The translations under genes were made by a program, and so were the position numbers. The notes under the pieces are model-generated. The model had not been told where the DNA came from. It searched no databases and saw nothing but the letters and a program-made list of their open reading frames with translations. DNA of 64,000 bases, taken from positions 861-64,860 of the forward strand of contig JBJTQP010000092.1 in NCBI GenBank assembly GCA_046075685.1. The letters run 5' to 3'. The stretch is from Planctomycetaceae bacterium. GTDB taxonomy: Bacteria > Planctomycetota > Planctomycetia > Pirellulales > UBA1268. Shown one piece after another: positions 1 to 64,000 of the stretch (positions are counted from its first letter, which is position 1; each line of letters starts with the position of its first letter).

Positions 1-147
1 TTCACGAACGCCCTGCCCAAGACCCGCAGCGGCAAGATCATGCGGCGGCTGCTCCGCGACATCGCCGCCGGCAAGGAGACGGTGGGCGACACCACGACGC
101 TCGAGGACTATTCGGTGCTCGCCAAGCTCCGCGGCGACCAGGAGTGA
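1..147 (+). CDS. acs: Acetyl-CoA synthetase (AMP-forming), C-terminal fragment; the 5' part lies outside the window
   Basis: Frame +1 is open from the window edge. The translation [48 protein letters not shown] carries the conserved [11 protein letters not shown] tail of acetyl-CoA synthetases. The TGA stop is at 145-147. Confidence 0.8.
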
Positions 148-214
148 GCGAGAGCCCGGGGCACGAAGGCAGCGAGGGCCTGCCCGTGCCCGTGGCTTCT
201 ATACTCGGTGCCGC

Positions 215-2749
215 ATGTCGGCCGATCCCCCTCCGCCCCGCGTCGCCCCCGAACTCCTCGCCCCCGCGGGTGATTGGGACTGCGTCCGCGCGGCGATCGA
301 GAACGGCGCCGACGCCGTCTACTTCGGTCTCGAGACCGGATTCAACGCCCGGGCGCGGGCGACGAACTTCACGCTGGACGATCTGCCGCGGCTGGTGACG
401 CTGCTGCACCGGCATGGCGTCCGGGGCTATGCCACTCTCAACACGCTCGTCTTTACCGCCGAACTCACGGCGTTCGGCCGGGTCGTCGAGGCGGTGGCGG
501 ACGCGGGAGTTGATGCGGTGCTCGTCCAGGATGTCGGGGCGGCCACGCTGATTCGCGAACTGCGGCCCGGGCTGCCCTTGCACGCCTCGACCCAGATGAC
601 GCTCACCAGCGCGGAGACGATCGACCTCGCGGAGCGGCTCGGCATGCAGCGGGTGGTGGTGGCCCGGGAACTCTCGATCGAGGAGATCGCCGCGATCCGC
701 CGCCTCACCACGATGCCGCTCGAGGTGTTCGTGCACGGCGCCCTGTGCGTGGCGTACTCGGGCCAGTGCCTGACGAGCGAATCGCTCGGTGGTCGCAGCG
801 CCAATCGCGGGCAGTGCGCGCAGGCGTGTCGCCTGCCGTACGAACTCGTCTGCGACGGCCGCGACGTCGACCTCGGCGACCAGAAGTACCTGCTCTCGCC
901 GCAGGATCTGGCCGCCTACGCGCTCGCCCCCGAACTGCTCGCCGCCGGCGTGGCGGCCTTCAAGATCGAGGGGCGGCTCAAGACGCCCGACTACGTCGCC
1001 GCCATCACCCGCCACTACCGGCAGGCGATCGATGCGGCGGTGGCCGGCCGGCCGATCGCGTTCACGCCCCGCGAGGTGGAGGCGATCGAGCTGACCTTCT
1101 CGCGGGGCCTCTCGCCCGGCTGGCTCCAGGGCTGCGACCACAAGATGCTGGTGCCGGCCACCTCGAGCGCGAAACGGGGCGTGCGGCTCGGCACCGTCGT
1201 CGACGTCCGTCGCGAGCGGGTGTCGGTGGAGCTCGTCGGCAGCGTGAAGCGCGGCGACGGCGTGGCGATCGACTGCGGGGCCACCAGTGACGAGGCGATC
1301 GGCGGCCGCGTGTACGAGGTGTTCCAGGCAGGTCGCTCGCTCGTCGAGCCGGTCGCCGAGGGCAGGGTTGATCTAGCCTTCGCCCACGGCGTGATCGAGC
1401 CCGCCCGGGTCAGGCCCGGGCAGGCGGTCTGGAAGACGGACGATCCGGAGGTCACGGCGCGGATTCGCAGGACTTACGCCGGCCGGGAGGTCGTCCGGCA
1501 GCAGCCGGTCGATCTGCGGGTGCGGGCCGCCGTGGGCGAGCCGTTGCGGGTGACGGCCCGGACGAGGCTGGGAGCGACCTGCGACGTCGTGTCGGCCGAG
1601 CCGGCCCGGGCGGCGACGCGGCATCCGCTCACCGCCGACGTGCTTCGTGAGCAGCTCGGCCGCCTGGGGGGCACGCCGTTTGCGCTCCGTGACCTCGACG
1701 TCGAGATCGTCGGGGCGCCGATGCTTCCCTTCAGCATGCTCGGCGGCCTGCGGCGGGATCTCGTGGCCGCCCTCGAGCGGGCGACGAGCCGGCCGGCTGC
1801 GGCCGTGGCGGAGAGCCCGCGGCTCCATGGCCCGCAGTCCGCGGCCGGCAGGTCGCCGGAACGAGCCGAGGAGGCGGTCGAGGCCGGCCTGCCATTGCTT
1901 CACGTGCTCGTGCGATCGCCCGCTCAGCTGCGCCGCGTGCTCGAGTGTGGCGAGCGGCGGATCCATGCCGAGTTCGCCGACATCCGCCAGTACCGCGAGG
2001 CGGTGGATCGCTGCCGGGCCAGCGGAGCGCGAATCCATCTGGCCACGCCGCGGATCCAGAAGCCCGACGAGATGGGCGTGTTTCGGGCGTTGGCCAGGCA
2101 CGAACCCGACGGCGTGCTCGTGCGGAACTGGGCGGGCCTGCGGTTCTTCCGCGCGGCGGGCATCGCCGTGGTGGGCGACTTCTCGCTCAACATCGCCAAC
2201 GAGCGGTCGGCGGAGTTCTTCGTCGATGCGGGCTGCGACCGCGTGACCGCCTCCTACGACTGCAATCGCGAGCAGCTGCTCGCCCTGGTGGACGCCGCAC
2301 CGGCCGATCGGCTGGAGGTGGTGATCCACCAGCGGATGCCGATGTTCCACATGGAGCACTGCGTGTTCTGCGCTGTGCTCTCGCCGGGAACGAACAAGAC
2401 CAACTGCGGCCGCCCCTGCGACGATCGCGAGGTGAAGCTTCGCGACCGGCTCGGCGTCGAGCATCCGCTCACGGCCGACGTCGGCTGCCGCAACACGCTC
2501 TTCAACGCCACGGCGCAGAGCGGTGCCGAAGTCGTGCCCGCGCTGCTCGCAAGGGGCGTGCGGCACCTGCGGGTCGAACTGCTCGACGAGGATGACGCGG
2601 CGATCGCCACGGTGCTCGCCGCCTACCGGGCCCTGCTGGCGGGGCGAACGAGCGGCCGCGAGGTCTGGACCCAGCTCCGGGCGGCGAACCGCGTCGGCGT
2701 CACCCGCGGGACGCTCGAAGAGAAGCGAAACCCGCTCGCCATTCTCTGA
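215..2749 (+). CDS. Peptidase U32 family protein (collagenase-like, long form with C-terminal extension)
   Basis: 844-aa ORF. The N-terminus (PELLAPAGDWDCVRAAIENGADAVYFG, ARELS, VFVHGALCVAYSGQCL, FKIEGR) is typical of the U32 family. High GC3 supports this frame over the antisense ORFs. Confidence 0.85.
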   Translation: MSADPPPPRVAPELLAPAGDWDCVRAAIENGADAVYFGLETGFNARARATNFTLDDLPRLVTLLHRHGVRGYATLNTLVFTAELTAFGRVVEAVADAGVDAVLVQDVGAATLIRELRPGLPLHASTQMTLTSAETIDLAERLGMQRVVVARELSIEEIAAIRRLTTMPLEVFVHGALCVAYSGQCLTSESLGGRSANRGQCAQACRLPYELVCDGRDVDLGDQKYLLSPQDLAAYALAPELLAAGVAAFKIEGRLKTPDYVAAITRHYRQAIDAAVAGRPIAFTPREVEAIELTFSRGLSPGWLQGCDHKMLVPATSSAKRGVRLGTVVDVRRERVSVELVGSVKRGDGVAIDCGATSDEAIGGRVYEVFQAGRSLVEPVAEGRVDLAFAHGVIEPARVRPGQAVWKTDDPEVTARIRRTYAGREVVRQQPVDLRVRAAVGEPLRVTARTRLGATCDVVSAEPARAATRHPLTADVLREQLGRLGGTPFALRDLDVEIVGAPMLPFSMLGGLRRDLVAALERATSRPAAAVAESPRLHGPQSAAGRSPERAEEAVEAGLPLLHVLVRSPAQLRRVLECGERRIHAEFADIRQYREAVDRCRASGARIHLATPRIQKPDEMGVFRALARHEPDGVLVRNWAGLRFFRAAGIAVVGDFSLNIANERSAEFFVDAGCDRVTASYDCNREQLLALVDAAPADRLEVVIHQRMPMFHMEHCVFCAVLSPGTNKTNCGRPCDDREVKLRDRLGVEHPLTADVGCRNTLFNATAQSGAEVVPALLARGVRHLRVELLDEDDAAIATVLAAYRALLAGRTSGREVWTQLRAANRVGVTRGTLEEKRNPLAIL

Positions 2750-2757
2750 GAAACGAG

Positions 2758-2790
2758 CCGGCCCGGATCGGCGGTGCCGATCCGGGCCGG
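2758..2790. terminator. Perfect 14-bp GC-rich hairpin between convergent genes (candidate bidirectional terminator)
   Basis: CCGGCCCGGATCGG (2758-2771), loop CGGTG, CCGATCCGGGCCGG (2777-2790). It lies 9 nt after the U32 stop and 31 nt after the stop of the minus-strand gene ending at 2821. There is no clear T-tract. Confidence 0.5.
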
Positions 2791-2820
2791 TGAACGCGTT
2801 TCAGAATGAACCGCCCGAGC

Positions 2821-3957
2821 TCACTTCGAGAGCTTGGTGAGGGTCTCGACCATCGGCGTGACCACGGGGCCGAGCAGACCCTTGACACCCGGGATCGCCA
2901 TCACGGTGTCGATCACCTTCGACAGCAGGCCGAGGTTCTTGCCCACGAACTCAGCGAAGGCGGGCTTCTCCTCAGCCGGCAGCCGGCCGACCTCGTCCTC
3001 GAGCGACGTCAGCATCGGGGCGAGCTTCTCGAGCTCCGGCACCGCCAGGCGGGCGGTATCCTCGCTCGTGACGCCCTCGAGCACGCTCGTCAGTCCACCG
3101 AAGAGTTCCGTGGCGTTCTTGCCCACCCGGACCGCTTCCAGGAACTTGGGGTCGATCGAGAGCGAATCGATCACCGTGTCGGTGATGGTGCTGCCCTGCC
3201 GCTCGATCACCTCGGTGACTTCCTCGGTCACCGGGCCCACCCTGCGGGTGCCTTCAACGACCACCGCCTCGCCGGCCTTTTTGGCCTGGTTCTGGCTCCA
3301 GAGGTACCAGCCCAGACCGAGGGCTCCGAGGGCCAGCAGCGGCAGCAGCCAGCCGGGGAGGCCGCCCTGCTGCGGCTGGTGCGAGTGGCTGCCGTGACGG
3401 GCCGGCTCACTGGGACGGCCACCGCCCGTGCCACCGAAGTCGGCCAGCGAGAGGCCAGCGGGCAGGGCGCCGCGGATGTTGCCGGCCTGCTCGGAAAACA
3501 GCCGGGCGACGCCGGCGGCGTCGGGCTTGCCGGTGAACTGCTTGGCCACCATGCCCAGCACGATCGGCGCGAGCGAGGTGACGAGGGTCTTCATGATGCC
3601 CGGCTGCAGGCCGGCGAACGAGGCCAGCGTGCCGACCAGGCTCGACATCATGTTGCCGCCGCCGAGGAGCGACGTCAGCAGGTTGCCGCCGAGGCTCCCG
3701 AGGCCCGAGGCCTGGCTGCCGCCCAGCAGGCCGGCGAGGTTGCCGAGCATGCCGAGATCGAGGCCGCCCATCGCCTTCGCGAGCTGATCGGCGCCGCTGT
3801 TGGTCTGCGCCATCTTCCCGAACACGTTGAGCAGCGCCGGAACGGCCGCGCTGGTGGCGGTCTTGGTCTGCGACTCACTCGCTCCGATCAGGCCGCCGAG
3901 CTTGCTCAGCACGTCGGGCTTCATCAGCTGGCCGGCAATCAGGTCCGCAATATTCAT
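2821..3957 (-). CDS. DUF937-like protein with a central transmembrane helix
   Basis: 378-aa ORF. The N-terminus MNIADLIAGQLMKPDVLSKLGGLIGASESQTKTATSAAVPALL plus G/L-rich repeats resembles DUF937 (YidB-like) proteins. A hydrophobic segment WLLPLLALGALGLGWYLW is present. GGAG lies 7 nt upstream of the ATG. The antisense 408-aa ORF is Arg/His-rich junk. Confidence 0.6.
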   Translation of the reverse strand: MNIADLIAGQLMKPDVLSKLGGLIGASESQTKTATSAAVPALLNVFGKMAQTNSGADQLAKAMGGLDLGMLGNLAGLLGGSQASGLGSLGGNLLTSLLGGGNMMSSLVGTLASFAGLQPGIMKTLVTSLAPIVLGMVAKQFTGKPDAAGVARLFSEQAGNIRGALPAGLSLADFGGTGGGRPSEPARHGSHSHQPQQGGLPGWLLPLLALGALGLGWYLWSQNQAKKAGEAVVVEGTRRVGPVTEEVTEVIERQGSTITDTVIDSLSIDPKFLEAVRVGKNATELFGGLTSVLEGVTSEDTARLAVPELEKLAPMLTSLEDEVGRLPAEEKPAFAEFVGKNLGLLSKVIDTVMAIPGVKGLLGPVVTPMVETLTKLSK

Positions 3958-4191
3958 CGATTCACTCCAGAAGAAAGGAAACGGAAAAATCCATGGTCGG
4001 GGTCCCGCCTTCCGTGGCGAACCGATGACTGACCGGCACGCGCTGCGAGCCTCCAGTCAACGCTCACACGTTGTAGTGACGGCCCGGGCCGTCCGCAAAC
4101 CTGCGGAATAATCGCCATTTCCGGCACCGTTCGCCATCCGGCTCGGGAGCTCGAAGACGCCCTGCCTCCAGGTCCGTGATCCGGTGTGCCC

Positions 4192-4213
4192 AGACCCGGT
4201 GCCCACCGGGTCT
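4192..4213 (-). terminator. Hairpin just downstream of the ABC exporter stop (weak terminator candidate)
   Basis: AGACCCGGTG / CACCGGGTCT inverted repeat separated by 2 nt, 13 nt beyond the stop at 4226-4228. There is no T-tract. Confidence 0.3.
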
Positions 4214-4225
4214 CAGGCAGCAGCC

Positions 4226-7123
4226 TCACCAGTAGACATACTGCAAAAATCGCTCCCGGTCGGGTGCCGGCAGGTCGTCGACCTTCGGCACCACCCAGCG
4301 GTTCTCGTCGGTGTCGATCAGCATCCGGCCGCCGGTCCCGAAGTCGAACGCCTGTCCCTGCGTCCAGCGGGCCGTGAACTGTCGGCGGCCGATGTCCGTG
4401 TCGACGTCGAAATCGAGGTAGCCGTGGACGAGGCGGACGTCGTGCACCCGCCGGATCTCGCGGACCAGTGCGCGTCGTGCCGCGGCGGCGCGGAGCACAG
4501 CGCGGTCGGCGTCGGGCCAGTCGGCGAGGCGACGGATCATGCCGAGCTCCACCTCGTCGCCGTGCTCGTCCCAGCCGCGGATCGAGAGGTACTCCTCCGG
4601 ATGCGTCGCCGGAAACGCGCGGACGACGAAGATGGCCGTCGCCGCCTTGCCTGCGGGCTGCAGTTCGATGCGGTCGTGCGCGCCGAAGGCGAAGCGGCAC
4701 GTCCCGGGATCGAGCCACTCGATGCCCGCCGGCACCACGGTGGCAGCCGCAGGCTCCGGCTCCGCGGCAGCGGCTTCCTCGGCAAGCAGCGTGTCGACGG
4801 TGGGCCGCTTCGTGACCTGTGTCTGGATTCGCACGAGGCGGGCGTAGACCCCGTCGGCGGCGAGCAGTTCGGCGTGGCTGCCCTGCTCCACCAGTCGGCC
4901 GCGGTCGAAGGCGAGGATCCGGTCGGCATTGCGGAGCGTGGAGAGCCGGTGGGCGATGGCGATCGTCGTGCGGCCCCGGACGAGCACCGCCAGGGCCTCC
5001 TGGATCGCCTTCTCCGCCTCCGCGTCGATGTTGCTCGTGGCCTCGTCGAGCACCAGCACCCGGGGGTCGTAGAGGAGCGTGCGGGCGATCGACAGCCGCT
5101 GCTTCTCGCCGCCCGACAGCCCGGCGCCGTGCTCGCCGAGGAGCGTCTCGTAGGCCAGCGGCTGCCGACAGAGAAAGTCGTGCGCGCCGGCGGCCTTGGC
5201 GGCGGCGAGCCCCTCCTCGATCGTGGCCTGGGGCCGCCCGTAGGAGAGGTTTTTCCAGATCGTGCCGCGAAACAGGAACGAGTCCTGAAACACGATCCCC
5301 AGCCGCTCGCGGAGGTCGTGCGACGAGAGCCGGCGGATGTCGTGGCCGTCGACGGTGATCGAGCCCTCCTGCACGTCATGAAAGCGGGCCAGCAGGCTGA
5401 CGAGCGTGCTCTTGCCGGAGCCTGACCGGCCCACGATGCCGACCATCTCGCCGGCCGCCACGTCGAAGGAGACGTCGTGCAGCACCGGCTGGTTGCGGTC
5501 GTAGCCGAAGGTGACGTTGGCGAAGCGGATCGCGCCGCGGACATCCTGCCAGGGCTCGGGATGCGCCGGATCGGTGACCATCGCCGGCGTGTCGAGCAGC
5601 TCCAGCACCCGCTTGCTGCCGGACAGGAAGCTCGTCAGCCACGTGGTGAAGTTCGAGAGCGCCCCGAGGGGGGCGTAGAACATGGCGAGGTAGGCGAGGA
5701 AGGCGATCAGCTGGCCGAGGGTCATGCTGCCGCCGATCACGTCGCGGCCCCCGACGTACCAGACGATCAGGCCGCCGAGGCTGAAGACGATCTGCATCGA
5801 GGCCGCGTAGGTGGTGTTGGTGTGCTCCACCCACTGCCGCCAGCGACGGAGGTGATCGCTGGCGGCGTGAAAGCGGTCGAGCTCGCGGGACTCCTGGGCG
5901 AAGGCCTTGACCACGCGAATCCCGGAGAGCATGCCCGAGAGCGTGGTCATCTGCTTGCTGGCGGCGTCCCAGAGCCGGTAGTGCCGCGGGTAGACGTGCC
6001 TCCAGAAGATCCACGATCCGAGGATCACCAGCGGCACCGGGATGAGCGTGAAGGCGGCGAGCTTGGGGTTGATCCAGACGAGCATCGCCCCCACGCCCAC
6101 GAGCTGCACGATCTGGAGCAGGAAGCCCCCCGTGATCTGATGCATGAGCCCGTGCAGCACCTCGCTGTCGTGGGCCACACGGCTGATCATCGACCCCACC
6201 TGGTGGCGATCGTAGTAGGCCACGGAGAGGCCCTGGAGCTTGCGGACCATCTCCTCGCGGAGCGTGGACGTGATCCCGGAGCCGATCGCCGTGGTCAGCC
6301 GGCCCTTGATCACGCCGACGACGGCCAGGAGCACGCGGGAGAAGGCGAGTGCCAGCACCACGACGAGCAGGGCCGTCTTGAAGTCGGGCAGTCCGCCGGC
6401 CGTCTCGCCGGCCCGTGCCGAGAGGATGTCGTCGACCATGAACTGCTGAAGCTTGGGCGGCACGAGTTCCGCCACCACGCCCACGAACGTGAGCAGGCAG
6501 AGGATGATCGAGCCGCGGGCGTAGGGTGCCAGCAGCGTGCCCACGCGGCGGAGAATCTGCCCCTTCTGCAGGCAGCGGGGGCAGGCGTCGTCGGCGGCTT
6601 GCAGCCGCAGGCCGCACGAGCCGCAGGCCGGCGGGTCGAGCCGCTCATCGAGGCCTTCGAGTTGCCATGCCTCCCCGGCGGCCCGCCGCTCGCGGGATCG
6701 CTCCAGCGCCCGCGACACCTTGTGGAATCGCGTCGCCCGCGTGTTGGAGTAGCGGAGCAGGTCGATCCAGCCGCCCCCGGTCCGCACCTGGAGCGCACCG
6801 CCGCCCACGCCGGCGCACGTGCGGACCCGCTCGATGTCGGGCCAGGCCACGGCCCGCAGCGTGCGGCCGCCGTCGGTGACCGTGACGTGGTCGGCCGTGA
6901 CCACCAGCCACTCTGCCCCCGGATCGCCCGACAGGGCGACATCGGTGTCGATCGCCAGCAGGATGGGGCGATGGTTGAGCCCGGCGGCATCGAGGCGGTG
7001 GTGGACGTGGCCGGGGAGGGCGGCCGGTGGCCAGCCGTCGGCCGCCGTCGTATGCTCCTGCGAATCGGCGGTCGTGGTGATCGCGGTGTCCTTCGGGTCG
7101 GATTCGAGGAGGGTTTCGTCCAT
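4226..7123 (-). CDS. ABC exporter (fused TMD + NBD) with an N-terminal beta-rich domain, a zinc ribbon and a C-terminal DUF1854-like domain
   Basis: 965-aa ORF. Walker A GRSGSGKST, signature LSGGEKQR and Walker B LVLDEATS are present. Six hydrophobic helices precede the NBD. CGSC-x10-CPRC lies at about aa 168-185. The C-terminal ~190 aa (IEWLDPGTCRF...RFLQYVYW) resemble DUF1854. Confidence 0.9.
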   Translation of the reverse strand: MDETLLESDPKDTAITTTADSQEHTTAADGWPPAALPGHVHHRLDAAGLNHRPILLAIDTDVALSGDPGAEWLVVTADHVTVTDGGRTLRAVAWPDIERVRTCAGVGGGALQVRTGGGWIDLLRYSNTRATRFHKVSRALERSRERRAAGEAWQLEGLDERLDPPACGSCGLRLQAADDACPRCLQKGQILRRVGTLLAPYARGSIILCLLTFVGVVAELVPPKLQQFMVDDILSARAGETAGGLPDFKTALLVVVLALAFSRVLLAVVGVIKGRLTTAIGSGITSTLREEMVRKLQGLSVAYYDRHQVGSMISRVAHDSEVLHGLMHQITGGFLLQIVQLVGVGAMLVWINPKLAAFTLIPVPLVILGSWIFWRHVYPRHYRLWDAASKQMTTLSGMLSGIRVVKAFAQESRELDRFHAASDHLRRWRQWVEHTNTTYAASMQIVFSLGGLIVWYVGGRDVIGGSMTLGQLIAFLAYLAMFYAPLGALSNFTTWLTSFLSGSKRVLELLDTPAMVTDPAHPEPWQDVRGAIRFANVTFGYDRNQPVLHDVSFDVAAGEMVGIVGRSGSGKSTLVSLLARFHDVQEGSITVDGHDIRRLSSHDLRERLGIVFQDSFLFRGTIWKNLSYGRPQATIEEGLAAAKAAGAHDFLCRQPLAYETLLGEHGAGLSGGEKQRLSIARTLLYDPRVLVLDEATSNIDAEAEKAIQEALAVLVRGRTTIAIAHRLSTLRNADRILAFDRGRLVEQGSHAELLAADGVYARLVRIQTQVTKRPTVDTLLAEEAAAAEPEPAAATVVPAGIEWLDPGTCRFAFGAHDRIELQPAGKAATAIFVVRAFPATHPEEYLSIRGWDEHGDEVELGMIRRLADWPDADRAVLRAAAARRALVREIRRVHDVRLVHGYLDFDVDTDIGRRQFTARWTQGQAFDFGTGGRMLIDTDENRWVVPKVDDLPAPDRERFLQYVYW

Positions 7124-7136
7124 GCTCTACGAGCGT

Positions 7137-7778
7137 ATGCCACGGGCGGTTCGCCCGGCCACGTGGTGGGCCGCGATGGTGGTGCTGGTCGCGTCGTTCC
7201 CGGCGTCCCTGGCGGCTGCGGAGGAGGGTTTTACGAGCCTCTTCGACGGGATGACGCTCGGCGGCTGGCAGTCGAACGAGAGCCACGGCAGCTGGACGGT
7301 GCAGGACGGGGCGATTGTCTGCCACGGGCCCCGCAGCCACCTGTTCTACGTGGGGGCCGACCCGGCCAAGCCCGAGCAGTTCAAGAACTTCCACCTCAAG
7401 GCGGAGGTGCTCACGAAGCCGGTCGCCAACTCCGGCCTGTTCATCCACACGGCCTTCCAGCCGGAGGGCTGGCCCGCCCAGGGGTACGAGGTGCAGGTCA
7501 ACAACTCCCAGCAGGATCCGGTTCGCACGGGCAGCCTCTATAACGTGGTGAAGAACTTCACGCCTCCGGCCAAGGACGACACCTGGTTCACGCTGGAGGT
7601 GGTGGTGCAGGGCAAGGCCGTCGTGGTCGTGGTGGACGGCCGCAGGCTGTTCGAGTTTGTGGAGCCGGACGGAGTGGTCGGGACGCGGAGGCTGTCGCAG
7701 GGCACCTTCGCCCTGCAGGCTCATGACCCGGGCAGCGAGGTCCACTACCGCAACATCCGCGTGAAGCGGCTGCCCTAG
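7137..7778 (+). CDS. DUF1080 (3-keto-disaccharide hydrolase-type) domain protein, secreted
   Basis: Signal-like N-terminus [30 protein letters not shown], followed by [15 protein letters not shown]...WTVQDGAI...ANSGLFI...GYEVQV...[22 protein letters not shown], which is typical of DUF1080. An alternative ATG at 7122 would overlap the divergent ABC start. Confidence 0.8.
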
Positions 7779-7930
7779 CCGCCCACCGTCGGCTCCCGAG
7801 CCGCCAGCCCCTGGGGGCCGGCCGCGGTCCCGGGCTGCAGGATTTTCCCCGGCGTGCCGATAATGACGGTGGTGCGGGCTGCACCGGCATCGGGCCGGAG
7901 GCTGCCCGCGACGCGCCTCGGGAGGGATCC

Positions 7931-8893
7931 ATGGTCACCGCCAAGCTGCCGTCCGGCGTTCGCACCGACATCACGCAGTGCATCGGCCGCACGCCGCTGG
8001 TGCTGCTCCGCCGGGTGACCGAGGGCTGCGCCGCGACGGTCGCCGGCAAGATCGAGAACATGAATCCCCTGTGGAGCGTGAAGGATCGGATCGCCTGCGC
8101 GATGATCGATGCCGCTGAACGCGACGGCAGGATCTGCCCCGACACGGTGATCATCGAGCCGACCAGTGGAAACACCGGCATCGGCCTGGCCTACGTGTGC
8201 GCGGCCCGCGGCTATCGGCTCCGCGTGACGATGCCGGAGAGCATGAGCCTGGAGCGGCGGCGGATGCTCAAGGCGCTCGGCGCCGAACTCGTGCTCACGC
8301 CGGCGGCCGAGGGGATGCCCGGGGCGGTGCGGCACGCCGAGGAGATCAGCGGCTCGAGTTCGCAGTTCTTCATGCCGCAGCAGTTCAAGAATCCCGCCAA
8401 TCCGGATGTGCATCGGCGGACGACGGCCGAGGAGATCTGGGCCGACACCGACGGCCAGGTCGACATCGTCGTCTGCGGGGTGGGCACGGGCGGCACGATC
8501 ACCGGTGTGGGCGAGGCGCTGAAGCGGAAGAATCCCGGCGTGAAGGTGGTGGCCGTCGAGCCGGCCAACAGCCCCGTGATCACGCAGAAGCTGTCGGGCC
8601 AGCCGATCAAGCCCGGCCGTCACACGATCCAGGGCATCGGTGCCGGCTTCATCCCCGACATCCTCAATCTCGACGTCATCGACGAGGTGGTGAAGGTCGA
8701 CGACGAGGATGCGATGGAGACCGCGCGGCAGCTCGCCAAGCGGGAGGGTCTGATGTGCGGCATCAGCTGCGGGGCCGCCGCCTGGGGCGCGTTGCAGGTG
8801 GCCCGCCGGTCCGAGCACGCCGGCAAGCTCGTGGTCGTGGTGCTCCCCGACCTCGGCGAACGCTACCTCTCCACGCGGCTGTTTCCCGAGTGA
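7931..8893 (+). CDS. cysK: Cysteine synthase A (O-acetylserine sulfhydrylase)
   Basis: 320-aa ORF with [21 protein letters not shown] (PLP lysine motif), [12 protein letters not shown] and [17 protein letters not shown] lies upstream of the ATG. Confidence 0.92.
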
Positions 8894-8918
8894 TCATCCG
8901 TGCGGCCGCCGCCGCGGG

Positions 8919-9713
8919 TCAGCGGCGGCGCTGGGCAAACAGCCAGTCGAGCACGGCGGGGTTGCGGTAGGCGGGCGTCCACGAGTCGTGGCCCACGCCC
9001 GGCAGTTCCGAGAAGACAGGCCGCCCGCCCGCCGCCGAAAGTGCGGCCATCATCCGCCGCGAGCCCTCCACCGGCACCACGGGGTCGTCGGCGCCGTGGA
9101 AGCACCAGATCGAAAGCGCTGCCAGCCGGGCTGCCGTCGCCTCGTCGCCGCCGCCGCAGATCGGCAGCACGGCCGCGAACCGCTCCGGATGGCGGGCGGC
9201 AAGATCCCAGCTGCCGTAGCCGCCCATCGACAGGCCCGTAAGGTAGATCCGGTCGGGGTCGACGGGCTCGGTGGCCAGCACCTCGTCGAGGGCGGCGACG
9301 GCGGCCGCCAGGTCGGCGGTCGGGGCGGGCGGCAGCGGTGCGGCGCGTTTCGTCTCCCAGTCGAGCATCGACCAGGCGTGGTCGGGACGGCACTGGGGCG
9401 CGACGAGGAAGCAGGGATGCCGCCGGCGGTTCTCCGGCTCCGCCATCCACCGCGGCAGAAACTTCAGCTGGGCCGCGTTGTCGGTACCCCGCTCGCCGGC
9501 CCCGTGCAGGAACAGCACGACGGGATGGCGGGCTCCGGGTTCGAGGGGTGCCGGCCGCAGCACGCGAAAGGGAAACTCCACCCTGGCATCGCCGTCCGCG
9601 ACGCGCACCGTCCGCGACTCGAAGCCCTCGGGCTCCTCGGCGACGAGGTGCGACACGGCCGGCATCAGGGCGGCTCCCGTGATCAGGGCGACGACGACGG
9701 CCTGCCGGGGCAT
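8919..9713 (-). CDS. Secreted alpha/beta hydrolase (esterase/peptidase-like)
   Basis: 264 aa with a signal-like N-terminus. LFLHGAGERG is present, along with the nucleophile elbow GLSMGG and FHGADDPVVP. The start lies 1 nt from the stop of the upstream J-domain gene. Confidence 0.8.
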   Translation of the reverse strand: MPRQAVVVALITGAALMPAVSHLVAEEPEGFESRTVRVADGDARVEFPFRVLRPAPLEPGARHPVVLFLHGAGERGTDNAAQLKFLPRWMAEPENRRRHPCFLVAPQCRPDHAWSMLDWETKRAAPLPPAPTADLAAAVAALDEVLATEPVDPDRIYLTGLSMGGYGSWDLAARHPERFAAVLPICGGGDEATAARLAALSIWCFHGADDPVVPVEGSRRMMAALSAAGGRPVFSELPGVGHDSWTPAYRNPAVLDWLFAQRRR

Positions 9714-9714
9714 C

Positions 9715-10413
9715 TCACCCCTCCCCGGCCGAGTCGCCGAGGACGAGGTTCACCCGGCGTGGCATCGTCATCCGCGCAAACATGCCGAGCGCTCCCTTCG
9801 GCAGGCCGAGAAACTCGAGCTTTTCAAACCAGCCCGGGATCTCGGCGGCGAGCTTGCCCACCTGGGTGCCCCGCAGGTCGAGGTGCCGCAGGCTTTTGAG
9901 GTCCTTGAACTGCAGCAGGCCCTCGTCGCTGAGCGAGCCGCCGGCGAGATCGAGCACCGCCAGATCCTTGAGCGAGTCGGCGCGGAAACCGAGCAGCACG
10001 GCGAACACGTCGTCGGCGCGGCCGTTCGCGAGCCTCACCGCCACGAGCTTGTCGGCGACGTGGCCGAAATCCTCGCCGAACGACCGCCGCAGCCAGTCGG
10101 TTTCTTCCATCTCGATGCTGCCGCCCCGTTCGATCGTCTCGGTCGCCACCTCCTGCTGCTGCGCATAGGCCTCGATCTTCGACGCCAGCCACTCCAGCTT
10201 GCTGGCCTTGAACTTCACGTACTCCGTGGCGTCGTCGAAGGCCTTCTGGAGACGGATGAACTCCTGCGGATCGCCGCCCCGATCGGGATGGGCCTTCATC
10301 GCCTTGGCCATGAACGCCTGCTTGACGTCTTCGACGGTCAGCGGGGGCCTGAGCCCGAGGATTGCGAGGCACTCGGGCGTCTGGAGGTCGGCGGACGAGG
10401 AGGCATGCGTCAT
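9715..10413 (-). CDS. J-domain (DnaJ-like, HPD motif) protein with C-terminal leucine-rich repeats
   Basis: ATG at 10413 lies within the longer 584-aa ORF. LAILGLRPPLTVEDVKQAFMAKAMKAHPDRGGD forms the J domain. The C-terminus has LKDLAVLDLAGGSLSDEGLLQFKDLKSLRHLDLRGTQV, an LRR pattern. The part of the ORF upstream of this ATG is low-complexity Ser/Arg junk that overlaps the opposite-strand PPIase. Confidence 0.75.
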   Translation of the reverse strand: MTHASSSADLQTPECLAILGLRPPLTVEDVKQAFMAKAMKAHPDRGGDPQEFIRLQKAFDDATEYVKFKASKLEWLASKIEAYAQQQEVATETIERGGSIEMEETDWLRRSFGEDFGHVADKLVAVRLANGRADDVFAVLLGFRADSLKDLAVLDLAGGSLSDEGLLQFKDLKSLRHLDLRGTQVGKLAAEIPGWFEKLEFLGLPKGALGMFARMTMPRRVNLVLGDSAGEG

Positions 10414-10576
10414 GTGGGGGCTCTGGGGAAAAGACCTGGGCAGACTACGCCACCGCGGCGGTGCCGTCCACGCTCGGCTTGCAACGCTCGGGTTGCCCGG
10501 GGCGGGCGAATCGCCTATCTCCCCAGCGCCGCCGCGAGGGCGATTCGGCCCGAGCGCGGCATCACGGAGGGCAGCC

Positions 10577-12523
10577 ATGGGCGTCGATGCAACGAGGTGG
10601 GGCTGGGTTCGGGAGGTTGCCGCGGCGGCGGTCATCGTGGCGGTCGGCATCGGCTGGCGGGCGCTGACGGGCACGCTGGAGGCGGATGCGAAGCCGCCCC
10701 AGGCGGTGGAGCCGCCGCCACCCGGGGCCAAGCCGGTGGCGATCGTCAACGGTGTCGAGATCACGTCCGACGATCTTGCCGCGGAGTGCCTCGCCCGCCA
10801 CGGAACCTCGGTGCTCGAGACGCTCGTCAACCGTCGGATCATCGAACAGGCCTGCCAGCGGGCGGGCATCACGATCTCGCCGCAGGACGTCTCCGCCGAG
10901 ATCGACGGCCTGGCGCGGCGGTTCAAGGTGCCGCGCGACAAGTGGCTGGAGATGATCCAGCAGGAGCGGGGGATCATGCCGCAGCAGTATGCCGACGACA
11001 TCGTCTGGCCGATGCTCGCGCTCCGCAGCCTCGCCCGCGGCGCCTCCGAGCCGACGGACGACGAACTGCGGCAGGCCTTCGAGAATCGGTTCGGCCCGGC
11101 CGTCAAGGCGCGGATCATCGTCAGCCGCACGCGGCCGGATGCGGAGGCCGTGCGGAAGCAGGCCCTCGCCGCGCCGGACGAGTTCGGCGCGCTCGCCCGC
11201 CAGCACTCCGTCGACGTCGGCAGCGCCAGTGCCAACGGCTGGGTGCATCCGATCCGCATGCACTCGGGAGACCCCGGGTTCGACCGCGTGGCCCTCGGAC
11301 TCGAGGAGGGGGCGATCTCGGACGTGGTGCAGGTCGCCGACCAGTTCATCGTGATCAAGTGCGAAGGCCGCCTGCCGGGGTCGGGGGCGAAGCCGGAGGA
11401 GGTGCGGCCACATCTCGCCGAGGAACTGCGGGAGCGGAAGAGCCGCCAGGTGTCGAGCGAAGTCTTCAAGAAGCTTCAGGACGCGACCGCCGTGGAGAAC
11501 GTGATGAACGATCCGGCCAAGGCAGCGGCACGGCCGGGCGTGGCGACGCTGGTCAACGGGCAGCCGGTATCGATCGAAGACGTGAAGGCGGCCTGCCTCG
11601 CCCGGCATGGCCGCGACGTGGTCGAGGTGCTGGTGACCCGCAGGATCGTGGAGCAGGCCCTCGCGAAGCAGCAGCAGGCCGTTTCGCAGGCCGATCTCGA
11701 CGCCGAGATCGCCCGGGCCGCGGCCCAGATGGGCTTCACCCGGGCCGACGGCTCCCCCGACACCGGCGCCTGGCTCGACCGCGTGACCCGCGAGGAGAAG
11801 GTGCCGCTGCGGCACTATCTCGAGGACGTCGTCTGGCCGACGGTGGCGCTCAAGAAGCTCGTGGGCAGCGTGCCGGTCTCGCAGGAGGATCTCGACAAGG
11901 CCTTCGCGGCCACGTTCGGGCCGCGGGCACGATGCCGGATCATCGTGCTCGACAACCAGAGGCGGGCCCAGGAGGTCTGGCAGATGGCCCGGCAGAACCC
12001 CACCGCCGAGCACATCGGTGCCCTGGCGGAGACCTACTCGGCCGATCCGACCACCCGCTCGCTGCGGGGCGAGGTGCCGTCGATCCAGCGCTGGGGAGGC
12101 CAGCCGACACTGGAGCGCGAGGCCTTCGCGCTCAAGCCGGGCGAGCTCTCGGGGGTCGTCCAGGTGGCCGACCGGTTCATGGTGATCTTCTGCGAGGGCT
12201 TCACGGAGCCGGCGAAGGTGACGTTCCAGGATGTGCGGAACGAGCTCTTCGACGACATCTTCGAGAAGAAGCAGCGGATCGAGATGGCGAGGCACTTCAC
12301 CCATCTCCGGGAGTCGGCCTCGATCGACAACTTCCTCGCCGGCACCAGCCAGTCGCCCACGCAGCCCGGCCGTGGCCGCCGGCCCGACGCCGACATGCCC
12401 GCCACGACCCTCTCGCGGGCCGAGGCGGCCGACCTCGCCCGGCCCCGAGCCGGCAGCGTCAAGGCCGCGGCAGACGGGGTGGTGCCCGCCGCCCACCAGG
12501 CGCCCGCGGTGTCGTCACCCTGA
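10577..12523 (+). CDS. Peptidyl-prolyl cis-trans isomerase, SurA/PrsA-like, with two parvulin modules
   Basis: ATG at 10577 is preceded by GGAGG, and an N-terminal TM anchor follows. Two SurA-N-like plus parvulin units are present (ARIIVSR...VVQVADQFIVIKCEGR and CRIIVLD...VVQVADRFMVIFCEG). Confidence 0.8.
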   Translation: MGVDATRWGWVREVAAAAVIVAVGIGWRALTGTLEADAKPPQAVEPPPPGAKPVAIVNGVEITSDDLAAECLARHGTSVLETLVNRRIIEQACQRAGITISPQDVSAEIDGLARRFKVPRDKWLEMIQQERGIMPQQYADDIVWPMLALRSLARGASEPTDDELRQAFENRFGPAVKARIIVSRTRPDAEAVRKQALAAPDEFGALARQHSVDVGSASANGWVHPIRMHSGDPGFDRVALGLEEGAISDVVQVADQFIVIKCEGRLPGSGAKPEEVRPHLAEELRERKSRQVSSEVFKKLQDATAVENVMNDPAKAAARPGVATLVNGQPVSIEDVKAACLARHGRDVVEVLVTRRIVEQALAKQQQAVSQADLDAEIARAAAQMGFTRADGSPDTGAWLDRVTREEKVPLRHYLEDVVWPTVALKKLVGSVPVSQEDLDKAFAATFGPRARCRIIVLDNQRRAQEVWQMARQNPTAEHIGALAETYSADPTTRSLRGEVPSIQRWGGQPTLEREAFALKPGELSGVVQVADRFMVIFCEGFTEPAKVTFQDVRNELFDDIFEKKQRIEMARHFTHLRESASIDNFLAGTSQSPTQPGRGRRPDADMPATTLSRAEAADLARPRAGSVKAAADGVVPAAHQAPAVSSP

Positions 12524-12532
12524 GGTGGGCCG

Positions 12533-14500
12533 CTACGGCGCCGGCATTTCCCAGGCCGTCTGCAGCGCGATGCCGGCGTCGTCGCTGCGGAGCGTGGTGG
12601 CCCCGATCCCGAACATCCCCTCCATCTCGTCGTCGCCCGGCAGCAGCTTCTGCGCTGCGGCGAGCATGTCGCGGTACGGCTCGGACACGTCCTCCGGCCC
12701 GAGCGACTTCAGCATCTCGCGGAGGATGCCCAGCGTGCCGCCGGTGCGGGAGCTGTCGCTGAGGCCGACCATCCGCGCGGGTTCCATGGGCAGGAGTTCG
12801 CCGGCGCGTCCGGGCACGTTGCTGTCTCGGAATGACGAGTCGCCCGCCGGCGGATTGCGAATCGCCGCGAGTGTCTTTTCGAGGGAGTCGGCACCGACGC
12901 CCACGACGAGGTGGTCCTGGCCGAGGAACACGGCCGGGCCGTCGGGAAGGCGGACACCGCGAAAGCCCTGCTCCTCCTGGAGTTCGCCTCCGGCCGCGGC
13001 GGCGAGCCGCTGGAGGATCCGGCCGAAGGGGCCCTCGTCGGCGACCCGCCAGACCACCGCCATGGCGTCGGCGAACTGCCGCGGGGCCGCACCGCCCTCC
13101 GCGTTGCGGGCCCGCCGGGCGGCCGCGACCGCCTCGGCGACCCGGGGAGGGTAGTTGACCAGCCAGTGCCGGCTGCCGAGCGACGAAAGCAGCGTCGGCA
13201 GATTCACGCCCAGCCAACCCTGGGCCTGCATCTCCACCGCGGTGAACAGGTTGGCCGATTCGGGGCCGCCCTCCGCCACCACGAACTCCTTGACCGTCTC
13301 GTAGGCCCGGCCGAGATCGAGCGACACCTGGGTGAAGTCGACGGCGTCCCGGGTCACGAACGGGGGCACGTCCGAGCCGTCACACGGCTGGTCGAGAATC
13401 CGCATCAGCGCGGTCCGCGGAGCGGGCAGCGAGACGAACAGTCCGCTGCGCAACCGGTCCTCGTCGAGCGCCTGCCGCCAGGCGATCGGGCCGAGGTCGC
13501 CGACGCCGACGGCGGCCATGCGCCGCCGCGTCTCTTCGTCGGCGAGCGTCCGCATGAGCACCCGGGGATCGACCACCACGTCGAGCAGCGGGACTCCCGC
13601 CGGAAGCGTCGCCGCCATCCCCGGCGCGGCCAGGGCGTCGGCCAGCGGCGCCGCATCGGCCGCGGCGTGCGCCGCGAGGAACCGCTCGAAGATATCCCGG
13701 GCGATGTCCCCGCCGCTCTCCGCGTCGAAGTCGCGGTCACCGGCCGCAGGCTTGGCGGTGCCGGCCCCTGCGGGGAGCGTCTGGCCGACGAGCAGCCGGC
13801 CGCCCAGCCGGGCGAGGAAGGCGTGCACGTGCCCCGTCTTCACGAGCTTCGCCTCGCGAACCCGTCGCTGGAGCTCCGCAAGGCGTCGTTCCACGGCCTC
13901 CTCGTCGGTGCCGTCACCGGTGATCTGGCTTGCCGGGTCGATGCCCATCACCGGCTCCACCATCCACAGCACCTCGTGCCCGGCAAGGTCGAGGTCGATC
14001 CGCCGCGTGGTGCCGGTCTCGTCGTCGGCGATGTCCTCGTCGAGCTTCCGCCGAGTGGCCTCGACCATGCGGAGAGCGGCCTCCTCGCCCGGCTCCAGCC
14101 AGGCGAGCCCTGTCACCAGCGGCGGCAGGCCGCCCTCGCGAGTCCGGATCACGGAGCCGAGTCCCATGTCGCCGCGGAAGGCCGCGGTGAGATCTGCGGT
14201 GCTCAGCCCATACTTCGCGAGCGACGTCTCGAGATCCTCGTCGTCGGGCGTGCCGTCCGCCCGGGCCGCGTCGAGCGCGAGCTTCCAGATCCCCTCGAGC
14301 CTGCGTTCGGAGAGGGCCACCGCCCCGAACTTCGTCCGCGTTCGCAGGGCTTCGAGGAACCCGGCGGGCTGCGGCATCCGCAGCATGAACGCGGTGTCTT
14401 CGGGGAGGCACTCCCAGCTCGGACGTGGATCGGCCGCCGGGCCCACCGCCGCGATGCCGACCAGGCACAGAGATGCCGCGAGACGAACCACACACCGCAT
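12533..14500 (-). CDS. Hypothetical secreted protein (no confidently recognised domain)
   Basis: 655-aa ORF with signal peptide MRCVVRLAASLCLVGIAAVGPAA. High GC3 in this frame. It is the last gene of a co-directional cluster. Confidence 0.65.
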   Translation of the reverse strand: MRCVVRLAASLCLVGIAAVGPAADPRPSWECLPEDTAFMLRMPQPAGFLEALRTRTKFGAVALSERRLEGIWKLALDAARADGTPDDEDLETSLAKYGLSTADLTAAFRGDMGLGSVIRTREGGLPPLVTGLAWLEPGEEAALRMVEATRRKLDEDIADDETGTTRRIDLDLAGHEVLWMVEPVMGIDPASQITGDGTDEEAVERRLAELQRRVREAKLVKTGHVHAFLARLGGRLLVGQTLPAGAGTAKPAAGDRDFDAESGGDIARDIFERFLAAHAAADAAPLADALAAPGMAATLPAGVPLLDVVVDPRVLMRTLADEETRRRMAAVGVGDLGPIAWRQALDEDRLRSGLFVSLPAPRTALMRILDQPCDGSDVPPFVTRDAVDFTQVSLDLGRAYETVKEFVVAEGGPESANLFTAVEMQAQGWLGVNLPTLLSSLGSRHWLVNYPPRVAEAVAAARRARNAEGGAAPRQFADAMAVVWRVADEGPFGRILQRLAAAAGGELQEEQGFRGVRLPDGPAVFLGQDHLVVGVGADSLEKTLAAIRNPPAGDSSFRDSNVPGRAGELLPMEPARMVGLSDSSRTGGTLGILREMLKSLGPEDVSEPYRDMLAAAQKLLPGDDEMEGMFGIGATTLRSDDAGIALQTAWEMPAP

Positions 14501-14532
14501 GGCCGAATCCTTTCGCGCTGGAGGCGGTCGAA

Positions 14533-15500
<968 letters not shown>

Positions 15501-15504
<4 letters not shown>

Positions 15505-17771
15505 GGCCGAGCCTCGGTGCGGTGTTCAGGCTGCTCGTGCCCGGCGGCCGGATCATCAGCCGAGAGGTAGATCACCAGTCGATCCTGGCTGATCATCGCC
15601 AGATCGCGGCGGCCGTCGCCGTCGGCGTCGAGGCCAGCCAGCCGCCGCGGCTCGGGAACCATGTCCTTCGACTCGCCCCCGTCGTAGGGGTATTTGCGGT
15701 CCTCGAACACCTTCCAGGTCACCGATCGCTGCAGGCCCTCCGACCGGCGCAGCAGCGCCGTGAGCTGGTGCTTGCGGTCGTCACAGAGGGCGACGTCGTC
15801 GGTGTGGTCGCCGTCGATGTCGGTGGCGAGCACGCGGTGGATGGTCGATTCGCTGACCCCGCTGCGGCGGCCCACCCGGCCGTCGATGCTCTCCAGCAGC
15901 TTCAGCTCCCAGGGCCGGCCCCGTGAGAGCCTGACCACGCGGTCCTGGTCCACGAGCAGCAGTCCGAGCACGGGATCCCACCGCAGGTTCGTGCCGGCGG
16001 GCGGCTTGACGCTCGCTGCCACCCGCATGACGCCGGCCTCGTCGGCCGCGAGCCGATGGAGGAACCCGCCCCCCTGCTCCAGCGCCCAGGCCTCGCCGGC
16101 CGTGCCCGTTGCGGCAGGAAGCGGCAGATACGCCGCGATCTTCTGGCCTTCGGTGAGCATCACCTGGTCGACGGGGTGCAGGTCGTCACCGAGCCACTGC
16201 AGCACGCCGTCGGTGAGCCGTGCCCGCCGGAGCACGCCGTTCACGTCGAGCAGCAGGTATTCCGACAGGTCGACCTTGGCGAGCAGCGCCGGCGTCTTCA
16301 CGTCGGGCTTGCCGTCCACCAGCGTGACGAATCGGCCCGCCGTCGCGTAGGCGTCCTGCACGAGCAGCGTGTCGCCCCCGAGCCAGACCACCTGCTCGAC
16401 CTTGGGGCCGAGCCCGGCATAGCGGGTCGCCGTGGGCTCCGGCTGATCGGCGGGCCAGACGAACAGATCGAGGTCGGAGCCCACCCGCTGGGCCCACCAC
16501 ACGGTGCTGCCCACCGAGTCGAGGGCCACGATCTTGCGATCCTTGCCCTCGCGTTCCCAGGGTTGCGGGTAGGTGAGGCGGCCGTTCTCCCAGCGGCAGC
16601 GGTGCAGGTCGGACGCATCCTTGGCCCACACGAGCAGGGTGCCGGCCGCGCCGGCCGGCGCGGCCAGGGCCTTGATGCCACCAATCGACGGGAACGATTC
16701 CTCGGCCAGCCAGCCTTCGGGGCCGAGACGGTGCATCCGCAGCCTGGGCTGCGCCGTGTCGACCGCGACGATCGCGGGCACGGCCGCGGCCGATTCGCCC
16801 ACCATCATGCCGCACCAGCCGTGGCGGGCCGCACCCGCCAGCGGGAGCGCGTCGTGCCGGCCGACGTCGGTCGGTTCGCCAGCGGCCAGCTGGTAGCGTC
16901 GGAGGACGCCCTTGTCCGACCCGCCCAGCAGATACACGTCGGCCGCACCCGAGGGGTGGCCGCCGACCTGCAGCCCTTCGATCGGCTGGTCGTGCAGGGT
17001 CTGCGCCGGCAGCAGGCGACCGTCACCGTCGCAGGGATACCAGCGGACCACCTGGCGGGCCACGCTCGACCATTCCACGAGATCCCGGTCGCCGTCCCCG
17101 TCGAGGTCGGCGAGCTGCCAATCGATGCGGCTGCGGGTCTCCCGGGGCGGCAGCCAGACGGCGCGGCTGCCGCGGACCAGCGGCACCTGCTGGATGCCCT
17201 GCTCGCAGCTCACCAAGAGCTCATGGCCCCCGCCCGGCAGGTCGCGGACGAGGAGGCAGCCCGACTTGCCGGCGGGCGTGCCGGCGAGCAGGTTCCAGTC
17301 TCCGGCCTTCTTCCACGCGGCCTTCGCATCGATCGCGGCCCCGGCCGCCTGGGCGTAGATCGACACGCGATTGGAGGGCGTGCTGAGCACGAGCAGCTCC
17401 GGCCGGCCGTCCCCGTCGACGTCGTGGGCGACGGCGTCGACCGGCATCTCGTCGATGGGGACTTCCCCATGCGCCCAGTCGGGCGCGAGCGGAAGCTCGT
17501 TGGGACGGTCGGCATCCCGGGCGTCGTCGCGGCGACGGTCGCCGGGTGGCAGCCAGCGGTAGACGTCGAGCCGCGCCTGACGCGGGTTGACCACCACCAC
17601 GTCGTCGCGGCCGTCATGGCCGAGGTCGGCCACGAGCAACCGCTCGGCGCGGCCGTCGAGCGGGATCACCCGCATCCCCTGCCAGCCCTCGAAGGGATGC
17701 GGTTCGGCGGAGGCGAGCAGGGCGGGAAGCGCGGCGAGGATCGCGGCGGCACGGAGCGTCGAGCCAGTCAT
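15501..17771 (-). CDS. FG-GAP/VCBS repeat protein, secreted
   Basis: 756 aa with a signal peptide. It has repeated Ca-binding-type motifs DLGHDGRDDVVV, DVDGDGRPELLV, ADLDGDGDRDLV, TDIDGDHTDDVAL and LDADGDGRRDLAM. Confidence 0.8.
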
Positions 17772-17823
17772 GCCGCCAAGGATACTCCCGTGGAGGATCG
17801 CCCGCCACGAATGCCGGACCGCG

Positions 17824-19305
17824 TCACTCGAGTTCGGGCAGCATCTGCTCCGTGAGCGCCGCCTCGCGGAGCTTTTCCAGCGCCTTGGCCTCGATCTGGC
17901 GCACCCGCTCCTTCGTCACGCCGAGCGCGGAGCCGACCTCCTTGAGCGTCTGCGGCTCGCGGTCGTGGTCGAGGCCGTACCGGCGGATGATGATCGTCTG
18001 CTCCCGGGGCTCGAGGCGGTCGAGGAACTTCCCCACCTGGGCGAGCCGGTCGCTGGCCGCGAGCCGCTCCTGCAGCTCATCGGAGCGGCGGTCGGCGGCC
18101 GACTGGAGAAGCTCCATGTCGGCGGCCCGGAAGCGGTCGCGGTGCTTGTGCTCGTCGGGGATCGACCGGGCGAAGTTCTTCATGATCGCCCACGACGCAT
18201 AGGTGCTGAACTTGTTGCCGCGGGCGTAGTCGAACTTCTCCACCGCGCGGATCAGCGACATGTTGCCGTCGCTGACGAGGTCGAAGAAGCTGTCGCCGGG
18301 CGACACCCGTCGCTTGGCGATCGACACCACGAGCCGCAGGTTGGCGCGGACGATCCGGTTCTTGATCTCCACGATCTCCTCGGCGAGCCGCTCGACCTGG
18401 TCGAGCAGCCGCGAACTCGGCCGCTCGGGGTCGATCTGCTCCCGCAGCTGCACCGCCTTGTACTTCAGGTAGTTGAACTTCCGGAACAGCCAGACCTCCT
18501 GCTCGCGGGTGAGCAGGGGCACCTCGTAGAGGCTGGCGAGGTAGGCGGGCAGGCCGTTGGGCCGCCGCACACGCTTCGCGTCGGTGACGCCCGGGAACGG
18601 CTGGTCGACCACCTTCTCGGCGCTTGCCCGGGCGAAGAGCGCGTTGGGAATGAAGTCGAGAGGCAGCTGCATCACGTGCTCCGCCCGCTGTGCGAGGATC
18701 ACGCGGTAGATGCTCGCCTTGGAGCGGTGGTAGCGGCGGGCGATCGACTCGACCGGCTCGCCGGCGAGGTGGTGCTGGTAGATGCGGGCCCGGCTCTCCG
18801 GCCGCAGGTGGCCGTCGGCCGCCGGAAAGACCGCCGTGTCGGGGTGCTCCTGGTCGTATCGCTTGAGCGTGTAGCGGATCGTCTCCACGCTGCGGCCGAG
18901 CCGGTCGGCGATGCGGCGGTGGACGTCGGCGGGGCAGGCGCCCGCGATTGCGAGCCGCCGCGCCCAGGAGACGATCTTCTCGTGCTCGTCGTCGCTCAGC
19001 TGGCTGAATCGTCCGCCGCGCTCGATCCGCAGCGGGTTGTCGCGGACGAATCGTTCCACGGCGCTGGCCAGGAAGCCCACGCGGCGTCGGCCGTCGACCG
19101 TGTACCGCTGGGCGACCAGACCATGATCCCGCCACCGGGAAATCGTCTTCGTGGAGACGTTGAAGCGGCGGGCAAGATCCTCGATCGAGAGCACCTGCTC
19201 CCCGGGCGGAACGTCGCCACGCGGGCCGAGATCCTCCGCAGGCCGATCGGCACGGCCGTCGTCGAACATTCTCACCAAACCATCACCGGCAGCACTGGAA
19301 CGCAT
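17824..19305 (-). CDS. Sigma-70 family RNA polymerase sigma factor with an N-terminal HTH-containing extension
   Basis: Region 2 (RANLRLVVSIAKRR...DLVSDGNMSLIRAVEKFDYARGNKFSTYASWAI) and region 4 (LKEVGSALGVTKERVRQIEAKALEKLR) are present. The N-terminal ~190 aa include LSIEDLARRFNVSTKTISRWRDHGLV, an HTH. The start is uncertain: ATG at 19305 or 19269, and the ORF stays open up to 19800. Confidence 0.85.
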   Translation of the reverse strand: MRSSAAGDGLVRMFDDGRADRPAEDLGPRGDVPPGEQVLSIEDLARRFNVSTKTISRWRDHGLVAQRYTVDGRRRVGFLASAVERFVRDNPLRIERGGRFSQLSDDEHEKIVSWARRLAIAGACPADVHRRIADRLGRSVETIRYTLKRYDQEHPDTAVFPAADGHLRPESRARIYQHHLAGEPVESIARRYHRSKASIYRVILAQRAEHVMQLPLDFIPNALFARASAEKVVDQPFPGVTDAKRVRRPNGLPAYLASLYEVPLLTREQEVWLFRKFNYLKYKAVQLREQIDPERPSSRLLDQVERLAEEIVEIKNRIVRANLRLVVSIAKRRVSPGDSFFDLVSDGNMSLIRAVEKFDYARGNKFSTYASWAIMKNFARSIPDEHKHRDRFRAADMELLQSAADRRSDELQERLAASDRLAQVGKFLDRLEPREQTIIIRRYGLDHDREPQTLKEVGSALGVTKERVRQIEAKALEKLREAALTEQMLPELE

Positions 19306-19880
19306 GACGTTTCTCCCGCTGGCGACCGTGCCAGCCGTTGTCGCCGGCACTGAGAACGGGCCGGGCATGCTGCCCGAACCGACCGCCGCGGCCGACGAAT
19401 GACTGTGGAAACCACGTCCCATGTGCCAGGCGACCATCCGTGGACGCCGATCCTGCTGAAAGGACGTGCCTGTTATACGAGCCGTCCGGTGAAGCGGTTC
19501 GTGGACAACTGGGATTCTTGAGCTTTTTTCAATTGACACCCGCGGCCTTCGCGGCTCGCGAGTGACGCAAGTCTCAATCGGGCAATGGTTTGCGACCGAT
19601 TTCGCCGCTGAGTCGATTCTCGTTTTCTGGCCGCGGCACTGGTTTTGGGCCTGCAAAACATGTGCTGGAAGGTCGCCGGACACTCGTGCAAAGCGCCTCC
19701 GGCGCGGTGACTGGCGGACTCTGGCGGGCTTCCGATCGGCAGTGACGAAATCTTTGCCGTCGACGGACGAAGGAACCACCGGGGTCCGCGGACTGATCAC
19801 GCGGGGTGGATGACCGTTCTGGGGCGTGCCGGAGGTTCCCGATGCGTTGCGAGTGGCCGTGGGTCCGAAGAACGCCGGGG

Positions 19881-21464
19881 ATGCGCGGCTTCGTCGTCGG
19901 GGCCTTGGTGGCCGGCGTGGTCGGCATGATGACTGCCGGTGGGGTCACCCTGCTGGCAGAGGAGACGGCCACCGACGTGACGCTCGATGCCGCCGCGGGC
20001 GACGAAGAGGCTTCCAGCCGCGACACGCAACCCGGCGCCGAGTCCGACCTCGCCGAGGAGGCGGAACCCGTCGCCGAGCCTGATGAGGGCCCTGCGACCG
20101 AGAGCACGGTCGCGGCACCGTCGGAACCTGCTGCAGGTCGATCCCGACGCGTCCGCCTGAAGCTCGACGTCATCGGTGAGATCTTCGCCCCGGCGGGGCG
20201 CGACGTGCCTCCGGTGCGGCGCCCCATCACCGTGGACGCGAGGTTCGACTTCGTCGAATCGTCGGTCGGCGCATCCGAGGCCGCCACGCGCCGCTACCGC
20301 GACGCCTCTGCCGACATCCGGGTGGATGACGCGCTGAGCAGGCTGCGACTGCCGGCGGAGGCCCGCGAGGTTCGTGTCATGGTCGTGGGGGCGACGCCGA
20401 TGCCCTACCTCGCAGCCGGGTTTTTGTCGCGCGACGAGTTTGACCTGCTCGAGACGCCGTTCGATCCGCTGCTGCTCGACCGCATCCTGCCCGACGATCC
20501 CGCCATTCCTGCTGACGGCACCTGGTCGATCGCCCCCGACACGGTCGCCGGACTCCTGGCGATCGACACCGTAGAATCCGGAGGCCTCGAGGCGCGGCTG
20601 CGGGAGGTGGTCGACGGTCTGGCCACCGTGTCGATTTCAGGAATCGTCGACGGTGCCGCCAACGGCGTGCCGACGCACGTCACCGTCGAGGGGTCCCTGG
20701 TGGCGGCGGCGAGCGAGACGGCGGCGGGCATGCGACTCGACCGCGGTGTGACGAGCCTGGCGATGACCATGCGGGAACGCCGCGAGGCCAGTCACGTCGC
20801 CCCCGGCTTCGACGTGGAGGCGAAACTCGCTGCTGCCGTCGCGCCGATCGAGCCGGAAGCGTTGGCGGCCAACGCCGATGCCGGAGGCCTTGCCGCGGAG
20901 AGCCGTCCGGGCGGCGTGGGCCGGCCGGGTTTTGTCTGGCAGCATGACGCGGCCGGACGGTACGACCTGGTGCACGATTCCCGCTGGCGGGTGATCGAGG
21001 ATGGTCCGGATGGTCTCGTGATGCGGCTGCTCGATCGCGGAGCCCTCGTCGCGCAGTGCGCGATCGTCGCCCTGCCCCGCGGGCCGGCGCAGTCGCCGGC
21101 CACGATCGCCGAGGTGGAGCGTGACCTCGAGCGGTCATTGGCGGGGCAGTTCGCCAGGTTCGAGCACTCCTCGGAGGCGGTCCGCAGCGACGGCACCCGC
21201 CTGGTGCGGGTGGTGGCCGGCGGCAGCGTGGACGGCCGGCCCTTTCGCTGGGCCCACCACGTGCTGACCAACGCCGCCGGTCAGCGGCTGGCGGCCACCT
21301 TCACGGTGGAGGAGGCGATGCAGAAGCGATTCGGGGAGACGGACCGGGACCTCGTGGACGGCCTCATGCTGCCCCCGCCGGCTGCAGGAGCGGAAACGGC
21401 CTCGTCTGCCGGGGGTGACGGCGACCGCGAGGCACGGCTGCCGCGGGAATCCCGGACGCCTTGA
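19881..21464 (+). CDS. Hypothetical membrane-anchored/secreted protein with an acidic N-terminal linker
   Basis: The ORF runs 19806-21464. The ATG at 19881 gives [26 protein letters not shown], a signal/anchor sequence. No domain was recognised. Confidence 0.6.
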
Positions 21465-21633
21465 CGCTGCCCCGATTCAGGGCGACACTCCTTCGGCTGC
21501 GGTAATGCCCTTCCGCCCGCGTCGGGGCGCGGCTGCAGCACGAGTTCGACAGGAGATCCGCCGGCCCGGGGTGCGAGCAGCACGACGTCCTTCCGGCAGG
21601 CGATCATCCGATCCGCGGCCGGAGGCGTCAGTC

Positions 21634-22134
21634 ATCGAGAAGCAGCATCGCATCAACGAGCAGATCCGGATCAGTCCGATCCGGGTCATCTCCGCCGACG
21701 GCGGGCAACTCGGAATCATCCCCACCGAGGAGGCGATGAGCCTCGCTCGAGAGGCCGGGCTTGATCTGGTGGAGGTGGCGCCCAACGAGAAGCCGCCCGT
21801 CTGCCGGATCATGGACTTCGGCAAGTTCAAGTACCAGCAGAAGAAGAAGCACCACAAGACGCACGTTCATCACGCGAAGATCAAGGAGATCCGCCTTCGT
21901 CCCAAGACGGGCGAGCACGACATCGAGTTCAAGGTCAACCAGGCGAAGGGCTTCCTGCTGCACAAGGACAAGGTGATCGTCTCGGTGGTGTTCCGCGGCC
22001 GCGAACTCGCCCACATCGACGAGGGGCAGCGGGTCATGAAGCAGATCGTGGAGCAACTCGAACCCGTCAGCAAAGTCGAGGCGCCGCCGCAGCAGATGGG
22101 CCGTCGTCTCGTCTGCACGCTCGCCCCGAAGTGA
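21634..22134 (+). CDS. infC: Translation initiation factor IF-3; start codon uncertain, probably non-AUG
   Basis: [68 protein letters not shown] is a classic IF-3 sequence. There is no ATG, GTG or TTG in frame near the conserved N-terminus. An in-frame ATC at 21634 lies 8 nt after GGAGG (21621-21625). The only ATGs (21415, 21505) add 43-73 Arg-rich residues, and the 21415 ATG would also overlap the previous gene. Confidence 0.85.
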
Positions 22135-22189
22135 TCAGCCCCCCACTCACGCACAGACCAACCCGGACACCAGCACGAGGAGACACGCG

Positions 22190-22393
22190 ATGCCGAAGCA
22201 GAAGACCCACAAGGGCGTGAAAAAGCGTTTCCGGATCACCGCCACCGGCAAGGTGAAGCACCGCCGCGCGGGCACGAGCCACCTGCAGGTGCGTCTCACC
22301 GCCAAGCGGAAGCGGAAGCTCCGCGGCACCGGCGTGCTCGCCGAAAGCGACGTGCACCGCATCCACGACGCGCTCGGCAAGTACAGCTACTGA
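22190..22393 (+). CDS. rpmI: 50S ribosomal protein L35
   Basis: MPKQKTHKGVKKRFRITATGKVKHRRAGTSHL..., 67 aa, in the canonical position after infC. Confidence 0.95.
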   Translation: MPKQKTHKGVKKRFRITATGKVKHRRAGTSHLQVRLTAKRKRKLRGTGVLAESDVHRIHDALGKYSY

Positions 22394-22415
22394 ATTCACG
22401 CTCGCACTGCCATCC

Positions 22416-22585
22416 TGGCCAGTGCGAGCTGATGTTTGCTCGCCCTCCAGGCTCGCGGTTTCGCGCCCGGTGCCAGTCCTCTCCTCCGCTTTGGCCAGTG
22501 CGAGCTGATGTGCGCTCGCCCTCCAGGCTCGCGGGTTCAGACCGGGGTCCGGCCCATACTCCTCCGTGGCCAGTGCAGGCTGCGG
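22416..22585 (+). repeat. Tandem 75/76-nt repeat (about 2.3 copies) with internal hairpins, in the rpmI-rplT spacer
   Basis: Copies start at 22416, 22492 and 22567, each beginning TGGCCAGTGC. The first 43 nt of copies 1 and 2 differ at only 2 positions. Each copy carries GCGAGC-N8-GCTCGC plus a second GCTCGC and CCTCC tracts. Confidence 0.75.
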
Positions 22586-22674
22586 TCCGGCGGTCGGGGG
22601 CACGCGCATGAGCCCGGCGCGTTTTGTGCCCCGCAGTGGCCGCAAGGTTCCGTCCGGGTGGTGAACTCACAAAA

Positions 22675-22720
22675 CCCGCCGGCGAAGAGCATGCCACCGC
22701 CGCCGGGCCGCTTTTCCGTT
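22675..22720 (+). terminator. Candidate intrinsic terminator inside the rpmI-rplT spacer
   Basis: CCCGCCGGCG (22675-22684) pairs with CGCCGCCGGG (22698-22707) with 1 mismatch and a 13-nt loop, followed by CCGCTTTTCCGTTTG. Confidence 0.3.
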
Positions 22721-22885
22721 TGATCCGCGAGTCCGCGACAGACCTGCTCGCGGCCCACCGTCCGAATCCCGAGCCGAAAACCCGCTTTCCCACCCAGCGC
22801 CCTTGCATTTCCGCCGATTCACGCCAGATTTTAGGGTTCCCCAGTCCGGGCCCCAGCGGCCCCCAGCCGAGCCAGGTTTCGAGCC

Positions 22886-23263
22886 ATGCGTACCAAGAGC
22901 GTCGTTCCGCGTCTGCGTGCCAAGAAGCGTCTCTTCAAGCGGGTCAAGGGTTCCGTCGGCGGTCGCCGCCGCCTGCTTCGCACCGCCAAGGAGGCGATCA
23001 TCCGCGCCGGCGTCTATGCACGTCGGGATCGGCGGCGCAAGAAGCGCGACTTCCGTCGGCTGTGGATCGTGCGGCTCAACGCCGCCTGCCGCGAGCGGGG
23101 CTTCCGTTACAGCCAGTTGATTGCCGGGCTCGAGAAGATCGGCTGCGAACTCGATCGCCGGACGCTCGCCGAGATGGCGGTGCTCGATCCCAGCGGATTC
23201 GACGTCGTGGCCGCCGAGGTCCGCAAGGCACTCGGCCTGCCGGAGCCGGCCGCGGTCGCGTGA
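22886..23263 (+). CDS. rplT: 50S ribosomal protein L20
   Basis: MRTKSVVPRLRAKKRLFKRVKGSVGGRRRLLRTAKEAIIRAGVYARRDRRRKKRDFRRLWIVRLNAA, 125 aa. Confidence 0.95.
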   Translation: MRTKSVVPRLRAKKRLFKRVKGSVGGRRRLLRTAKEAIIRAGVYARRDRRRKKRDFRRLWIVRLNAACRERGFRYSQLIAGLEKIGCELDRRTLAEMAVLDPSGFDVVAAEVRKALGLPEPAAVA

Positions 23264-23267
23264 CCCC

Positions 23268-24287
23268 GTGACAGGCGTGCCGCTCGACACGTTCCGCGCC
23301 GAACTGGAGCGGCTGCGGGCCGACGCTGATGCCGCGCTCGGGGCGGCGGTCGACGCTGTGGCGCTGGAGTCGTGCCGGATCGAGTTTCTCGGCGCCAAGA
23401 GCGGCCGCCTCAAGGCGATCCAGAAGTCGCTGGGCGGGCTCGCGCCGGCCGACAAGCCGGCGGGTGGCAAGCAGTTCAACGACACGAAGAACGCGATCAC
23501 CGCATCCTTCGAGGCCGCCCAGGCGCGCGTGGCGACAGGCGGTCTCGGATCAGCGGCCTCGGCGATCGACGTCACGCTTCCGGGTGACGAAATCCGCCTG
23601 GGCCATCGGCATCCGATCACGCGGACGATCCGTCGCGTCCAGGAGATCATGGGCCGGCTGGGCTTCGAGAGCGTTGATGGTCCCGAGATCGAGGACCAGT
23701 GGCACAACTTCGAGGCCCTGGCGATCCCGGCGGAGCACCCCGCCCGTGACCCGCTCGACAATTTCTACCTCGCGGTCGCCCGCGGTGCCGATCCGCTGCT
23801 CCTGCGGTCGCAGACCAGCACGGTGCAGATCCGCGTCATGGAGAGCCGCGAGCCGCCGCTGCGGATCGTGTCGCTGGGCCGCGTGTACCGCCCGGATACG
23901 GCCGACGCCACCCACTACCCGATGTTTCACCAGGTGGAGGGCCTGCTCGTCGAACCCGGCATCACGATGGCCCACCTCAAGAGCGTGCTGCGGATGTTCG
24001 CCTCCAGCTTCCTGGGCGGAGATGTGAAGGTGCGGTTTCGGCCGTCGTTCTTCCCGTTCACCGAGCCGAGCGTCGAGGTCGACATGGAGTGGGGCGGCCG
24101 CTGGGTCGAGATGGGCGGAGCCGGCATGGTGGATCCCGCCGTGCTGCAGGCGGTGGGCTACGACCCCGATACGGTCACCGGGTTCGCCTTCGGCCTGGGG
24201 GTGGAGCGGATCGCCGCACGCCGCCATGGGGTCGCCGACATCCGCGACTTCTACCGCAACGACGTCAGGTTCCTGAGGCAGTTCTGA
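23268..24287 (+). CDS. pheS: Phenylalanine--tRNA ligase alpha subunit
   Basis: A GTG start at 23268 gives 339 aa. HPITRTIRRVQEIMGRLGF, FEALAIPAEHPARD, LLRSQTSTVQIR, YRPDTADATHYPMFHQVEGL and FFPFTEPS are present. The ATG at 23121 lies inside rplT in another frame. Confidence 0.9.
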   Translation: MTGVPLDTFRAELERLRADADAALGAAVDAVALESCRIEFLGAKSGRLKAIQKSLGGLAPADKPAGGKQFNDTKNAITASFEAAQARVATGGLGSAASAIDVTLPGDEIRLGHRHPITRTIRRVQEIMGRLGFESVDGPEIEDQWHNFEALAIPAEHPARDPLDNFYLAVARGADPLLLRSQTSTVQIRVMESREPPLRIVSLGRVYRPDTADATHYPMFHQVEGLLVEPGITMAHLKSVLRMFASSFLGGDVKVRFRPSFFPFTEPSVEVDMEWGGRWVEMGGAGMVDPAVLQAVGYDPDTVTGFAFGLGVERIAARRHGVADIRDFYRNDVRFLRQF

Positions 24288-24291
24288 CGCC

Positions 24292-26352
24292 ATGATCATC
24301 TCCACGAACTGGCTGGCCGACTACGTGCAGGTGCCGGGCGCCATCGACGACATGGTCGAGCGGTTGCTGATGGCGGGGCTGAACCACGAGTCGACGACGA
24401 CCGTGGGCGGCGATACGGCGGTCGAGCTCGAGGTCACGAGCAACCGCCCCGACTGCCTCGGGCACATCGGCGTGGCCCGCGAGGTGGCGGCGCTCTTCGG
24501 CCGGCCGCTTCACGTGCCCGATCCGCGGCCGCTCGAGGGCGACGGTGCGGCGGCGGAGAGCGTCGCCGTGGAAATCCGGGCCCCCGACATCTGCCCCGCC
24601 TACACCGCCCGTGTGATCCGCGGCGTGACGGTGGGGCCGAGCCCGGCGTGGCTGGTGGACCGCCTGGCCACGGTGGGCGTGGCGAGCGTCAACAACGTCG
24701 TCGACGTCACCAACTACGTGATGCTCGAGTGCGGTCAGCCGCTGCACGCGTTCGACCTGGCGAAGATCCGCGGCGGACGGGTGATCGTGCGACGGGCTCT
24801 CGCCGGCGAGCCCTTCGTCGCGATCAACCACAAGACGTACACGCTCGACGAGCGGATGTGCGTGATCGCCGATGCGGAGCGGCCGGTGGCCCTGGCCGGC
24901 GTGATGGGGGGCGCCGACACGGAGATCTCCGCCACCACCGTCGACGTGCTGCTGGAGTCGGCCCAGTTCGCCCCGCTGCCCGTGCGGGCGGCTGCCCGGG
25001 GGCTCGTGCTCGCGAGCGGATCGTCGTATCGCTTCGAGCGGGGGCCCGATCCCGCGATGGTGGACTGGGCGAGCCGGCGGGCGGCGGCGCTCGTGCTGGA
25101 GATCGCCGGGGGCAGGCTGGAACGCGGGGCGGTGGTGGCGGGCGAACTGGCCTGCGCGCCTGCCATCGTGGGGCTGGCCGCCGAGCGGGTCGGGGAAGTG
25201 CTGGGCGTCGAGATCGCGGATGCCCGTCAGCGGCAGATCCTCACCGCGCTGGGGTTCGTCCAGGAGCGGGGCGGTGCGGCTCATGACCACCGCTGGCGGT
25301 CGCCCACGTGGCGGCGGGACTGCTGGCGGGAAATCGACCTCGTCGAGGAGATCGCCCGCATCGAAGGCTACGGGCACGTTCCGGAAGATGCCGTGATCGC
25401 CGCGCGGCCGATCGAACTCTCCGACCGCGAGCGGACGATCCGCCGTGCGGAGGAGGTGCTCGTCGGTGCCGGCCTCTGCGAGGCGCTGACGCGGAGCGTG
25501 GTCGCGGAAGGCACCGCCGCTGTGGAGAGCCCCTGGGGCGACGCGGCGCCGCTGGCGATTTCGCCGCCGCTGGTCCGTGGGGCGGATCGGCTGCGCCGCA
25601 GCCTCGTGCCGAGCCTGCTGGAGGCGCGGGGCGGAAACGTTGCGGTGGGCGTCGACGACGCCGACCTGTTCGAGATCGCCCGGGCCTACCTCGCGCGTCC
25701 GGCGGGCCGCGAGTCGGCCGCCGGCCCCGTCGAGGAGCCGCTGCTCGCGGGCCTGGTGATCGGGGGCGAGTTTGCCCGGGCCAAGGGCGTGTGCGACGCC
25801 GTGCTCGCCGCGATCGGCTGCGCGGTGCGCGATACCCGGCTCGAGTATCGGCCGATCGCGCTGGCGGCCTTCTCCCCTGGCCGCGTGGCGGAGGTGGTGC
25901 TGCATCGGCCGGGCCATGCCGCCGAGCGGGTGGCCATCGTCGGCGAGGTCGCGGCTGCGACCGCAGCGGGATTCGGGCTCTCGGGTGCCGTGTCGGCCGC
26001 CGAGATCCGGCTCGACCGGCTGACGTGGGCGGCATCCCTCGAGGCACCGCTCGTGAGGCCGAGCGAGTATCCGGCTGTTCAGCGTGACGTGAACCTCGTG
26101 GTCGATGAGGCGGTTGCCTGGGGCGGAGTGGCGGCGGCGATTCGTGCGGCCGGCGGCGACGTCCTCGAAGGCTGCCGGCTCGTGCAGGTCTGGCGCGACG
26201 GCGAGCGGCTCGGCGCCGGCCGCAAGAGCTTCGTCGTGGCGCTGGCATTCCGCAAAGCCACGGGCACGCTGTCGGGCGACGAGTCGTCGCGACTCGTGGA
26301 TGCGATCGTGGCCGAATGCGGCCGCCGCACGGGAGCGGCGCTTCGCAGCTGA
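24292..26352 (+). CDS. pheT: Phenylalanine--tRNA ligase beta subunit (short form, 686 aa)
   Basis: MIISTNWLADYV...LEVTSNRPDCLGHIGVAREVAA...B3/4 and B5 regions, and a C-terminal FDX-ACB-like end (YPAVQRDVNLVV...SFVVALAFR). It starts 4 nt after pheS. Confidence 0.9.
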   Translation: MIISTNWLADYVQVPGAIDDMVERLLMAGLNHESTTTVGGDTAVELEVTSNRPDCLGHIGVAREVAALFGRPLHVPDPRPLEGDGAAAESVAVEIRAPDICPAYTARVIRGVTVGPSPAWLVDRLATVGVASVNNVVDVTNYVMLECGQPLHAFDLAKIRGGRVIVRRALAGEPFVAINHKTYTLDERMCVIADAERPVALAGVMGGADTEISATTVDVLLESAQFAPLPVRAAARGLVLASGSSYRFERGPDPAMVDWASRRAAALVLEIAGGRLERGAVVAGELACAPAIVGLAAERVGEVLGVEIADARQRQILTALGFVQERGGAAHDHRWRSPTWRRDCWREIDLVEEIARIEGYGHVPEDAVIAARPIELSDRERTIRRAEEVLVGAGLCEALTRSVVAEGTAAVESPWGDAAPLAISPPLVRGADRLRRSLVPSLLEARGGNVAVGVDDADLFEIARAYLARPAGRESAAGPVEEPLLAGLVIGGEFARAKGVCDAVLAAIGCAVRDTRLEYRPIALAAFSPGRVAEVVLHRPGHAAERVAIVGEVAAATAAGFGLSGAVSAAEIRLDRLTWAASLEAPLVRPSEYPAVQRDVNLVVDEAVAWGGVAAAIRAAGGDVLEGCRLVQVWRDGERLGAGRKSFVVALAFRKATGTLSGDESSRLVDAIVAECGRRTGAALRS

Positions 26353-26363
26353 AGGAGCGAACC

Positions 26364-28997
26364 ATGTCGCTGCTTGTGGCCGGCCTGGTGGCGGCGGTGA
26401 CCTCCGCGACAGTCATTGAGCCTCCGGTGGAGACGATTCCCGGGATCGTCATTCACCATGTGCCGGCCGCAACGAAAACGTTCGTGGGCTCCCCGAGCCT
26501 TGCGATCATGCCCGACGGCACGTACGTTGCGAGCCACGACCTGTTCGGGCCAGGAAGCAGCGAGTGGACGTCGGCTGTGACCGAGGTGTTCCGTAGCCGG
26601 GATCGCGGAGCAACGTGGTCACCTGTCGCGCGCGTGCAGCCGGCCTTCTGGTCCGGGTTGTTCGTGCACGGGGGAAGCCTCTACCTGATGGGCACCACGC
26701 ACCACCATGGCCGGATCGTGATCCGCCGGAGCGACGACGGGGGCGCGACCTGGACCACGCCTGATTCGGAGACGACCGGTCTGCTCACCGAGGACGGTGC
26801 GTACCACACTGCTCCCATGCCGGTTCTCGTGCATGGCGGTCGCGTCTGGCGGGCGTTCGAGGATGCCGGTGGAGGTACGGAGTGGGGAAAGCGCTATCGG
26901 GCCATGATGTTGTCGGCCGCGGACGACGCCGACCTGCTTGACCGCCGCAACTGGACGTTTTCCAACACCCTGGCGCGAGATCCGAACTGGCTCAAGGGCC
27001 GCTTCAACGGCTGGCTCGAGGGCAACGCGGTGGTCGGCGGCGACGGCCGCGTGTTCGACATGCTCCGCGTCGATGCGCCGGGAACGGAGCAGGCGGCGCT
27101 CGTGGAGGTGTCGGCGGACGGCCGCCGGGTGGAGTTCGATCCCGAGCGTGGATTCGTGGAGTTTCCCGGTGGGGCAAAGAAGTTCGCAGTCCGCCGCGAT
27201 CCGCGGTCAAAGACGAAGGACGAGCCGCCGGTATGGTGGACGCTCGCGTCGGTGGTCGCTCCGGTCGACGCCGGCCGCATGCCCCCTGGGGCGATCCGCA
27301 ACACGCTTGCCCTGATGCGGTCGGACGATCTGCGGCACTGGGAGATGCGATCGATCGTGCTGCACCATCCCGACGTGACCAGGCATGGCTTCCAGTACGT
27401 CGACTGGTTGTTCGACGGGGATGACCTCGTGGCCGTCAGCCGCACGGCGCACGATGACGCCAAGGGGGGCGCCCCGCGGGCGCACGACGCCAACTATCTG
27501 ACCTTTCATCGGTTCGCTGACTTTCGTGATCGGGTGCTCGCTGATTCCGTCGTCGACCCGGCGACCCTCGGCTGGCCGGCCGCCGGCAGCACGAAGGGGG
27601 CAGCGGCTGCGACGGCCGCTCCACGATCGCCCAACGTGGTCGTGATCGTGGCCGACGACCTCGGCTGGCGGGACCTCGGCTGCACCGGCAGCCCCTGGCA
27701 CAGCACACCCCGGATCGACGGCCTCCGTGCGGCCGGGATGCTCTTCACCGAAGCGCACGCCGCGGCGCCGATCTGCTCGGCGTCGCGTGCCGCGCTGCTC
27801 ACGGGCCTGGCGCCCGCGCGGCTTCACTACGAGTTCGTGCCCAAGTGGCAGCCGGGCCGGCAGGTGGGTGATCACGTGCTCCGCACGCCCGACTACCCGC
27901 TGGAGATGCCGGCTGCGACGCCGACAGTGGCGACGGCGCTGGCGGCCGCCGGCTACCACACGGCCTTCGTCGGCAAGTGGCACCTGAACCGCCACCACGG
28001 CCGCTACCTCGGCTGGCTGCCGGGCCATGGGCCGGAATCGTTTGGTTTCGCGTCCACCGCCGACGATGCCGTGCCCGGCGGGATCGTGCCGCGGGCAGTG
28101 CGCATGCTCGCAGAGGCCCCGGGCGATCGGCCCTTCCTGCTCTGGGTGTCGCACACGCTGGTCCACGACCCGTTCACGAAGGGAAGCGAACCACGGGTGG
28201 CCCACCATCGGGCCCGTTTCGCTGCGGAGGGCGTCGTCCGGGGGCTCGATGAGCGGGCCCATTTCGCCGCAATGGTCGAGTCGCTCGACGATGACGTCGG
28301 CCGCCTGCTCGACGCCCTCGAACGACACGGCATGGCCGATCACACGATCGTCGTATTCACCAGCGACAACGGGGGCCATCCCGCCGTCTCGACCCGGGCG
28401 CCCCTGCGGGGCTCGAAGTGGAACCTCTACCAGGGAGGCGTCCGTGTGCCGCTGATCATTCGCTGGCCGGGCGCGGCGGCGGAGGGGACCGCGTCGGCCG
28501 TGCCGGTGATCGGCACCGATCTCGCGGCGACGATTCTCGAGGCCTGCGGCGTGGAATCGCTTCCACGCACCGACGGTCGCAGCCTCGTGCCGCTGCTGGC
28601 GGGAGATCCGGCGAGGCCCTGGGATGAGCGGCCGCTTGTCTGGCACTACCCGTTCTACTCGCCTGAGACCAACTTCACCGCGGCCCTGCCGACGATCGGC
28701 GTGGACGACGGCGGCCTGCAGCAGGTGAGGCCGCACGCGGCCATCCGTGTGGGAAGCAGCAAGCTCATCCACTGGTTCGAGGACGGCAGCCGCGAGTTGT
28801 ACGACCTCGTCACCGACCCGTCAGAGGCCGAGGACCGCGCGGCGGATCAGCCCGCGCAGGCGGCGGTGCTCGAAGATCGGCTCCTGGCGACACTCCGCGA
28901 CTGGGAGGCACGGCTGCCGGCGATCAGGGTTCCGGGGGACGCGCCGCTCTGGTCAACGCCGAATGCCGCCGATACTCCCGCGGCGACCTCCCCATGA
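26364..28997 (+). CDS. Fusion protein: N-terminal BNR/Asp-box sialidase-like beta-propeller plus C-terminal S1 sulfatase
   Basis: AAGGAG lies upstream of the ATG at 26364, and a signal-like N-terminus follows. Asp-boxes SRDRGATW and SDDGGATW are present, then VVIVADDLGWRDLGCTG...PICSASRAALLTG (Cys-type sulfatase motif, C-x-A-x-R variant), GKWHLN and TSDNGG. Confidence 0.85.
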   Translation: MSLLVAGLVAAVTSATVIEPPVETIPGIVIHHVPAATKTFVGSPSLAIMPDGTYVASHDLFGPGSSEWTSAVTEVFRSRDRGATWSPVARVQPAFWSGLFVHGGSLYLMGTTHHHGRIVIRRSDDGGATWTTPDSETTGLLTEDGAYHTAPMPVLVHGGRVWRAFEDAGGGTEWGKRYRAMMLSAADDADLLDRRNWTFSNTLARDPNWLKGRFNGWLEGNAVVGGDGRVFDMLRVDAPGTEQAALVEVSADGRRVEFDPERGFVEFPGGAKKFAVRRDPRSKTKDEPPVWWTLASVVAPVDAGRMPPGAIRNTLALMRSDDLRHWEMRSIVLHHPDVTRHGFQYVDWLFDGDDLVAVSRTAHDDAKGGAPRAHDANYLTFHRFADFRDRVLADSVVDPATLGWPAAGSTKGAAAATAAPRSPNVVVIVADDLGWRDLGCTGSPWHSTPRIDGLRAAGMLFTEAHAAAPICSASRAALLTGLAPARLHYEFVPKWQPGRQVGDHVLRTPDYPLEMPAATPTVATALAAAGYHTAFVGKWHLNRHHGRYLGWLPGHGPESFGFASTADDAVPGGIVPRAVRMLAEAPGDRPFLLWVSHTLVHDPFTKGSEPRVAHHRARFAAEGVVRGLDERAHFAAMVESLDDDVGRLLDALERHGMADHTIVVFTSDNGGHPAVSTRAPLRGSKWNLYQGGVRVPLIIRWPGAAAEGTASAVPVIGTDLAATILEACGVESLPRTDGRSLVPLLAGDPARPWDERPLVWHYPFYSPETNFTAALPTIGVDDGGLQQVRPHAAIRVGSSKLIHWFEDGSRELYDLVTDPSEAEDRAADQPAQAAVLEDRLLATLRDWEARLPAIRVPGDAPLWSTPNAADTPAATSP

Positions 28998-29895
28998 GTT
29001 GCTTGAACCGCCGCGAGAAGTAGAACTCGCTCTCGAAGCCGAGCTGGCGGGCGATCGTGCGGCAGGTGTCGTCGCCCTGCTCGAGCATCACGCAGGCCTG
29101 CTCGATGAGCCGTCGTGCACGGTACTGCGCCGGGGTGATGCCTGTGAGCCGCTTGAACTTCTTGCGAAACGCCTGTTCGCCGAGGTCGAAATCGGCGGCC
29201 ACCTACGAGAAATTCGACTCCCGGCCGATCGCAAGCGAGTCGAGGCGGGCCTCGACGGCCTCCAGCCAGCGGGCCGCAGACTTGTCGGCCGAAGGCTGCC
29301 AGTCGATGATCATGCGGGCGATCAGCTCGATCAGTCTGCCCGTGTCGCAAAGCGTGGGCATGCCGTGGGCCCGCGACACGGAGCCCACGAGTTCGTTGAA
29401 CCGCGACAGCCAGTAGCCGACTGGCTGCAGATGCCGGACCGGTACATCGGGATCGAGCAAACCCGGGCCCCGCCAGGCGTCGAATGCGGGGCCGGCGAAC
29501 TCGACGTTGACCTCATCCCAGCGGTCGTCGCCATCCGGACCGTAGGCGTGCGGGATGCCGGGGAACAGGCAGATCACGTCACCGGGCTGCATCGGCTGGC
29601 TGCCGGCTGGCGAATAGTAGGTGCCGGAACCGTGGTGAACGTAGACGAGCGCGTACCAGTCGAGGGTACGGCGAAATCGGGGGTCCTGCTCCAGCCGCGG
29701 TCGCATGCCCCAGCTGTCGGCGATCCGGCTGGAGCGAATCAAACAGCCCGGGCCGGGTGCGAGCGGGGAGTCGAAGAGAAGCCAATACCGGCGGATGCTT
29801 GACCGGCCGCCGACGACAGCCCGTTGCTCCTCCTCGGGCGGGTGGCCGGCGAACGAGCGTCCTCCCCGCGAACCGGCATCATGCGTTGGAACCAT
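28924..29895 (-). pseudogene. AraC/XylS family regulator (cupin sensor + HTH) interrupted by one in-frame TAG at 29203-29205
   Basis: The N-terminal 230 codons (29206-29895) encode a cupin-type domain (YALVYVHHGSGTYY...GDVICLFPGIPHAYG). They are followed in the same frame by TAG and then GTG GCC... encoding AADFDLGEQAFRKKFKRLTGITPAQYRARRLIEQACVMLE...IARQLGFESEFYFSRRFKQLMGRSPREYRR, a double AraC HTH. Confidence 0.7.
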
Positions 29896-30072
29896 GCGAG
29901 GCTTTTTCCCACCCGTGTCGTTACCATCGAAGACAAGATTCTGCCACATCATCGACAGTGAGGCGAAAACGTGGGGACACGTCGGTCTGCAAGGGACATG
30001 GTGTGTCCGGGTCGGATGCGTTCCGCAGATGCCCGGGGGAGCGGCAAGGTGAGACTGTCGGCACCTGTATCC

Positions 30073-31554
30073 ATGTGCCCGCCCGGCCTGATCGCCGCGG
30101 CCGTGCTCCTTCTTGGGGCGATCGAGCCGGCCTCCACCGCCGAGCCCGAGCGGCGGGTGCCGCTCAGCGTGCTGTTCATCGCGGCCGACGACCTGCGGAA
30201 CGACCTCGGCTGCTACGGCAATCCGATCGTCCGCACGCCCCACATCGACTGTCTCGCAGCCCGCGGCACGGTGTTCGAAGCGGCCTACTGCCAGCAGGCG
30301 GTCTGCAATCCGTCGCGGGCGTCACTGCTCACCGGCCGCCGACCCGACACGCTGCGGATCTGGGACCTTCCGACGCACTTCCGCTCCCACCACCCGAGGA
30401 TCGTCACGCTGCCGCAGCACTTCATGCGTCACGGATACCACGCCGAGGATGTCGGGAAGATCTTCCACAACTGGAAGCAGTCGATCGAGGGCGATCCCGA
30501 GTCGTGGAGCGTTCCGGCAGTGATGCACTTCGGGAATCACGGGGCGGATCAGCCCCAGATGGCCGGCCCGCTGCCGCCGGACCTGGTGAAGACGCCACGG
30601 TGCGAGATGCGCGACGTGCCCGACGAGGCCTATCTCGACGGGCGGATAGCGGCCCGGGCTGTCGAGAGTCTCCGCGAGTCGGCACGCCGTGAGTCGCCCT
30701 TTTTTCTGGCCGTCGGTTTCTGGAAGCCGCACGCACCGTTCAACGCTCCGAAGCGGTACTGGGATCTCTACGACCCTGCCACGATCCCGGAGCCGCGGCA
30801 TCCGGAGTGGCCGCGGGGTGCACCGCGGATCGCCTGGCATGACAGCCAGGAGATCCTGCGCGAGGCCGCGAGCGGGCTCACGCGGGAGCAGGCCCGCACC
30901 ATCCGGCACGGCTATCTGGCGGCCGTGAGCTACCTCGACGCCCAGGTGGGCCGCGTACTTGACGAACTCGAGCGGCTGGGGCTGGCCGAGCGGACGATCG
31001 TGGTGCTCTGGTCCGATCACGGCTACCACCTCGGCGAGCAGTCGCTCTGGGCGAAAACCTCGAACTTCGAACTCGACGCCCGCGTTCCGCTGGTGATCGC
31101 AGCCCCCACGGTGGCCGCTGCGGGCCAGCGGGTGGCGACGCCTGTGGAACTGCTTGATCTCTACCCGACGCTCGTGGACCTGGCCGGCCTGCCGGTGCCG
31201 CCGGGTCTCGAGGGGCGGAGCCTCGTGCCGCTGCTCCTCGACCCTGATGCGCCCTTCAAGCCGGCGGCGCTCTCGCAGCATCCGCGGCCGTCGTACATCG
31301 ACCGGGCACCCGGAGGCGTGCCGACCGCGATGGGCTACTCGGTTCGCAGCTGCACGCACCGTTACACCGAGTGGCGCGACTGGAAGACCGGTGAGACGAC
31401 GGCCCGCGAGCTCTACGACCACGTCGCCGATCCGGACGAGAGCGTGAACCGGGCCGCCGATCCGGAGCAGCGGGACGTCGTCACCCGGCACGCTTCGCTC
31501 CTCGAGGCCTTTCAGCCTCTCGTGAAGCCCGGCTGGACGCCCGCGATGCCATGA
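30073..31554 (+). CDS. Sulfatase (S1 family, iduronate-2-sulfatase-like), secreted
   Basis: The ATG at 30073 gives signal peptide MCPPGLIAAAVLLLGAIEPASTA. LFIAADDLRNDLGCYGN...AVCNPSRASLLTG (CxPxR), SDHGYHLGE and WAKTSNFE are present. The ORF is open from 29971. Confidence 0.88.
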   Translation: MCPPGLIAAAVLLLGAIEPASTAEPERRVPLSVLFIAADDLRNDLGCYGNPIVRTPHIDCLAARGTVFEAAYCQQAVCNPSRASLLTGRRPDTLRIWDLPTHFRSHHPRIVTLPQHFMRHGYHAEDVGKIFHNWKQSIEGDPESWSVPAVMHFGNHGADQPQMAGPLPPDLVKTPRCEMRDVPDEAYLDGRIAARAVESLRESARRESPFFLAVGFWKPHAPFNAPKRYWDLYDPATIPEPRHPEWPRGAPRIAWHDSQEILREAASGLTREQARTIRHGYLAAVSYLDAQVGRVLDELERLGLAERTIVVLWSDHGYHLGEQSLWAKTSNFELDARVPLVIAAPTVAAAGQRVATPVELLDLYPTLVDLAGLPVPPGLEGRSLVPLLLDPDAPFKPAALSQHPRPSYIDRAPGGVPTAMGYSVRSCTHRYTEWRDWKTGETTARELYDHVADPDESVNRAADPEQRDVVTRHASLLEAFQPLVKPGWTPAMP

Positions 31555-31664
31555 AGAAACGTGGGTACCAGGTGCCGCGGGCGTGTATCACGGTGGTCGC
31601 CTGCCTCGACGTCGCCGTTCGCCTGTATAACGCTGCCGCCGCGCCCCCGACTCCCGTCACGCCC

Positions 31665-32984
31665 ATGCCTGAGCCGCGCCAGCTCACTTCCGCCCCGCAC
31701 GGTCACGTGCTCACCAACTGCGGCGTGTGGACGCCCGACTCCCGTTGGATCGTCTACGACGTCCGCTCGGCGGCGGATGGCTCCATGTTCGACGGCACGC
31801 GGATCGAACGGGTCGAGGTGGCGACGGGCCGGGTCGAGGTGCTCTACGAGTCGCGCGAGAACGCCTGCTGCGGCGTCGTCACGGCGAGCCCGGTGGACGA
31901 TCGCGTGGCCTTCATCCTCGGTCCCGAGCGGCCCACCGCCGATTGGTCGTACGGGGCGGCCCGGCGGCAGGGCGTCGTTGTCCGCGCGTCGCGGCCGGGC
32001 GTCGCGGAGCCCCTGGACGCCCGGGACCTCGTGCCGCCGTTCACGCCCGGGGCCCTGCGTGGCGGCACGCACGTGCATGTGTTCTCGCCCGACGCAGCGG
32101 CCGTGAGCTTCACCTACGAGGATGCCGTGCTCGAGGCGGCCGCGGCCGCCGGCACCGCCGCGGAGAAGAGCCTGCGGGGCGTGGGCGTGAGTGTCTGCGG
32201 TCGGCCGGTCAGCGTACCGGCGCGGCATCCCCGCAACCACGACGGCTCCGCGTTCACCGTGCTTGTGACGCGGCTCGCCGACGCGCCGCGGCCCGGCAGC
32301 GACGAGATCTCGCGGGCCTTCGAGGAGGCATGGATCGGCACCTCGGGCTACGTGCGGGCCGACGGCCGGCGGCAGCGGCGGGCGCTGGCGTTCCAGGGGC
32401 AGGTGGTGTCGGCCGCGGGTGACCCGGTCAGCGAGGTGTTCGTCATCGACCTTCCCGACGACCTCGGTGATCTCACCGTGGCGGCAGCCGCCACGCTTGC
32501 GGGCACGGCGACGACACGACCTGCGCCGCCCGGGGGGGTCGATCAGCGGCGGCTGACCTTCACGACGGAGCGTCGCCATCCCGGTCTTCAGGGCCCGCGG
32601 CACTGGCTGCGGTCGAGCCCCGACGGCGCCCGGATCGCGTTCCTGATGAAGGACGACGCCGGCATCGTGCAGCTGTTCACGGTCGCACCCACCGGCGGTG
32701 TCCCGGTCCAGATGACGCATGATCCGCATGGCGTCGCAAGCGCCTTTACATGGAGCCCCGAAGGTCGCCGGATCGCCTGTGTGATCGATGGCAGTATCTG
32801 CCTCGTCGATGCCGCCGGCGGCGTGGTGACCCGCCTGACGGAACCGCGTCGCGACGCTCCCGGACCCCGGCCCGAAGCCTGTGTCTTCTCCCCGGACGGC
32901 CGCCGGATCGCCTGGGCGATGCCCGTCGCCATGGCCGACGGTCAGCGCTGGAACCAGGTGTTTACAGTCGACGTGACGGACTGA
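31665..32984 (+). CDS. DUF3748 (E. coli YidR-like) beta-propeller protein
   Basis: MPEPRQLTSAPHGHVLTNCGVWTPDSRWIVYDVRS...RIERVEVATGRVEVLYES...LRGGTHVHVFSPD...PGSDEISRAFEEAWIG...RRLTFT...GPRHWLRSSPDGARIAFLMKDDAGIVQLF closely tracks the YidR sequence as I remember it. An alternative ATG at 31551 overlaps the sulfatase stop. Confidence 0.8.
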   Translation: MPEPRQLTSAPHGHVLTNCGVWTPDSRWIVYDVRSAADGSMFDGTRIERVEVATGRVEVLYESRENACCGVVTASPVDDRVAFILGPERPTADWSYGAARRQGVVVRASRPGVAEPLDARDLVPPFTPGALRGGTHVHVFSPDAAAVSFTYEDAVLEAAAAAGTAAEKSLRGVGVSVCGRPVSVPARHPRNHDGSAFTVLVTRLADAPRPGSDEISRAFEEAWIGTSGYVRADGRRQRRALAFQGQVVSAAGDPVSEVFVIDLPDDLGDLTVAAAATLAGTATTRPAPPGGVDQRRLTFTTERRHPGLQGPRHWLRSSPDGARIAFLMKDDAGIVQLFTVAPTGGVPVQMTHDPHGVASAFTWSPEGRRIACVIDGSICLVDAAGGVVTRLTEPRRDAPGPRPEACVFSPDGRRIAWAMPVAMADGQRWNQVFTVDVTD

Positions 32985-35900
32985 TGCGGCGTCGCAGCCT
33001 GGAGACGAGGCGTCCGCAGAAGGTGGCGACGGTCAGGAGCGCGAGCGTGGCACCGGCGGCGGGCTCGGGCACGGGCGCCGGCGGCGGGGCCTGTCCGCTC
33101 TTGGAGTCAGCGTAGCCGCCCGAATCAAACATGGCGGCGCCGGCGAAGGTGGCGGCGTCGAGGATGTCGACGAGGCCGTCGGCGTTGAAGTCTCCCTGCC
33201 ACCAGGCGGCGTCACGTCCCGCGTCGAACAGGCCGGCTCCGAGGAAACTGGCGGCATCGAGCACGTCGACGAACCCGTCGAGGGTGCAGTCGCCGATCGC
33301 CGCGTATCCCACGGTGAACGATCCGTCGTCACGCGGCACCCAGCCTACGGCCCTCGGCAGGCCGCCGGCGACCTCGGTCGCCACGGTCGTGGAAACGATG
33401 CCCCTGCCGCCGTTCCAGCCACCAGCGTTGAAACCGTCCATGAGCGCGGAACGAAGATCCGACTCGGCCATGCCGCCTGCGGCGATCGTCACCCGCCCCC
33501 TGCCCACATCGAGCAGACCAGACGAGGCGGAAAGCGACAGTCCCTTGAACACGGCTTCGAGCGGAACGTCGGCGGGCAGCGTCACTCGACCGCCGGCGAT
33601 CGTCACGCTGTCGCTCGCGGCCAGAGCCTCCGGGTGGGTGATCCGGAGCGTGCCGCCCGTCAACTGGGCCGGACCCGTGAACGTGTTGGCCGCGTCGAGC
33701 GTCCACGTTCCGGCGCCCGACTTCACGAGGCTCACGGTCGCCACGCCGTCCGAGATCGGGCCGCGGACCACGTTGCCGACGCCGCTTCCGGAGAGTTCGA
33801 GCGTCTTGGGAACCGCGATCCCGGTGGCGGAGACCGCACCGAGCGTGATGGTGGCGGTGGTGGGCTGAAGCCTGGTGATCGCGCTTACGACCCCCGCGCC
33901 GAGGTCGAGCGATGGGATGTCGAGAGCGGCGCCGTCGTCGGACACAGACGAAGCCGCCCGCACCGTCAGCGTTCCGCCGCTCAGCCTTGTGCCGGGAGCC
34001 AGGCGGTGAGTCAGGCCCGGGCCGATGGTTCCCCATGGGCGACCGATGGCGAGCGTGCTCGCGAAGCCGTTGTTGCCACGAACCAGGGGCCCTGGGCCAC
34101 CGCCGGCGGTGGCCAGTTCGACCGTGGTGGCGGTTATTCCATCGAGTACGAGAACCCCTCCTGATACAGGGTCGCCGAGCGCCTCTGGATTGGCCAGCAC
34201 GAGACCGCCTCCGTTGGTGACCGTCACACCCCCCGTGAACGTGTTGGTGGCGGCGAGCACGAGCTGTCGCCCGGCGGCCGTCACGCTTCCGCTGCCGGAC
34301 AGCACTCCGGTGAGCGTCTGAGGCATTGACGCCTGATGCAGAAACCGGCTGCCGGCTGCCAGCGAGATGGTTCCGGCGAACGCGCCTCCGGCGCCCAACG
34401 CCCCGGAACCGGAGATCATGAGGGTTCCCGCGGAGACGGCGACGGTGCCGCCGAACTCGCCAGTGCCGGAGACCACGAGCGTGCCTCCGCCGTCCTTCAG
34501 CACCCGACCATCGCCCGCCAGCCCACCACTCAGCGTGATGGTGTCGGCATGGTCGAACGCCAGAGTGCCGCGGATCACGAACCCGGTGCTCGGCACCACG
34601 ACCCCGCTGCCGCCGCTGCCGAACCGCAGGCACCCTGCGGCCACTGTGGTGCGGCCGGTGTACCCGTTTTGACCGTTGATCACCAGGGTCGCCGTGCCGG
34701 CCTTCGTGAGCCCGCTCGCTCCGCTGGCATGGTTGAAGATGCCATGGCTGAGCACCACGTCGGCCGTCACCGTGTTCACCACGAGTTCACGGGAACTTCC
34801 CACCAGCAGGTCGAGTCGGGACCCGCCTCCCAGCGTCAGCCCCCCCGCTCCCGTGGTCATGATGCCGTTGGCCGTGAGCGTGCTGCCGGCGGCGACGGCC
34901 TGCTGCACGGCCCCGCCGCCGCTGTAGTCGATCGTGTTCACGATCCGATCACCGGCCGCTGCGGCGAACGTGCCGGACGACGCGATGTCGTAGCTGCTCG
35001 TCGCAGTGTCGCCGGCGGCGATGCCGCCGAAGGCCGTCATGCCGTTGACGACGGTTCCGGCCGTGAAGGCCGTAATGGTACCGCCGCTGAGGGTGGCGTA
35101 GCGGGTGCCCGTGCCCGAGCCCGTGAACGCCCAGGCGCCGAGGATCCCGCTGCTCATGGTGGCGGATGTCGTGATCGGTCCGGTGCGGTTGACGAAACGA
35201 ACGACACCCCCCGGTTCGCGGAGCAGCGGCCCGAGGCCCAGCGTTCCCGTGCCGACTGTATTGGACACGGCGGCGTCACCCGCGGTGATCGCGAGGCCGT
35301 CGAACGACTGGGATCCAGCAATCTTCGCGAGGGCGAACGTGCCGCCCACCAGCGTGACGCGGCCCGCCGCGCTCATGCTGCCCGCCAACTGCAAGGTGCC
35401 AAGCTCAACGCGGAGTCCACCCGTGAAGCTGCTGGTGCCCGCGAGCGTCGTCGTGCCATTGCCCCGCTTGGTGATCCCGCCGCTACCGCTGATGGTGCCG
35501 GCATAGGTGACGCCGCCGCCCGGCTCGAACACGAGCATGGCCTGGTTGACGATCGGGCCGGCGAGGCTGCCGGCCGTTCCGCCCGCGCCCAGCCGCAACA
35601 CGCCGCCCGCCACCGTGGTGGTGCCGGTGAACGGGCTGGAGCCCGACAGGGTGAACGTTCCGGAGCCCTCCTTCACGAGGCCACCGCTGCCACTGATCGA
35701 GCCGGCGAACTCGGTGCTGCGGCCGACGGCTCCGATGCGAAGGGTCTGGCCGCCGATGTCGAGGCTGCGTGTGCCGAGGATCCCGGCCAGCGAGACCGCC
35801 TGCCCCGCAGTGCCGAGGGCCAGCGTGCCGTTGTCGCCGGCAGCGAACTCGAGGGTCGTCGTGGCGAGACTGGTGGAGCCTCCGAGCCGGAGCACTCCGG

Positions 35901-38826
35901 CGGCAATCCGCACGGTGCCGTCAAGCGCGTTGGACGAGGCAAGGGTGAGCGTGCCACTGCCGAGTTTCACGAGCGATCCGCCGGCACTGACCAGCGGCGA
36001 GGTGAAGGTGACGCTGCGGCCTGCGGTATCGATGCGAAACTCCTGGCCGGCCTCCTGGGAGAACCGCGGCGAATAGTCGGCCGTGGTGGCGTCCGAATAC
36101 TGCAACCCTCCACCTGCGAAGGTGATTGTTCCTGCTGTGCCGAGCGCCTGCGGTGAACCGGCCTGCAGCAGGCCGCCGGCAAGGCGAACGCCTCCTGCGA
36201 ACACGTTGGTTCCGGCCAGCGTCACCACGTCATTCCCGAGTTTCACCAACGGCGCAGATGCAAGATCGGCCTTCACGATCAGGGTGCCGTCGCCACCCCC
36301 GAACCGGTAGCCCGTCGATCCCGGCAGGAGCGTTCCACCGAGCACCGCCGTACCGCTGCCGGCGACGGTCAGGCCGGGCGCGCTCCGGAGGTCGAGCGGT
36401 GCCTGCAGCGAGCCGGAGATCACGATCGCGCCGGATGATGCGGCATCGATCCTGCCGGAAGCCAGCCAGGCGGGCAGCGGGGTGTCGGCCGGAGCTGCGA
36501 GCGCCGCCCCGGATGCGATCCGGATCGTCACGGTCTCCGGCAGGGATGACGTTCCGCTGAGCCGCAGCATGCCTTGCTCGATGGCCACGGTGCCGGAGAA
36601 CGAATTGCTGCCACCGAGGGTGAGGGTTCCCGAGCCGGTCTTCACGACACCGCCCGCTCCGGTCAGATCGCCGGTGTACGTGGTGGATCGGCCGTTGCCG
36701 CCGACGCGGAGCGTGGCGGCGCCCAGTGTCAGGCCGCGACTACCGGCCAGCCCGCCGAGCGATACCGTACGGGCCGATCCCGTTGCGAACGTGACGCCGC
36801 CGGCGTCGGCGGCCTGCAGATCGAGCGTCGATCCCGCGAGGCTCGCTGTGCCGGTGATACACAGCGTGCCCGCCACGACCCTCGTGTCGCCGCTGAAGGT
36901 GTTGTCGCCGGCCAGCGTCCACACGCCAGAGCCCGTCTTCACGAGGCCGCCGCCGCCCACGTACGACTTGGCCAGCGTGCCGGAGCCCGTGGTCGCGTGG
37001 AGCGTGAGCGCGCCACCTGCCGACGTGATCCGGGCCGCCGCGGCGGATTCCAGCAACGCCACGTTCACGCCTGGCTGCAGGTCCAGCAGGGCGCCGCCAC
37101 CGCCGATCGTGAATCCGCGGGAGGTCGATTCGGACGCGGCCAGCCGCAACGTGCCACCGTCGAGCGTGACCCGGTCGGACGTCGCCGGGAGGTTGCCGAG
37201 GGAACCGGTGGGGAGTTCCGAGAAGCTCGCGGCCAGAAGCGTGCCCGACGAGACCACCACGGCCGACCCCGGCGTTATGGCGGTCGCGTACAATCGACCG
37301 TTCACCGACAGCATGCCACCGGAGACCATCGTCGGTCCCGCGTAGCCGCCGGCCGTCGTTGAGACCACGAGCAGGCCGCCGCCCGTCTTGGCGAGCGAGC
37401 CCGAGCCGGAGCCGGTGACAAGGGGGCCCGTGAGCGTCGTCGTGCCGGCCACCGCGAACGTCGCCGTGCCCGACAGTGTGGTGGTGCCGGTGATGCGGAG
37501 GCCCCCCGGAGCTTCGAGCGTGCCCCCGGCCAACTCGAGCGGATCATCGAGCGTGAAGATGCCCGCCACCGGCTCGATGGCCAAGGTGCCGGCGGGACCG
37601 ACCCGCATGCCGCCCGCGCCGGTCACCAGCGCACCCCCGGCGAGGCGGAGCGTGCCTCCGGCGACGTCGATGATCCCGTCGTTGGTGATGCGAGTGCCGT
37701 CGAAGGAGATCCGGTTGGTGCCCGTCTTGCGGAGCACGGCGTCCGGCTCGACCCGCACCCACGTGCCTGCACCTGAAAGCCCCCAGTTCATGCCGCCGGT
37801 GAGGCTGCTGGTGTTGGCGAGCGCTGCGACATACTTCACGATGCCGGTTGCGGTACCGGTCATCGTCAGCGTGCCGCCGGTCAGATAGGCGACGTATTCG
37901 CCGAGATCCTGTCCGCCCACGTTCGCGGTGCTGCCGCTGGTCACCGCTCCCACGTACCGGTAGGCCATTGGCGTCGGCAGGGGGGGAGATCCCGCGTACA
38001 GCGGCGAATCGCTGAACCAGTTGTACCAGGCGTAGGCGGGCACGTAGCTCCGGGAGTCCAGCCTCGGGACCACGTTGTCGAGGAACAACTTGTTGGCATC
38101 GATGACCTGCTGGTCCGTGTAGGCGCCGCCCCAGTCATGGATCGCGAACTCCGTGGGCATCACCCCCCTGCCGTACGTGGTGCGGAAGTAATCGACGCTG
38201 CCAATGAACCAGTTCGCCGCCTCGGTCGGATTGGAGGGGCTCGACGAACCGTACCAGTGGAAGGCGATTGCATCGACGCGGAGGTTGGGGTTGTACCCGG
38301 CACTGGCCACGTTGGTGCGGCGATCCTCGAGCTGCGTCATGAAGTCGGCCAGCCAGGCGCGCCCCGTCGAGTTGTCGGAGATGGCGGGGCCCGCGAGTTT
38401 GACCGACGTACCCGCGAAGGCGTCGCAGATCCGTGACCAAGAGTCGAGTGCGGTGGTCACACTCATGTTGGCCTGATCGGGGCGATCGGGCTCGTTGAAG
38501 CCCAGCACCCACTCGACCCCGGGCCGGTGTCTCACGCTCGCGATCGTGGCGTCGCTGGGCGAGCTCCAGAACATCGGGTAGTGCTTCGCACCGAAGGCGC
38601 CGGGTGACGCGCTGCCCGTGCCCCAGGTGTAGTACCAGCCTGCACCCACCGCCTGGAGGTTGGTGTAATTGGCGCGGACGTCGCCAAATCCCCGCCTGGG
38701 GTTGATGATCTGGGCCGGGGCGACAGCTGCCGAAGTGGCTGCGGCGAGCACGACGAGCACGCGGGCCACCATGTGATCTGCGACGCGGCGGCGGTTCGTC
38801 GTGGTGGACGCTCCGGGGCTGGTCAT
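32962..38826 (-). CDS. Giant cell-surface protein: signal peptide, glycoside-hydrolase catalytic-core-like domain, ~1500 aa of autotransporter-associated beta-strand (PATR) repeats, dockerin-like motifs, PEP-CTERM anchor
   Basis: The start is ATG 38826 (1954 aa) or ATG 38772. The N-terminus has GFGDVRANYTNLQAVGAGWYYTWG...WVLGFNEPD...AFHWYG (GH_cc-like). Dozens of G-T-L/S-G repeats follow (GTLTLGGSNSFSGTVAIEQGMLRL type). DGFVDVLD and DFNADGLVDILD are present. The C-terminus is PAPVPEPAAGATLALLTVATFCGRLVSRLRRR. Confidence 0.85.
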   Translation of the reverse strand: MTSPGASTTTNRRRVADHMVARVLVVLAAATSAAVAPAQIINPRRGFGDVRANYTNLQAVGAGWYYTWGTGSASPGAFGAKHYPMFWSSPSDATIASVRHRPGVEWVLGFNEPDRPDQANMSVTTALDSWSRICDAFAGTSVKLAGPAISDNSTGRAWLADFMTQLEDRRTNVASAGYNPNLRVDAIAFHWYGSSSPSNPTEAANWFIGSVDYFRTTYGRGVMPTEFAIHDWGGAYTDQQVIDANKLFLDNVVPRLDSRSYVPAYAWYNWFSDSPLYAGSPPLPTPMAYRYVGAVTSGSTANVGGQDLGEYVAYLTGGTLTMTGTATGIVKYVAALANTSSLTGGMNWGLSGAGTWVRVEPDAVLRKTGTNRISFDGTRITNDGIIDVAGGTLRLAGGALVTGAGGMRVGPAGTLAIEPVAGIFTLDDPLELAGGTLEAPGGLRITGTTTLSGTATFAVAGTTTLTGPLVTGSGSGSLAKTGGGLLVVSTTAGGYAGPTMVSGGMLSVNGRLYATAITPGSAVVVSSGTLLAASFSELPTGSLGNLPATSDRVTLDGGTLRLAASESTSRGFTIGGGGALLDLQPGVNVALLESAAAARITSAGGALTLHATTGSGTLAKSYVGGGGLVKTGSGVWTLAGDNTFSGDTRVVAGTLCITGTASLAGSTLDLQAADAGGVTFATGSARTVSLGGLAGSRGLTLGAATLRVGGNGRSTTYTGDLTGAGGVVKTGSGTLTLGGSNSFSGTVAIEQGMLRLSGTSSLPETVTIRIASGAALAAPADTPLPAWLASGRIDAASSGAIVISGSLQAPLDLRSAPGLTVAGSGTAVLGGTLLPGSTGYRFGGGDGTLIVKADLASAPLVKLGNDVVTLAGTNVFAGGVRLAGGLLQAGSPQALGTAGTITFAGGGLQYSDATTADYSPRFSQEAGQEFRIDTAGRSVTFTSPLVSAGGSLVKLGSGTLTLASSNALDGTVRIAAGVLRLGGSTSLATTTLEFAAGDNGTLALGTAGQAVSLAGILGTRSLDIGGQTLRIGAVGRSTEFAGSISGSGGLVKEGSGTFTLSGSSPFTGTTTVAGGVLRLGAGGTAGSLAGPIVNQAMLVFEPGGGVTYAGTISGSGGITKRGNGTTTLAGTSSFTGGLRVELGTLQLAGSMSAAGRVTLVGGTFALAKIAGSQSFDGLAITAGDAAVSNTVGTGTLGLGPLLREPGGVVRFVNRTGPITTSATMSSGILGAWAFTGSGTGTRYATLSGGTITAFTAGTVVNGMTAFGGIAAGDTATSSYDIASSGTFAAAAGDRIVNTIDYSGGGAVQQAVAAGSTLTANGIMTTGAGGLTLGGGSRLDLLVGSSRELVVNTVTADVVLSHGIFNHASGASGLTKAGTATLVINGQNGYTGRTTVAAGCLRFGSGGSGVVVPSTGFVIRGTLAFDHADTITLSGGLAGDGRVLKDGGGTLVVSGTGEFGGTVAVSAGTLMISGSGALGAGGAFAGTISLAAGSRFLHQASMPQTLTGVLSGSGSVTAAGRQLVLAATNTFTGGVTVTNGGGLVLANPEALGDPVSGGVLVLDGITATTVELATAGGGPGPLVRGNNGFASTLAIGRPWGTIGPGLTHRLAPGTRLSGGTLTVRAASSVSDDGAALDIPSLDLGAGVVSAITRLQPTTATITLGAVSATGIAVPKTLELSGSGVGNVVRGPISDGVATVSLVKSGAGTWTLDAANTFTGPAQLTGGTLRITHPEALAASDSVTIAGGRVTLPADVPLEAVFKGLSLSASSGLLDVGRGRVTIAAGGMAESDLRSALMDGFNAGGWNGGRGIVSTTVATEVAGGLPRAVGWVPRDDGSFTVGYAAIGDCTLDGFVDVLDAASFLGAGLFDAGRDAAWWQGDFNADGLVDILDAATFAGAAMFDSGGYADSKSGQAPPPAPVPEPAAGATLALLTVATFCGRLVSRLRRRISPSRRL

Positions 38827-38933
38827 GATGCGGCCGTGCATGGCCGCCGGCGGCGCGAAAAGCGGGTCCGCGTGGTGCCGGCAGCGGGAACCATGAGTTG
38901 TAGCATCCGCTGCACGGCAGATCGGTCGTTTGG

Positions 38934-39851
38934 TCAGCAAATCAGGTCGCGGCGGGACTGCGGGCCGTGGCCCGGCGGCTTGCGGCCGATCCACCGCGGG
39001 TCGGCCGGTTCGGCAGCCGGCTGGTAGCGGGTGTCGGTCGACAGCCGCAGCCGCGCGGTGGTGTTGTCGAGTGAGGCGTGCAGGGTGTGGATGCCGAACA
39101 CCAGCACGTCCCCGGGTCGGTAGGTCTGGGCGGTGAGCCAAGGCAGGCCGAGTTTCCGGCGGAGGGTGGCCGGATCGTTCGCGAGCTTGCCGTCGCCCAC
39201 GGGACCCACCCAGCCGTGCACGTCCTGCGGCATGCGGGGGGGCAGATTCGTGCAGACGGTGTCGACGTCGGCGTCAAAATACGGGCGCAGCCGCTCGAGG
39301 CGGTGTGAGCCGGGCATGATGATCAGGCCGCCGATCTGGAGCGGAATCTCCATCAGCGGCGTCCAGGCGGTGTAAAGCCGCGATGTGCCCCGATTCATGT
39401 AGACGGAATCGGCGTGGGGCGCCGTGCCGGGCCCGCAGGGCATGACCCGCATCCACGTGAAGTCGAAGTGCCGCACCGCACCCCCGAGCAGCCGCTCGAA
39501 GGTGGCGATCATGGATCCGGCGTACAGCAGTCGCTGGAGCGGCTCGTTGTCCGTCGCGAGGTCGTGAAACGATCGCCGTGGCCACGGTACGCGGGCGATG
39601 CCGTCCGCCGCGGCTGCTCCCTCGCGGAGCATCCCCAGGGAGTCGAGCTGCTCCAGCAGTCGCCGCCGGGCCGCCTCCACGAGATCAGGATCGAGGCAGT
39701 CACGCAGGAACACATATCCGTCAGCGCTCAGTCGATCCGCCGCGTCGGTGCCGCGATCGATCCGGGTCTCGTGAAGCCAGCCGAATGCATCGGCGGACAC
39801 GTCGAGCCGTCGGCCGCAACTCATCAGTGCCGGAACCGTACCGCCCGCCAT
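38934..39851 (-). CDS. Phytanoyl-CoA dioxygenase (PhyH) family Fe(II)/2-oxoglutarate oxygenase
   Basis: The ATG at 39851 is preceded by GAGGA. APHADSVYMNRGTSRLYTAWTPLMEIP...GGLIIMPGSHRL...GDVLVFGIHTLHASLDN matches the PhyH pattern, including the H-x-D ... H facial triad context. Confidence 0.8.
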   Translation of the reverse strand: MAGGTVPALMSCGRRLDVSADAFGWLHETRIDRGTDAADRLSADGYVFLRDCLDPDLVEAARRRLLEQLDSLGMLREGAAAADGIARVPWPRRSFHDLATDNEPLQRLLYAGSMIATFERLLGGAVRHFDFTWMRVMPCGPGTAPHADSVYMNRGTSRLYTAWTPLMEIPLQIGGLIIMPGSHRLERLRPYFDADVDTVCTNLPPRMPQDVHGWVGPVGDGKLANDPATLRRKLGLPWLTAQTYRPGDVLVFGIHTLHASLDNTTARLRLSTDTRYQPAAEPADPRWIGRKPPGHGPQSRRDLIC

Positions 39852-39992
39852 TGTCCGGTCCTCCGCAGACTGCCGCCCCGCAGCGAGTGCCGCGGCACTC
39901 GGCGGCCGACCGCGGATGACCATCGAGTATGCACCTGGTCGTGGCGGCGGGCAATTTGTCTTTTCGGGTCAAGGCATGCACGTTCTCGTGAT

Positions 39993-40141
39993 CCCGCGAG
40001 CATCGAGCTGACGAGGCCATGGATGGCTCGTCAGCGGTCAGCGGTCGGCGTGATGGCGACCGCAGCGAGGGGGGTGAACCTTTGGCTTCACCCCGCGAGC
40101 ATCGAGCTGACGAGGCCATGGATGGCTCGTCAGCGGTCAGC
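39993..40141. repeat. Two identical 50-bp direct repeats (39993-40042, 40092-40141), each a 13-bp bulged palindrome, flanking a third hairpin (40071-40094)
   Basis: CCCGCGAGCATCGAGCTGACGAGGCCATGGATGGCTCGTCAGCGGTCAGC occurs twice, 99 bp apart. The inner stem is GCTGACGAGGCCAT/ATGGCTCGTCAGC. Between the copies lies GGGGTGAA-N8-TTCACCCC. Copy 2 contains the last codons and stop of the DUF11 gene. Confidence 0.85.
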
Positions 40142-42688
40142 ATAGACCCGCGTCGTCTCTTCCTTCGTGATGGGCGATGATTGGTCGGCGCTCGTGAGCT
40201 GCACCTGGATCCGTTGGTCGCCGGCGGCCCGGCCAGCGGCGCGGATGCGAAACACCGCCTCCTCCGCCGGCGCGAGCTTGGCGAGCGGCTCGAAGGCCAC
40301 CGTCGCCCGATCCACCCGGTGGCCACCCGGCCCGTGGGCCTCGAGCGGCTCGATGTCGCCGAGCAGCGTGGCCGCCAGCCTCACGCCGGTGGCGGGCTTC
40401 GTGCCCTGATTGACCACGCGGACCACGTATTCCGTGACGCCGCCGACCTCGATCGGATCCTCGCTGTCGAGCACCTCGAAGGACACGGCGGCGAGCCCTT
40501 CCACATCACAGGCGTGCGCGGTCTGGGCCGAGAGGCCGTCGGCGCTGCGGGCGGCGGCCATGATCCGCTGGGGGCCGAGCTCGACGGGCATCACCACCAC
40601 CTGCACCGTACCGGTCTCGCCGGCGGGCAGTTCCTCGAGGTTCCAGAGCACTTTGTGCGTGCGGTCGTCGTGCCAGCCGGCATTGTTGGCCTTCACGAAC
40701 TTCATGCCCGGCGGCAGCTGGGCGGCGAGTTCCAGGGCCCGTGCCGGAGCCGTGCCCGCATTGGTCATCGCGATCGTGCAGGTCGCAGGCCGTTGCAGGA
40801 ATCGTCGCAGCGGCATGTCGATGGCGATCTCGAGCGTGGGTGCCGTGACTTGGATCGGCACCTGCCGGACGACCTCGACGCCCCCGTCAGCCCGGGCCGC
40901 CAGTCGCGCCGCGTGGAGGCCCGGCCCCCGCGTGCCGAGCACGAGGTCGATCGTGCGAGACTCGCCGGGCCGGAGCTGGCCGACATCGAACTCGAGTTCC
41001 CGGCCCGAGCGATGGGAGACGTTCTCGGGCAGGAAGCCCTCCAGCACCACGCCGGTCGCCACGCCCGTGCCGGGGTTGGTGATCGTGATCGTGACCTGGA
41101 GGTCGCGGCCAATGAGCACCGGCTCCGGAGACGCGCATTCGATCGCCAGGTCGGGTTTCGTGGCCTTGGAGCGGATCGAGGCGTCGGTGCGGAAGCTCAC
41201 GCTGGCGACACTGCCGATTTCACCCTCCACCTGCGGCATCACCTCCATCGTGACCACGGTCTGGCCTCCGGGGGGCAGCGTGCCGAGCAGCCAGGCGAGG
41301 CCGCCGTCGGCCGCCTCGGGTGTCTGGGGCACGGGGCTTGCCGGCGGCGTGGTGGCGACGAGCGCCGTGCCCTGCGGCACCGCATCGCGGAGGATCACGT
41401 CGTGGGCGGTGGCACTGCCGACGTTGCGAACGACGATCTCGTAGCGGGCCGGCTTGCCGACCGAGACTTCGCGGGGTCCGCGCTTCTCCACCGAGACCTG
41501 CGGCGTCTGGATGCCTTCGAGCTGCATCGGACCCGGTCGGCCGACCCCGGCGACGGGTGGCTGCCGGGGGGGCGGGCCTGCCGGGCGTTCGGGATCGGCC
41601 GCGGCCAGCCCATCGCTCATGACGGGCGGCGCGGCGGCGAAGGGCGATGCATCGGCGGCGGACGAAGACGGCGCTGCCACCGGCACGGGAAACGACGAGG
41701 CATCACTCGAGCCTGCCGCGCGGAGGTCTTTGGCGGCCGGCGGCGAGGTCGGAGGTGAAGATGGCGTACGAGACGTCGCGGGCATCGTCGCTGGAGGCGG
41801 CACGAACATCGAGGGCTGGGCCGCGGGCACGGGCGGTGCGGGCGGGGCACCTGGAAACGCCGGCGGCGCTGCGCCGAACGCCACCGCCGCCGGTGGCTCG
41901 GACGGCACCGCGTCGGGAACGGGTACCGGAACAGGCTCAGGGGCGGCGAGGTCGCCCGCGTCCTCCGGAAGCGGATTCGCCGGAGACTGCCCCGGTTGGT
42001 GCGACACCCCGGGCTCCTCCTGCGGGGTTGGTCTCCGGGCCTCATGCTCCGGGGTTTCGGCAGAGGCCGGTGAAGGCTCAACGCGGGGTGATGTCGGGGC
42101 CGCATCAGTGGACGTGGCGGCAGGATCGAGCGGGTCTTCACGGGTGGCCGGCACGACGCCGTCACTTCCCGGCTCGAGGTCGGCGGGCGTGAAGCGCGAG
42201 AACCGTGGAACCGCCGCGGCGTCTGCGGCAGCGGGGAGCACGGTGTCGGGCATGTCGAGGGACGCAGGCTTCACGGGATACCGCGAGCCAGTTGCCCCCG
42301 TGTCGGTCTCGTGGGCCGCCGGGCGACTCCCCCAGCGATCCGGCCGCGTGGCGGATGCGGCTGGCACCGCGTCATCGATCGGTGGCAGCAGGTCGGGCTC
42401 GCGGTGGGTGGCACCGCTGGTGTGATCAAGCATGCGGGGATGGTCGGCCGTGGCCTGCATACCATCGTCGGGAGCGAGCGCGGCAGAGGCACCTTCGTCG
42501 CTGGTGGGCCGTGTTCCGCGCCCGATCCCCAGGGCCCAGACCAGGCCGAAGCCCGCCGCGGCGCAGACGCAGGCTCCGATGACGGCCGACATGTTCGATT
42601 GCCGGGGCGGCACGACGAGCGACTGGCGTGAGGGCCGGGAAGCGGCATCCCCGGCGTCGGCCGCCGGCGTGGATTCAGGAGTGGGCAT
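40130..42688 (-). CDS. DUF11 (conserved repeat domain) surface protein with a Pro/Ala-rich N-terminal region and TM anchor
   Basis: 852 aa with TM segment MSAVIGACVCAAAGFGLVWALGIG and a long P/A-rich linker. Several Ig-like repeats follow, of the type V..EKRGPREVSVGKPARYEIVVRNVGSATAHDVILRDAVPQG and ITITNPGTGVATGVVLEGFLPENV. Confidence 0.75.
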   Translation of the reverse strand: MPTPESTPAADAGDAASRPSRQSLVVPPRQSNMSAVIGACVCAAAGFGLVWALGIGRGTRPTSDEGASAALAPDDGMQATADHPRMLDHTSGATHREPDLLPPIDDAVPAASATRPDRWGSRPAAHETDTGATGSRYPVKPASLDMPDTVLPAAADAAAVPRFSRFTPADLEPGSDGVVPATREDPLDPAATSTDAAPTSPRVEPSPASAETPEHEARRPTPQEEPGVSHQPGQSPANPLPEDAGDLAAPEPVPVPVPDAVPSEPPAAVAFGAAPPAFPGAPPAPPVPAAQPSMFVPPPATMPATSRTPSSPPTSPPAAKDLRAAGSSDASSFPVPVAAPSSSAADASPFAAAPPVMSDGLAAADPERPAGPPPRQPPVAGVGRPGPMQLEGIQTPQVSVEKRGPREVSVGKPARYEIVVRNVGSATAHDVILRDAVPQGTALVATTPPASPVPQTPEAADGGLAWLLGTLPPGGQTVVTMEVMPQVEGEIGSVASVSFRTDASIRSKATKPDLAIECASPEPVLIGRDLQVTITITNPGTGVATGVVLEGFLPENVSHRSGRELEFDVGQLRPGESRTIDLVLGTRGPGLHAARLAARADGGVEVVRQVPIQVTAPTLEIAIDMPLRRFLQRPATCTIAMTNAGTAPARALELAAQLPPGMKFVKANNAGWHDDRTHKVLWNLEELPAGETGTVQVVVMPVELGPQRIMAAARSADGLSAQTAHACDVEGLAAVSFEVLDSEDPIEVGGVTEYVVRVVNQGTKPATGVRLAATLLGDIEPLEAHGPGGHRVDRATVAFEPLAKLAPAEEAVFRIRAAGRAAGDQRIQVQLTSADQSSPITKEETTRVYADR

Positions 42689-42816
42689 GCAACGTCCCTC
42701 GGAGCCTGGTCACGAGCGGCACCCCGCCGCACCGTGGCCCGGGGGGGAAGTAGCAGAGCCCGTGGCTGCGGAGAAGGCCATTCGCCCGTGGAGGACGTTG
42801 GGGCTGGCGAGGAGAC

Positions 42817-43713
42817 TCAGGTGGCTGCGAGAACCTGGTGAAGATGGAAGTGAAACTTCCCCAGGGCGCCGCCGTAGTGTCCCGCCGAGATGGCCGGCAC
42901 GTCGTCGCCGCAGGCGGCCCGGATGCCGGCGGCCATGGCGGCGGTCACCGCCTTCTCGGTCGTGCCGTCGATGACGATTTCGAGACATGCCGCAGCGTCC
43001 GGATGCAGGCCTGTCGCCGGCTCGCGGCCCACGAGGCCGGGGCAGAAGGCCTCGTTGGTCGAGGCCCGCAGGGATTCGTAGACCGAGCCCACCTTGCTGC
43101 CTGACCGCACGACGCCTCCCGGAAAGGGGGCGATCGTGCCGGGGATCGGCTTGATCGCCGCCACGGCCCGCCGGGCGGCCGTCAGGGCGGCCGCCAGTGA
43201 CCGGCCCTGGACGATGAAGTTGCCGCCGCCGATCCCCTTGGCCACGCCGGCCGTCTCCTCGATCAGGAACTCGCCGTCCATCACCGGCACCCGCCAGTAG
43301 CGGCGGCCGTCGAGCACCTTGGTCTTTTCGCGGCCGTCGCCGAAAAACCGCACGTGGCCGCCGAGCGGCACCCGCTCGTCGCCGCCAGGCAGGCCATCGA
43401 AGACTGCCGTGGTCGGGCAGGTCAGCAGGCACTGCGCCGCCCGGTTGGCCACGGCCCGGGCGACGGCGTCCGTGGAAAATGCGAACAGCAGAACGGACGC
43501 CCCGGGCCTGCCGTCGGGAGAGTCCGCGGCGGCGATCAGGTGCTCGACGCCCACCTCGGCATCGCAGCCGATCACGCTCGTGCCGTAGCCGCAGGTGGCC
43601 CGGATGGCGGCTTCGAGCCAGTGGTCGTCGTGCGCCGTCACGACGAGCCGCGCGTACCGCAGCCGAAACGCCTCGGCGAAGGTGTCGACCACGAGCGTGG
43701 AGCCGATCAGCAC
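42817..43713 (-). CDS. ftr: Formylmethanofuran--tetrahydromethanopterin N-formyltransferase (Ftr/FhcD-like)
   Basis: A GTG start at 43713, preceded by GGAGA, gives 298 aa. VVDTFAEAFRLRYARLVVTAHDDHWLEAAIRATCGYGTSVIGCDAEVG...GGGNFIVQG...FPGGVVRSGSKVGS tracks Ftr. The longer 479-aa ORF prefix is Ser/Arg junk. Confidence 0.85.
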   Translation of the reverse strand: MLIGSTLVVDTFAEAFRLRYARLVVTAHDDHWLEAAIRATCGYGTSVIGCDAEVGVEHLIAAADSPDGRPGASVLLFAFSTDAVARAVANRAAQCLLTCPTTAVFDGLPGGDERVPLGGHVRFFGDGREKTKVLDGRRYWRVPVMDGEFLIEETAGVAKGIGGGNFIVQGRSLAAALTAARRAVAAIKPIPGTIAPFPGGVVRSGSKVGSVYESLRASTNEAFCPGLVGREPATGLHPDAAACLEIVIDGTTEKAVTAAMAAGIRAACGDDVPAISAGHYGGALGKFHFHLHQVLAAT

Positions 43714-43852
43714 GCGGGTGTCTCCGGGCGACGCGGGAAGGATGATCGGGTGAGAGCCGGCTGGAACCGGGTTTTCCACGCCAAGGCGATCGCGTATCTT
43801 ACGGTTTCCCGCCTCGCACCTGGGCTGCGGCGGGATTCGCCGCTCGGGAAGG

Positions 43853-46168
43853 ATGTGGCCGATGCTGTCGCTGCTGATGTGGGTGCTGCCCTGCCGGGTT
43901 CGGCGGCCGTGGTTCGCGGGCAGGGCCGTGCTGGCCTCGGTCGGGGTGCTCATCGGTGCCGCCCCGTTGCGGGCCGACGATTCAGCGGCGGTAGAGCGGC
44001 TCGGGGTGGCGGTGATCCCACAGGACGCGGCATTCGTGTCGTCATCGCTGCGGCTGCGGGAGCAGTACGAAGCGGTCGTCGGCAGCAACGCCTTCACGTC
44101 GATCCTCGCGCTGCCGGCAGTGCGCCGGGCCCTCGACTCGCTCGAGGAGCAGCGGTTCACGCCCGGCAGCGCGCTCTCCACGTTCGACACCTTCATGCAG
44201 ATGCCCGAGAACGCCGACGCGGCGGAGCTGCTTGCCGACATGGTGGCGACCGACACGTTCGTCTACGGCGAGCCCTCGTGCGTCTCGTTCTGGAAGCTGG
44301 TCCGCAAGCTCGCCGAGGCGCAGCAGCGGGCGGGCGTCGCCCCGGCCGCCGCCGAGTCTGACATCGTGGTGGAGAGCATCGAGGACGACGACCCTCCGGC
44401 CGCGGACGAGATGGTCGGGGCGGCCGATGCATCGCTCCAGGCGCGGGCGCTGATCGCCACGCTGGCCGACAACCTCGACCTCATCGTGGTGCCGGACGTG
44501 GTCTGGGGTTTCACGACCACGAAGCGGGATCTGGCCGATGATCAGATCCGGAGGATCGAATCGCTCGTCGGGTCGATGCTGCAGGCCGCCCCGGACCTCG
44601 CGCGCAGCGTGGCCCGACGGAAGACGGCCGGCGGGGAGATGCTCACGCTGACGCTCGACGGGGAGAGCATTCCCTGGGCTGAACTGGAGCGGGAGACGGT
44701 GAACCTCACCGGCGACGCCGCCGCGGCGGCGAAGGTCTTCGGGCGGCTCAAGACGCTCGACCTGGTGGTCGCGATCGGCGTGGTGGGCGACCGGATGATC
44801 GTCTCGCTCGGCGATTCCGCCGACCATCTCGACAAACTGGCGACCCCGGAGAGCGGCCGCCGCGGGCTGCTCTCACTGCCGGCCTTCGCGCCGCTGCTGG
44901 CGGACGCCGGCAGACGGCTCACGGGCATCGCCTACATGAGCGAGCAGCTCTGCGACGCAGCTGGTTCGTCACGGTCCGACCTGGACGCGATGCTCGGCGT
45001 CATCGATCAACTTGACGAGACGACAGGCCTGACGGCGGAGGCCCGCAGCGATGTGCGGGGCCTGGCGGAGAAGGCGGTCGAGGAGTGGGCGAAGCGGCTG
45101 CCCGAGGCGGGGCCATGGATGTCGTACGCCTTCATGACCGACGATGGCTACGAGGGCTATTCGTGGAACTGGGCGCGGAACCAGCCCTTCGACGGGTCCC
45201 GGCGGCTCGACCTCCTCGAGCATGCTGGCGGCGCGCCGCTGGCGGTCGCCGTCTCGCGGATCAAGGACGACCCGGCCGGCTTCGACGCGATGGTGGAACT
45301 CGTGCAGGCCGCGTGGGGAATCGTGGGTCGGCACGCGGGAGCGGCGCTGGACGACGGGCAGCGGCAGGCGTTCGACACGTTCGGCGGGATGGGGAGCCGG
45401 CTGGCGACCATCGTGCGGGACAAGCTCGGGCGGTCGCTTGCCGACGGGCAACTGGGGTTCGTGCTCGACGCGAAGGGCAAGTCGCGGAAGCTGCAGGGCG
45501 ACCTGCCGCCGTCGGCCGATCCGCTGCCGCTCGTGGAGCCGGCCCTGGTGCTGTCGATCGCCGACCCGAAGCTGTTCCGCGAGGGCCTCAGCGACGTCTT
45601 CGCGCTCGGCGACGAGTTCACCGCCGCCCTGAAGCGGCTCGAACCGGGCTCCGTGCCGGAGGGGTATCGGATTCCCGAGCCGGAGAAGTCGAAGACCGAT
45701 GAGGGCTCCGTCTGGTCATGGAAGCTCGTGAACAGCCGGCTCGACGATCAGGTCCGCCCGGCGATCGGCGTGGGCGAGCGGACTGCGGTGCTGTCGCTGG
45801 CTCCGAAACAGGCCGGCCGGCTGTTGGCGGAGAGCCGGTTGGAGACGGGCAGCCAAATGGCCAGGTTCGACGAGCCGCTGGCGGCGGCGGCGGCCTGCGA
45901 CTTCGCGGGTGTGGTGGACGCCATCGAGCCGTGGATCGTCTACGTCACACGGTATGGCTGCGTGCAGGAACGCGAGGGCGTCGTCGATCCGGACGCGGAA
46001 CTGTCGGCCGCCGATGAGACCCCGCAGGCCAAGGAGGTGCTCGAGCACGTGCACGTGGTGCTCGCGGCACTGAAGTCGCTGCGGGCCGGCGTGTCCGAGA
46101 CCACCACGCGGGACGACGCCCTGGTCACCCACTGGCGGAACGTGATCCGCGACATTCCGGCGAAATGA
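43853..46168 (+). CDS. Hypothetical secreted protein (no recognised domain)
   Basis: 771-aa ORF with a signal-like N-terminus ...AVLASVGVLIGAAPLRADD. High GC3 in this frame. It is divergent from ftr. Confidence 0.65.
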   Translation: MWPMLSLLMWVLPCRVRRPWFAGRAVLASVGVLIGAAPLRADDSAAVERLGVAVIPQDAAFVSSSLRLREQYEAVVGSNAFTSILALPAVRRALDSLEEQRFTPGSALSTFDTFMQMPENADAAELLADMVATDTFVYGEPSCVSFWKLVRKLAEAQQRAGVAPAAAESDIVVESIEDDDPPAADEMVGAADASLQARALIATLADNLDLIVVPDVVWGFTTTKRDLADDQIRRIESLVGSMLQAAPDLARSVARRKTAGGEMLTLTLDGESIPWAELERETVNLTGDAAAAAKVFGRLKTLDLVVAIGVVGDRMIVSLGDSADHLDKLATPESGRRGLLSLPAFAPLLADAGRRLTGIAYMSEQLCDAAGSSRSDLDAMLGVIDQLDETTGLTAEARSDVRGLAEKAVEEWAKRLPEAGPWMSYAFMTDDGYEGYSWNWARNQPFDGSRRLDLLEHAGGAPLAVAVSRIKDDPAGFDAMVELVQAAWGIVGRHAGAALDDGQRQAFDTFGGMGSRLATIVRDKLGRSLADGQLGFVLDAKGKSRKLQGDLPPSADPLPLVEPALVLSIADPKLFREGLSDVFALGDEFTAALKRLEPGSVPEGYRIPEPEKSKTDEGSVWSWKLVNSRLDDQVRPAIGVGERTAVLSLAPKQAGRLLAESRLETGSQMARFDEPLAAAAACDFAGVVDAIEPWIVYVTRYGCVQEREGVVDPDAELSAADETPQAKEVLEHVHVVLAALKSLRAGVSETTTRDDALVTHWRNVIRDIPAK

Positions 46169-47270
46169 CCGGCCGTCCGCGGATGGTTCCGCGGATGAGC
46201 ACGTCTCCCCCCGGGAAGGACACGTCCTCCACCTGCAGCCGTGCCGGCTCGGTGAGCCCGTCCTCGCGTGCCGTCCCGCCTCCGAGAATCCTCGGGGCGA
46301 CGAAGACCCAGGCTTCGTCGACGAGATCCGCGGCGAACAGGCCGCCGAGCACGCTCGGGCCGCCCTCCACGAGCAGGTTCGTGAGCCGTCGCCGGCCGAG
46401 TTCTTGAAGCAGGTCTGCGGTGCGGTCGACCGCACCACAGGCCTGCCCGACCCAGACGTCGCAGCCGGCCGATTTCAGCGCGGCGACGCGTTCGGGCGGC
46501 GCTTCCGGGCCCGCTGCCACGAGCACCGGCACCTCCCGCGCGGTGCGGACGAGACGCGCAGCGAGGGGAAGCCGGGCCCTCGAGTCGAGCACGATCCGCA
46601 GCGGCTGCCTGGGACCTGCGGTCGCGGCCCCGGATGGACGTGCGGTGAGCAGCGGATCGTCGGTGAGGGCGGTGCCGATGCCGACGGCGATCGCGTCGAC
46701 CCTCGTCCGCAGATCGTGGACCAGCTCGCGAGACGGATGCGACGAGATCCAGCGATCCTGGCCGGCGGGGGCCGCGAAGCGGCCGTCGAGACTGATCGCC
46801 CACTTGGCGATCACCCAGGGCCGGCCCTGGGTGATCAGCGTGCGAAATGCCGCGGTGAGCCGCTCGGCTTCCGCCGCCAGCAGCCCGGTCTCGACCGCGA
46901 TGCCGGCTGCGCGAAGCGCCGCCACTCCGCGGCCCGCGACTTCGTGATACGGATCACCTGCCGCGATCACCACCCGGGTGATGCCGGCCGCCTGGATCGC
47001 CGCGGTGCACGGCGGCGTCTTGCCGTGATGGCAGCAGGGCTCGAGGGTCACGACGAGCGTCGCGCCCCGGGCACGATCACCGGCGGCCAGCAGGGCCGCG
47101 ACCTCCGCGTGCGGCCCGCCGAACCGCTCGTGCCAGCCCTCGCCGACGATCACGCCGTCGGCCACGACCACGGCTCCGACCTGCGGATTGGGCTCGACGA
47201 ATCCGCGGCCGCGGGCCGCGAGCTCGAGGGCCCGTCGCATCGCCGCCTCGTCGCTGGGCGTCAGCGCCAT
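46125..47270 (-). CDS. ribD: Bifunctional riboflavin biosynthesis protein RibD (deaminase/reductase)
   Basis: MRRALELAARGRGFVEPNPQVGAVVV...GWHERFGGPHAEVAAL...TLEPCCHHGKTPPC is the deaminase zinc motif. The C-terminus has a reductase domain. Confidence 0.92.
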   Translation of the reverse strand: MALTPSDEAAMRRALELAARGRGFVEPNPQVGAVVVADGVIVGEGWHERFGGPHAEVAALLAAGDRARGATLVVTLEPCCHHGKTPPCTAAIQAAGITRVVIAAGDPYHEVAGRGVAALRAAGIAVETGLLAAEAERLTAAFRTLITQGRPWVIAKWAISLDGRFAAPAGQDRWISSHPSRELVHDLRTRVDAIAVGIGTALTDDPLLTARPSGAATAGPRQPLRIVLDSRARLPLAARLVRTAREVPVLVAAGPEAPPERVAALKSAGCDVWVGQACGAVDRTADLLQELGRRRLTNLLVEGGPSVLGGLFAADLVDEAWVFVAPRILGGGTAREDGLTEPARLQVEDVSFPGGDVLIRGTIRGRPVISPECRGSRSASG

Positions 47271-47276
47271 GGCCGG

Positions 47277-49466
47277 TCAGTTCGGCGTCCAGATGACCTT
47301 CTTCTCTCCGGCCGGGGCGGCGGCCGATTCGCCGCCCGGCGTCCAGAGCTTGCCCGGAGCGGCGGCGCCCGTGGAAGCCGCGGGAATCCCGCCGCCGGCT
47401 GCCGGCATGCCCGGCCCGCTTCCCGCCGCGCGGCCTGCAAGCGCTGCCAGGTCGATGCCCGCCTCCATCAGCACCTCCGCGAAGGCCTGGATCACCCGCT
47501 GGTCGCGGCCATGCTCCCGGCGGACGCGTTCCAAGAGCCGGACGACGTCGGCCTCGTCCCCGCGCTGCAGCCGCACCCGGAGTTCGGCCACGTCGAGCAT
47601 GCCGTCGCTCGCCTTGAGCGCCTTCGCGAGGCCGCGGAGCTCGGCGATGAGTTCGAGCTTTCGGACACTCGACTCCGCGCGCTCTTCGAGCACGCCGAGG
47701 GCTTCCCAGCGGTCGGCCGGCGTGGCGTCGGGGCGGGCGGCGAGCGCCTCGGCCGCGAGCCCGGCCGCCCGTTCGAACCCCGCATCCTGGGCGGTGACCA
47801 GCACGCCGCGGAGGTCGTCGATCGCGAGCTTCGCCATGTCGAGCCGATGCCACCGCAGCGGCGGCACGCCGTCGTCGAATGGCGCGTGCGATTCGAGCGC
47901 CGGCGGTGCCGGGAGCCCGAGCCGTTCCCGGATCAGCGTCCACGCGGCCGACGTGTCGGGCTGCCGCGCCGTCGCCTCGCCCTCGCTCACCAGCGCCTCC
48001 ACGCGAACCCGTGCGCGAGGATCGCGAAGGGCATCGCGGGGCGTCATGCCCAGCAGTTCGGGAAGGGGCGTCTCGGGCCAGAGCGTCACGAACCGGTCGC
48101 GGGCCGCCTGCCGCTGCTCCTCGAGGAGCCGATCGACCGCCGACGGCTGGCCGGCGGCGGCCGGCACGGGAGCGGGTGGCTGCATGCGAAACTGTGCCGA
48201 CGTCAACCATGTGGTCGGGGTGACCGCCGGCAGCGAGTCGCTCGTCGTCTCGGTGCCGAACGTGCAGCCAAGGGCGGATTCGACGGCCGGCCGGGCCTGC
48301 TCGATGTCCGGGGCAAAGCCCTGGAGCACCACCTCGGGCGCGCGGTCGGTCTGACGACCGAACACCAGGAGCGTGGCGAGGAGCCGTGGCGGCGTGGCGT
48401 CGTCGTACACCCGCCATGCGGACCGCGGCGGCGCGGCGTTTCGCGCCACCCACTGGCCCCGGTCGAAGGCCGCCTGGTCGAAGCGACCGGCGTGCCGCAG
48501 CGCGTCTTCGAGCAGGTCGATCGCCGCGGAGCCCTCCTCTCCCGGCGGCACCTGCAGCGGAGCGCTGCGGCTGGAGAAGCGGATCACGGGCGAGCGATCC
48601 GGGTCGGCCTCGGTCTCGAGGGCGATCGCCCGGCCCATGGCCTCGACGGCGTCGTCGGCCGGGGTACCCGGCAGGCGGGCCACCGCAGCCCACGCCTCGG
48701 CGGCTTCGACCGGCCGGGCGAGCATCTCGCCGAGGACCGCGATGTTGGTGAACACCGCCCGCGACTCACCGGCCACGCCCGTGAGGCTGCGGAACAGCGT
48801 CAGCGCCTTGGCGAGCCGCCAGTGACGGGCGTGCTCCAGGGCTGCGTCGAAGTCGGGCCGCCACGACGCATCCTCCGCCGCGGGCTCGAGCCGCACACGG
48901 GTTCGCAGGGCGGCCGGCACGCCGGACGAGCCGACGATGGTCGCGAGCAGCCTCCGCTCCTCGTCGGTGCCCAGGCCCGCGTCACCGAGCCACTCGACGA
49001 TTCCCTGCGCGAATCCGACGTGCCCCAACTGGGCGGCGGCCTGCACGAGCGTGGCCGCGATCCGCACCAGTTCCGCCGACGCCTCACCTCCAGCCGCCGC
49101 GGCCGCGGCACGGGCCTTGTCGAACGCGGCGGCGGCCTCCTGCACCCTGCCGGCGAGCACGTCGGTGATGGCGGCATGGCCGAGCGCCAGCGGATTCTCG
49201 GGAAACGCGTCGAGAAACGCCCGGCTGCTGGCGGCCGCCTCGGCGTACCGCTTCGTGGAAAGTTCGAGCTTCGTTCGCGTCGCCATCAGGCAGGCCCTGC
49301 CCGGGTGCCGCTCCTCGAGCCGCTTCAACTGGTCCAGTGCGGCCGAGACCTGGTCGCCCTCGATCAGCGTGTCGAGCTGCTCGAGATCGCCCACCAGGTC
49401 GGCGCAGCAAAACTTGATCTTCTTGCCCGTGCCGCCGGGGCAGGGGGCGTAGGTGTCGATCGCCAT
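47277..49466 (-). CDS. SEC-C-like metal-binding motif / TPR-like helical repeat protein
   Basis: ATG at 49466 gives 729 aa. The N-terminus MAIDTYAPCPGGTGKKIKFCC resembles the SEC-C motif CPCGSGKKYKKCC. The rest is Ala-rich and helical. The stop lies 6 nt before the ribD start. Confidence 0.65.
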   Translation of the reverse strand: MAIDTYAPCPGGTGKKIKFCCADLVGDLEQLDTLIEGDQVSAALDQLKRLEERHPGRACLMATRTKLELSTKRYAEAAASSRAFLDAFPENPLALGHAAITDVLAGRVQEAAAAFDKARAAAAAAGGEASAELVRIAATLVQAAAQLGHVGFAQGIVEWLGDAGLGTDEERRLLATIVGSSGVPAALRTRVRLEPAAEDASWRPDFDAALEHARHWRLAKALTLFRSLTGVAGESRAVFTNIAVLGEMLARPVEAAEAWAAVARLPGTPADDAVEAMGRAIALETEADPDRSPVIRFSSRSAPLQVPPGEEGSAAIDLLEDALRHAGRFDQAAFDRGQWVARNAAPPRSAWRVYDDATPPRLLATLLVFGRQTDRAPEVVLQGFAPDIEQARPAVESALGCTFGTETTSDSLPAVTPTTWLTSAQFRMQPPAPVPAAAGQPSAVDRLLEEQRQAARDRFVTLWPETPLPELLGMTPRDALRDPRARVRVEALVSEGEATARQPDTSAAWTLIRERLGLPAPPALESHAPFDDGVPPLRWHRLDMAKLAIDDLRGVLVTAQDAGFERAAGLAAEALAARPDATPADRWEALGVLEERAESSVRKLELIAELRGLAKALKASDGMLDVAELRVRLQRGDEADVVRLLERVRREHGRDQRVIQAFAEVLMEAGIDLAALAGRAAGSGPGMPAAGGGIPAASTGAAAPGKLWTPGGESAAAPAGEKKVIWTPN

Positions 49467-49579
49467 GCTGGCAGTGGCTCCACGAGTCCGCGGATGAAAG
49501 GCACGTCGAACGTGGTCGAATGTACCAGAGGCGCGCGCGGGCGGAAGCCGCGGGGCCGGTTGCCCCGCGCGGAGGTGGG

Positions 49580-51034
49580 ATGCATACTTTGCCAAGCAGG
49601 CGCACGGTTGGCGGCCGGTTGTGCCCGAGGCTCGGTGTCGTGCAGCAGCCCCGCATCATCATCGTCGATTCCGCCGGCGCCGCGGCCCTGCCCTACGCGC
49701 GGCTCGTGGCCCGCCTGCAGCCGCTCGAGGTCCGCGTCGAGACGTCGCTCGACGCCGCGCTCGGGACGCTCGGCCGCGACTCGTGGGATCTCGGCGTGGT
49801 GACGGCCCGCGCGGGCCCGACGGCCGACGTGCTCCACGCGGCCGTGCGGAAGGGCGACCCGCAGCTGCCGATGGTGGTGATCGACCCGAAGCCGAGCGTC
49901 GATACCGCCCGCGCCTGCCTGCAGGGGGGCGCCGGCGACTACCTCGACATCGCCCGGGTGGAGACCGACCTCGAGGACGCGCTCGAGCGGCTGCTGCTGT
50001 CGTCGCGGCGGCGGGCCCAGGAGGAGGTGCTCCGCCGCGCGGTCGAGCGGCCGTATTCGTTCGCCGAGTTTCTCGGCGAGAGCCAGGCCATGCGGCAGGT
50101 CTACTCGGTGATCGACCGGGTGGCCACCAGTTCGGTCGACGTGCTCACGACGGGCGAGACGGGAACCGGCAAGGAGCTCGTGGCCCGGGCGATCCACTCG
50201 CGGAGCCGGCGTGCCGAGGGGCCGTTCGTGCCCGTCGACTGCGGGGCCATCCCCGACGCGCTCATCGAGAGCGAGCTCTTCGGGCACGAGCGGGGAGCCT
50301 TCACCGGCGCCGACGCCCGCCGGATGGGGCTCGTCGAGTTCGCCGACGGCGGCACTCTGTTTCTCGACGAGGTCGGCGAATTGCCGCTGCCGCTGCAGGC
50401 GAAGCTGCTGCGGGTGCTGCAGGAGCGGCGGGTTCGTCGCGTGGGCGCGCGGCAGGAGAATCCCGTCGACGTCCGCGTGGTCGCCGCGACGTCCCGCGAC
50501 ATCGATCAGATGGTGCAGCGGGGTGAGTTTCGCCGCGATCTCTTCTATCGGATCAACGTGGTCCGGATCGACCTGCCGCCGCTCCGCACGCGGGGCGACG
50601 ACATCGGCCTCCTCGCCGAGCACTTCGCCAACCGGGCGGCGGCCGAGATGGGGCGGACCGTCGGCGGGCTCTCGACCGACGTCTACCAGGTGCTCAAGGG
50701 CTACCACTGGCCGGGCAACGTCCGCGAACTGCAGAACGTGGTGCGGCGGGCGATCGCCATGACCCGGTCGCCGACGGCGGGGATCGACGATCTGCCCGAC
50801 GAGGTGGTTTCGGCCGCGGGTCGGGCCGTGGGCGCTGAAGCGGGGGCGGTCGGTTTCTTCGCGCAGCGGGCGGAGCACGTGGCCCGGTTTGAGAAGCAGT
50901 TTCTGACCGACCTGCTCGCCCGCCACCTCGGCGACGTGTCGGCCGCCGCCCGCGAGGCGCGGCTGCCCCGGGGCACGCTCTACCGGCTGATGAAGGGGCA
51001 CGGCCTCGACGGCGGGCAGTTTCGCAAGCCGTAG
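49580..51034 (+). CDS. Sigma-54-dependent transcriptional activator (NtrC/Fis family) with a degenerate receiver domain
   Basis: GGAGG lies upstream of the ATG at 49580. AAA+ motifs TGETGTGKE, ESELFGHERGAFTGA (GAFTGA) and LFLDEV are present, with a C-terminal Fis HTH AAREARLPRGTLYRLMKGHGL. The N-terminal REC-like region lacks the canonical acidic pocket and phospho-Asp. Confidence 0.88.
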   Translation: MHTLPSRRTVGGRLCPRLGVVQQPRIIIVDSAGAAALPYARLVARLQPLEVRVETSLDAALGTLGRDSWDLGVVTARAGPTADVLHAAVRKGDPQLPMVVIDPKPSVDTARACLQGGAGDYLDIARVETDLEDALERLLLSSRRRAQEEVLRRAVERPYSFAEFLGESQAMRQVYSVIDRVATSSVDVLTTGETGTGKELVARAIHSRSRRAEGPFVPVDCGAIPDALIESELFGHERGAFTGADARRMGLVEFADGGTLFLDEVGELPLPLQAKLLRVLQERRVRRVGARQENPVDVRVVAATSRDIDQMVQRGEFRRDLFYRINVVRIDLPPLRTRGDDIGLLAEHFANRAAAEMGRTVGGLSTDVYQVLKGYHWPGNVRELQNVVRRAIAMTRSPTAGIDDLPDEVVSAAGRAVGAEAGAVGFFAQRAEHVARFEKQFLTDLLARHLGDVSAAAREARLPRGTLYRLMKGHGLDGGQFRKP

Positions 51035-51093
51035 CCGGCGGTGACGACGGGCTCGCTGACCGCGGGGGGGCGAAGCCGCGAGCCGGCCGGAGA

Positions 51094-52509
51094 TCATCCC
51101 TTGCGGCCGCGGTCCCACGTGCGGCCCGCCTTGTACCGGGTGGCCCGCTCCACGAGTTCCTCGTTTTTCGTGGTCCGCAGCACCTTGTCGAGGGCCGCGG
51201 TGAACTCCTGCTTGTGCGCATCGCGGAGTTTCTGGTGGTGGGCCAGCTCGACGATGCTGGCGCAGGCCGGCTCCGCGAGCGCGGGATCGTCGAGGAAGGG
51301 CACCACGAACCGAAACGTCTCGATCGTGCGGATGGCGTTGGCCCGCTCCAGCACCCGGGCCTTGTCCGCCGTCCGCTGGCAGAGGCCCATCGTCCGCTTG
51401 AGGAGTTCGAGCTTCTCGCCGTCGTTGAGCTTGTTGTCGGGCAGCGGCGCGATGCGGATCAGCGTGCCGAGCAGAAGGTCCCTCTCCTCGGGGTTGTTCG
51501 TCGTGCCGACGAGATCGAGGAGGCGATCCTTCACGGTGGCGTCGGGCCACTTCGACAGGGCGTCGAGCCCGCGCGGCCGCTGAGCCGGATCGGCGAGCAT
51601 CGCCTCGACGATCGCCATCACCTGCGGACCGCCGACGCGGGCGAGCGCGGGGAGCAGCGTGGCCCGGGCCGCCTCGTCGGCCGCCTCGTAACCCGCCACG
51701 GCCGCGGTGGTGGCCCGCGTGGCGTCCAATCCAGTCGTGCAGGCGGCCGCGATGGCCAGTTCGGCGGCCTTGCGGTCGTCGCCCGTCGCCATCAAAAGCG
51801 AGTTCATCATCGCCGGGATCTCCGCCGCGCCGCCGAACCGCGCGAGCGCCTTCATGGCCGCCCGCCTCACCGCCGCGTCGTCGTCCACTGCGGCGGCGGC
51901 GAGCAGCGGCAGCGACTGCCGATCCCGCCGCTCGGCAAGAATGTCGATCACAGCCGGACGGGCGGCGACAGGCGCCTGCGCCGCCGCGGTGCGGATGGCC
52001 TCGGCTGCCGCCGGACCGGCGATCTCCATGAGCCCGCGGCTGGCCGCATCGCGCTGCGGCCCGTCGGCCGCCAGCGCCGCGACCAGGCTGGCGACATCCG
52101 CCGGCCCGCCGAGCCGGCCGAGCACGGCGAGGGCCGCGGCCCGGACGCGAGGCTCCCGAGTTGCCGCGAGCACCCTGCTCGCCGCGGGCACGGCCTCGGC
52201 ATCGCCCCTGTCGGCCAGCGCGAGCAGAACAGCCGCCTGCAGGTCCGACGCGAGCGTCGGCAGTCGCTCGGCGATGAGCCGCGTGAACCATGCACCGTCG
52301 AGGCCGTGGCGGATCCTGTCGAGCGCGACACGCTGCAGGTCGACGTCGCCGGACGACAGCAACGTGAGCACCTCGTCGCCCGCCTGTCGAGCGGTGGCCG
52401 AGGGTGTCTCGGCGGCCTGGAGACGAACCGCAACGGCAAGGAGCAGCAGGCATGCCGCTACGGCGATGGCATCCGGGCGGCGGCGCAGACGGATTCGGGG
52501 CGACGTCAT
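51094..52509 (-). CDS. HEAT-repeat protein, secreted
   Basis: The ATG at 52509 gives signal peptide MTSPRIRLRRRPDAIAVAACLLLLAVAVRLQA. Repeated ...VRAAALAVLGRLGGP..., ...VRRAAMKALARFGG... HEAT/PBS-lyase-type repeats are present. Confidence 0.7.
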   Translation of the reverse strand: MTSPRIRLRRRPDAIAVAACLLLLAVAVRLQAAETPSATARQAGDEVLTLLSSGDVDLQRVALDRIRHGLDGAWFTRLIAERLPTLASDLQAAVLLALADRGDAEAVPAASRVLAATREPRVRAAALAVLGRLGGPADVASLVAALAADGPQRDAASRGLMEIAGPAAAEAIRTAAAQAPVAARPAVIDILAERRDRQSLPLLAAAAVDDDAAVRRAAMKALARFGGAAEIPAMMNSLLMATGDDRKAAELAIAAACTTGLDATRATTAAVAGYEAADEAARATLLPALARVGGPQVMAIVEAMLADPAQRPRGLDALSKWPDATVKDRLLDLVGTTNNPEERDLLLGTLIRIAPLPDNKLNDGEKLELLKRTMGLCQRTADKARVLERANAIRTIETFRFVVPFLDDPALAEPACASIVELAHHQKLRDAHKQEFTAALDKVLRTTKNEELVERATRYKAGRTWDRGRKG

Positions 52510-52553
52510 GGCGATGGCTCTGGGGGGACGTTGGGGATCGTGCGGGCGGGCGG

Positions 52554-53300
52554 TCAGGATGCGACGGTGTCGTCGAGGCAGGCGAGCAGGCCGCTTCGCG
52601 CCGCCACCCGCACGGCCCGCTGCCGGTGCGTGCGCGGCACGTCTCCGACCTGCGTGGCGATCGCTGCATAGATCGGCTTGGCGGCCGTCCTTTCGCCGGC
52701 CGCCAGAAACGCGTCGGCGCACGCCAGGCGGGCATCGACGACGGCTTCGGTGGCGGGGCCCGGCGTCGGCTTCGCGGCCGCCAGCGCCGCCGCGGCCTCC
52801 GGCGTGGCGATGCGGCCGAGGGCAGCCGCGGCAGCGGCCGCCACTCCCGGTCCGCCTGCCAGCAGCGGCGCGAGCGTGGCCACGCTCGCCGCGTCGCGGC
52901 GGTTGGCGAGCGACGACAGCATGCCGATCACGAGGTCGCCGCGAACCGTGCCCACCGCCTCCCGCAGGGCGTCGGCCGCCTCCACCGCCGGGATGCGCTC
53001 CAGCGCGTAGCGGGCCATGTGCGAGTCGGCCGGATCGGCAAGCAGTGGGGCGAGAACCGGCACCGCTGCCGCCGTGCCGATCAGGGCAAGCCTGCGGCAG
53101 GCGTATTCCTTCGCCGCTCGCGAGGCACTGCCACCGACCACATCCAGGAGCCGCCGTTCGATCGCGGCGGTCAGGGCTGCGTCGCCGTGACGCTCCACGA
53201 TGGCGGCATCGATCTTCGCCAACGCTGCGGCGTCACCGCCCCAGTCGAAGGCCACGAGCGCCTGGAACTCGTCGTCGAGCGGTACTCGGTCGAAGGCCAT
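52554..53300 (-). CDS. HEAT-repeat protein
   Basis: AAGGAG lies upstream of the ATG at 53300; 248 aa. It is Ala/Leu-rich with repeats of the type ACRRLALIGTAAAVPVLAPLLADP... and AAAALGRIATPEAAAAL. The start lies 13 nt downstream of the oxidoreductase stop. Confidence 0.65.
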   Translation of the reverse strand: MAFDRVPLDDEFQALVAFDWGGDAAALAKIDAAIVERHGDAALTAAIERRLLDVVGGSASRAAKEYACRRLALIGTAAAVPVLAPLLADPADSHMARYALERIPAVEAADALREAVGTVRGDLVIGMLSSLANRRDAASVATLAPLLAGGPGVAAAAAAALGRIATPEAAAALAAAKPTPGPATEAVVDARLACADAFLAAGERTAAKPIYAAIATQVGDVPRTHRQRAVRVAARSGLLACLDDTVAS

Positions 53301-53313
53301 GGGCAATGCTCCT

Positions 53314-54594
53314 TCAGAGGGTCCAGGGTTCGCGGCGAGCGCGATCGAGCAGGCGGTTTGCCTCCTCGTCGGCCACGAACCGCTGTGCGCCACGATCCCA
53401 CTCGAGCGACCGCTCGAGTCGTCGGGCCAGGCCGATCAGGTGCGGGGCCGTCATCGTGTTGATCGCCGGCTCGAGGTCGCGGAAGGGCCGTTGCCGCGTC
53501 TTCACGCACTCGATGAAGTCGCCATAGATGCCGCCGCTGCCCCGGTAGGCCGGCACGGCCCGTGGCGGCACGGGCGAACCATCGCCACGGATCGTGATCC
53601 CCCGGGCATGCGTGAGCGCCGCCGTGGCGGTCTGGGGCCGCAGCTGCTTGGGGCGATTGCAATGGAGTTCGACGCCGTTCGGGTAGACCAGCGTGGCGTA
53701 CGGAGCGGGCGTGCCGGCGGCCGAGTCGGTCTGCCAGAGCACCTTCGTCGGCTGCAGGTCGAGGAGCCCGGCCGCGAAGATCGCGCCGCCGAAGTTGTGG
53801 GCTCCCCAGTCGGTCAGGCTGCCGCCGGAGTAGTCGATGTACGACCGCCAGCTGTTGCCCGCAGTCCCGAAGTTGCCGTCGCAGCGGCCGGGGTTGTAGG
53901 GCTCCCAGGGAGCGGGGCCGAGCCAGAGGTCCCACTCGATGTCGGGCGGTGCGGCGACGGCGGGCAGGTAGCAGGGCATCGACGAGACGCCGGCGTCGAT
54001 GTCGATGGAGCCGATCCGCCCGAGTTCGCCGGCCCAGGCCGGATCGACGATCTCGCGGTAGTCCTCCAGCACCCGTTGGCTGCCGCCTGAGACGACACGT
54101 CCGTAGCGACGGGCGGCCTGGATCATCAGCGGACCCTCGCGGAGCGTGAGCGTCTCCGGCTTCTGCAGGTAGACGTCCTTGCCGGCACGGCAGGCGGCGA
54201 TCAGCATCAGCGCGTGCCAGTGGTCGGGCGTGGCGATGTGGACGGCGTCGATGTCGTCGCGGTCGAGCACCTCCCGGAAATCCACGTGGGCGGTGCAGTC
54301 GCGGGAGTCGGAGGCCTCGTGCACGCGGGCCTGGGCATCTTCGCGCCACTTCCTGCGAACGTCGCAGACGGCCACGTACTGCACGTCGGGCCGGCCGAGG
54401 AAGGCCCGTTGGTCGAGCGACCCCATGTTGCCCAGGCCGATGCCCCCCATCACGATCCGGTCGCTCGCCGGCGGCGTGGTGGCGTCGCCGAGTGCCTTCG
54501 ACGTGATCACGTAGGGGGCGGCACAGGTCGCGGCCGCGGCGCAGGCCGATGCCGTGAGAAACTCGCGCCGCGTGGCTGAAGCCTGCGGGGCCAT
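53314..54594 (-). CDS. Gfo/Idh/MocA family oxidoreductase with Tat signal
   Basis: MAPQASATRREFLTASACAAAATCAAP is a twin-arginine signal. GGIGLGNMG forms the Rossmann motif, and VAVCDV and IATPDHWHALMLIAACRAGKDVYLQKP are present. Confidence 0.88.
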   Translation of the reverse strand: MAPQASATRREFLTASACAAAATCAAPYVITSKALGDATTPPASDRIVMGGIGLGNMGSLDQRAFLGRPDVQYVAVCDVRRKWREDAQARVHEASDSRDCTAHVDFREVLDRDDIDAVHIATPDHWHALMLIAACRAGKDVYLQKPETLTLREGPLMIQAARRYGRVVSGGSQRVLEDYREIVDPAWAGELGRIGSIDIDAGVSSMPCYLPAVAAPPDIEWDLWLGPAPWEPYNPGRCDGNFGTAGNSWRSYIDYSGGSLTDWGAHNFGGAIFAAGLLDLQPTKVLWQTDSAAGTPAPYATLVYPNGVELHCNRPKQLRPQTATAALTHARGITIRGDGSPVPPRAVPAYRGSGGIYGDFIECVKTRQRPFRDLEPAINTMTAPHLIGLARRLERSLEWDRGAQRFVADEEANRLLDRARREPWTL

Positions 54595-54691
54595 GATTGC
54601 ACTCCTCGAGTCACGTACGAGCATCCGGCTGAGGATCGTATCGCGTGGCCTGTCAGCCCACAATCGTCCGGAAGGGTGAATCCCGCCGGTT

Positions 54692-56698
54692 TCACGATGC
54701 GTCGAGCGGCCGGATCCAGACGTTTCGATACCGCACCGGGCTGCCGTGATCCTGGAGGAACAGCGGCCCCTCGCCGGTGGCCTTGAGCCGCTTCTCGATC
54801 GCCCGCAGGTGGTCGGTGACGCCGTGCCGATACGGGACGTAGGGCGACCTCGGCTCGGTGAACTCGATGCCGTCCTGGACCAGCCGGCCGTTGAGCCAGG
54901 CCGTGATCCTTCCGGGCTTCGTGATCCGGCCGTCCGGGCCGCGGCGCGGCGCGATGAACCGGACGTCGTACACCTGCCACTCGCCCGCCGGCCGCGCGGC
55001 GTTCACCAGCGGCTTGCCGAAGCGATAGAGCGCACCCTCGTCCTGGTCGGTTGGCGGCTCGACGCCGAAGGAGTCGAAGATCTGCATCTCGTAGTGCCCG
55101 TGGATGTAGAGGCCGCTGTTGCCCTGCGCCCGGGGCGTGGTCACGAACTCCGCGTGGATGTCGGCGTCGCGGAACACCGGGATCGAGACGGCGTGGTTGG
55201 CGTGCCCCTTCGACGTCCGCATGACGAGCGTGCCGTCCTCGACCTGCCAGTCGAGCGGTCCACCTGCCATGTTCGTGAACTGCGGGCCGCCCGGCTCGGT
55301 GCCGTCGCCGAAGAGGACGATCGCATGCGCAGGCGGCGGCACGGGAAGCGGTTCCTGCACCGGGCGGAAGGCCGCGTCGGCGCCGGCCCGCGGTGCGGGG
55401 GCGGCGGCCCGCAGCCTGCGGTCGGCAAGGTCGGCGAACCGCAGCCAATCCTCCTCCAGCAGGTCGTGCTTGCCGCTGCGGACGTGGTAGCCGATCGTCT
55501 TCCCGATGGGAGTGTCGACGGGCGGCCAGTCGGCCGTGCCGAGCCCCTCGAGCCCGAAGAGTGCCCAGACCGGCTCCGCGGCGACCGCTGCCAGGAACTC
55601 GCCCCGCGGGTCGGCCCAGCGGTCGTCGACGGCGCTGGCCACGTAGAGCGGCCGGGGCGCGGCCATCGCCAGCGTCACGTGGGCGTCGACGGGCAGGTCG
55701 GTCTCACGGTCGGCGTACGTGCGAAACGCCGGGCAGAACCAGTGCGGAAACCGCCTCGTGATCGCCTCCACGGTCTCGCCGTAGTTCCGCCGCTCGAGCG
55801 CCGCCCCGCCGCAGCCCGATTCGTTGGAGATCACCATGGCGAACCGCTCGTCGCAGGCGCCGGCCCAGACGGCCGCCTTGCCGTTCCGGGAGTGGCCCAC
55901 GACGATCACCTTCGTGGCGTCGACCTCGGGCAGCGTGACGAGCCAGTCGAGGATCCGCGAGAGCTGCCAGGCCCAGGTACCGATTGCGCCGGGCTCGTCG
56001 GGAGGCAGGTCGCCCTCGACCGGGCGGCCGAGCGCGGCCAGCACGCTCGCCGCGCGGCCGTCGGCGCGGTCGGGAAACACGTCGCCGTAGCAGGCGGTGG
56101 CCACACCGTAGCCGCGGCCGAGGAGCTGCTCCACCGGCCAGCGGCGGGAATGCGCCGCCCGCGAGGCCTCGGTCGCCTGGTGGTCGACGATGCCGTTCTT
56201 CGGGTCGTCGGGCAGCCAGGCCGCGCAGAGGCGGATGCCCGGGTCGGGATGCTCCGCCTGGTTCCCCTTGAAGTTGAGGTGCAGGAAGACGGGCACGGGC
56301 TGCTCAGCCTGCGGCAGGTAGAGGAGCACGTCGGTCGTGGATGCATTCGGGGCATCGCCCAGCCGCAACCGCGCCTGGAGCCGGGTGGCCTTGGTCCCAT
56401 CGGCGAGCGCGGCCTCCGCGCGAGCGACGTCACCTGCGACGCTCACGGGCACCGCCGGCAGGCGGCGGCCGTAGACGTGCTGCTCCAGCAGCGCGAACTG
56501 GTGCGGCCGCGACCTCGTCCGCCACTCCTCCGGGTTCGTCGCGGGCCGGCCGTCGGGGCCGGCGAGCACGTCAGGAAGCGTGTAGGGGCGAACCGCCCCC
56601 TCGTCGTAGTTCGCCTGCTCGGCGGCTTCGGGCGCGTCGCCAGCCATCGCGATCAATCCCCAGAGCAGCGCGGCCGCGTACCGTCGTCGACCGGTCAT
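54692..56698 (-). CDS. Fusion: CE15 glucuronoyl esterase-like domain + C-terminal DUF1080 domain
   Basis: ATG at 56698 with a signal peptide. VVGHSRNGKAAVWAGACDERFAMVISNESGCGGAA matches the CE15 G-x-S-R-x-G-K motif. The C-terminal ~210 aa (LDWQVEDGTLVM...NSGLYIHGHYEMQIFDS...LFLQDHGSPVRYRNVWIRPL) form a DUF1080 domain. Confidence 0.85.
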   Translation of the reverse strand: MTGRRRYAAALLWGLIAMAGDAPEAAEQANYDEGAVRPYTLPDVLAGPDGRPATNPEEWRTRSRPHQFALLEQHVYGRRLPAVPVSVAGDVARAEAALADGTKATRLQARLRLGDAPNASTTDVLLYLPQAEQPVPVFLHLNFKGNQAEHPDPGIRLCAAWLPDDPKNGIVDHQATEASRAAHSRRWPVEQLLGRGYGVATACYGDVFPDRADGRAASVLAALGRPVEGDLPPDEPGAIGTWAWQLSRILDWLVTLPEVDATKVIVVGHSRNGKAAVWAGACDERFAMVISNESGCGGAALERRNYGETVEAITRRFPHWFCPAFRTYADRETDLPVDAHVTLAMAAPRPLYVASAVDDRWADPRGEFLAAVAAEPVWALFGLEGLGTADWPPVDTPIGKTIGYHVRSGKHDLLEEDWLRFADLADRRLRAAAPAPRAGADAAFRPVQEPLPVPPPAHAIVLFGDGTEPGGPQFTNMAGGPLDWQVEDGTLVMRTSKGHANHAVSIPVFRDADIHAEFVTTPRAQGNSGLYIHGHYEMQIFDSFGVEPPTDQDEGALYRFGKPLVNAARPAGEWQVYDVRFIAPRRGPDGRITKPGRITAWLNGRLVQDGIEFTEPRSPYVPYRHGVTDHLRAIEKRLKATGEGPLFLQDHGSPVRYRNVWIRPLDAS

Positions 56699-56834
56699 GA
56701 TGCCTCCCCGCCGTGCCTCGGCCCGGCCCTCCCTGAGGAGATGCCTCTTGTCCTCCGCGCCGGCCTCGTGGCTCAGCACCACGCCCGCCGCGGGAGGTGA
56801 GCGTATCATCCTCCCGAAACAGGAGCGGGCGGCC

Positions 56835-58289
56835 ATGCCGGGATCGAGCACTCGACGGGCGTTCTGCCGACGGATGACGATCGCCGGCGCCACCGGGGCG
56901 GTCGCGCCGGCCTTCGGGGCGGTCGCCGCCGAGGGGCCGATCCGGCTGCGGGTGAAGGACGTTCGCACCGCGTTCCGCGACCACCGCTACCGCACGCCCT
57001 ACAAGTTCGGCGGCGTGCCGGTCGATCGCGTCACGCTCCTCGACGTGGCGATCGACGCCGAGACGCCGGCGGGCCGCCTCGTCACCGGCACGGCATCGAT
57101 GCCCCTGGGCAACGTGTGGGCCTTTCCCGCCCGCGACCTGCCCTACCAGGTGACGCTCGACGCGATGAAGTCCCTCGCAGCGGCGATCGCCGGCCGGGTG
57201 GCGGCCTGCACCGAGGCGGCCCATCCGCTCGAACTCTGGCACATGCTCGAACCAGAGTTCCTTGCGGCCGCCGGCGTCGAGGAGCGGCGGCTGGCGCTGC
57301 CGGTGCCGATCCCGAAACTCGCCACGCTGGTGGTGGCGAGCCCGTTCGATGCGGCCCTCCACGACGCCTGCGGCCGGTCGGTCGGGATGCCGAGCTTCCT
57401 GACCGTGGCCCCGGAGTTCGTGGGGCACGACCTGTCGCGGTATCTCGGTGCGGAGTTTCGGGGCGTGAGCCTCGCCGACGTGGTGCGGCCGCGGCCCGTC
57501 GACGCGGTGCCGCTGTTCCATTCCGTCGGCGGCAGCGATCCGCTCACCGTCGCCGAGGCCGACGCCGCCGACGTGCCCAGGGACGGCCTGCCGCGGACGC
57601 TCGCCGAGTGGATCGAGTTCAACGGCCTCTGGAACGTGAAGATCAAGCTCCAGGGGGAGTCGCTCGACTGGGATGTCGACCGCACGCTCGCCGTGGACAC
57701 GATCGCGCGGGCGACGCGGCCGGCCGCCAGTTGGCGATACTGCGTCGACTTCAACGAACGCTGCCCGAACGTGGAGTACGTGCTCGAGTACCTGCGGCGG
57801 GTGCGGGAGGGCTCGCCCGCGTGCCTCGAGAGCATCCTCTACGTGGAGCAGCCGACGGCCCGCGACCTCGCGGCCCCGCCGCGGAACGACATGCACGCCG
57901 CGGCGAAGCTGCGGCCGGTGGTCATCGACGAGTCCCTCACCGACCTGGAAACGCTGCTGCTCGCCCGCGACCTCGGCTACACGGGCGTGGCCCTCAAGGC
58001 CTGCAAGGGTCAGTCGCACTCGCTGCTGATGGCGGCGGCGGCACGGCGGCACGGGATGTTCGTCTGCGTCCAGGACCTCACCTGCCCCGGGGCGGCGCTG
58101 GTGCACTCGGCCGGGATCGCCGCCTGGGTTCCCGGCGTGGCTGGGATCGAGGCCAACGCCCGGCAATACGTGCCCGAGGCGAACCGCGGCTGGGAAGAGC
58201 GGCTCCCGGGGATCTTTCGGGTGAGTGATGGCACGCTGCATACCGCCGGCCTCGCCGACCGGCCCGGGCTCGGCGCGGGTGAGGGCTGA
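56835..58289 (+). CDS. Enolase-superfamily (mandelate racemase/muconate lactonizing enzyme-like) protein with Tat-like signal
   Basis: AGGAG lies upstream of the ATG at 56835. The N-terminus MPGSSTRRAFCRRMTIAGATGAVAPAFGAVAA is Tat-like. VKIKL (KxK), VDFNE, YVEQP and VVIDES match the metal-ligand/acid-base pattern of the superfamily. Confidence 0.75.
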   Translation: MPGSSTRRAFCRRMTIAGATGAVAPAFGAVAAEGPIRLRVKDVRTAFRDHRYRTPYKFGGVPVDRVTLLDVAIDAETPAGRLVTGTASMPLGNVWAFPARDLPYQVTLDAMKSLAAAIAGRVAACTEAAHPLELWHMLEPEFLAAAGVEERRLALPVPIPKLATLVVASPFDAALHDACGRSVGMPSFLTVAPEFVGHDLSRYLGAEFRGVSLADVVRPRPVDAVPLFHSVGGSDPLTVAEADAADVPRDGLPRTLAEWIEFNGLWNVKIKLQGESLDWDVDRTLAVDTIARATRPAASWRYCVDFNERCPNVEYVLEYLRRVREGSPACLESILYVEQPTARDLAAPPRNDMHAAAKLRPVVIDESLTDLETLLLARDLGYTGVALKACKGQSHSLLMAAAARRHGMFVCVQDLTCPGAALVHSAGIAAWVPGVAGIEANARQYVPEANRGWEERLPGIFRVSDGTLHTAGLADRPGLGAGEG

Positions 58290-58384
58290 CGGCGGAGCGG
58301 CGTGGGGCGCTGGTCGGCGGGTTCAGACCCCGCAGACATGTCGCGCGGCTGCGACGAATGCCGGGGCGATTCACATTCGCGTGA

Positions 58385-58888
<504 letters not shown>

Positions 58889-58899
58889 GGCCGCGGGCT

Positions 58900-58931
58900 G
58901 CTGCCGGGGCCGGCCTGACGGCCCCGGCAGC
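58900..58931. terminator. Perfect 12-bp GC hairpin between convergent glnB and the dipeptidase gene
   Basis: GCTGCCGGGGCC (58900-58911), loop of 8 nt, GGCCCCGGCAGC (58920-58931). Confidence 0.5.
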
Positions 58932-58968
58932 GCCGCGCCGGATCGACCTCACCGCTGCGTGCCGTCGC

Positions 58969-60192
58969 TCACCGCCGCCCCGCCTCCCGCAGCACCCGCA
59001 GCACGTTGCCGCTCATGATCCTGGCGATCTGCTCCGGCGCGTAGCCGCGGTTGAGCAGTTCCTGCGTGATGGCCGGATAGGCTGCGACGTCCTCGAGCTG
59101 CCGGGGCAGAAGCCCGACGCCGTCGAAGTCGGAGCCGATGCCCACGTGGTCGATGCCGGCGATCTTCACGACATGGTCGATGTGGTCGACCACGTCGTGC
59201 ACCGATCCGCGATCGATCGGATGCTCCGCCTCCCAGCGCTTCTTGGCCGCCTTGTAGTCGGCCTCCTGGGGGTGCTCCCGGTGGAGCCGGCGGTTGACCG
59301 CGAACATGTCGGCCCGCCGGCGTGCCGATTCGGGGTGCACGAAGCCCGAATAAAAGGTCACCATCACGACCCCGCCGTTGGCGGCCGTCAGCCTCAGCAC
59401 GTCGTCGGGGACGTTGCGGGGATGATCCGCGATCGCCCGGGCGGAGGAGTGGGAGAAGATCACCGGGGCCGACGTCACCCGGAGAGCGTGTCGCATCGTC
59501 TCCGGTGAGACGTGCGACAGGTCGACCAGCATGCCGAGGCGGTTCATCTCGCGAACCACCTCCTCCCCGAAGGGCGTGAGCCCGCCGTGACGGGGTTCGT
59601 CCGTGGCGGCGTCAGCCCAGCCCACGGTGTCGGCGTGCGTCAGCGTCATGTAGCGGGCGCCCAACTCGTGGAGTCGTCGCAGGTTTGCCAGCGAGTCCTC
59701 GATGCAGTGCCCTCCCTCGACTCCGATCAGCGATGCGATCCGGCCGGCCGCCCGGCAGCGATCCACGTCGTCGGCCGTGAGGGCGATCTCGAACGAGTCC
59801 GGATGCCGGCGGACGATCTCGCGGACGAGGGCGATCTGCTCGATCGTGGTCTGCAGGGCCGTACCCTGCCGCGCGGTGTCTGCGGGCACGAAGACCGACC
59901 AGAACTGGGCGCCGACGTTGCCCCGCCGCAGCCGCGGAATGTCGGTGTCGTAGGCCGGCACGCCGGCGGCGAGATCGATGCCGTCGAGCGAACCGCCCGC
60001 CGCCGTGCGGATCTTCCACGGCAGGTCGTTGTGACCATCGAACACGAAGGTTTCGCGATGCACCCGCAGCGCCTCGTCGCTGACGACCACCGCCTGCCGC
60101 TGCTCCGCAGCCGCCATGGTCGCAGCCGTGATGAGCAGAACGGCAGCCTGCGGCACCCAGGGAGGCGGCGGGCGGGAGCGAGCAGGCGACAT
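58969..60192 (-). CDS. Membrane (renal-type) dipeptidase, peptidase M19 family, secreted
   Basis: 407 aa with a signal peptide. [40 protein letters not shown] and IFSHSSARA are present. Confidence 0.9.
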
Positions 60193-60214
60193 GCTACGAA
60201 CGTTTCCCCGGGGA

Positions 60215-61138
60215 TCACGGATGTGCGGGCCCGCGCGGGCCCAGCATCAGGCGGGCGAGCGACACGGCTGCAACCGTCACGATACCGCAGGCCAGGCCCG
60301 CCAGGGCATCCGTCGCCATGGACAGGAGCCCCGCCCAGTGCGCCGTCCGCGCCGCGTCACCGACAACCCGCACTGCCAGATCGAGAAGGTGATGATGCAG
60401 ACTCGGAATGCCATGGGCGAGGATGCCGCCCCCGACGAGAAACATGGCCGCCGTGCCGGCGATCGACAGGCCGCGCATCAGCCACGGCGTTGCCGCCACG
60501 ATCACCCTGCCGATCGAGGCGAGCGGCTCCGGCCGGACGGCCATGGCGAGCCCTGCGTCGTCGAGCCTCACGATCGTCGCCACGAGCCCGTAGACGCCGA
60601 GGGTCATGGCGGCCGCGACGACGATCATCACGCCCAGCTGCGTCGCCAGCGGCCTGCCCGCCACCACGCCGAGCGTGATCACGATGATCTCCGCCGAGAG
60701 GATGAAGTCGGTACGCACGGCACCGGCGATCCGGATCGCTTCGGCCGCCTCGGCGTCCACCGGTGCGGATGCCGGATGTCCCTGCGCATGCCCGGCGGCG
60801 GTTCCACGGCCTGACCGATGCAGGATCTTTTCCGCGCCCTCGAAGCAGAGGTATGCACCGCCGGCCATCAGCAGGGGCGTCACGGCCCATGGGGCCAGGC
60901 CGCTCACGATCAAGGCGGCCGGAATGAGCACGAGCTTGTTGATCGCGGAACCGACCGCCACTCGCCAGACGACGAGAAGTTCACGGGCAGGACTCACGCC
61001 CGAGACCTGCTTGGCGTTGAGAGCGAGATCATCCCCCACGACGCCGGCGGTCTTCCGGGCGGCGACCTTGGCCATTGTCGCCACGTCGTCGAGCACGCCG
61101 GCAATGTCGTCGATCAGGAGCAGCAGGCTCGATGGCAT
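60215..61138 (-). CDS. DUF808 family inner-membrane protein (YedI-like)
   Basis: [48 protein letters not shown] matches the YedI/DUF808 N-terminus. Several TM helices are present. Confidence 0.85.
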
Positions 61139-61162
61139 GCAGGATCGCCTCGTGACCAGGGC

Positions 61163-64000
61163 CTATCGCCGCCCCATGGCCGGCGGATGCCGAGGGGTCG
61201 TGCCGTCGTCGGCCACGACCTCCAGCTCACCGTTCATCGCCCGCCAGTGGCCCGGAAACGTGCACAGGAAAGGATACATGCCCGGCTCGGACGGCAGCCG
61301 GAAGGAGATCCGCTGGCGGTCGTTGGGGGGCACCACGTCGGTGTAGGCCACGACGTCGCCGCTCCGGGGGACGTACTGCCGCGCGACGCCGTCCGGATCG
61401 AGCACCAGCGCGTCGGCCGCCGTGCCAACCCGCTCGAGCGCGCCCGGTCGGACGAGCGCCCAGTTGTGGGGCACCGTGTCCGGATTGGTCAGCGTCACCG
61501 TCAACGCCTCCCCGGGGCGGGCGCGGAGCCGCCGCGGCGCGAACGACAGGTTTGGGCCCACCGCGATCTCGATCTCGCGGGCGTCGGTGAGGTGCTTCTC
61601 GAACGGGTTGCGTTCGCGGCGGGGCCCACGGGCCAGGTCGGCCGCGAGGGGATGCGGCGGCACAGGGCTTGTCCGCGGCGCGATGCCGTCGCCCACGAAT
61701 GACGAGTCGAGGCGGTTGGCTGTGAGGAACAGGTCGTGGATCGACCCTGCAGCCGTTTCCACGGCGAGGTGGATCTGGCTCACCGGCCGGATGTCGGGCA
61801 GCTCGAGAAACAGCCCGCGGCCGTCGGCGCTGGGCACGGCGGCGCGGATCGGAAGGTGGTCATGGCCCACCATGCCCTCGTAGCGCGGCGAATACTCCGC
61901 CGAGCCGTAGCCCTCGCTGTAGCGATAGTTCCAGGCCTGGGCGACGTGCCGGGCGGGATCGCCCGCCACCGTGGGATCGAGCGGCTCCGCGAACCGCACG
62001 AGCACCCCGTTGTCGTGGACATGGAAGCCGATCGGCAGCTGCACGCCGCCGCCGTCGGCGCGGCCGGTGAACCGCACCCGCTGCAGGCAGCCGAGGTCGG
62101 GCGTGTAGGTGCCCCAGCCCGTCATCCCGCAGAGGTAGATCCCGCCGTCGACCGGCTGAAACCGCGCCCGGTGCACGCCCGAGCGAAACTCGACCGGCAG
62201 CGGCACCGCGGCTCCCTGCACTGCGTCCCCGACCCGATCGCGGAGGATCACCATCGCCGTGCCGGCCCCAAACGACGTGTGGAGCAGCGATCCGCCGAGC
62301 GGCCCCGGGGCGCCAGCGGGGATCCACGCCTGGCCGCCGGAGGAGTTGTCGAGGCCGCGGGGAAGGTAGAGCAGCGGCGGCTCGACTCCGCGGTGGGGAT
62401 CGGGGCCTCCGGACCCGAAGTGGGGAGGCGACGACGCGTCGGGCCGCACCGCGACGATCATGCTCGCAGGCACCCAGTCGCCTTCGCTCGACGGAGCGGT
62501 GATGGTGCCGTCGGGAAGGATGCCGACGCCATCGGGGTTGCGCAGGCCCGTGGCGAGCACCTCGTGGCTGCCGCCGTCGGCCGCGATCCGCAGCAGGCCC
62601 TCCACGCTCGACACCGTCACGAATCTCCCGGCTGCGTCGCGGGCCAGCCCGCAGACGTAGTCGTGGCCGCCGGACGAGCAGCGGTAGGATCGACAGAAGC
62701 ACTCGTACCAATCGGTTTCGCCGTCACCATCGCGGTCGATGAGCCGCGTGATCTGGTCGCGGCCCAGCACGTGCGGCACGCCCTCGACCACGACCAGGCC
62801 GAGCGGCTGGTGCAGCCCGGCGGCGATCCGCCGCCAGCGGACCTCTGCCAGCGTGTCGTCGATGCCGTCGATCCGCCAGACGTCGCCATGCATCGTGCAG
62901 ACGACCAGGCCGCCGTCGGGCAGCACATCGAGGTCGCCGCAGTAGAAGGCGGCATTCCAGGGATTCTTCTCTGGCAGGGCGAGTGTGTCGACGGCCCAGG
63001 GGCGGCCGTCGCCGCGGCGGCCCCGGGTGACGAGCACGTCGGGCCACTGCGGGCCGCCGCCATCGAGCATGGCCGCGTGCGGGTGGCCGTCCACCGGCGC
63101 CGCCACGCGGACAAACCGTCCGTCGACGGCGGTGCCGACGTCGAGCCAGCGGGTGCCGTTCACCGAATAGATGAATCCGACCCGCGTGCCATGACGGCAG
63201 AAGCCCTCGTAGCGGGTCGCGCCCGCCGGCGTCTTCATCTCGGGCAGCGGCAGCTGTTTGCCTTCGGGCTGAAGACCGTCCAGGAATCCATGACGCTTGT
63301 CTGAGAACCGGACGAAGCCACCCGACCACGCGATCGGCCAGGTGAGGGTGTCGGGGTCGAAGCAGGCCGCGAGTCCGGCATCGAGCCGGACGCAGACCGC
63401 GCGGGGCACGGTGATGCCGAAGCCGCGAAACACGCCCGCCTGCAGTGAGCCCGGCCGCACCTCGTTCCAGCGATTGCTCCGCCACTCGTCCTCCCACTGG
63501 TTGCCCCAGTGGCCCAGCGTGCCGCCGTCGAGGCCGGGATACGCGGGCAGGAGCCTCGGTCGCGGGCAGAGATCCCGGACGTGTCGCGCCTCCTTGGCGT
63601 AGAAGTCGTAGACCCGATCGCGGTTGATCGGCTGCTGCCAGTCGGCGAAGGCCGCGGGGTCGAGCGGCCGCCGCGCAGGCGTGAAGGCCAGCGGAGCCGG
63701 CGGGTGGGATGCGGCGAGCAGGTCGGCGGCCGTCGCGGCCGACAGGTCCTCGTGCCTGCCGAGATCGGCGAGAAAGCGGACGAGGTCGGCCCTCTCGTCC
63801 TCGGTCAGCGTCGCGATCACCTCTGTCGGCATCGACGAGCCGCCGTCGGTGCGGGACTCGATCCGGCTGCAGGGGAGCGCTTCGACCTCCCCGGTCTGCG
63901 GATCGCGGAGCCGCAGCGTGCCCTCGTGCTCGGCGTCGACGACGCCGCGGCGGCTCGTGCCGTCGTCGAGGGACACGATCGTGAGCCGATGACGGTGATC
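61163..64000 (-). CDS. Large secreted dehydrogenase-like beta-propeller protein with a C-terminal azurin-like cupredoxin domain; the 5' end lies outside the window
   Basis: The frame is open to the window edge. The C-terminus has VTLTNPDTVPHNWAL...YPFLCTFPGHWRAMNGELEVV, which gives azurin ligand spacing H...C-x4-H-x3-M. The middle resembles glucose/sorbosone-dehydrogenase-type propellers common in PVC bacteria. Confidence 0.8.
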   Translation of the reverse strand, partial: DHRHRLTIVSLDDGTSRRGVVDAEHEGTLRLRDPQTGEVEALPCSRIESRTDGGSSMPTEVIATLTEDERADLVRFLADLGRHEDLSAATAADLLAASHPPAPLAFTPARRPLDPAAFADWQQPINRDRVYDFYAKEARHVRDLCPRPRLLPAYPGLDGGTLGHWGNQWEDEWRSNRWNEVRPGSLQAGVFRGFGITVPRAVCVRLDAGLAACFDPDTLTWPIAWSGGFVRFSDKRHGFLDGLQPEGKQLPLPEMKTPAGATRYEGFCRHGTRVGFIYSVNGTRWLDVGTAVDGRFVRVAAPVDGHPHAAMLDGGGPQWPDVLVTRGRRGDGRPWAVDTLALPEKNPWNAAFYCGDLDVLPDGGLVVCTMHGDVWRIDGIDDTLAEVRWRRIAAGLHQPLGLVVVEGVPHVLGRDQITRLIDRDGDGETDWYECFCRSYRCSSGGHDYVCGLARDAAGRFVTVSSVEGLLRIAADGGSHEVLATGLRNPDGVGILPDGTITAPSSEGDWVPASMIVAVRPDASSPPHFGSGGPDPHRGVEPPLLYLPRGLDNSSGGQAWIPAGAPGPLGGSLLHTSFGAGTAMVILRDRVGDAVQGAAVPLPVEFRSGVHRARFQPVDGGIYLCGMTGWGTYTPDLGCLQRVRFTGRADGGGVQLPIGFHVHDNGVLVRFAEPLDPTVAGDPARHVAQAWNYRYSEGYGSAEYSPRYEGMVGHDHLPIRAAVPSADGRGLFLELPDIRPVSQIHLAVETAAGSIHDLFLTANRLDSSFVGDGIAPRTSPVPPHPLAADLARGPRRERNPFEKHLTDAREIEIAVGPNLSFAPRRLRARPGEALTVTLTNPDTVPHNWALVRPGALERVGTAADALVLDPDGVARQYVPRSGDVVAYTDVVPPNDRQRISFRLPSEPGMYPFLCTFPGHWRAMNGELEVVADDGTTPRHPPAMGRR

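What the first reader, a model, noticed from the sequence alone, without database searches (positions are those of the whole stretch)
32962..38826. 1954-aa PEP-CTERM surface protein combining a glycoside-hydrolase core with ~1500 aa of autotransporter-type beta-strand repeats
The architecture read from the translation is:
- A signal peptide.
- A ~330-aa domain resembling the glycosyl-hydrolase catalytic core family (WYYTWG, LGFNEPD, AFHWYG).
- An almost uninterrupted run of Gly/Thr/Leu-rich PATR-type repeats predicted to form a very long beta-helix.
- Two dockerin/EF-hand-like DxxDGxVDxLD motifs.
- A VPEP-TM-RRR PEP-CTERM sorting signal.

An enzyme head displayed on a ~1500-residue stalk and anchored by an exosortase-type signal is unusual. 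No exosortase or EPS genes are nearby.
Basis: partly seen in the sequence, partly recalled or inferred. Interest (0 to 1): 0.55.

Follow-up and report, generated by a model that had tools for sequence, protein, structure and literature searches.

The report
Long-stalked surface glucanase of a planctomycete
This is a real 1954-residue secreted protein of a planctomycete that carries a probable beta-1,3-glucan-cutting enzyme on a very long beta-strand stalk with a membrane-sorting tail; it is the longest form of a widespread but unstudied protein family, not a one-off.

Summary
Window 32962-38826 (-) is one 1954-aa gene, already in NCBI as MFM7205972.1 under a generic 'autotransporter-associated beta strand repeat' name.

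- **Head (residues 39-300):** a GH128 catalytic domain by Pfam, PDB sequence search and predicted fold. Both catalytic Glu are present (E112 and E226, matching E102 and E199 of AmGH128_I).
- **Stalk:** about 1450 residues rich in Gly/Thr/Ala/Leu, with 10-11 dispersed PATR units. There is no autotransporter barrel.
- **C-terminus:** two dockerin-like calcium loops, just below the Pfam cut-off, followed by VPEP, a hydrophobic helix and RRR.
- **Sorting tail:** it fails both PEP-CTERM models. However, it aligns with 29 homologous tails in which P-E-P is invariant, and 23 of those match TIGR02595.

The architecture is not unique. At least 74 protein clusters and 47 genome loci, nearly all Planctomycetota, share the same head and neck. 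Most are 650-1100 aa and end in a PEP-CTERM tail.

The ~1950-aa form is confined to one small clade of uncultured Planctomycetota. Its orthologues are 66% identical with almost no indels in the stalk.

No exosortase lies in the window, which is normal for PEP-CTERM genes. The rest of the genome could not be searched. Enzyme activity and surface location are inferred.

The parts
32962..38826 (-). Whole coding sequence, 1954 aa plus stop (NCBI MFM7205972.1)
   Evidence: ORF list and translation. Exact match in the protein collection. Codon-position GC is 0.65/0.62/0.83. Full-length orthologues exist.
38713..38826 (-). N-terminal signal peptide, residues 1-38: basic RRR stretch, hydrophobic VLVVLAAATSAAVA, then APA before Q39
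   Evidence: Read from the sequence. All family members have an equivalent leader ending just before Q/A-IL-x-x-KRGF. The model shows a low-confidence helix at 12-31. No signal-peptide predictor was available, so this is inferred.
37927..38712 (-). GH128 (PF11790) catalytic (beta/alpha)8 domain, residues 39-300
   Evidence: PF11790, E 1.5e-33. PDB phmmer hit to 6UAQ, E 1e-20. Model pLDDT 90. Foldseek top 23 hits are all GH128 or a GH128-module protein; best target-normalised TM-score 0.81.
38491..38493 (-). Codon of Glu112 in the N-E-P motif, the predicted catalytic acid/base
   Evidence: Aligns with E102 of AmGH128_I. Chain index 96 plus an offset of 6, counted from the alignment; the PDB has an E102A mutant entry. 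At least 90% conserved in 28 sequences and invariant in 11.
38149..38151 (-). Codon of Glu226 in the T-E-F motif, the predicted nucleophile
   Evidence: Aligns with the residue mutated in 6UFL (E199Q, 'TQY') and 6UAS (E199A, 'TAY'). Conserved as for E112. H190 and Y192 of the H-W-Y motif are also conserved.
37396..37926 (-). Conserved 'neck', residues 301-477: the first beta-strand rungs, directly following the barrel
   Evidence: Short strands every 4-8 residues at pLDDT above 90 up to residue 409. The family match runs through residue ~405 in most of the 74 strongest clusters. 71% identical to orthologues with no gaps.
33628..37395 (-). Stalk with 10-11 PATR units, residues 478-1733. Composition: Gly 19.5%, Thr 13%, Ala 13%, Leu 11%, Cys 0.1%
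   Evidence: PF12951 x9 and TIGR02601 x10. Unit positions from an HMM built here. Internal segment similarity of 30-51%, for example 625-740 against 949-1063. Autocorrelation peaks at 6-7, 19-21 and 27 residues. Only about 5 gap columns against orthologues.
33307..33627 (-). End of the solenoid plus a small conserved subdomain containing G-W-N-G-x-x-G-I, residues 1734-1840
   Evidence: Predicted at pLDDT 86-95, with two helices and a hairpin. Conserved in 18 homologues whose N-terminal parts differ.
33112..33306 (-). Pair of dockerin-like calcium-binding loops, starting at D1846 and D1879, each followed by a short helix
   Evidence: Pfam Dockerin_1: E 6.7e-4, 20.2 bits, below the 22.9 cut-off. 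Asp at loop positions 1, 5, 9 and 12 of both loops is invariant in 19 sequences. The fold is not confirmed: pLDDT is below 50.
32965..33111 (-). Pro-rich linker and PEP-CTERM-like tail. VPEP lies at residues 1919-1922 (window 33061-33072), followed by 16 hydrophobic residues and then R..R.RRR
   Evidence: Read from the sequence. P-E-P is invariant in 30 aligned homologous tails, and 23 of those match TIGR02595. The tail itself is below threshold. The model predicts a helix over the hydrophobic stretch.

Best explanation
The gene encodes a secreted, cell-envelope-associated glycoside hydrolase of a planctomycete.

**Proposed pathway and parts:**
1. A Sec-type leader takes the protein across the cytoplasmic membrane (inferred).
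2. The N-terminal GH128 (beta/alpha)8 domain is a retaining beta-1,3-glucanase, with E112 as acid/base and E226 as nucleophile. Domain identity is shown; the substrate is inferred from the characterised GH128 subgroups.
3. The domain sits directly on a beta-strand solenoid of about 1450 residues that includes 10-11 PATR units. If this is one continuous solenoid with 20-27 residues per rung, it would be roughly 25-35 nm long (inferred).
4. The near absence of indels between orthologues of 58-67% identity shows that stalk length and register are under selection. This fits a rigid spacer rather than a variable repeat array.
5. The C-terminal cassette has a small subdomain, two dockerin-like calcium loops, and VPEP followed by a helix and a basic cluster. 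It is shared with other proteins that carry different N-terminal domains, so it behaves as a portable anchoring module.
6. The tail most likely holds the protein in the cytoplasmic membrane until an exosortase cleaves at PEP and releases it for transfer to the surface or matrix. This step is inferred from the PEP-CTERM model of Haft et al. 2006.

The result would be an enzyme held tens of nanometres from the cell, able to attack particulate or polymeric beta-1,3-glucan such as laminarin, chrysolaminarin or fungal and algal wall glucan.
For: **Head**
- PF11790 at 116.8 bits.
- PDB sequence hits are to GH128 entries, with 6UAQ at E 1e-20.
- The head model has pLDDT 90 and pTM 0.84.
- The Foldseek top 23 hits are all GH128 or a GH128-module protein; the best are the subgroup I endo-beta-1,3-glucanase (target-normalised TM-score 0.78-0.81).
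- E112 and E226 align with E102 and E199. N111, H190 and Y192 are also conserved.

**Stalk**
- PATR and TIGR02601 hits.
- Confident beta-strand rungs at both ends.
- Orthologue L002 is 66% identical over 1915 residues with 9 gaps. Identity by region: head 83%, neck 71%, stalk 58-67%.

**Tail**
- P-E-P is invariant in 30 homologous tails, of which 23 hit TIGR02595.
- Family members L014, L017 and L033 pass Pfam PEP-CTERM.
- Composition is low in Cys and high in Thr/Ser, as Haft reports for PEP-CTERM proteins.

**Family and context**
- The family comprises 74 clusters at E<=1e-30 and 47 loci, nearly all Planctomycetota.
- In relatives, a GH16 gene lies next to P0004, and an alginate lyase and a Pel9A-like protein lie near P0058.
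- In the window, two sulfatases lie next to the gene.
Against: - The tail itself fails both PEP-CTERM models: 7.5 bits against 16, 8.1 against 20.7, and no hit for the 50-aa version.
- No exosortase was found in the window or in about 20 kb around any of the 49 related loci. The rest of the genome could not be searched.
- The head is only 27-28% identical to characterised GH128 enzymes, so the substrate could differ.
- The middle of the stalk was not modelled. Neither model gave a significant beta-helix match in the PDB.
- The dockerin-like region is below the Pfam cut-off and was modelled at pLDDT below 50.
- Neighbouring genes are not conserved between orthologues, so gene context says little.
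Confidence: 0.6

Rival explanations
1. The enzyme works on the cell's own matrix rather than on food. The GH128 head would trim or remodel a self-made beta-glucan exopolysaccharide, holdfast or biofilm matrix, and the protein would be delivered into that matrix by the EPS-linked PEP-CTERM route.
For: The PEP-CTERM/exosortase system is tied to exopolysaccharide loci and to floc or biofilm formation. The window holds no sugar transporter or polysaccharide-utilisation cluster next to the gene. Neighbours are not conserved between orthologues.
Against: Relatives sit next to degradative enzymes: GH16 beside P0004, and an alginate lyase and a Pel9A-like protein near P0058. The window has sulfatases next door. 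No beta-1,3-glucan synthase or EPS genes were seen in the window. GH128 in Planctomycetota is treated as a laminarinase in comparative genomics.
Confidence: 0.17
2. The tail is a plain C-terminal membrane anchor and is not processed by an exosortase. The protein would stay tethered to the cytoplasmic membrane and span or fill the periplasm.
For: The tail fails both PEP-CTERM models. No exosortase was found in any sequence examined.
Against: P-E-P is invariant across 30 homologous tails at 14-45% identity, although the flanking residues vary. That conservation is unexpected for a mere anchor. 23 of the 30 tails match TIGR02595, and several relatives pass Pfam PEP-CTERM. A solenoid of 25-35 nm would be longer than a typical periplasm (inference).
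Confidence: 0.13
3. The protein is an adhesin. The GH128 head would act as a non-catalytic glucan-binding lectin at the tip of an adhesive beta-helix.
For: GH128 subgroup VII members are oligosaccharide-binding proteins (6UBC and 6UBD). PATR-rich proteins are often adhesins; there are weak NCBIfam matches to ShdA and fusolisin passenger regions.
Against: Both catalytic Glu, the Asn before the acid/base and the His-x-Tyr motif are invariant or nearly so across the family. The closest structural matches are the catalytic subgroup I enzymes, not subgroup VII. The head is the most conserved part of the protein, at 83%.
Confidence: 0.08

Closest known systems
GH128 endo-beta-1,3-glucanases, subgroup I (AmGH128_I of Amycolatopsis mediterranei; PDB 6UAQ, 6UFL, 6UAS, 6UAT)
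   Same: Same Pfam family (PF11790) and the same (beta/alpha)8 fold (target-normalised TM-score 0.78-0.81). Same N-E-P acid/base, T-E-[FY] nucleophile and H-W-Y motifs.
   Different: Only 27-28% identical. The characterised enzymes are single domains of about 240-260 aa, or carry a CBM6 as in CBM6E of Saccharophagus. None has a beta-solenoid stalk, a dockerin-like pair or a C-terminal sorting tail. Activity of this protein is untested.
Planctomycetota family of GH128-head, neck and PEP-CTERM-tail proteins. Uncharacterised. Examples: P0004, P0007, P0065, P0111, and the L031 protein of Botrimarina hoheduenensis Pla111
   Same: Homologous head and neck (37-60% identity), a signal peptide, a beta-strand-rich middle and a [VI]PEP-helix-RRR end. 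Some members also have a dockerin-like module.
   Different: Most are 650-1100 aa. Their middle parts vary: one to three PATR units, LamG domains, or no recognised domain. The window protein and its orthologues (1935-1969 aa) have about twice the usual length and the most divergent tails.
PEP-CTERM/exosortase substrates (Haft et al. 2006; PepA of Zoogloea)
   Same: PEP motif, hydrophobic helix and basic cluster at the extreme C-terminus. N-terminal leader. Low Cys and high Thr/Ser. No exosortase gene nearby. Phylum known to have the system.
   Different: Below the TIGR02595 and PF07589 thresholds. The basic cluster is interrupted and is followed by seven extra residues (ISPSRRL). The exosortase partner was not seen. 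Most described substrates are small proteins without recognisable enzyme domains.
Type Va autotransporter passenger domains (pertactin, IcsA, ShdA)
   Same: PATR repeat units and a predicted parallel beta-strand solenoid. There are weak matches to ShdA and fusolisin passengers and a non-significant local match to IcsA.
   Different: No C-terminal beta-barrel translocator. The enzyme is at the N-terminus of a stalk that ends in a transmembrane helix, so the export route must differ.
Cellulosomal and non-cellulosomal dockerin-bearing glycoside hydrolases
   Same: A glycoside hydrolase joined to a duplicated D-x-[NT]-x-D-G-x-V-D-x-x-D calcium-loop module 33 residues apart.
   Different: Below the Pfam cut-off, and the fold is not confirmed. 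The module lies between a solenoid and a sorting tail rather than at a free end. No cohesin was found in the window.

Membership tests
GH128 / Pfam PF11790 Glyco_hydro_cc | Match to the family model above the curated cut-off | tested here: met
   116.8 bits against a cut-off of 21, residues 59-269.
GH128 / Pfam PF11790 Glyco_hydro_cc | (beta/alpha)8 fold superposable on solved GH128 structures | tested here: met
   Model pLDDT 90. The Foldseek top 23 hits are all GH128 or a GH128-module protein: E 3e-11 to 3e-7, best target-normalised TM-score 0.81.
GH128 / Pfam PF11790 Glyco_hydro_cc | Two catalytic Glu (acid/base in N-E-P, nucleophile in T-E-x) plus the H-x-Y motif | tested here: met
   E112 and E226 align with E102 and E199 of AmGH128_I. 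N111, E112, H190, Y192 and E226 are at least 90% conserved. Residue roles are as described in PMC10956234.
GH128 / Pfam PF11790 Glyco_hydro_cc | Hydrolysis of beta-1,3-glucan | not testable with these tools
   Needs an enzyme assay.
PATR / TIGR02601 autotransporter-associated beta strand repeat | Repeat model matches above cut-off | tested here: met
   PF12951 at 135.6 bits with 9 stretches. TIGR02601 at 159.6 bits with 10 stretches. Unit positions.
Type Va autotransporter | C-terminal beta-barrel translocator domain | tested here: not met
   Only PF11790 and PF12951 were found at E<=0.1. The C-terminus is a dockerin-like pair followed by a single helix.
PEP-CTERM sorting domain (TIGR02595 / PF07589) | Match to the domain model above the curated cut-off | tested here: not met
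   7.5 bits against 16, and 8.1 bits against 20.7, on the isolated tail. No hit for the 50-aa tail.
PEP-CTERM sorting domain (TIGR02595 / PF07589) | P-E-P motif, then a hydrophobic helix, then a basic cluster, at the extreme C-terminus of a protein with an N-terminal leader | tested here: met
   VPEP at 1919-1922, 16 hydrophobic residues, then R..R.RRR. P-E-P is invariant in 30 homologous tails, 23 of which match TIGR02595. The leader was judged by eye only.
PEP-CTERM sorting domain (TIGR02595 / PF07589) | An exosortase (EpsH/Xrt) gene and several PEP-CTERM proteins in the same genome | not testable with these tools
   Only 64 kb of the genome is available. It contains no polytopic-membrane candidate and only one PEP-type tail. 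None was found in the flanks of the 49 related loci either.
Dockerin type I (PF00404) | Match to the family model above the curated cut-off | tested here: not met
   20.2 bits against 22.9, E 6.7e-4. Relatives reach 22.9 (L031) and 19.8 (L017).
Dockerin type I (PF00404) | Two calcium-binding loops with acidic or polar residues at positions 1, 3, 5, 9 and 12 | tested here: met
   Loop 1: D1846, T1848, D1850, D1854, D1857. Loop 2: D1879, N1881, D1883, D1887, D1890. Positions 1, 5, 9 and 12 are invariant in 19 sequences.
Dockerin type I (PF00404) | Dockerin fold and a cohesin partner | tested here: inconclusive
   This region was modelled at pLDDT below 50, and no PDB match was found. No cohesin family was hit among the window ORFs scanned.

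The most novel reading that the evidence does not exclude
Planctomycetota may have their own way of displaying enzymes on the cell surface, independent of cellulosomes and of autotransporters. In this reading:
- A portable C-terminal cassette (small subdomain, dockerin-like calcium pair, PEP-type tail) is processed by an exosortase and fixes the protein to the envelope or matrix.
- A beta-solenoid of selected, fixed length acts as a molecular ruler.
- In this clade the ruler places a beta-1,3-glucanase about 30 nm out, beyond the cell's own surface layer.
- Independent stalk elongations in other lineages (1350 aa and 1617 aa) would then reflect tuning of reach.
Probability: 0.2. Interest if true: 0.6.

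Novelty: new variant of a known kind. Interest (0 to 1): 0.36.

Why it matters
Planctomycetota are major degraders of algal and plant polysaccharides, yet how they present enzymes at the cell surface is poorly known. This family links a defined enzyme (GH128) to the still poorly understood PEP-CTERM/exosortase route. That gives a substrate whose location and processing could be followed by its activity.

The long, indel-free stalk offers a natural test of whether the distance of an enzyme from the cell is under selection.

In practical terms, the gene is currently named only as a 'beta strand repeat' protein. Name-based annotation therefore hides its glucanase head.

Tried and rejected
- **C-terminal fold.** The model of the last 332 residues reached pLDDT 68 only. 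The dockerin-like part was below 50, and Foldseek against the PDB found nothing with E below 0.5. The dockerin fold therefore stays unconfirmed.
- **Rest of the source contig.** It is 78,427 bp, so 14 kb lie outside the window. Five exact-product look-ups found nothing on record.
- **Exosortase near relatives.** I screened all ORFs of at least 230 aa with six or more hydrophobic segments in the window and the 49 loci. There were six candidates. Five are transporters or a mannosyltransferase, and one has no Pfam match.
- **Sigma-54 activator at 49418-51031.** I checked whether it is the PEP-CTERM regulator PrsR. It scores 342 bits against a cut-off of 503 and scores higher on AtoC and NtrC models, so it is generic.
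- **Synteny.** None of eight neighbouring window proteins has a match in the orthologous loci L002-L006.
- **Promoter and terminator scan of the gene region.** Nothing above chance.
- **Whole-protein self-BLAST.** It gave only the identity hit. A fragment-based comparison was needed to show the internal repeats.
- **First locus search.** A closer alignment of 11 sequences worked.
- **Word-index homologue search.** It missed the 78%-identical cluster that the exhaustive search found. Its 'all hits are 636 aa or shorter' result was therefore misleading and was dropped.
- **Rejected readings.** A true autotransporter is ruled out because there is no barrel. A spurious high-GC ORF is ruled out because orthologues are conserved in frame.
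Full report
**1. The observation**

The minus strand of window 32962-38826 holds one open reading frame. Read from MTSPG it gives 1954 residues.
- Its codon-position GC (0.65/0.62/0.83) is that of the real genes of this 70% GC window.
- The exact sequence is in NCBI as MFM7205972.1, 'MAG: autotransporter-associated beta strand repeat-containing protein [Planctomycetaceae bacterium]', on a 78,427-bp contig.
- Two other in-frame ATGs are possible starts: 38841, giving 1959 aa, and 38772, giving 1936 aa.

**2. The head**

Pfam places residues 59-269 in PF11790, at 116.8 bits against a cut-off of 21.

A sequence search of the PDB returns GH128 entries, the best being the subgroup I endo-beta-1,3-glucanase AmGH128_I (6UAQ, E 1e-20). 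A few non-significant chance matches (E above 0.1) trail the list.

A model of residues 1-409, built on 28 homologues, has pLDDT 90 and pTM 0.84. Its 23 best Foldseek matches are all GH128 or a GH128-module protein, with target-normalised TM-scores up to 0.81.

Counting along the alignment, E112 (N-E-P) falls on E102 of AmGH128_I. E226 (T-E-F) falls on E199, the residue replaced in the E199Q and E199A mutant entries.

N111, E112, H190, Y192 and E226 are at least 90% conserved in 28 sequences and invariant in the 11 closest. These are the -1 subsite and catalytic residues described for GH128 (PMC10956234).

The head is therefore a GH128 domain with an intact catalytic apparatus. That it cuts beta-1,3-glucan is inferred from the family. 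Identity to characterised enzymes is only 27-28%.

**3. The stalk**

From residue 300 the model continues as short strands every 4-8 residues at pLDDT above 90.
- Residues 400-1800 are 19.5% Gly, 13% Thr, 13% Ala, 11% Leu and 0.1% Cys.
- Pfam finds 9 PATR units and TIGR02601 finds 10.
- An HMM built here places clear units at 478, 628, 727, 860, 952, 1050, 1118, 1373, 1442, 1522 and 1700. The units are dispersed, not contiguous.
- Segments resemble one another at 30-51% identity, for example 625-740 against 949-1063.
- Residue classes repeat with lags of 6-7, 19-21 and 27.

At 20-27 residues per rung and 4.8 Å per rung, a continuous solenoid of about 1450 residues would be 25-35 nm long. This is an estimate, not a result.

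There is no autotransporter barrel.

**4. The C-terminal cassette**

The last 332 residues find 26 homologues at 28-62% identity over the aligned stretch (18 of them at 42-57%). The aligned set of 18 shares three features:
- a G-W-N-G-x-x-G-I subdomain;
- two D-x-[NT]-x-D-G-x-V-D-x-x-D loops 33 residues apart;
- a VPEP, helix and basic-cluster end.

Several of these homologues have quite different N-terminal parts. Asp at loop positions 1, 5, 9 and 12 of both loops is invariant, and P-E-P is at least 90% conserved.

Pfam Dockerin_1 scores 20.2 bits, just under the 22.9 cut-off.

The isolated tail scores 7.5 bits on TIGR02595 (cut-off 16) and 8.1 on PF07589 (cut-off 20.7).

In an alignment of 30 homologous tails P-E-P is the only invariant feature. 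23 of the 30 match TIGR02595, with a best E of 5.8e-7. The window's own tail does not.

The model of this region is confident for the last rungs and the subdomain (pLDDT 86-95). It is poor for the dockerin-like stretch (below 50) and found no PDB match.

**5. Relatives**

An exhaustive profile-free search with residues 1-409 finds 1911 clusters at E<=1e-3 and 74 at E<=1e-30. Most of the 74 match through residue ~405, that is, head plus neck. They are mostly 650-1100 aa.

The long ones are P0058 (1935 aa, 78% identical), P0065 (1617 aa) and P0111 (1350 aa). All three end in PEP-type tails, and P0111 also has a dockerin-like pair.

A scan of one genome per species returns 47 loci, nearly all in Planctomycetota: Pirellulales, Phycisphaerae, Tepidisphaeraceae, Thermoguttaceae and the cultured Botrimarina hoheduenensis. 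About 30 of them end in [VI]PEP-helix-RRR.

Ten of these were scanned with Pfam:
- all have PF11790;
- three have PATR;
- two have LamG domains;
- two have sub-threshold or borderline dockerin matches;
- three pass the PEP-CTERM cut-off.

The architecture is therefore a recurrent theme of the phylum. I found no paper that describes it. GH128 in Planctomycetota appears only as a counted 'laminarinase' family.

**6. The long form**

Five genome loci hold orthologues whose heads are 82-83% identical.
- L002 has an intact 1969-aa ORF, 66% identical over 1915 residues with 9 gaps.
- L003 is split into ORFs of 535 and 1498 aa.
- L004-L006 are cut by contig ends.

Identity by region is: head 82-83%, neck 71%, stalk 49-67%, dockerin-like region 65%, tail 41%. 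Only about five gap columns fall in residues 478-1760 against L002, and nine against P0058. A repeat-built region that keeps its length this strictly is under selection for length or register.

**7. Context**

The window looks planctomycetal. It carries two sulfatases, a formylmethanofuran-H4MPT formyltransferase, and proteins with 3-keto-disaccharide hydrolase domains.

The flanking genes are a PhyH-type dioxygenase (same strand, 107 bp upstream) and a DUF3748/PD40 protein whose convergent end overlaps the stop codon by 23 bp.

None of the neighbours is conserved beside the orthologues.

No exosortase, EPS gene or other PEP-type tail is in the window. Haft et al. 2006 report that PEP-CTERM genes are mostly isolated single genes and that the system occurs in Planctomycetes. 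The absence therefore means little.

Relatives lie beside a GH16 gene, and beside an alginate lyase, a Pel9A-like protein, a two-component system and other PATR proteins.

**8. Verdict**

The description is confirmed with minor corrections. The claim of rarity is not.

The most likely reading (confidence 0.6) is an exported GH128 beta-1,3-glucanase held on a long, rigid beta-solenoid. It would be fixed to the envelope or matrix through a dockerin-like plus PEP-CTERM-type cassette.

- **Shown:** domain identities, catalytic residues, the family and its distribution, and conservation of stalk length.
- **Inferred:** substrate, solenoid shape and length, exosortase processing and final location.

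It is best classed as a new variant of known kinds of protein. It is of moderate interest, mainly as an entry point to enzyme display and PEP-CTERM sorting in Planctomycetota.

Noticed in passing
window 26109-28994 (+) and 29971-31551 (+): Two sulfatase genes lie just downstream of the target region. The first (962-residue reading frame) also has a weak BNR-repeat match in its N-terminal part. This suggests a neighbourhood for degrading sulfated polysaccharides.
   Followed up: partly
window 31551-32984 (+): A gene for a DUF3748 plus PD40 beta-propeller protein converges on the target. Its end overlaps the target's stop codon region by 23 bp (32962-32984).
   Followed up: partly
window 40130-42688 (-): An 852-aa protein with DUF11 and CARDB repeats lies two genes upstream on the same strand (NCBI MFM7205974.1). 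It is probably another surface protein. It has no PEP-type tail.
   Followed up: partly
window 42820-44262 (-): A formylmethanofuran-tetrahydromethanopterin formyltransferase gene (FTR and FTR_C domains). From general knowledge, H4MPT-linked C1 genes occur in Planctomycetota, so this fits the phylum assignment.
   Followed up: no
window 43754-46165 (+) and 47280-49655 (-): Two large ORFs (804 and 792 aa) with coding-type GC3 have no Pfam or NCBIfam match at all.
   Followed up: no
window 49418-51031 (+): A sigma-54-dependent activator. I checked whether it is the PEP-CTERM regulator PrsR. It scores 342 bits against a cut-off of 503, with AtoC and NtrC models scoring higher, so it is not PrsR specifically.
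   Followed up: yes
window 6753-7775 (+) and 54695-56986 (-): Two proteins with a 3-keto-disaccharide hydrolase domain. The second is fused to a glucuronyl-esterase-like domain. A GCE_fung protein also lies near the P0004 relative.
   Followed up: no
L003 5447-7054 and 6771-11267: The orthologue in this MAG is split into overlapping ORFs of 535 and 1498 aa. This is either a frameshift or an assembly error.
   Followed up: no
P0002 and P0003 (C-termini): Two shorter relatives (524 and 538 aa) both end in a similar stretch, 'IDNFESYA..RR...QPAVDR..GH..G.HRE'. It looks like out-of-frame sequence, yet it is conserved between them. Unexplained.
   Followed up: no
L001 12685-21568 and L049 7632-9164, 17223-22487: Other PATR-repeat proteins cluster beside relatives of the target: at least four next to P0004, and proteins of 510 and 1754 aa next to P0058. 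A LuxR-type response regulator lies directly upstream of P0058.
   Followed up: no
L036 8364-9581: A sodium/calcium exchanger gene sits immediately upstream of the GH128 family gene in this Phycisphaerae MAG. This may be chance, but the family does have calcium-loop modules.
   Followed up: no

Follow-up and report, generated by a model that had tools for sequence, protein, structure and literature searches.

Does a run of five neighboring genes, four on the minus strand facing an enolase-superfamily gene, represent one fixed pathway for taking apart acidic glycans outside the cytoplasm, or a meeting of parts that are also found separately? The window (the whole stretch of 64 kb analyzed here, from a freshwater planctomycete) was first read in the former sense, the initial annotation proposing de-esterification, oxidation and then cleavage or dehydration of glycans that contain glucuronoyl esters.

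The five genes and their export signals

Table 1. Features of the region and of its immediate context (positions within the window).
Feature	Position	Strand	Remarks
Sigma-54-dependent activator (context)	49520-51034	+	Convergent with HEAT_L; Pfam Sigma54_activat 241 bits
HEAT_L	51094-52509	-	471 aa, HEAT-repeat
HEAT_S	52554-53300	-	248 aa, alpha-solenoid
Gfo/Idh/MocA dehydrogenase	53314-54594	-	426 aa, Tat signal
CE15-DUF1080 fusion	54692-56698	-	668 aa
DUF1080 (3-keto-disaccharide hydrolase family) domain of the fusion (residues ~452-668)	54692-55345	-	
Signal peptide and CE15 domain of the fusion (residues 1-436)	55391-56698	-	
Divergent intergenic region, fusion gene/enolase-family gene	56699-56834	.	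136 bp
Enolase-superfamily gene	56835-58289	+	484 aa, Tat signal
P-II nitrogen-regulatory protein (context)	58550-58888	+	Pfam P-II 119.8 bits

The five open reading frames (Table 1) are real genes, because the three proteins searched (the enolase-family protein, the fusion and HEAT_S) have hundreds to thousands of homologues each, and because the G+C content at third codon positions is high, about 0.85–0.92 in the three of the five that passed the filter. The minus-strand genes are separated by gaps of 44, 13 and 97 bp, with no terminator-like site found between them on that strand, and Shine-Dalgarno-like purine runs precede the starts selected for HEAT_S (GAAGGAG, the start lying 13 bp past the stop of the dehydrogenase), the dehydrogenase and the fusion. 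A search of the divergent region for sigma-70-like and sigma-54-like consensus sequences found neither; a TAGGGTACAAC-like box is common to the relatives in this region, and the window keeps it only partly.

Export signals were assessed by motif and conservation. The enolase-family protein begins with TRRAFC, the RR motif being present in 76 of 85 full-length homologues; the dehydrogenase begins with TRREFL and a mildly hydrophobic stretch, a motif kept in its orthologues; the N-terminus of the fusion is hydrophobic and of the Sec type, as is the signal peptide of HEAT_L (MTSPRIRLRRRPDAIAVAACLLLLAVAVRLQA|AE). HEAT_S has no signal peptide, since its N-terminal motif, LDDEFxALxxFDWG, is non-hydrophobic and conserved in all homologues. 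Thus, the genes, domains, divergent gap and export signals first described are all present, as is the contrast between the enzyme-type products, which carry such signals, and the smaller HEAT protein, which does not. The chemistry outside the cytoplasm that had been deduced from this is likely.

The esterase fusion and the dehydrogenase

All Pfam matches exceed the curated cut-offs, with the exception of that of HEAT_S. In the fusion they are GCE_fung (105.9 bits) and 3keto-disac_hyd (PF06439, 103.1 bits). Its CE15 domain matches OtCE15A of Opitutus terrae (PDB 6syr, 6grw) over ~400 residues (E=4.8e-118), sharing the motifs GHSRxGK (here GHSRNGK) and NESGCGG, and Ser270/Glu293/His411 align column for column with residues 267/290/408 of that enzyme; among 10 homologues, the triad and motif residues show little or no variation. 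The domain has a complete catalytic triad and is genuinely homologous to glucuronoyl esterases. Unlike OtCE15A, the protein bears a C-terminal DUF1080 domain, which matches PDB 4qhz (E=2e-24), aligns its LQDHG motif with 8rr2 and retains the conserved motifs of its family, with GNSG, E-x-Q, Y and Q-D-H invariant. The fusion is widespread across Planctomycetia, and a limited literature search found no mention of it in papers.

The dehydrogenase (Pfam GFO_IDH_MocA 55.3 bits, GFO_IDH_MocA_C2 76.5 bits) has glycoside 3-dehydrogenases as its closest named relatives: its top PDB matches are 8tdf and 8tdh (E=5e-23), followed by the C-glycoside 3-dehydrogenase DgpA, and its top NCBIfam match is the BT_2158_fam glycoside 3-dehydrogenase, at 119.6 bits and so far under the equivalog cut-off of 750. 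In all probability moderate enough to be called likely, it acts as a 3-dehydrogenase on sugars or glycosides and holds its NAD bound. The enzyme types assigned at first to the fusion, the dehydrogenase and the enolase-family protein were correct.

These features invite comparison with BT2156-2160 and AL1-AL5, the clusters for oxidative (3-keto) cleavage of glycosides in gut Bacteroidota (bioRxiv 10.1101/2024.03.25.586180). As in those clusters, a Tat-signal Gfo/Idh/MocA dehydrogenase, here with the BT_2158 family as its top NCBIfam match, adjoins an exported DUF1080 protein, and the fusion keeps the conserved DUF1080 residues (compare those of BT2, bioRxiv 10.1101/2024.03.25.586180). The window differs in joining DUF1080 to a CE15 esterase within one protein, in having an enolase-family enzyme and two HEAT proteins as extra members, and in lacking a TIM-barrel lyase (absent from the entire 64 kb), a second, cytosolic Gfo gene and a DUF6377 regulator. 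In one relative, L159, which does have the lyase and with it all three enzyme types, a single co-directional string runs through the dehydrogenase, HEAT_S, HEAT_L, a TIM barrel resembling xylose isomerase and the fusion. This amounts to the enzymes of the known pathway of 3-keto glycoside cleavage with an esterase added.

An invariant trio beside a variable slot

HEAT_S comes after the dehydrogenase in 27 of 27 related loci, and HEAT_L after HEAT_S in all 23 orthologous loci with enough flank; the loci compared share ancestry and lack phylogenetic independence. The invariant unit is thus the dehydrogenase, HEAT_S and, last, HEAT_L, within a lineage-wide synteny block. The full arrangement of five genes is found in close relatives only (7 loci, with fusions at least 77% identical), so that, of the cluster proposed as a whole, the trio held throughout and the joining of all five did not.

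What varies is the slot, bounded by the P-II gene on one side and the dehydrogenase on the other. In three loci anchored on HEAT_S, where the trio is present without the fusion and without the enolase-family gene, it contains a pectate lyase (L084), an NHL-repeat protein (L085) or a lipase-DUF7133-HEAT-cytochrome c protein (L086); elsewhere the fusion occupies it, in some cases together with the enolase-family gene. P-II orthologues with 91-100% identity border the slot in all arrangement types, in L082-L086, as in many fusion loci, the sigma-54 activator adjoins HEAT_L, and the surrounding block (this activator, a ~725-aa protein, RibD and a ~780-aa protein) is kept regardless. The conserved block of the trio also holds housekeeping genes (RibD, fumarase, formyltransferase), and therefore part of the synteny may reflect inheritance and not selection. 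The reading that we tentatively adopt, at somewhat short of an even chance, is that the region is a composite of a core operon, the trio, and a variable slot upstream, and not a fixed five-gene pathway.

Among the 80 fusion loci scanned, 26 are well flanked, and a Gfo-family gene stands near the fusion in 18 of these, in several independent arrangements, with none within 8 kb in the other 8. At least five arrangements exist: (i) the fusion directly upstream of the dehydrogenase; (ii) the P-II gene between the two; (iii) the fusion downstream of HEAT_L; (iv) the fusion with the enolase-family gene beside it; and (v) the fusion adjoining an unrelated set in which two other Gfo genes accompany a double-DUF1080 protein. 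In six loci, the gene immediately upstream of the fusion is GH141-like, and a sub-group of ~13 loci has a ThuA-like protein, a kinase and a membrane protein as neighbors. In the sequence available for them, ~45 of the 80 loci, many of them short contigs, show no dehydrogenase or HEAT genes of the kind in the window.

It could be, then, that the fusion and the enolase-family gene are neighbors in the slot by ancestry only, acting on separate substrates without a common pathway. The changing content of the slot, the flanking block conserved whatever it contains, and the confinement of the enolase-family gene to the closest clade, with diverse contexts elsewhere, would all agree with this. We nevertheless regard it as rather unlikely, because the fusion occurs near Gfo-family genes in differing arrangements that involve two unrelated Gfo sets, because the string of L159 unites the trio, the TIM barrel and the fusion, and because Gfo genes number only one, and DUF1080 genes two, across the 64 kb of the window, so that their adjacency is not an effect of density.

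The trio, for its part, might be a core envelope or redox module of the lineage, unrelated to glycan breakdown, which the fusion merely adjoins. Such a role would suit its invariance amid housekeeping genes, the flanking P-II gene and sigma-54 activator, and HEAT proteins restricted to the lineage and lacking an enzyme-like fold; it becomes improbable when it is considered that the top matches of the dehydrogenase act on sugars, that CE15, pectate lyase and GH141-like genes recur beside the dehydrogenase of the trio, and that L159 ties this enzyme to the TIM barrel and the esterase fusion.

An exported branch of the enolase superfamily

The enolase-family protein (Pfam MR_MLE_C 38.2 bits) has no match among PDB sequences at E<=1 and none among NCBIfam families. 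Its AlphaFold2 model (pLDDT 90.9) gives as top Foldseek matches muconate-lactonising enzymes and dipeptide epimerases, and also mandelate racemase and 3,6-anhydrogalactonate cycloisomerase, all at 14-19% identity. The fold, a capping domain and a barrel, is that of the muconate-lactonising subgroup (muconate-lactonising enzymes, dipeptide epimerases and 3,6-anhydro-L-galactonate cycloisomerase), as are the metal ligands Asp, Glu and Asp, the K-x-K at strand 2 and the Lys at strand 6; the invariant residues are K269-x-K271, D305, E338, D365, K388, D414 and E439. Unlike that subgroup, to which its identity is equally low, the protein is ~100 residues longer and carries a Tat signal. The exported branch of the superfamily to which it belongs is large and unstudied, and we know of no exported member that has been characterized. 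The catalytic set is of the Lys/Lys type and not the His-Asp of most acid-sugar dehydratases; membership in the superfamily, as first proposed, is thus upheld by domain and fold, whereas the role of dehydratase becomes only one option.

The gene joins the trio or the fusion only in the clade of the window (fusion at least 77% identical) and is missing from most loci that bear either. In 80 genome loci across phyla, its family has an exported TIM-barrel gene beside it in 18 (directly adjoining and co-directional in 17 of these), a Gfo gene in 13, DUF1080 in 5 and CE15 in 2, one of them independent (Blastocatellia); 50 have no such partner, in heterogeneous contexts. In Acidobacteria members of the family recur in operons alongside exported TIM-barrel and Gfo genes, and in L167 the gene is flanked by that of a GH141-like beta-helix protein on one side and that of a heparinase II/III-like protein on the other.

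In haloarchaea, a Gfo/Idh/MocA xylose dehydrogenase is paired with an enolase-superfamily xylonate dehydratase. With this known combination as precedent, a periplasmic route of C1 oxidation could be imagined, in which the Gfo enzyme would oxidize an aldose to the lactone and then the aldonic acid, the enolase-family enzyme would dehydrate this acid, Weimberg-like, to a 2-keto-3-deoxy acid outside the cytoplasm, and DUF1080 would only bind. The Gfo neighbors just counted are compatible with it, as are the Tat-exported periplasmic glucose-fructose oxidoreductase and aldose-aldose oxidoreductase among the PDB matches of the dehydrogenase. C1-oxidizing enzymes, however, match at E=5e-7 or weaker, far behind the 3-dehydrogenases; the commonest partner of the enolase family is a lyase-family TIM barrel and not a lactonase; a Lys at the end of strand 6 replaces the His-Asp pair; and invariant residues of catalytic type in DUF1080 argue against a purely binding role. 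We consider this route very improbable.

A possible order of reactions

Returning to the composite region, the five mostly exported proteins probably degrade acidic sugar chains outside the cytoplasm, by oxidation rather than simple hydrolysis. The order that we infer draws on the published function of the DUF1080 family and on the Tat-signal dehydrogenase AL3, which is reported to oxidize glucuronides (bioRxiv 10.1101/2024.03.25.586180). Every step would be extracytoplasmic: (i) the CE15 domain would take the ester off a (methyl)glucuronic acid side group; (ii) the dehydrogenase would oxidize the C3-OH of a glycoside; (iii) the DUF1080 domain would eliminate the glycosidic bond and then hydrate the product, a step that a TIM-barrel lyase may share in some relatives; (iv) the bound NADH would be recycled through reduction of the 3-keto sugar; (v) the enolase-family enzyme would abstract the proton adjacent to a carboxylate of a freed sugar acid, with Mg2+ stabilizing the intermediate and dehydration, epimerisation or cycloisomerisation as the outcome; (vi) and finally, the HEAT proteins could be protein-binding scaffolds or chaperones for the dehydrogenase.

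HEAT_L (Pfam HEAT_2, 60 bits) matches only alphaRep/HEAT designs among PDB sequences, and no CxxCH motif was seen on reading its sequence. HEAT_S (HEAT_2 at 25.5 bits, slightly below the cut-off of 27.7) is modeled by AlphaFold2 as an all-helical alpha-solenoid (pLDDT 92.4), with alphaRep and armadillo repeats as its only Foldseek matches, and could act as a partner in the cytoplasm or be exported as a Tat "hitchhiker." Tat substrates with signal-less partners or dedicated cytoplasmic chaperones are exemplified by the hydrogenase HybOC and by the DMSO reductase DmsAB with DmsD. The succession at every orthologous locus of a Tat-signal dehydrogenase gene and the gene of a signal-less, all-helical protein recalls these systems; in fold, HEAT_S is a HEAT solenoid and not of the TorD/DmsD type. 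Its family has ~322 matches at E<=0.001; among the 120 listed, most are of 242-263 aa, and every one with a named source is from a planctomycete.

Gene layout and transcription

The four co-directional genes of the minus strand and the divergent enolase-superfamily gene described in the initial annotation were recovered at exactly the same coordinates, together with the 136-bp gap between the two strands, by ORF listing and inspection of start codons, and the domain calls made for all five were matched by Pfam. In this window of about 71% G+C, the minus-strand genes are separated by 44, 13 and 97 bp, and no terminator-like site was found between them on that strand, so that their co-transcription is possible, as far as the sequence indicates. 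The scan of the divergent gap for sigma-54 and sigma-70 promoters gave none, and its alignment among the closest relatives revealed one short common box and nothing more. A TAGGGTACAAC-like box, whose counterpart in the window is GGATGATACGCT, is common to the divergent promoter region of the related loci L001, L087-L090, L148 and L155. The sole near-consensus sigma-54 site near the gap is a promoter-like one, TGGCACGAGTTGTGC, which differs from TGGCAC-N5-TTGC at one position and precedes the P-II gene by about 100 bp; across the whole window the count of sigma-54-like matches is not above chance.

Features of the window, with their positions, strands and the basis of the call
Feature	Position	Strand	Length	Basis
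HEAT_L	51094-52509	-	471 aa	ORF listing and start-codon inspection
HEAT_S	52554-53300	-	248 aa	ORF listing and start-codon inspection
Gfo/Idh/MocA dehydrogenase	53314-54594	-	426 aa	ORF listing and start-codon inspection
CE15-DUF1080 fusion	54692-56698	-	668 aa	ORF listing and start-codon inspection
Enolase-superfamily gene	56835-58289	+	484 aa	ORF listing and start-codon inspection
Sigma-54-type promoter-like site	58439-58453	+		One mismatch to consensus
P-II gene	58550-58888			
Block from ~771-aa protein to sigma-54 activator	43853-51034			
Sigma-54 activator	49520-51034			
Stand-alone DUF1080 protein	6753-7775	+		PF06439, 129.5 bits
DUF6797-cupredoxin protein	61163-63976	-	937 aa	

Export signals

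Judged by motif and by conservation across homologues, the export signals proposed for the enzyme-type products are retained as putative signals of Tat or Sec type. The dehydrogenase begins with MAPQASATRREFLTASACAAAATCAAPYVITSKALG, in which TRREFL is present, and RRxFL recurs in its orthologues, its score against the TIGR01409 Tat model being borderline (16.3 against a cut-off of 16.7). The enolase-family protein begins with MPGSSTRRAFCRRMTIAGATGAVAPAFGAVAAEGP, the first ~30 residues being disordered in the model, and among 85 homologues of full length the RR motif is found in 76, the others looking like mis-called starts. The fusion and HEAT_L have hydrophobic N-termini of Sec type, as do their homologues. 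HEAT_S, for which no signal had been claimed, indeed has none, since its N-terminus is a polar motif (LDDEFxALxxFDWG) conserved across 50 aligned homologues.

Enolase relatives of at least 52% identity carry RR signals, and those 31–46% identical (P0364-P0478), of ~445 aa, start at the mature N-terminus and keep all the catalytic residues; a cytoplasmic branch therefore also exists, and from these comparisons the exported clade appears to have its origin in a cytoplasmic family, likewise uncharacterised.

The fusion protein, the dehydrogenase and the HEAT proteins

The CE15 domain of the fusion scores 105.9 bits with Pfam GCE_fung (cut-off 27) and matches OtCE15A with E=4.8e-118 over residues 25-436, which makes it a close relative of a characterised glucuronoyl esterase. 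S270, E293 and H411 align column-wise with positions 267, 290 and 408 of OtCE15A, which we take to be its catalytic Ser, Glu and His, the Arg of G-x-S-R-x-G presumably holding the uronate carboxylate; the motifs GHSRNGK (GHSRxGK) and NESGCGG are intact and are conserved among homologues. By sequence and triad the domain belongs with the CE15 alpha/beta hydrolases, and it is predicted to hydrolyse glucuronoyl esters.

The DUF1080 domain, a jelly-roll by its Pfam family, scores 103.1 bits with PF06439 (cut-off 26.8) and matches PDB 4qhz with E=2e-24; its residues GNSG, E-x-Q, Tyr and Q-D-H do not vary. E517, N527, E537-x-Q539, Y558 and Q649-x-H651 are invariant across 10 fusions, and the QDH motif aligns with 8rr2. 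The conserved channel residues published for DUF1080 proteins of the BT2157/AL2 type, which are 3-keto-glycoside lyases/hydratases, are Glu, Asn, Glu-x-Gln, Tyr, Lys and Gln-x-His (bioRxiv 10.1101/2024.03.25.586180), and the match of the fusion to this set is at the level of motifs, the spacing being different and the Lys not placed. Both domains are present in all of the at least 120 fusion homologues, of at least 67% identity, among the matches listed. No paper found mentions CE15-DUF1080 fusions, which, coverage of the literature being incomplete, is weak evidence of novelty. The fusion of an esterase to a lyase/hydratase domain points to substrates with esterified uronic acids, for example lignin-carbohydrate or algal glycans. 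A second, stand-alone DUF1080 protein is encoded 47 kb from the cluster, between neighbours that comprise an ABC transporter gene and a gene for a PLP-dependent enzyme.

The dehydrogenase consists of PF01408 and PF19051 (Gfo/Idh/MocA fold with a C2-type C-terminal domain). Its best NCBIfam match is the BT_2158 glycoside 3-dehydrogenase (119.6 bits; cut-off 750), a match covering the N-terminal 279 of 487 profile positions only, so that it fails as an equivalog of BT_2158/AL3, to which it is related; among solved structures it comes closest to 8tdf and 8tdh (E ~5e-23), followed by the C-glycoside 3-dehydrogenase DgpA. A putative lyase/hydratase partner stands beside it in the form of the DUF1080 domain of the gene directly upstream, 97 bp away.

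The HEAT_S model is a plain alpha-solenoid (pLDDT 92.4), whose Foldseek relatives are only designed alphaRep and armadillo repeats, generic solenoids that lend nothing to a TorD/DmsD-like chaperone fold or to an enzyme; HEAT_L matches alphaRep designs by sequence. The two HEAT proteins have a weak similarity, at the level of the repeats only, which rejects a recent paralogy. Nor are they copies of the HEAT part of the large proteins of DUF7133-HEAT-cytochrome c type, to which no similarity was found.

The enolase-family protein

No sequence match to solved structures was found for this protein even at E<=1, nor any NCBIfam match, and on sequence comparison it belongs to no characterised family. 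Its model (pLDDT 90.9) has Foldseek probability 1.0 to many members of the superfamily, at 14–19% identity, with the capping domain and the modified TIM barrel. With the catalytic positions read from predicted secondary structure, the Asp/Glu/Asp metal ligands D305, E338 and D365 are invariant at the predicted ends of strands 3-5, K269-x-K271 (strand 2, 267-271) and K388 (strand 6; strand 384-387) are invariant in 50 sequences, and further invariant residues stand at the ends of strand 7 (D414) and strand 8 (E439). The end of strand 7 reads QD414L, without His. The predicted arrangement is the pattern of the muconate-lactonising subgroup, as opposed to the His-Asp of most acid-sugar dehydratases. 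The initial annotation had pointed out that the superfamily includes acid-sugar dehydratases. Those of the mandelate-racemase, glucarate-dehydratase and mannonate-dehydratase subgroups have a His-Asp dyad (strands 7 and 6) or a base specific to the subgroup; the missing strand-7 His and the lack of any PDB or NCBIfam match make it less likely that the protein is a known dehydratase, although dehydration chemistry is still compatible with it. A periplasmic route of C1-oxidation and dehydration would draw on such chemistry; periplasmic C1-oxidising enzymes match the dehydrogenase far more weakly than the 3-dehydrogenase group does, and we regard this route as very improbable.

A word-indexed search gave 7,835 matches for the family, and an exhaustive one gave 263 clusters (50% identity) at E<=1e-30 and 1,014 at E<=1e-10. 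Nothing relevant on exported enolase-superfamily enzymes was found in the literature, the coverage of which is incomplete, and this is again weak evidence of novelty.

Neighbourhoods of the fusion and of HEAT_S

The 80 metagenome loci anchored on the fusion fall into several arrangements, in which the trio is the dehydrogenase with both HEAT proteins.

Arrangements of the fusion gene in 80 metagenome loci
Type	Arrangement	Loci
A	That of the window: P-II shares a strand with the enolase-family gene, and the opposite strand carries fusion, dehydrogenase, HEAT_S and HEAT_L	6 loci and L001, fusion at least 77% identical
B	As type A, without the enolase-family gene	~8 loci
C	Fusion, P-II on the opposite strand, trio	~15 loci
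D	Fusion downstream of HEAT_L	1 locus (L159)
E	Window's dehydrogenase and HEAT genes absent from the available sequence	Remaining loci, many short contigs
F	Fusion, then convergent double-DUF1080 protein and two other Gfo genes	6 loci

Of the 26 loci in which the fusion has flanks of 4 kb or more on each side, 18 have a Gfo-family gene no further than 8 kb from it, and this closeness is not an effect of density, since the whole 64-kb window contains a single Gfo gene. In L081 (12068-16469), L096, L111, L116, L125 and L142, which represent another sub-lineage, a convergent 632-aa protein with two DUF1080 domains accompanies two Gfo/Idh/MocA genes unrelated to the dehydrogenase of the window, and in a sub-group of type E (~13 loci) the fusion is flanked by a ThuA-like protein, a kinase and a membrane protein. 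The fusion is, then, a frequent, rearranged and non-obligatory partner of Gfo-family dehydrogenases, a partnership that fits a DUF1080 domain in need of a 3-dehydrogenase for its substrate.

In L159, the most informative locus, all the genes of the string are co-directional: dehydrogenase (5188-6462), HEAT_S (6547-7278), HEAT_L (ending at 8744), an RR-signal, xylose-isomerase-like TIM barrel (8799-9881; PF01261, E=3e-39) and the fusion (9914-11884), with gaps of 55 and 33 bp among the last three and a convergent sigma-54 activator after the fusion. The TIM-barrel HMM applied to the fusion loci, built from acidobacterial sequences, missed this TIM-barrel protein. Besides the esterase, the string thus has each of the three types of enzyme known from the published 3-keto pathway, and it is the most complete version found of the putative pathway.

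HEAT_S follows the dehydrogenase orthologue in 27 of 27 loci, and HEAT_L comes next in all 23 with enough flank, so the constant functional unit is the dehydrogenase with the two HEAT proteins. The P-II gene and the sigma-54 activator flank this trio in all related loci, the order in those anchored on HEAT_S being P-II, variable slot, trio, sigma-54 activator, ~725-aa protein, RibD, ~780-aa protein and formyltransferase. The window has the same block (~771-aa protein, RibD, ~772-aa protein and sigma-54 activator, then the trio), kept in L084-L086, L088, L092 and L093 down to ~55% protein identity; Pfam found no domains in the window's ~771-aa and ~772-aa proteins. In the loci looked up from HEAT_S the trio stands without the fusion and without the enolase-family gene, and the occupant of the slot is a pectate lyase, an NHL-repeat protein or a lipase-DUF7133-HEAT-cytochrome c protein. 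A housekeeping role for the trio is an alternative that we consider quite unlikely. In L084 the pectate lyase gene (6533-7489; PF00544, E=1e-33) adjoins the P-II gene beside the trio, the fusion being absent; here too, the gene at this place encodes an enzyme directed at uronic acids.

Neighbourhoods of the enolase family

The initial annotation had presented the five genes as a cluster whose synteny was to be sought in other genomes. Among 80 enolase-family loci from reference genomes of Planctomycetota, Verrucomicrobiota and mostly Acidobacteriota, all five occur in L001 only (79% identity), which rules out a full five-gene synteny across phyla, and no HEAT genes were found beside the enolase family in other phyla. 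The commonest neighbour of the enolase gene, in 18 of the 80, is a TIM barrel of xylose-isomerase-like type (PF01261). In 16 of these it is the next gene upstream on the same strand, in one the next gene downstream, and in one it is encoded on the opposite strand; nearly all of the 17 members of the TIM-barrel cluster examined have an RR or KR signal. Gfo/Idh/MocA genes are near in 13 loci, DUF1080 in five and CE15 in two, and 50 loci have none of these partners. The lone independent CE15 adjacency, a divergent 659-aa protein in L036 (Blastocatellia), is by a rough estimate not significant. The enolase-family gene has joined the neighbourhood only in the clade of the window, its family being separately linked to exported TIM-barrel and Gfo genes.

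Exported carbohydrate enzymes are indicated by other contexts as well. L167 (5777-11905) has a GH141-like beta-helix gene (product: PDB 9rx2, E=2e-46; BT_1002, E=1e-12), the enolase-family gene and then, with a 4-bp overlap, a heparinase II/III-like gene, and L170 and L171 have DUF1961 and a SASA esterase-like gene downstream of the enolase-family gene. GH141-like genes ~30% identical to that of L167 are the immediate upstream neighbours of the fusion in L102, L106, L113, L135, L138 and L164. A ~575-aa protein, which resembles by eye an acylating aldehyde dehydrogenase in its sequence, is encoded about 0.1-1.3 kb downstream of the enolase gene in L011, L021, L024, L026, L029, L039, L041, L062 and L066, on the opposite strand in seven of these nine.

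A possible route for esterified uronic acids

The nearest known system is the BT2156-2160/AL1-5 pathway of gut Bacteroidota, in which oxidative glycoside cleavage via 3-keto intermediates was recently described (bioRxiv 10.1101/2024.03.25.586180). The window is like it in pairing a Tat-signal dehydrogenase with DUF1080, and differs in that the CE15 fusion, the two HEAT proteins and the enolase-family enzyme are added, and the TIM-barrel lyase and the second Gfo gene are missing. No paper was found on planctomycete Tat/Gfo/TIM-barrel modules, within a coverage that is incomplete. The neighbourhoods suggest that the same types of enzyme are at work, newly combined, in Planctomycetota and Acidobacteriota of fresh water and soil.

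The reading that we tentatively favour is that glycans with esterified uronic acids would be processed oxidatively, through 3-keto forms, outside the cytoplasm, and that the enolase-family enzyme would act on a carboxylate sugar. Alternatively, the genes could stand together by inherited synteny without a common pathway, which we hold to be somewhat unlikely, and in which case the region would be an ordinary set of exported carbohydrate enzymes. Because the related loci lack phylogenetic independence, their counts overstate the evidence; a stronger argument lies in how varied the arrangements are.

A bolder and unlikely reading is that the enolase-family protein would represent the first exported (Tat-dependent) branch of its superfamily, adding to the periplasmic 3-keto toolkit a carboxylate-directed step (e.g. 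4,5-elimination, C5-epimerisation or dehydration of a uronic or 3-keto-uronic acid) and forming, with the fusion and a HEAT-scaffolded dehydrogenase, a non-hydrolytic route for esterified-uronic-acid glycans in Planctomycetota, Verrucomicrobiota and Acidobacteriota. The enolase family (~260 clusters, apparently exported, with no solved structure or assigned function) and the two HEAT proteins are concrete targets. Elsewhere in the window, a further gene encodes a protein with DUF6797 and a C-terminal cupredoxin/plastocyanin-like domain, in whose sequence there is no CxxCH motif.
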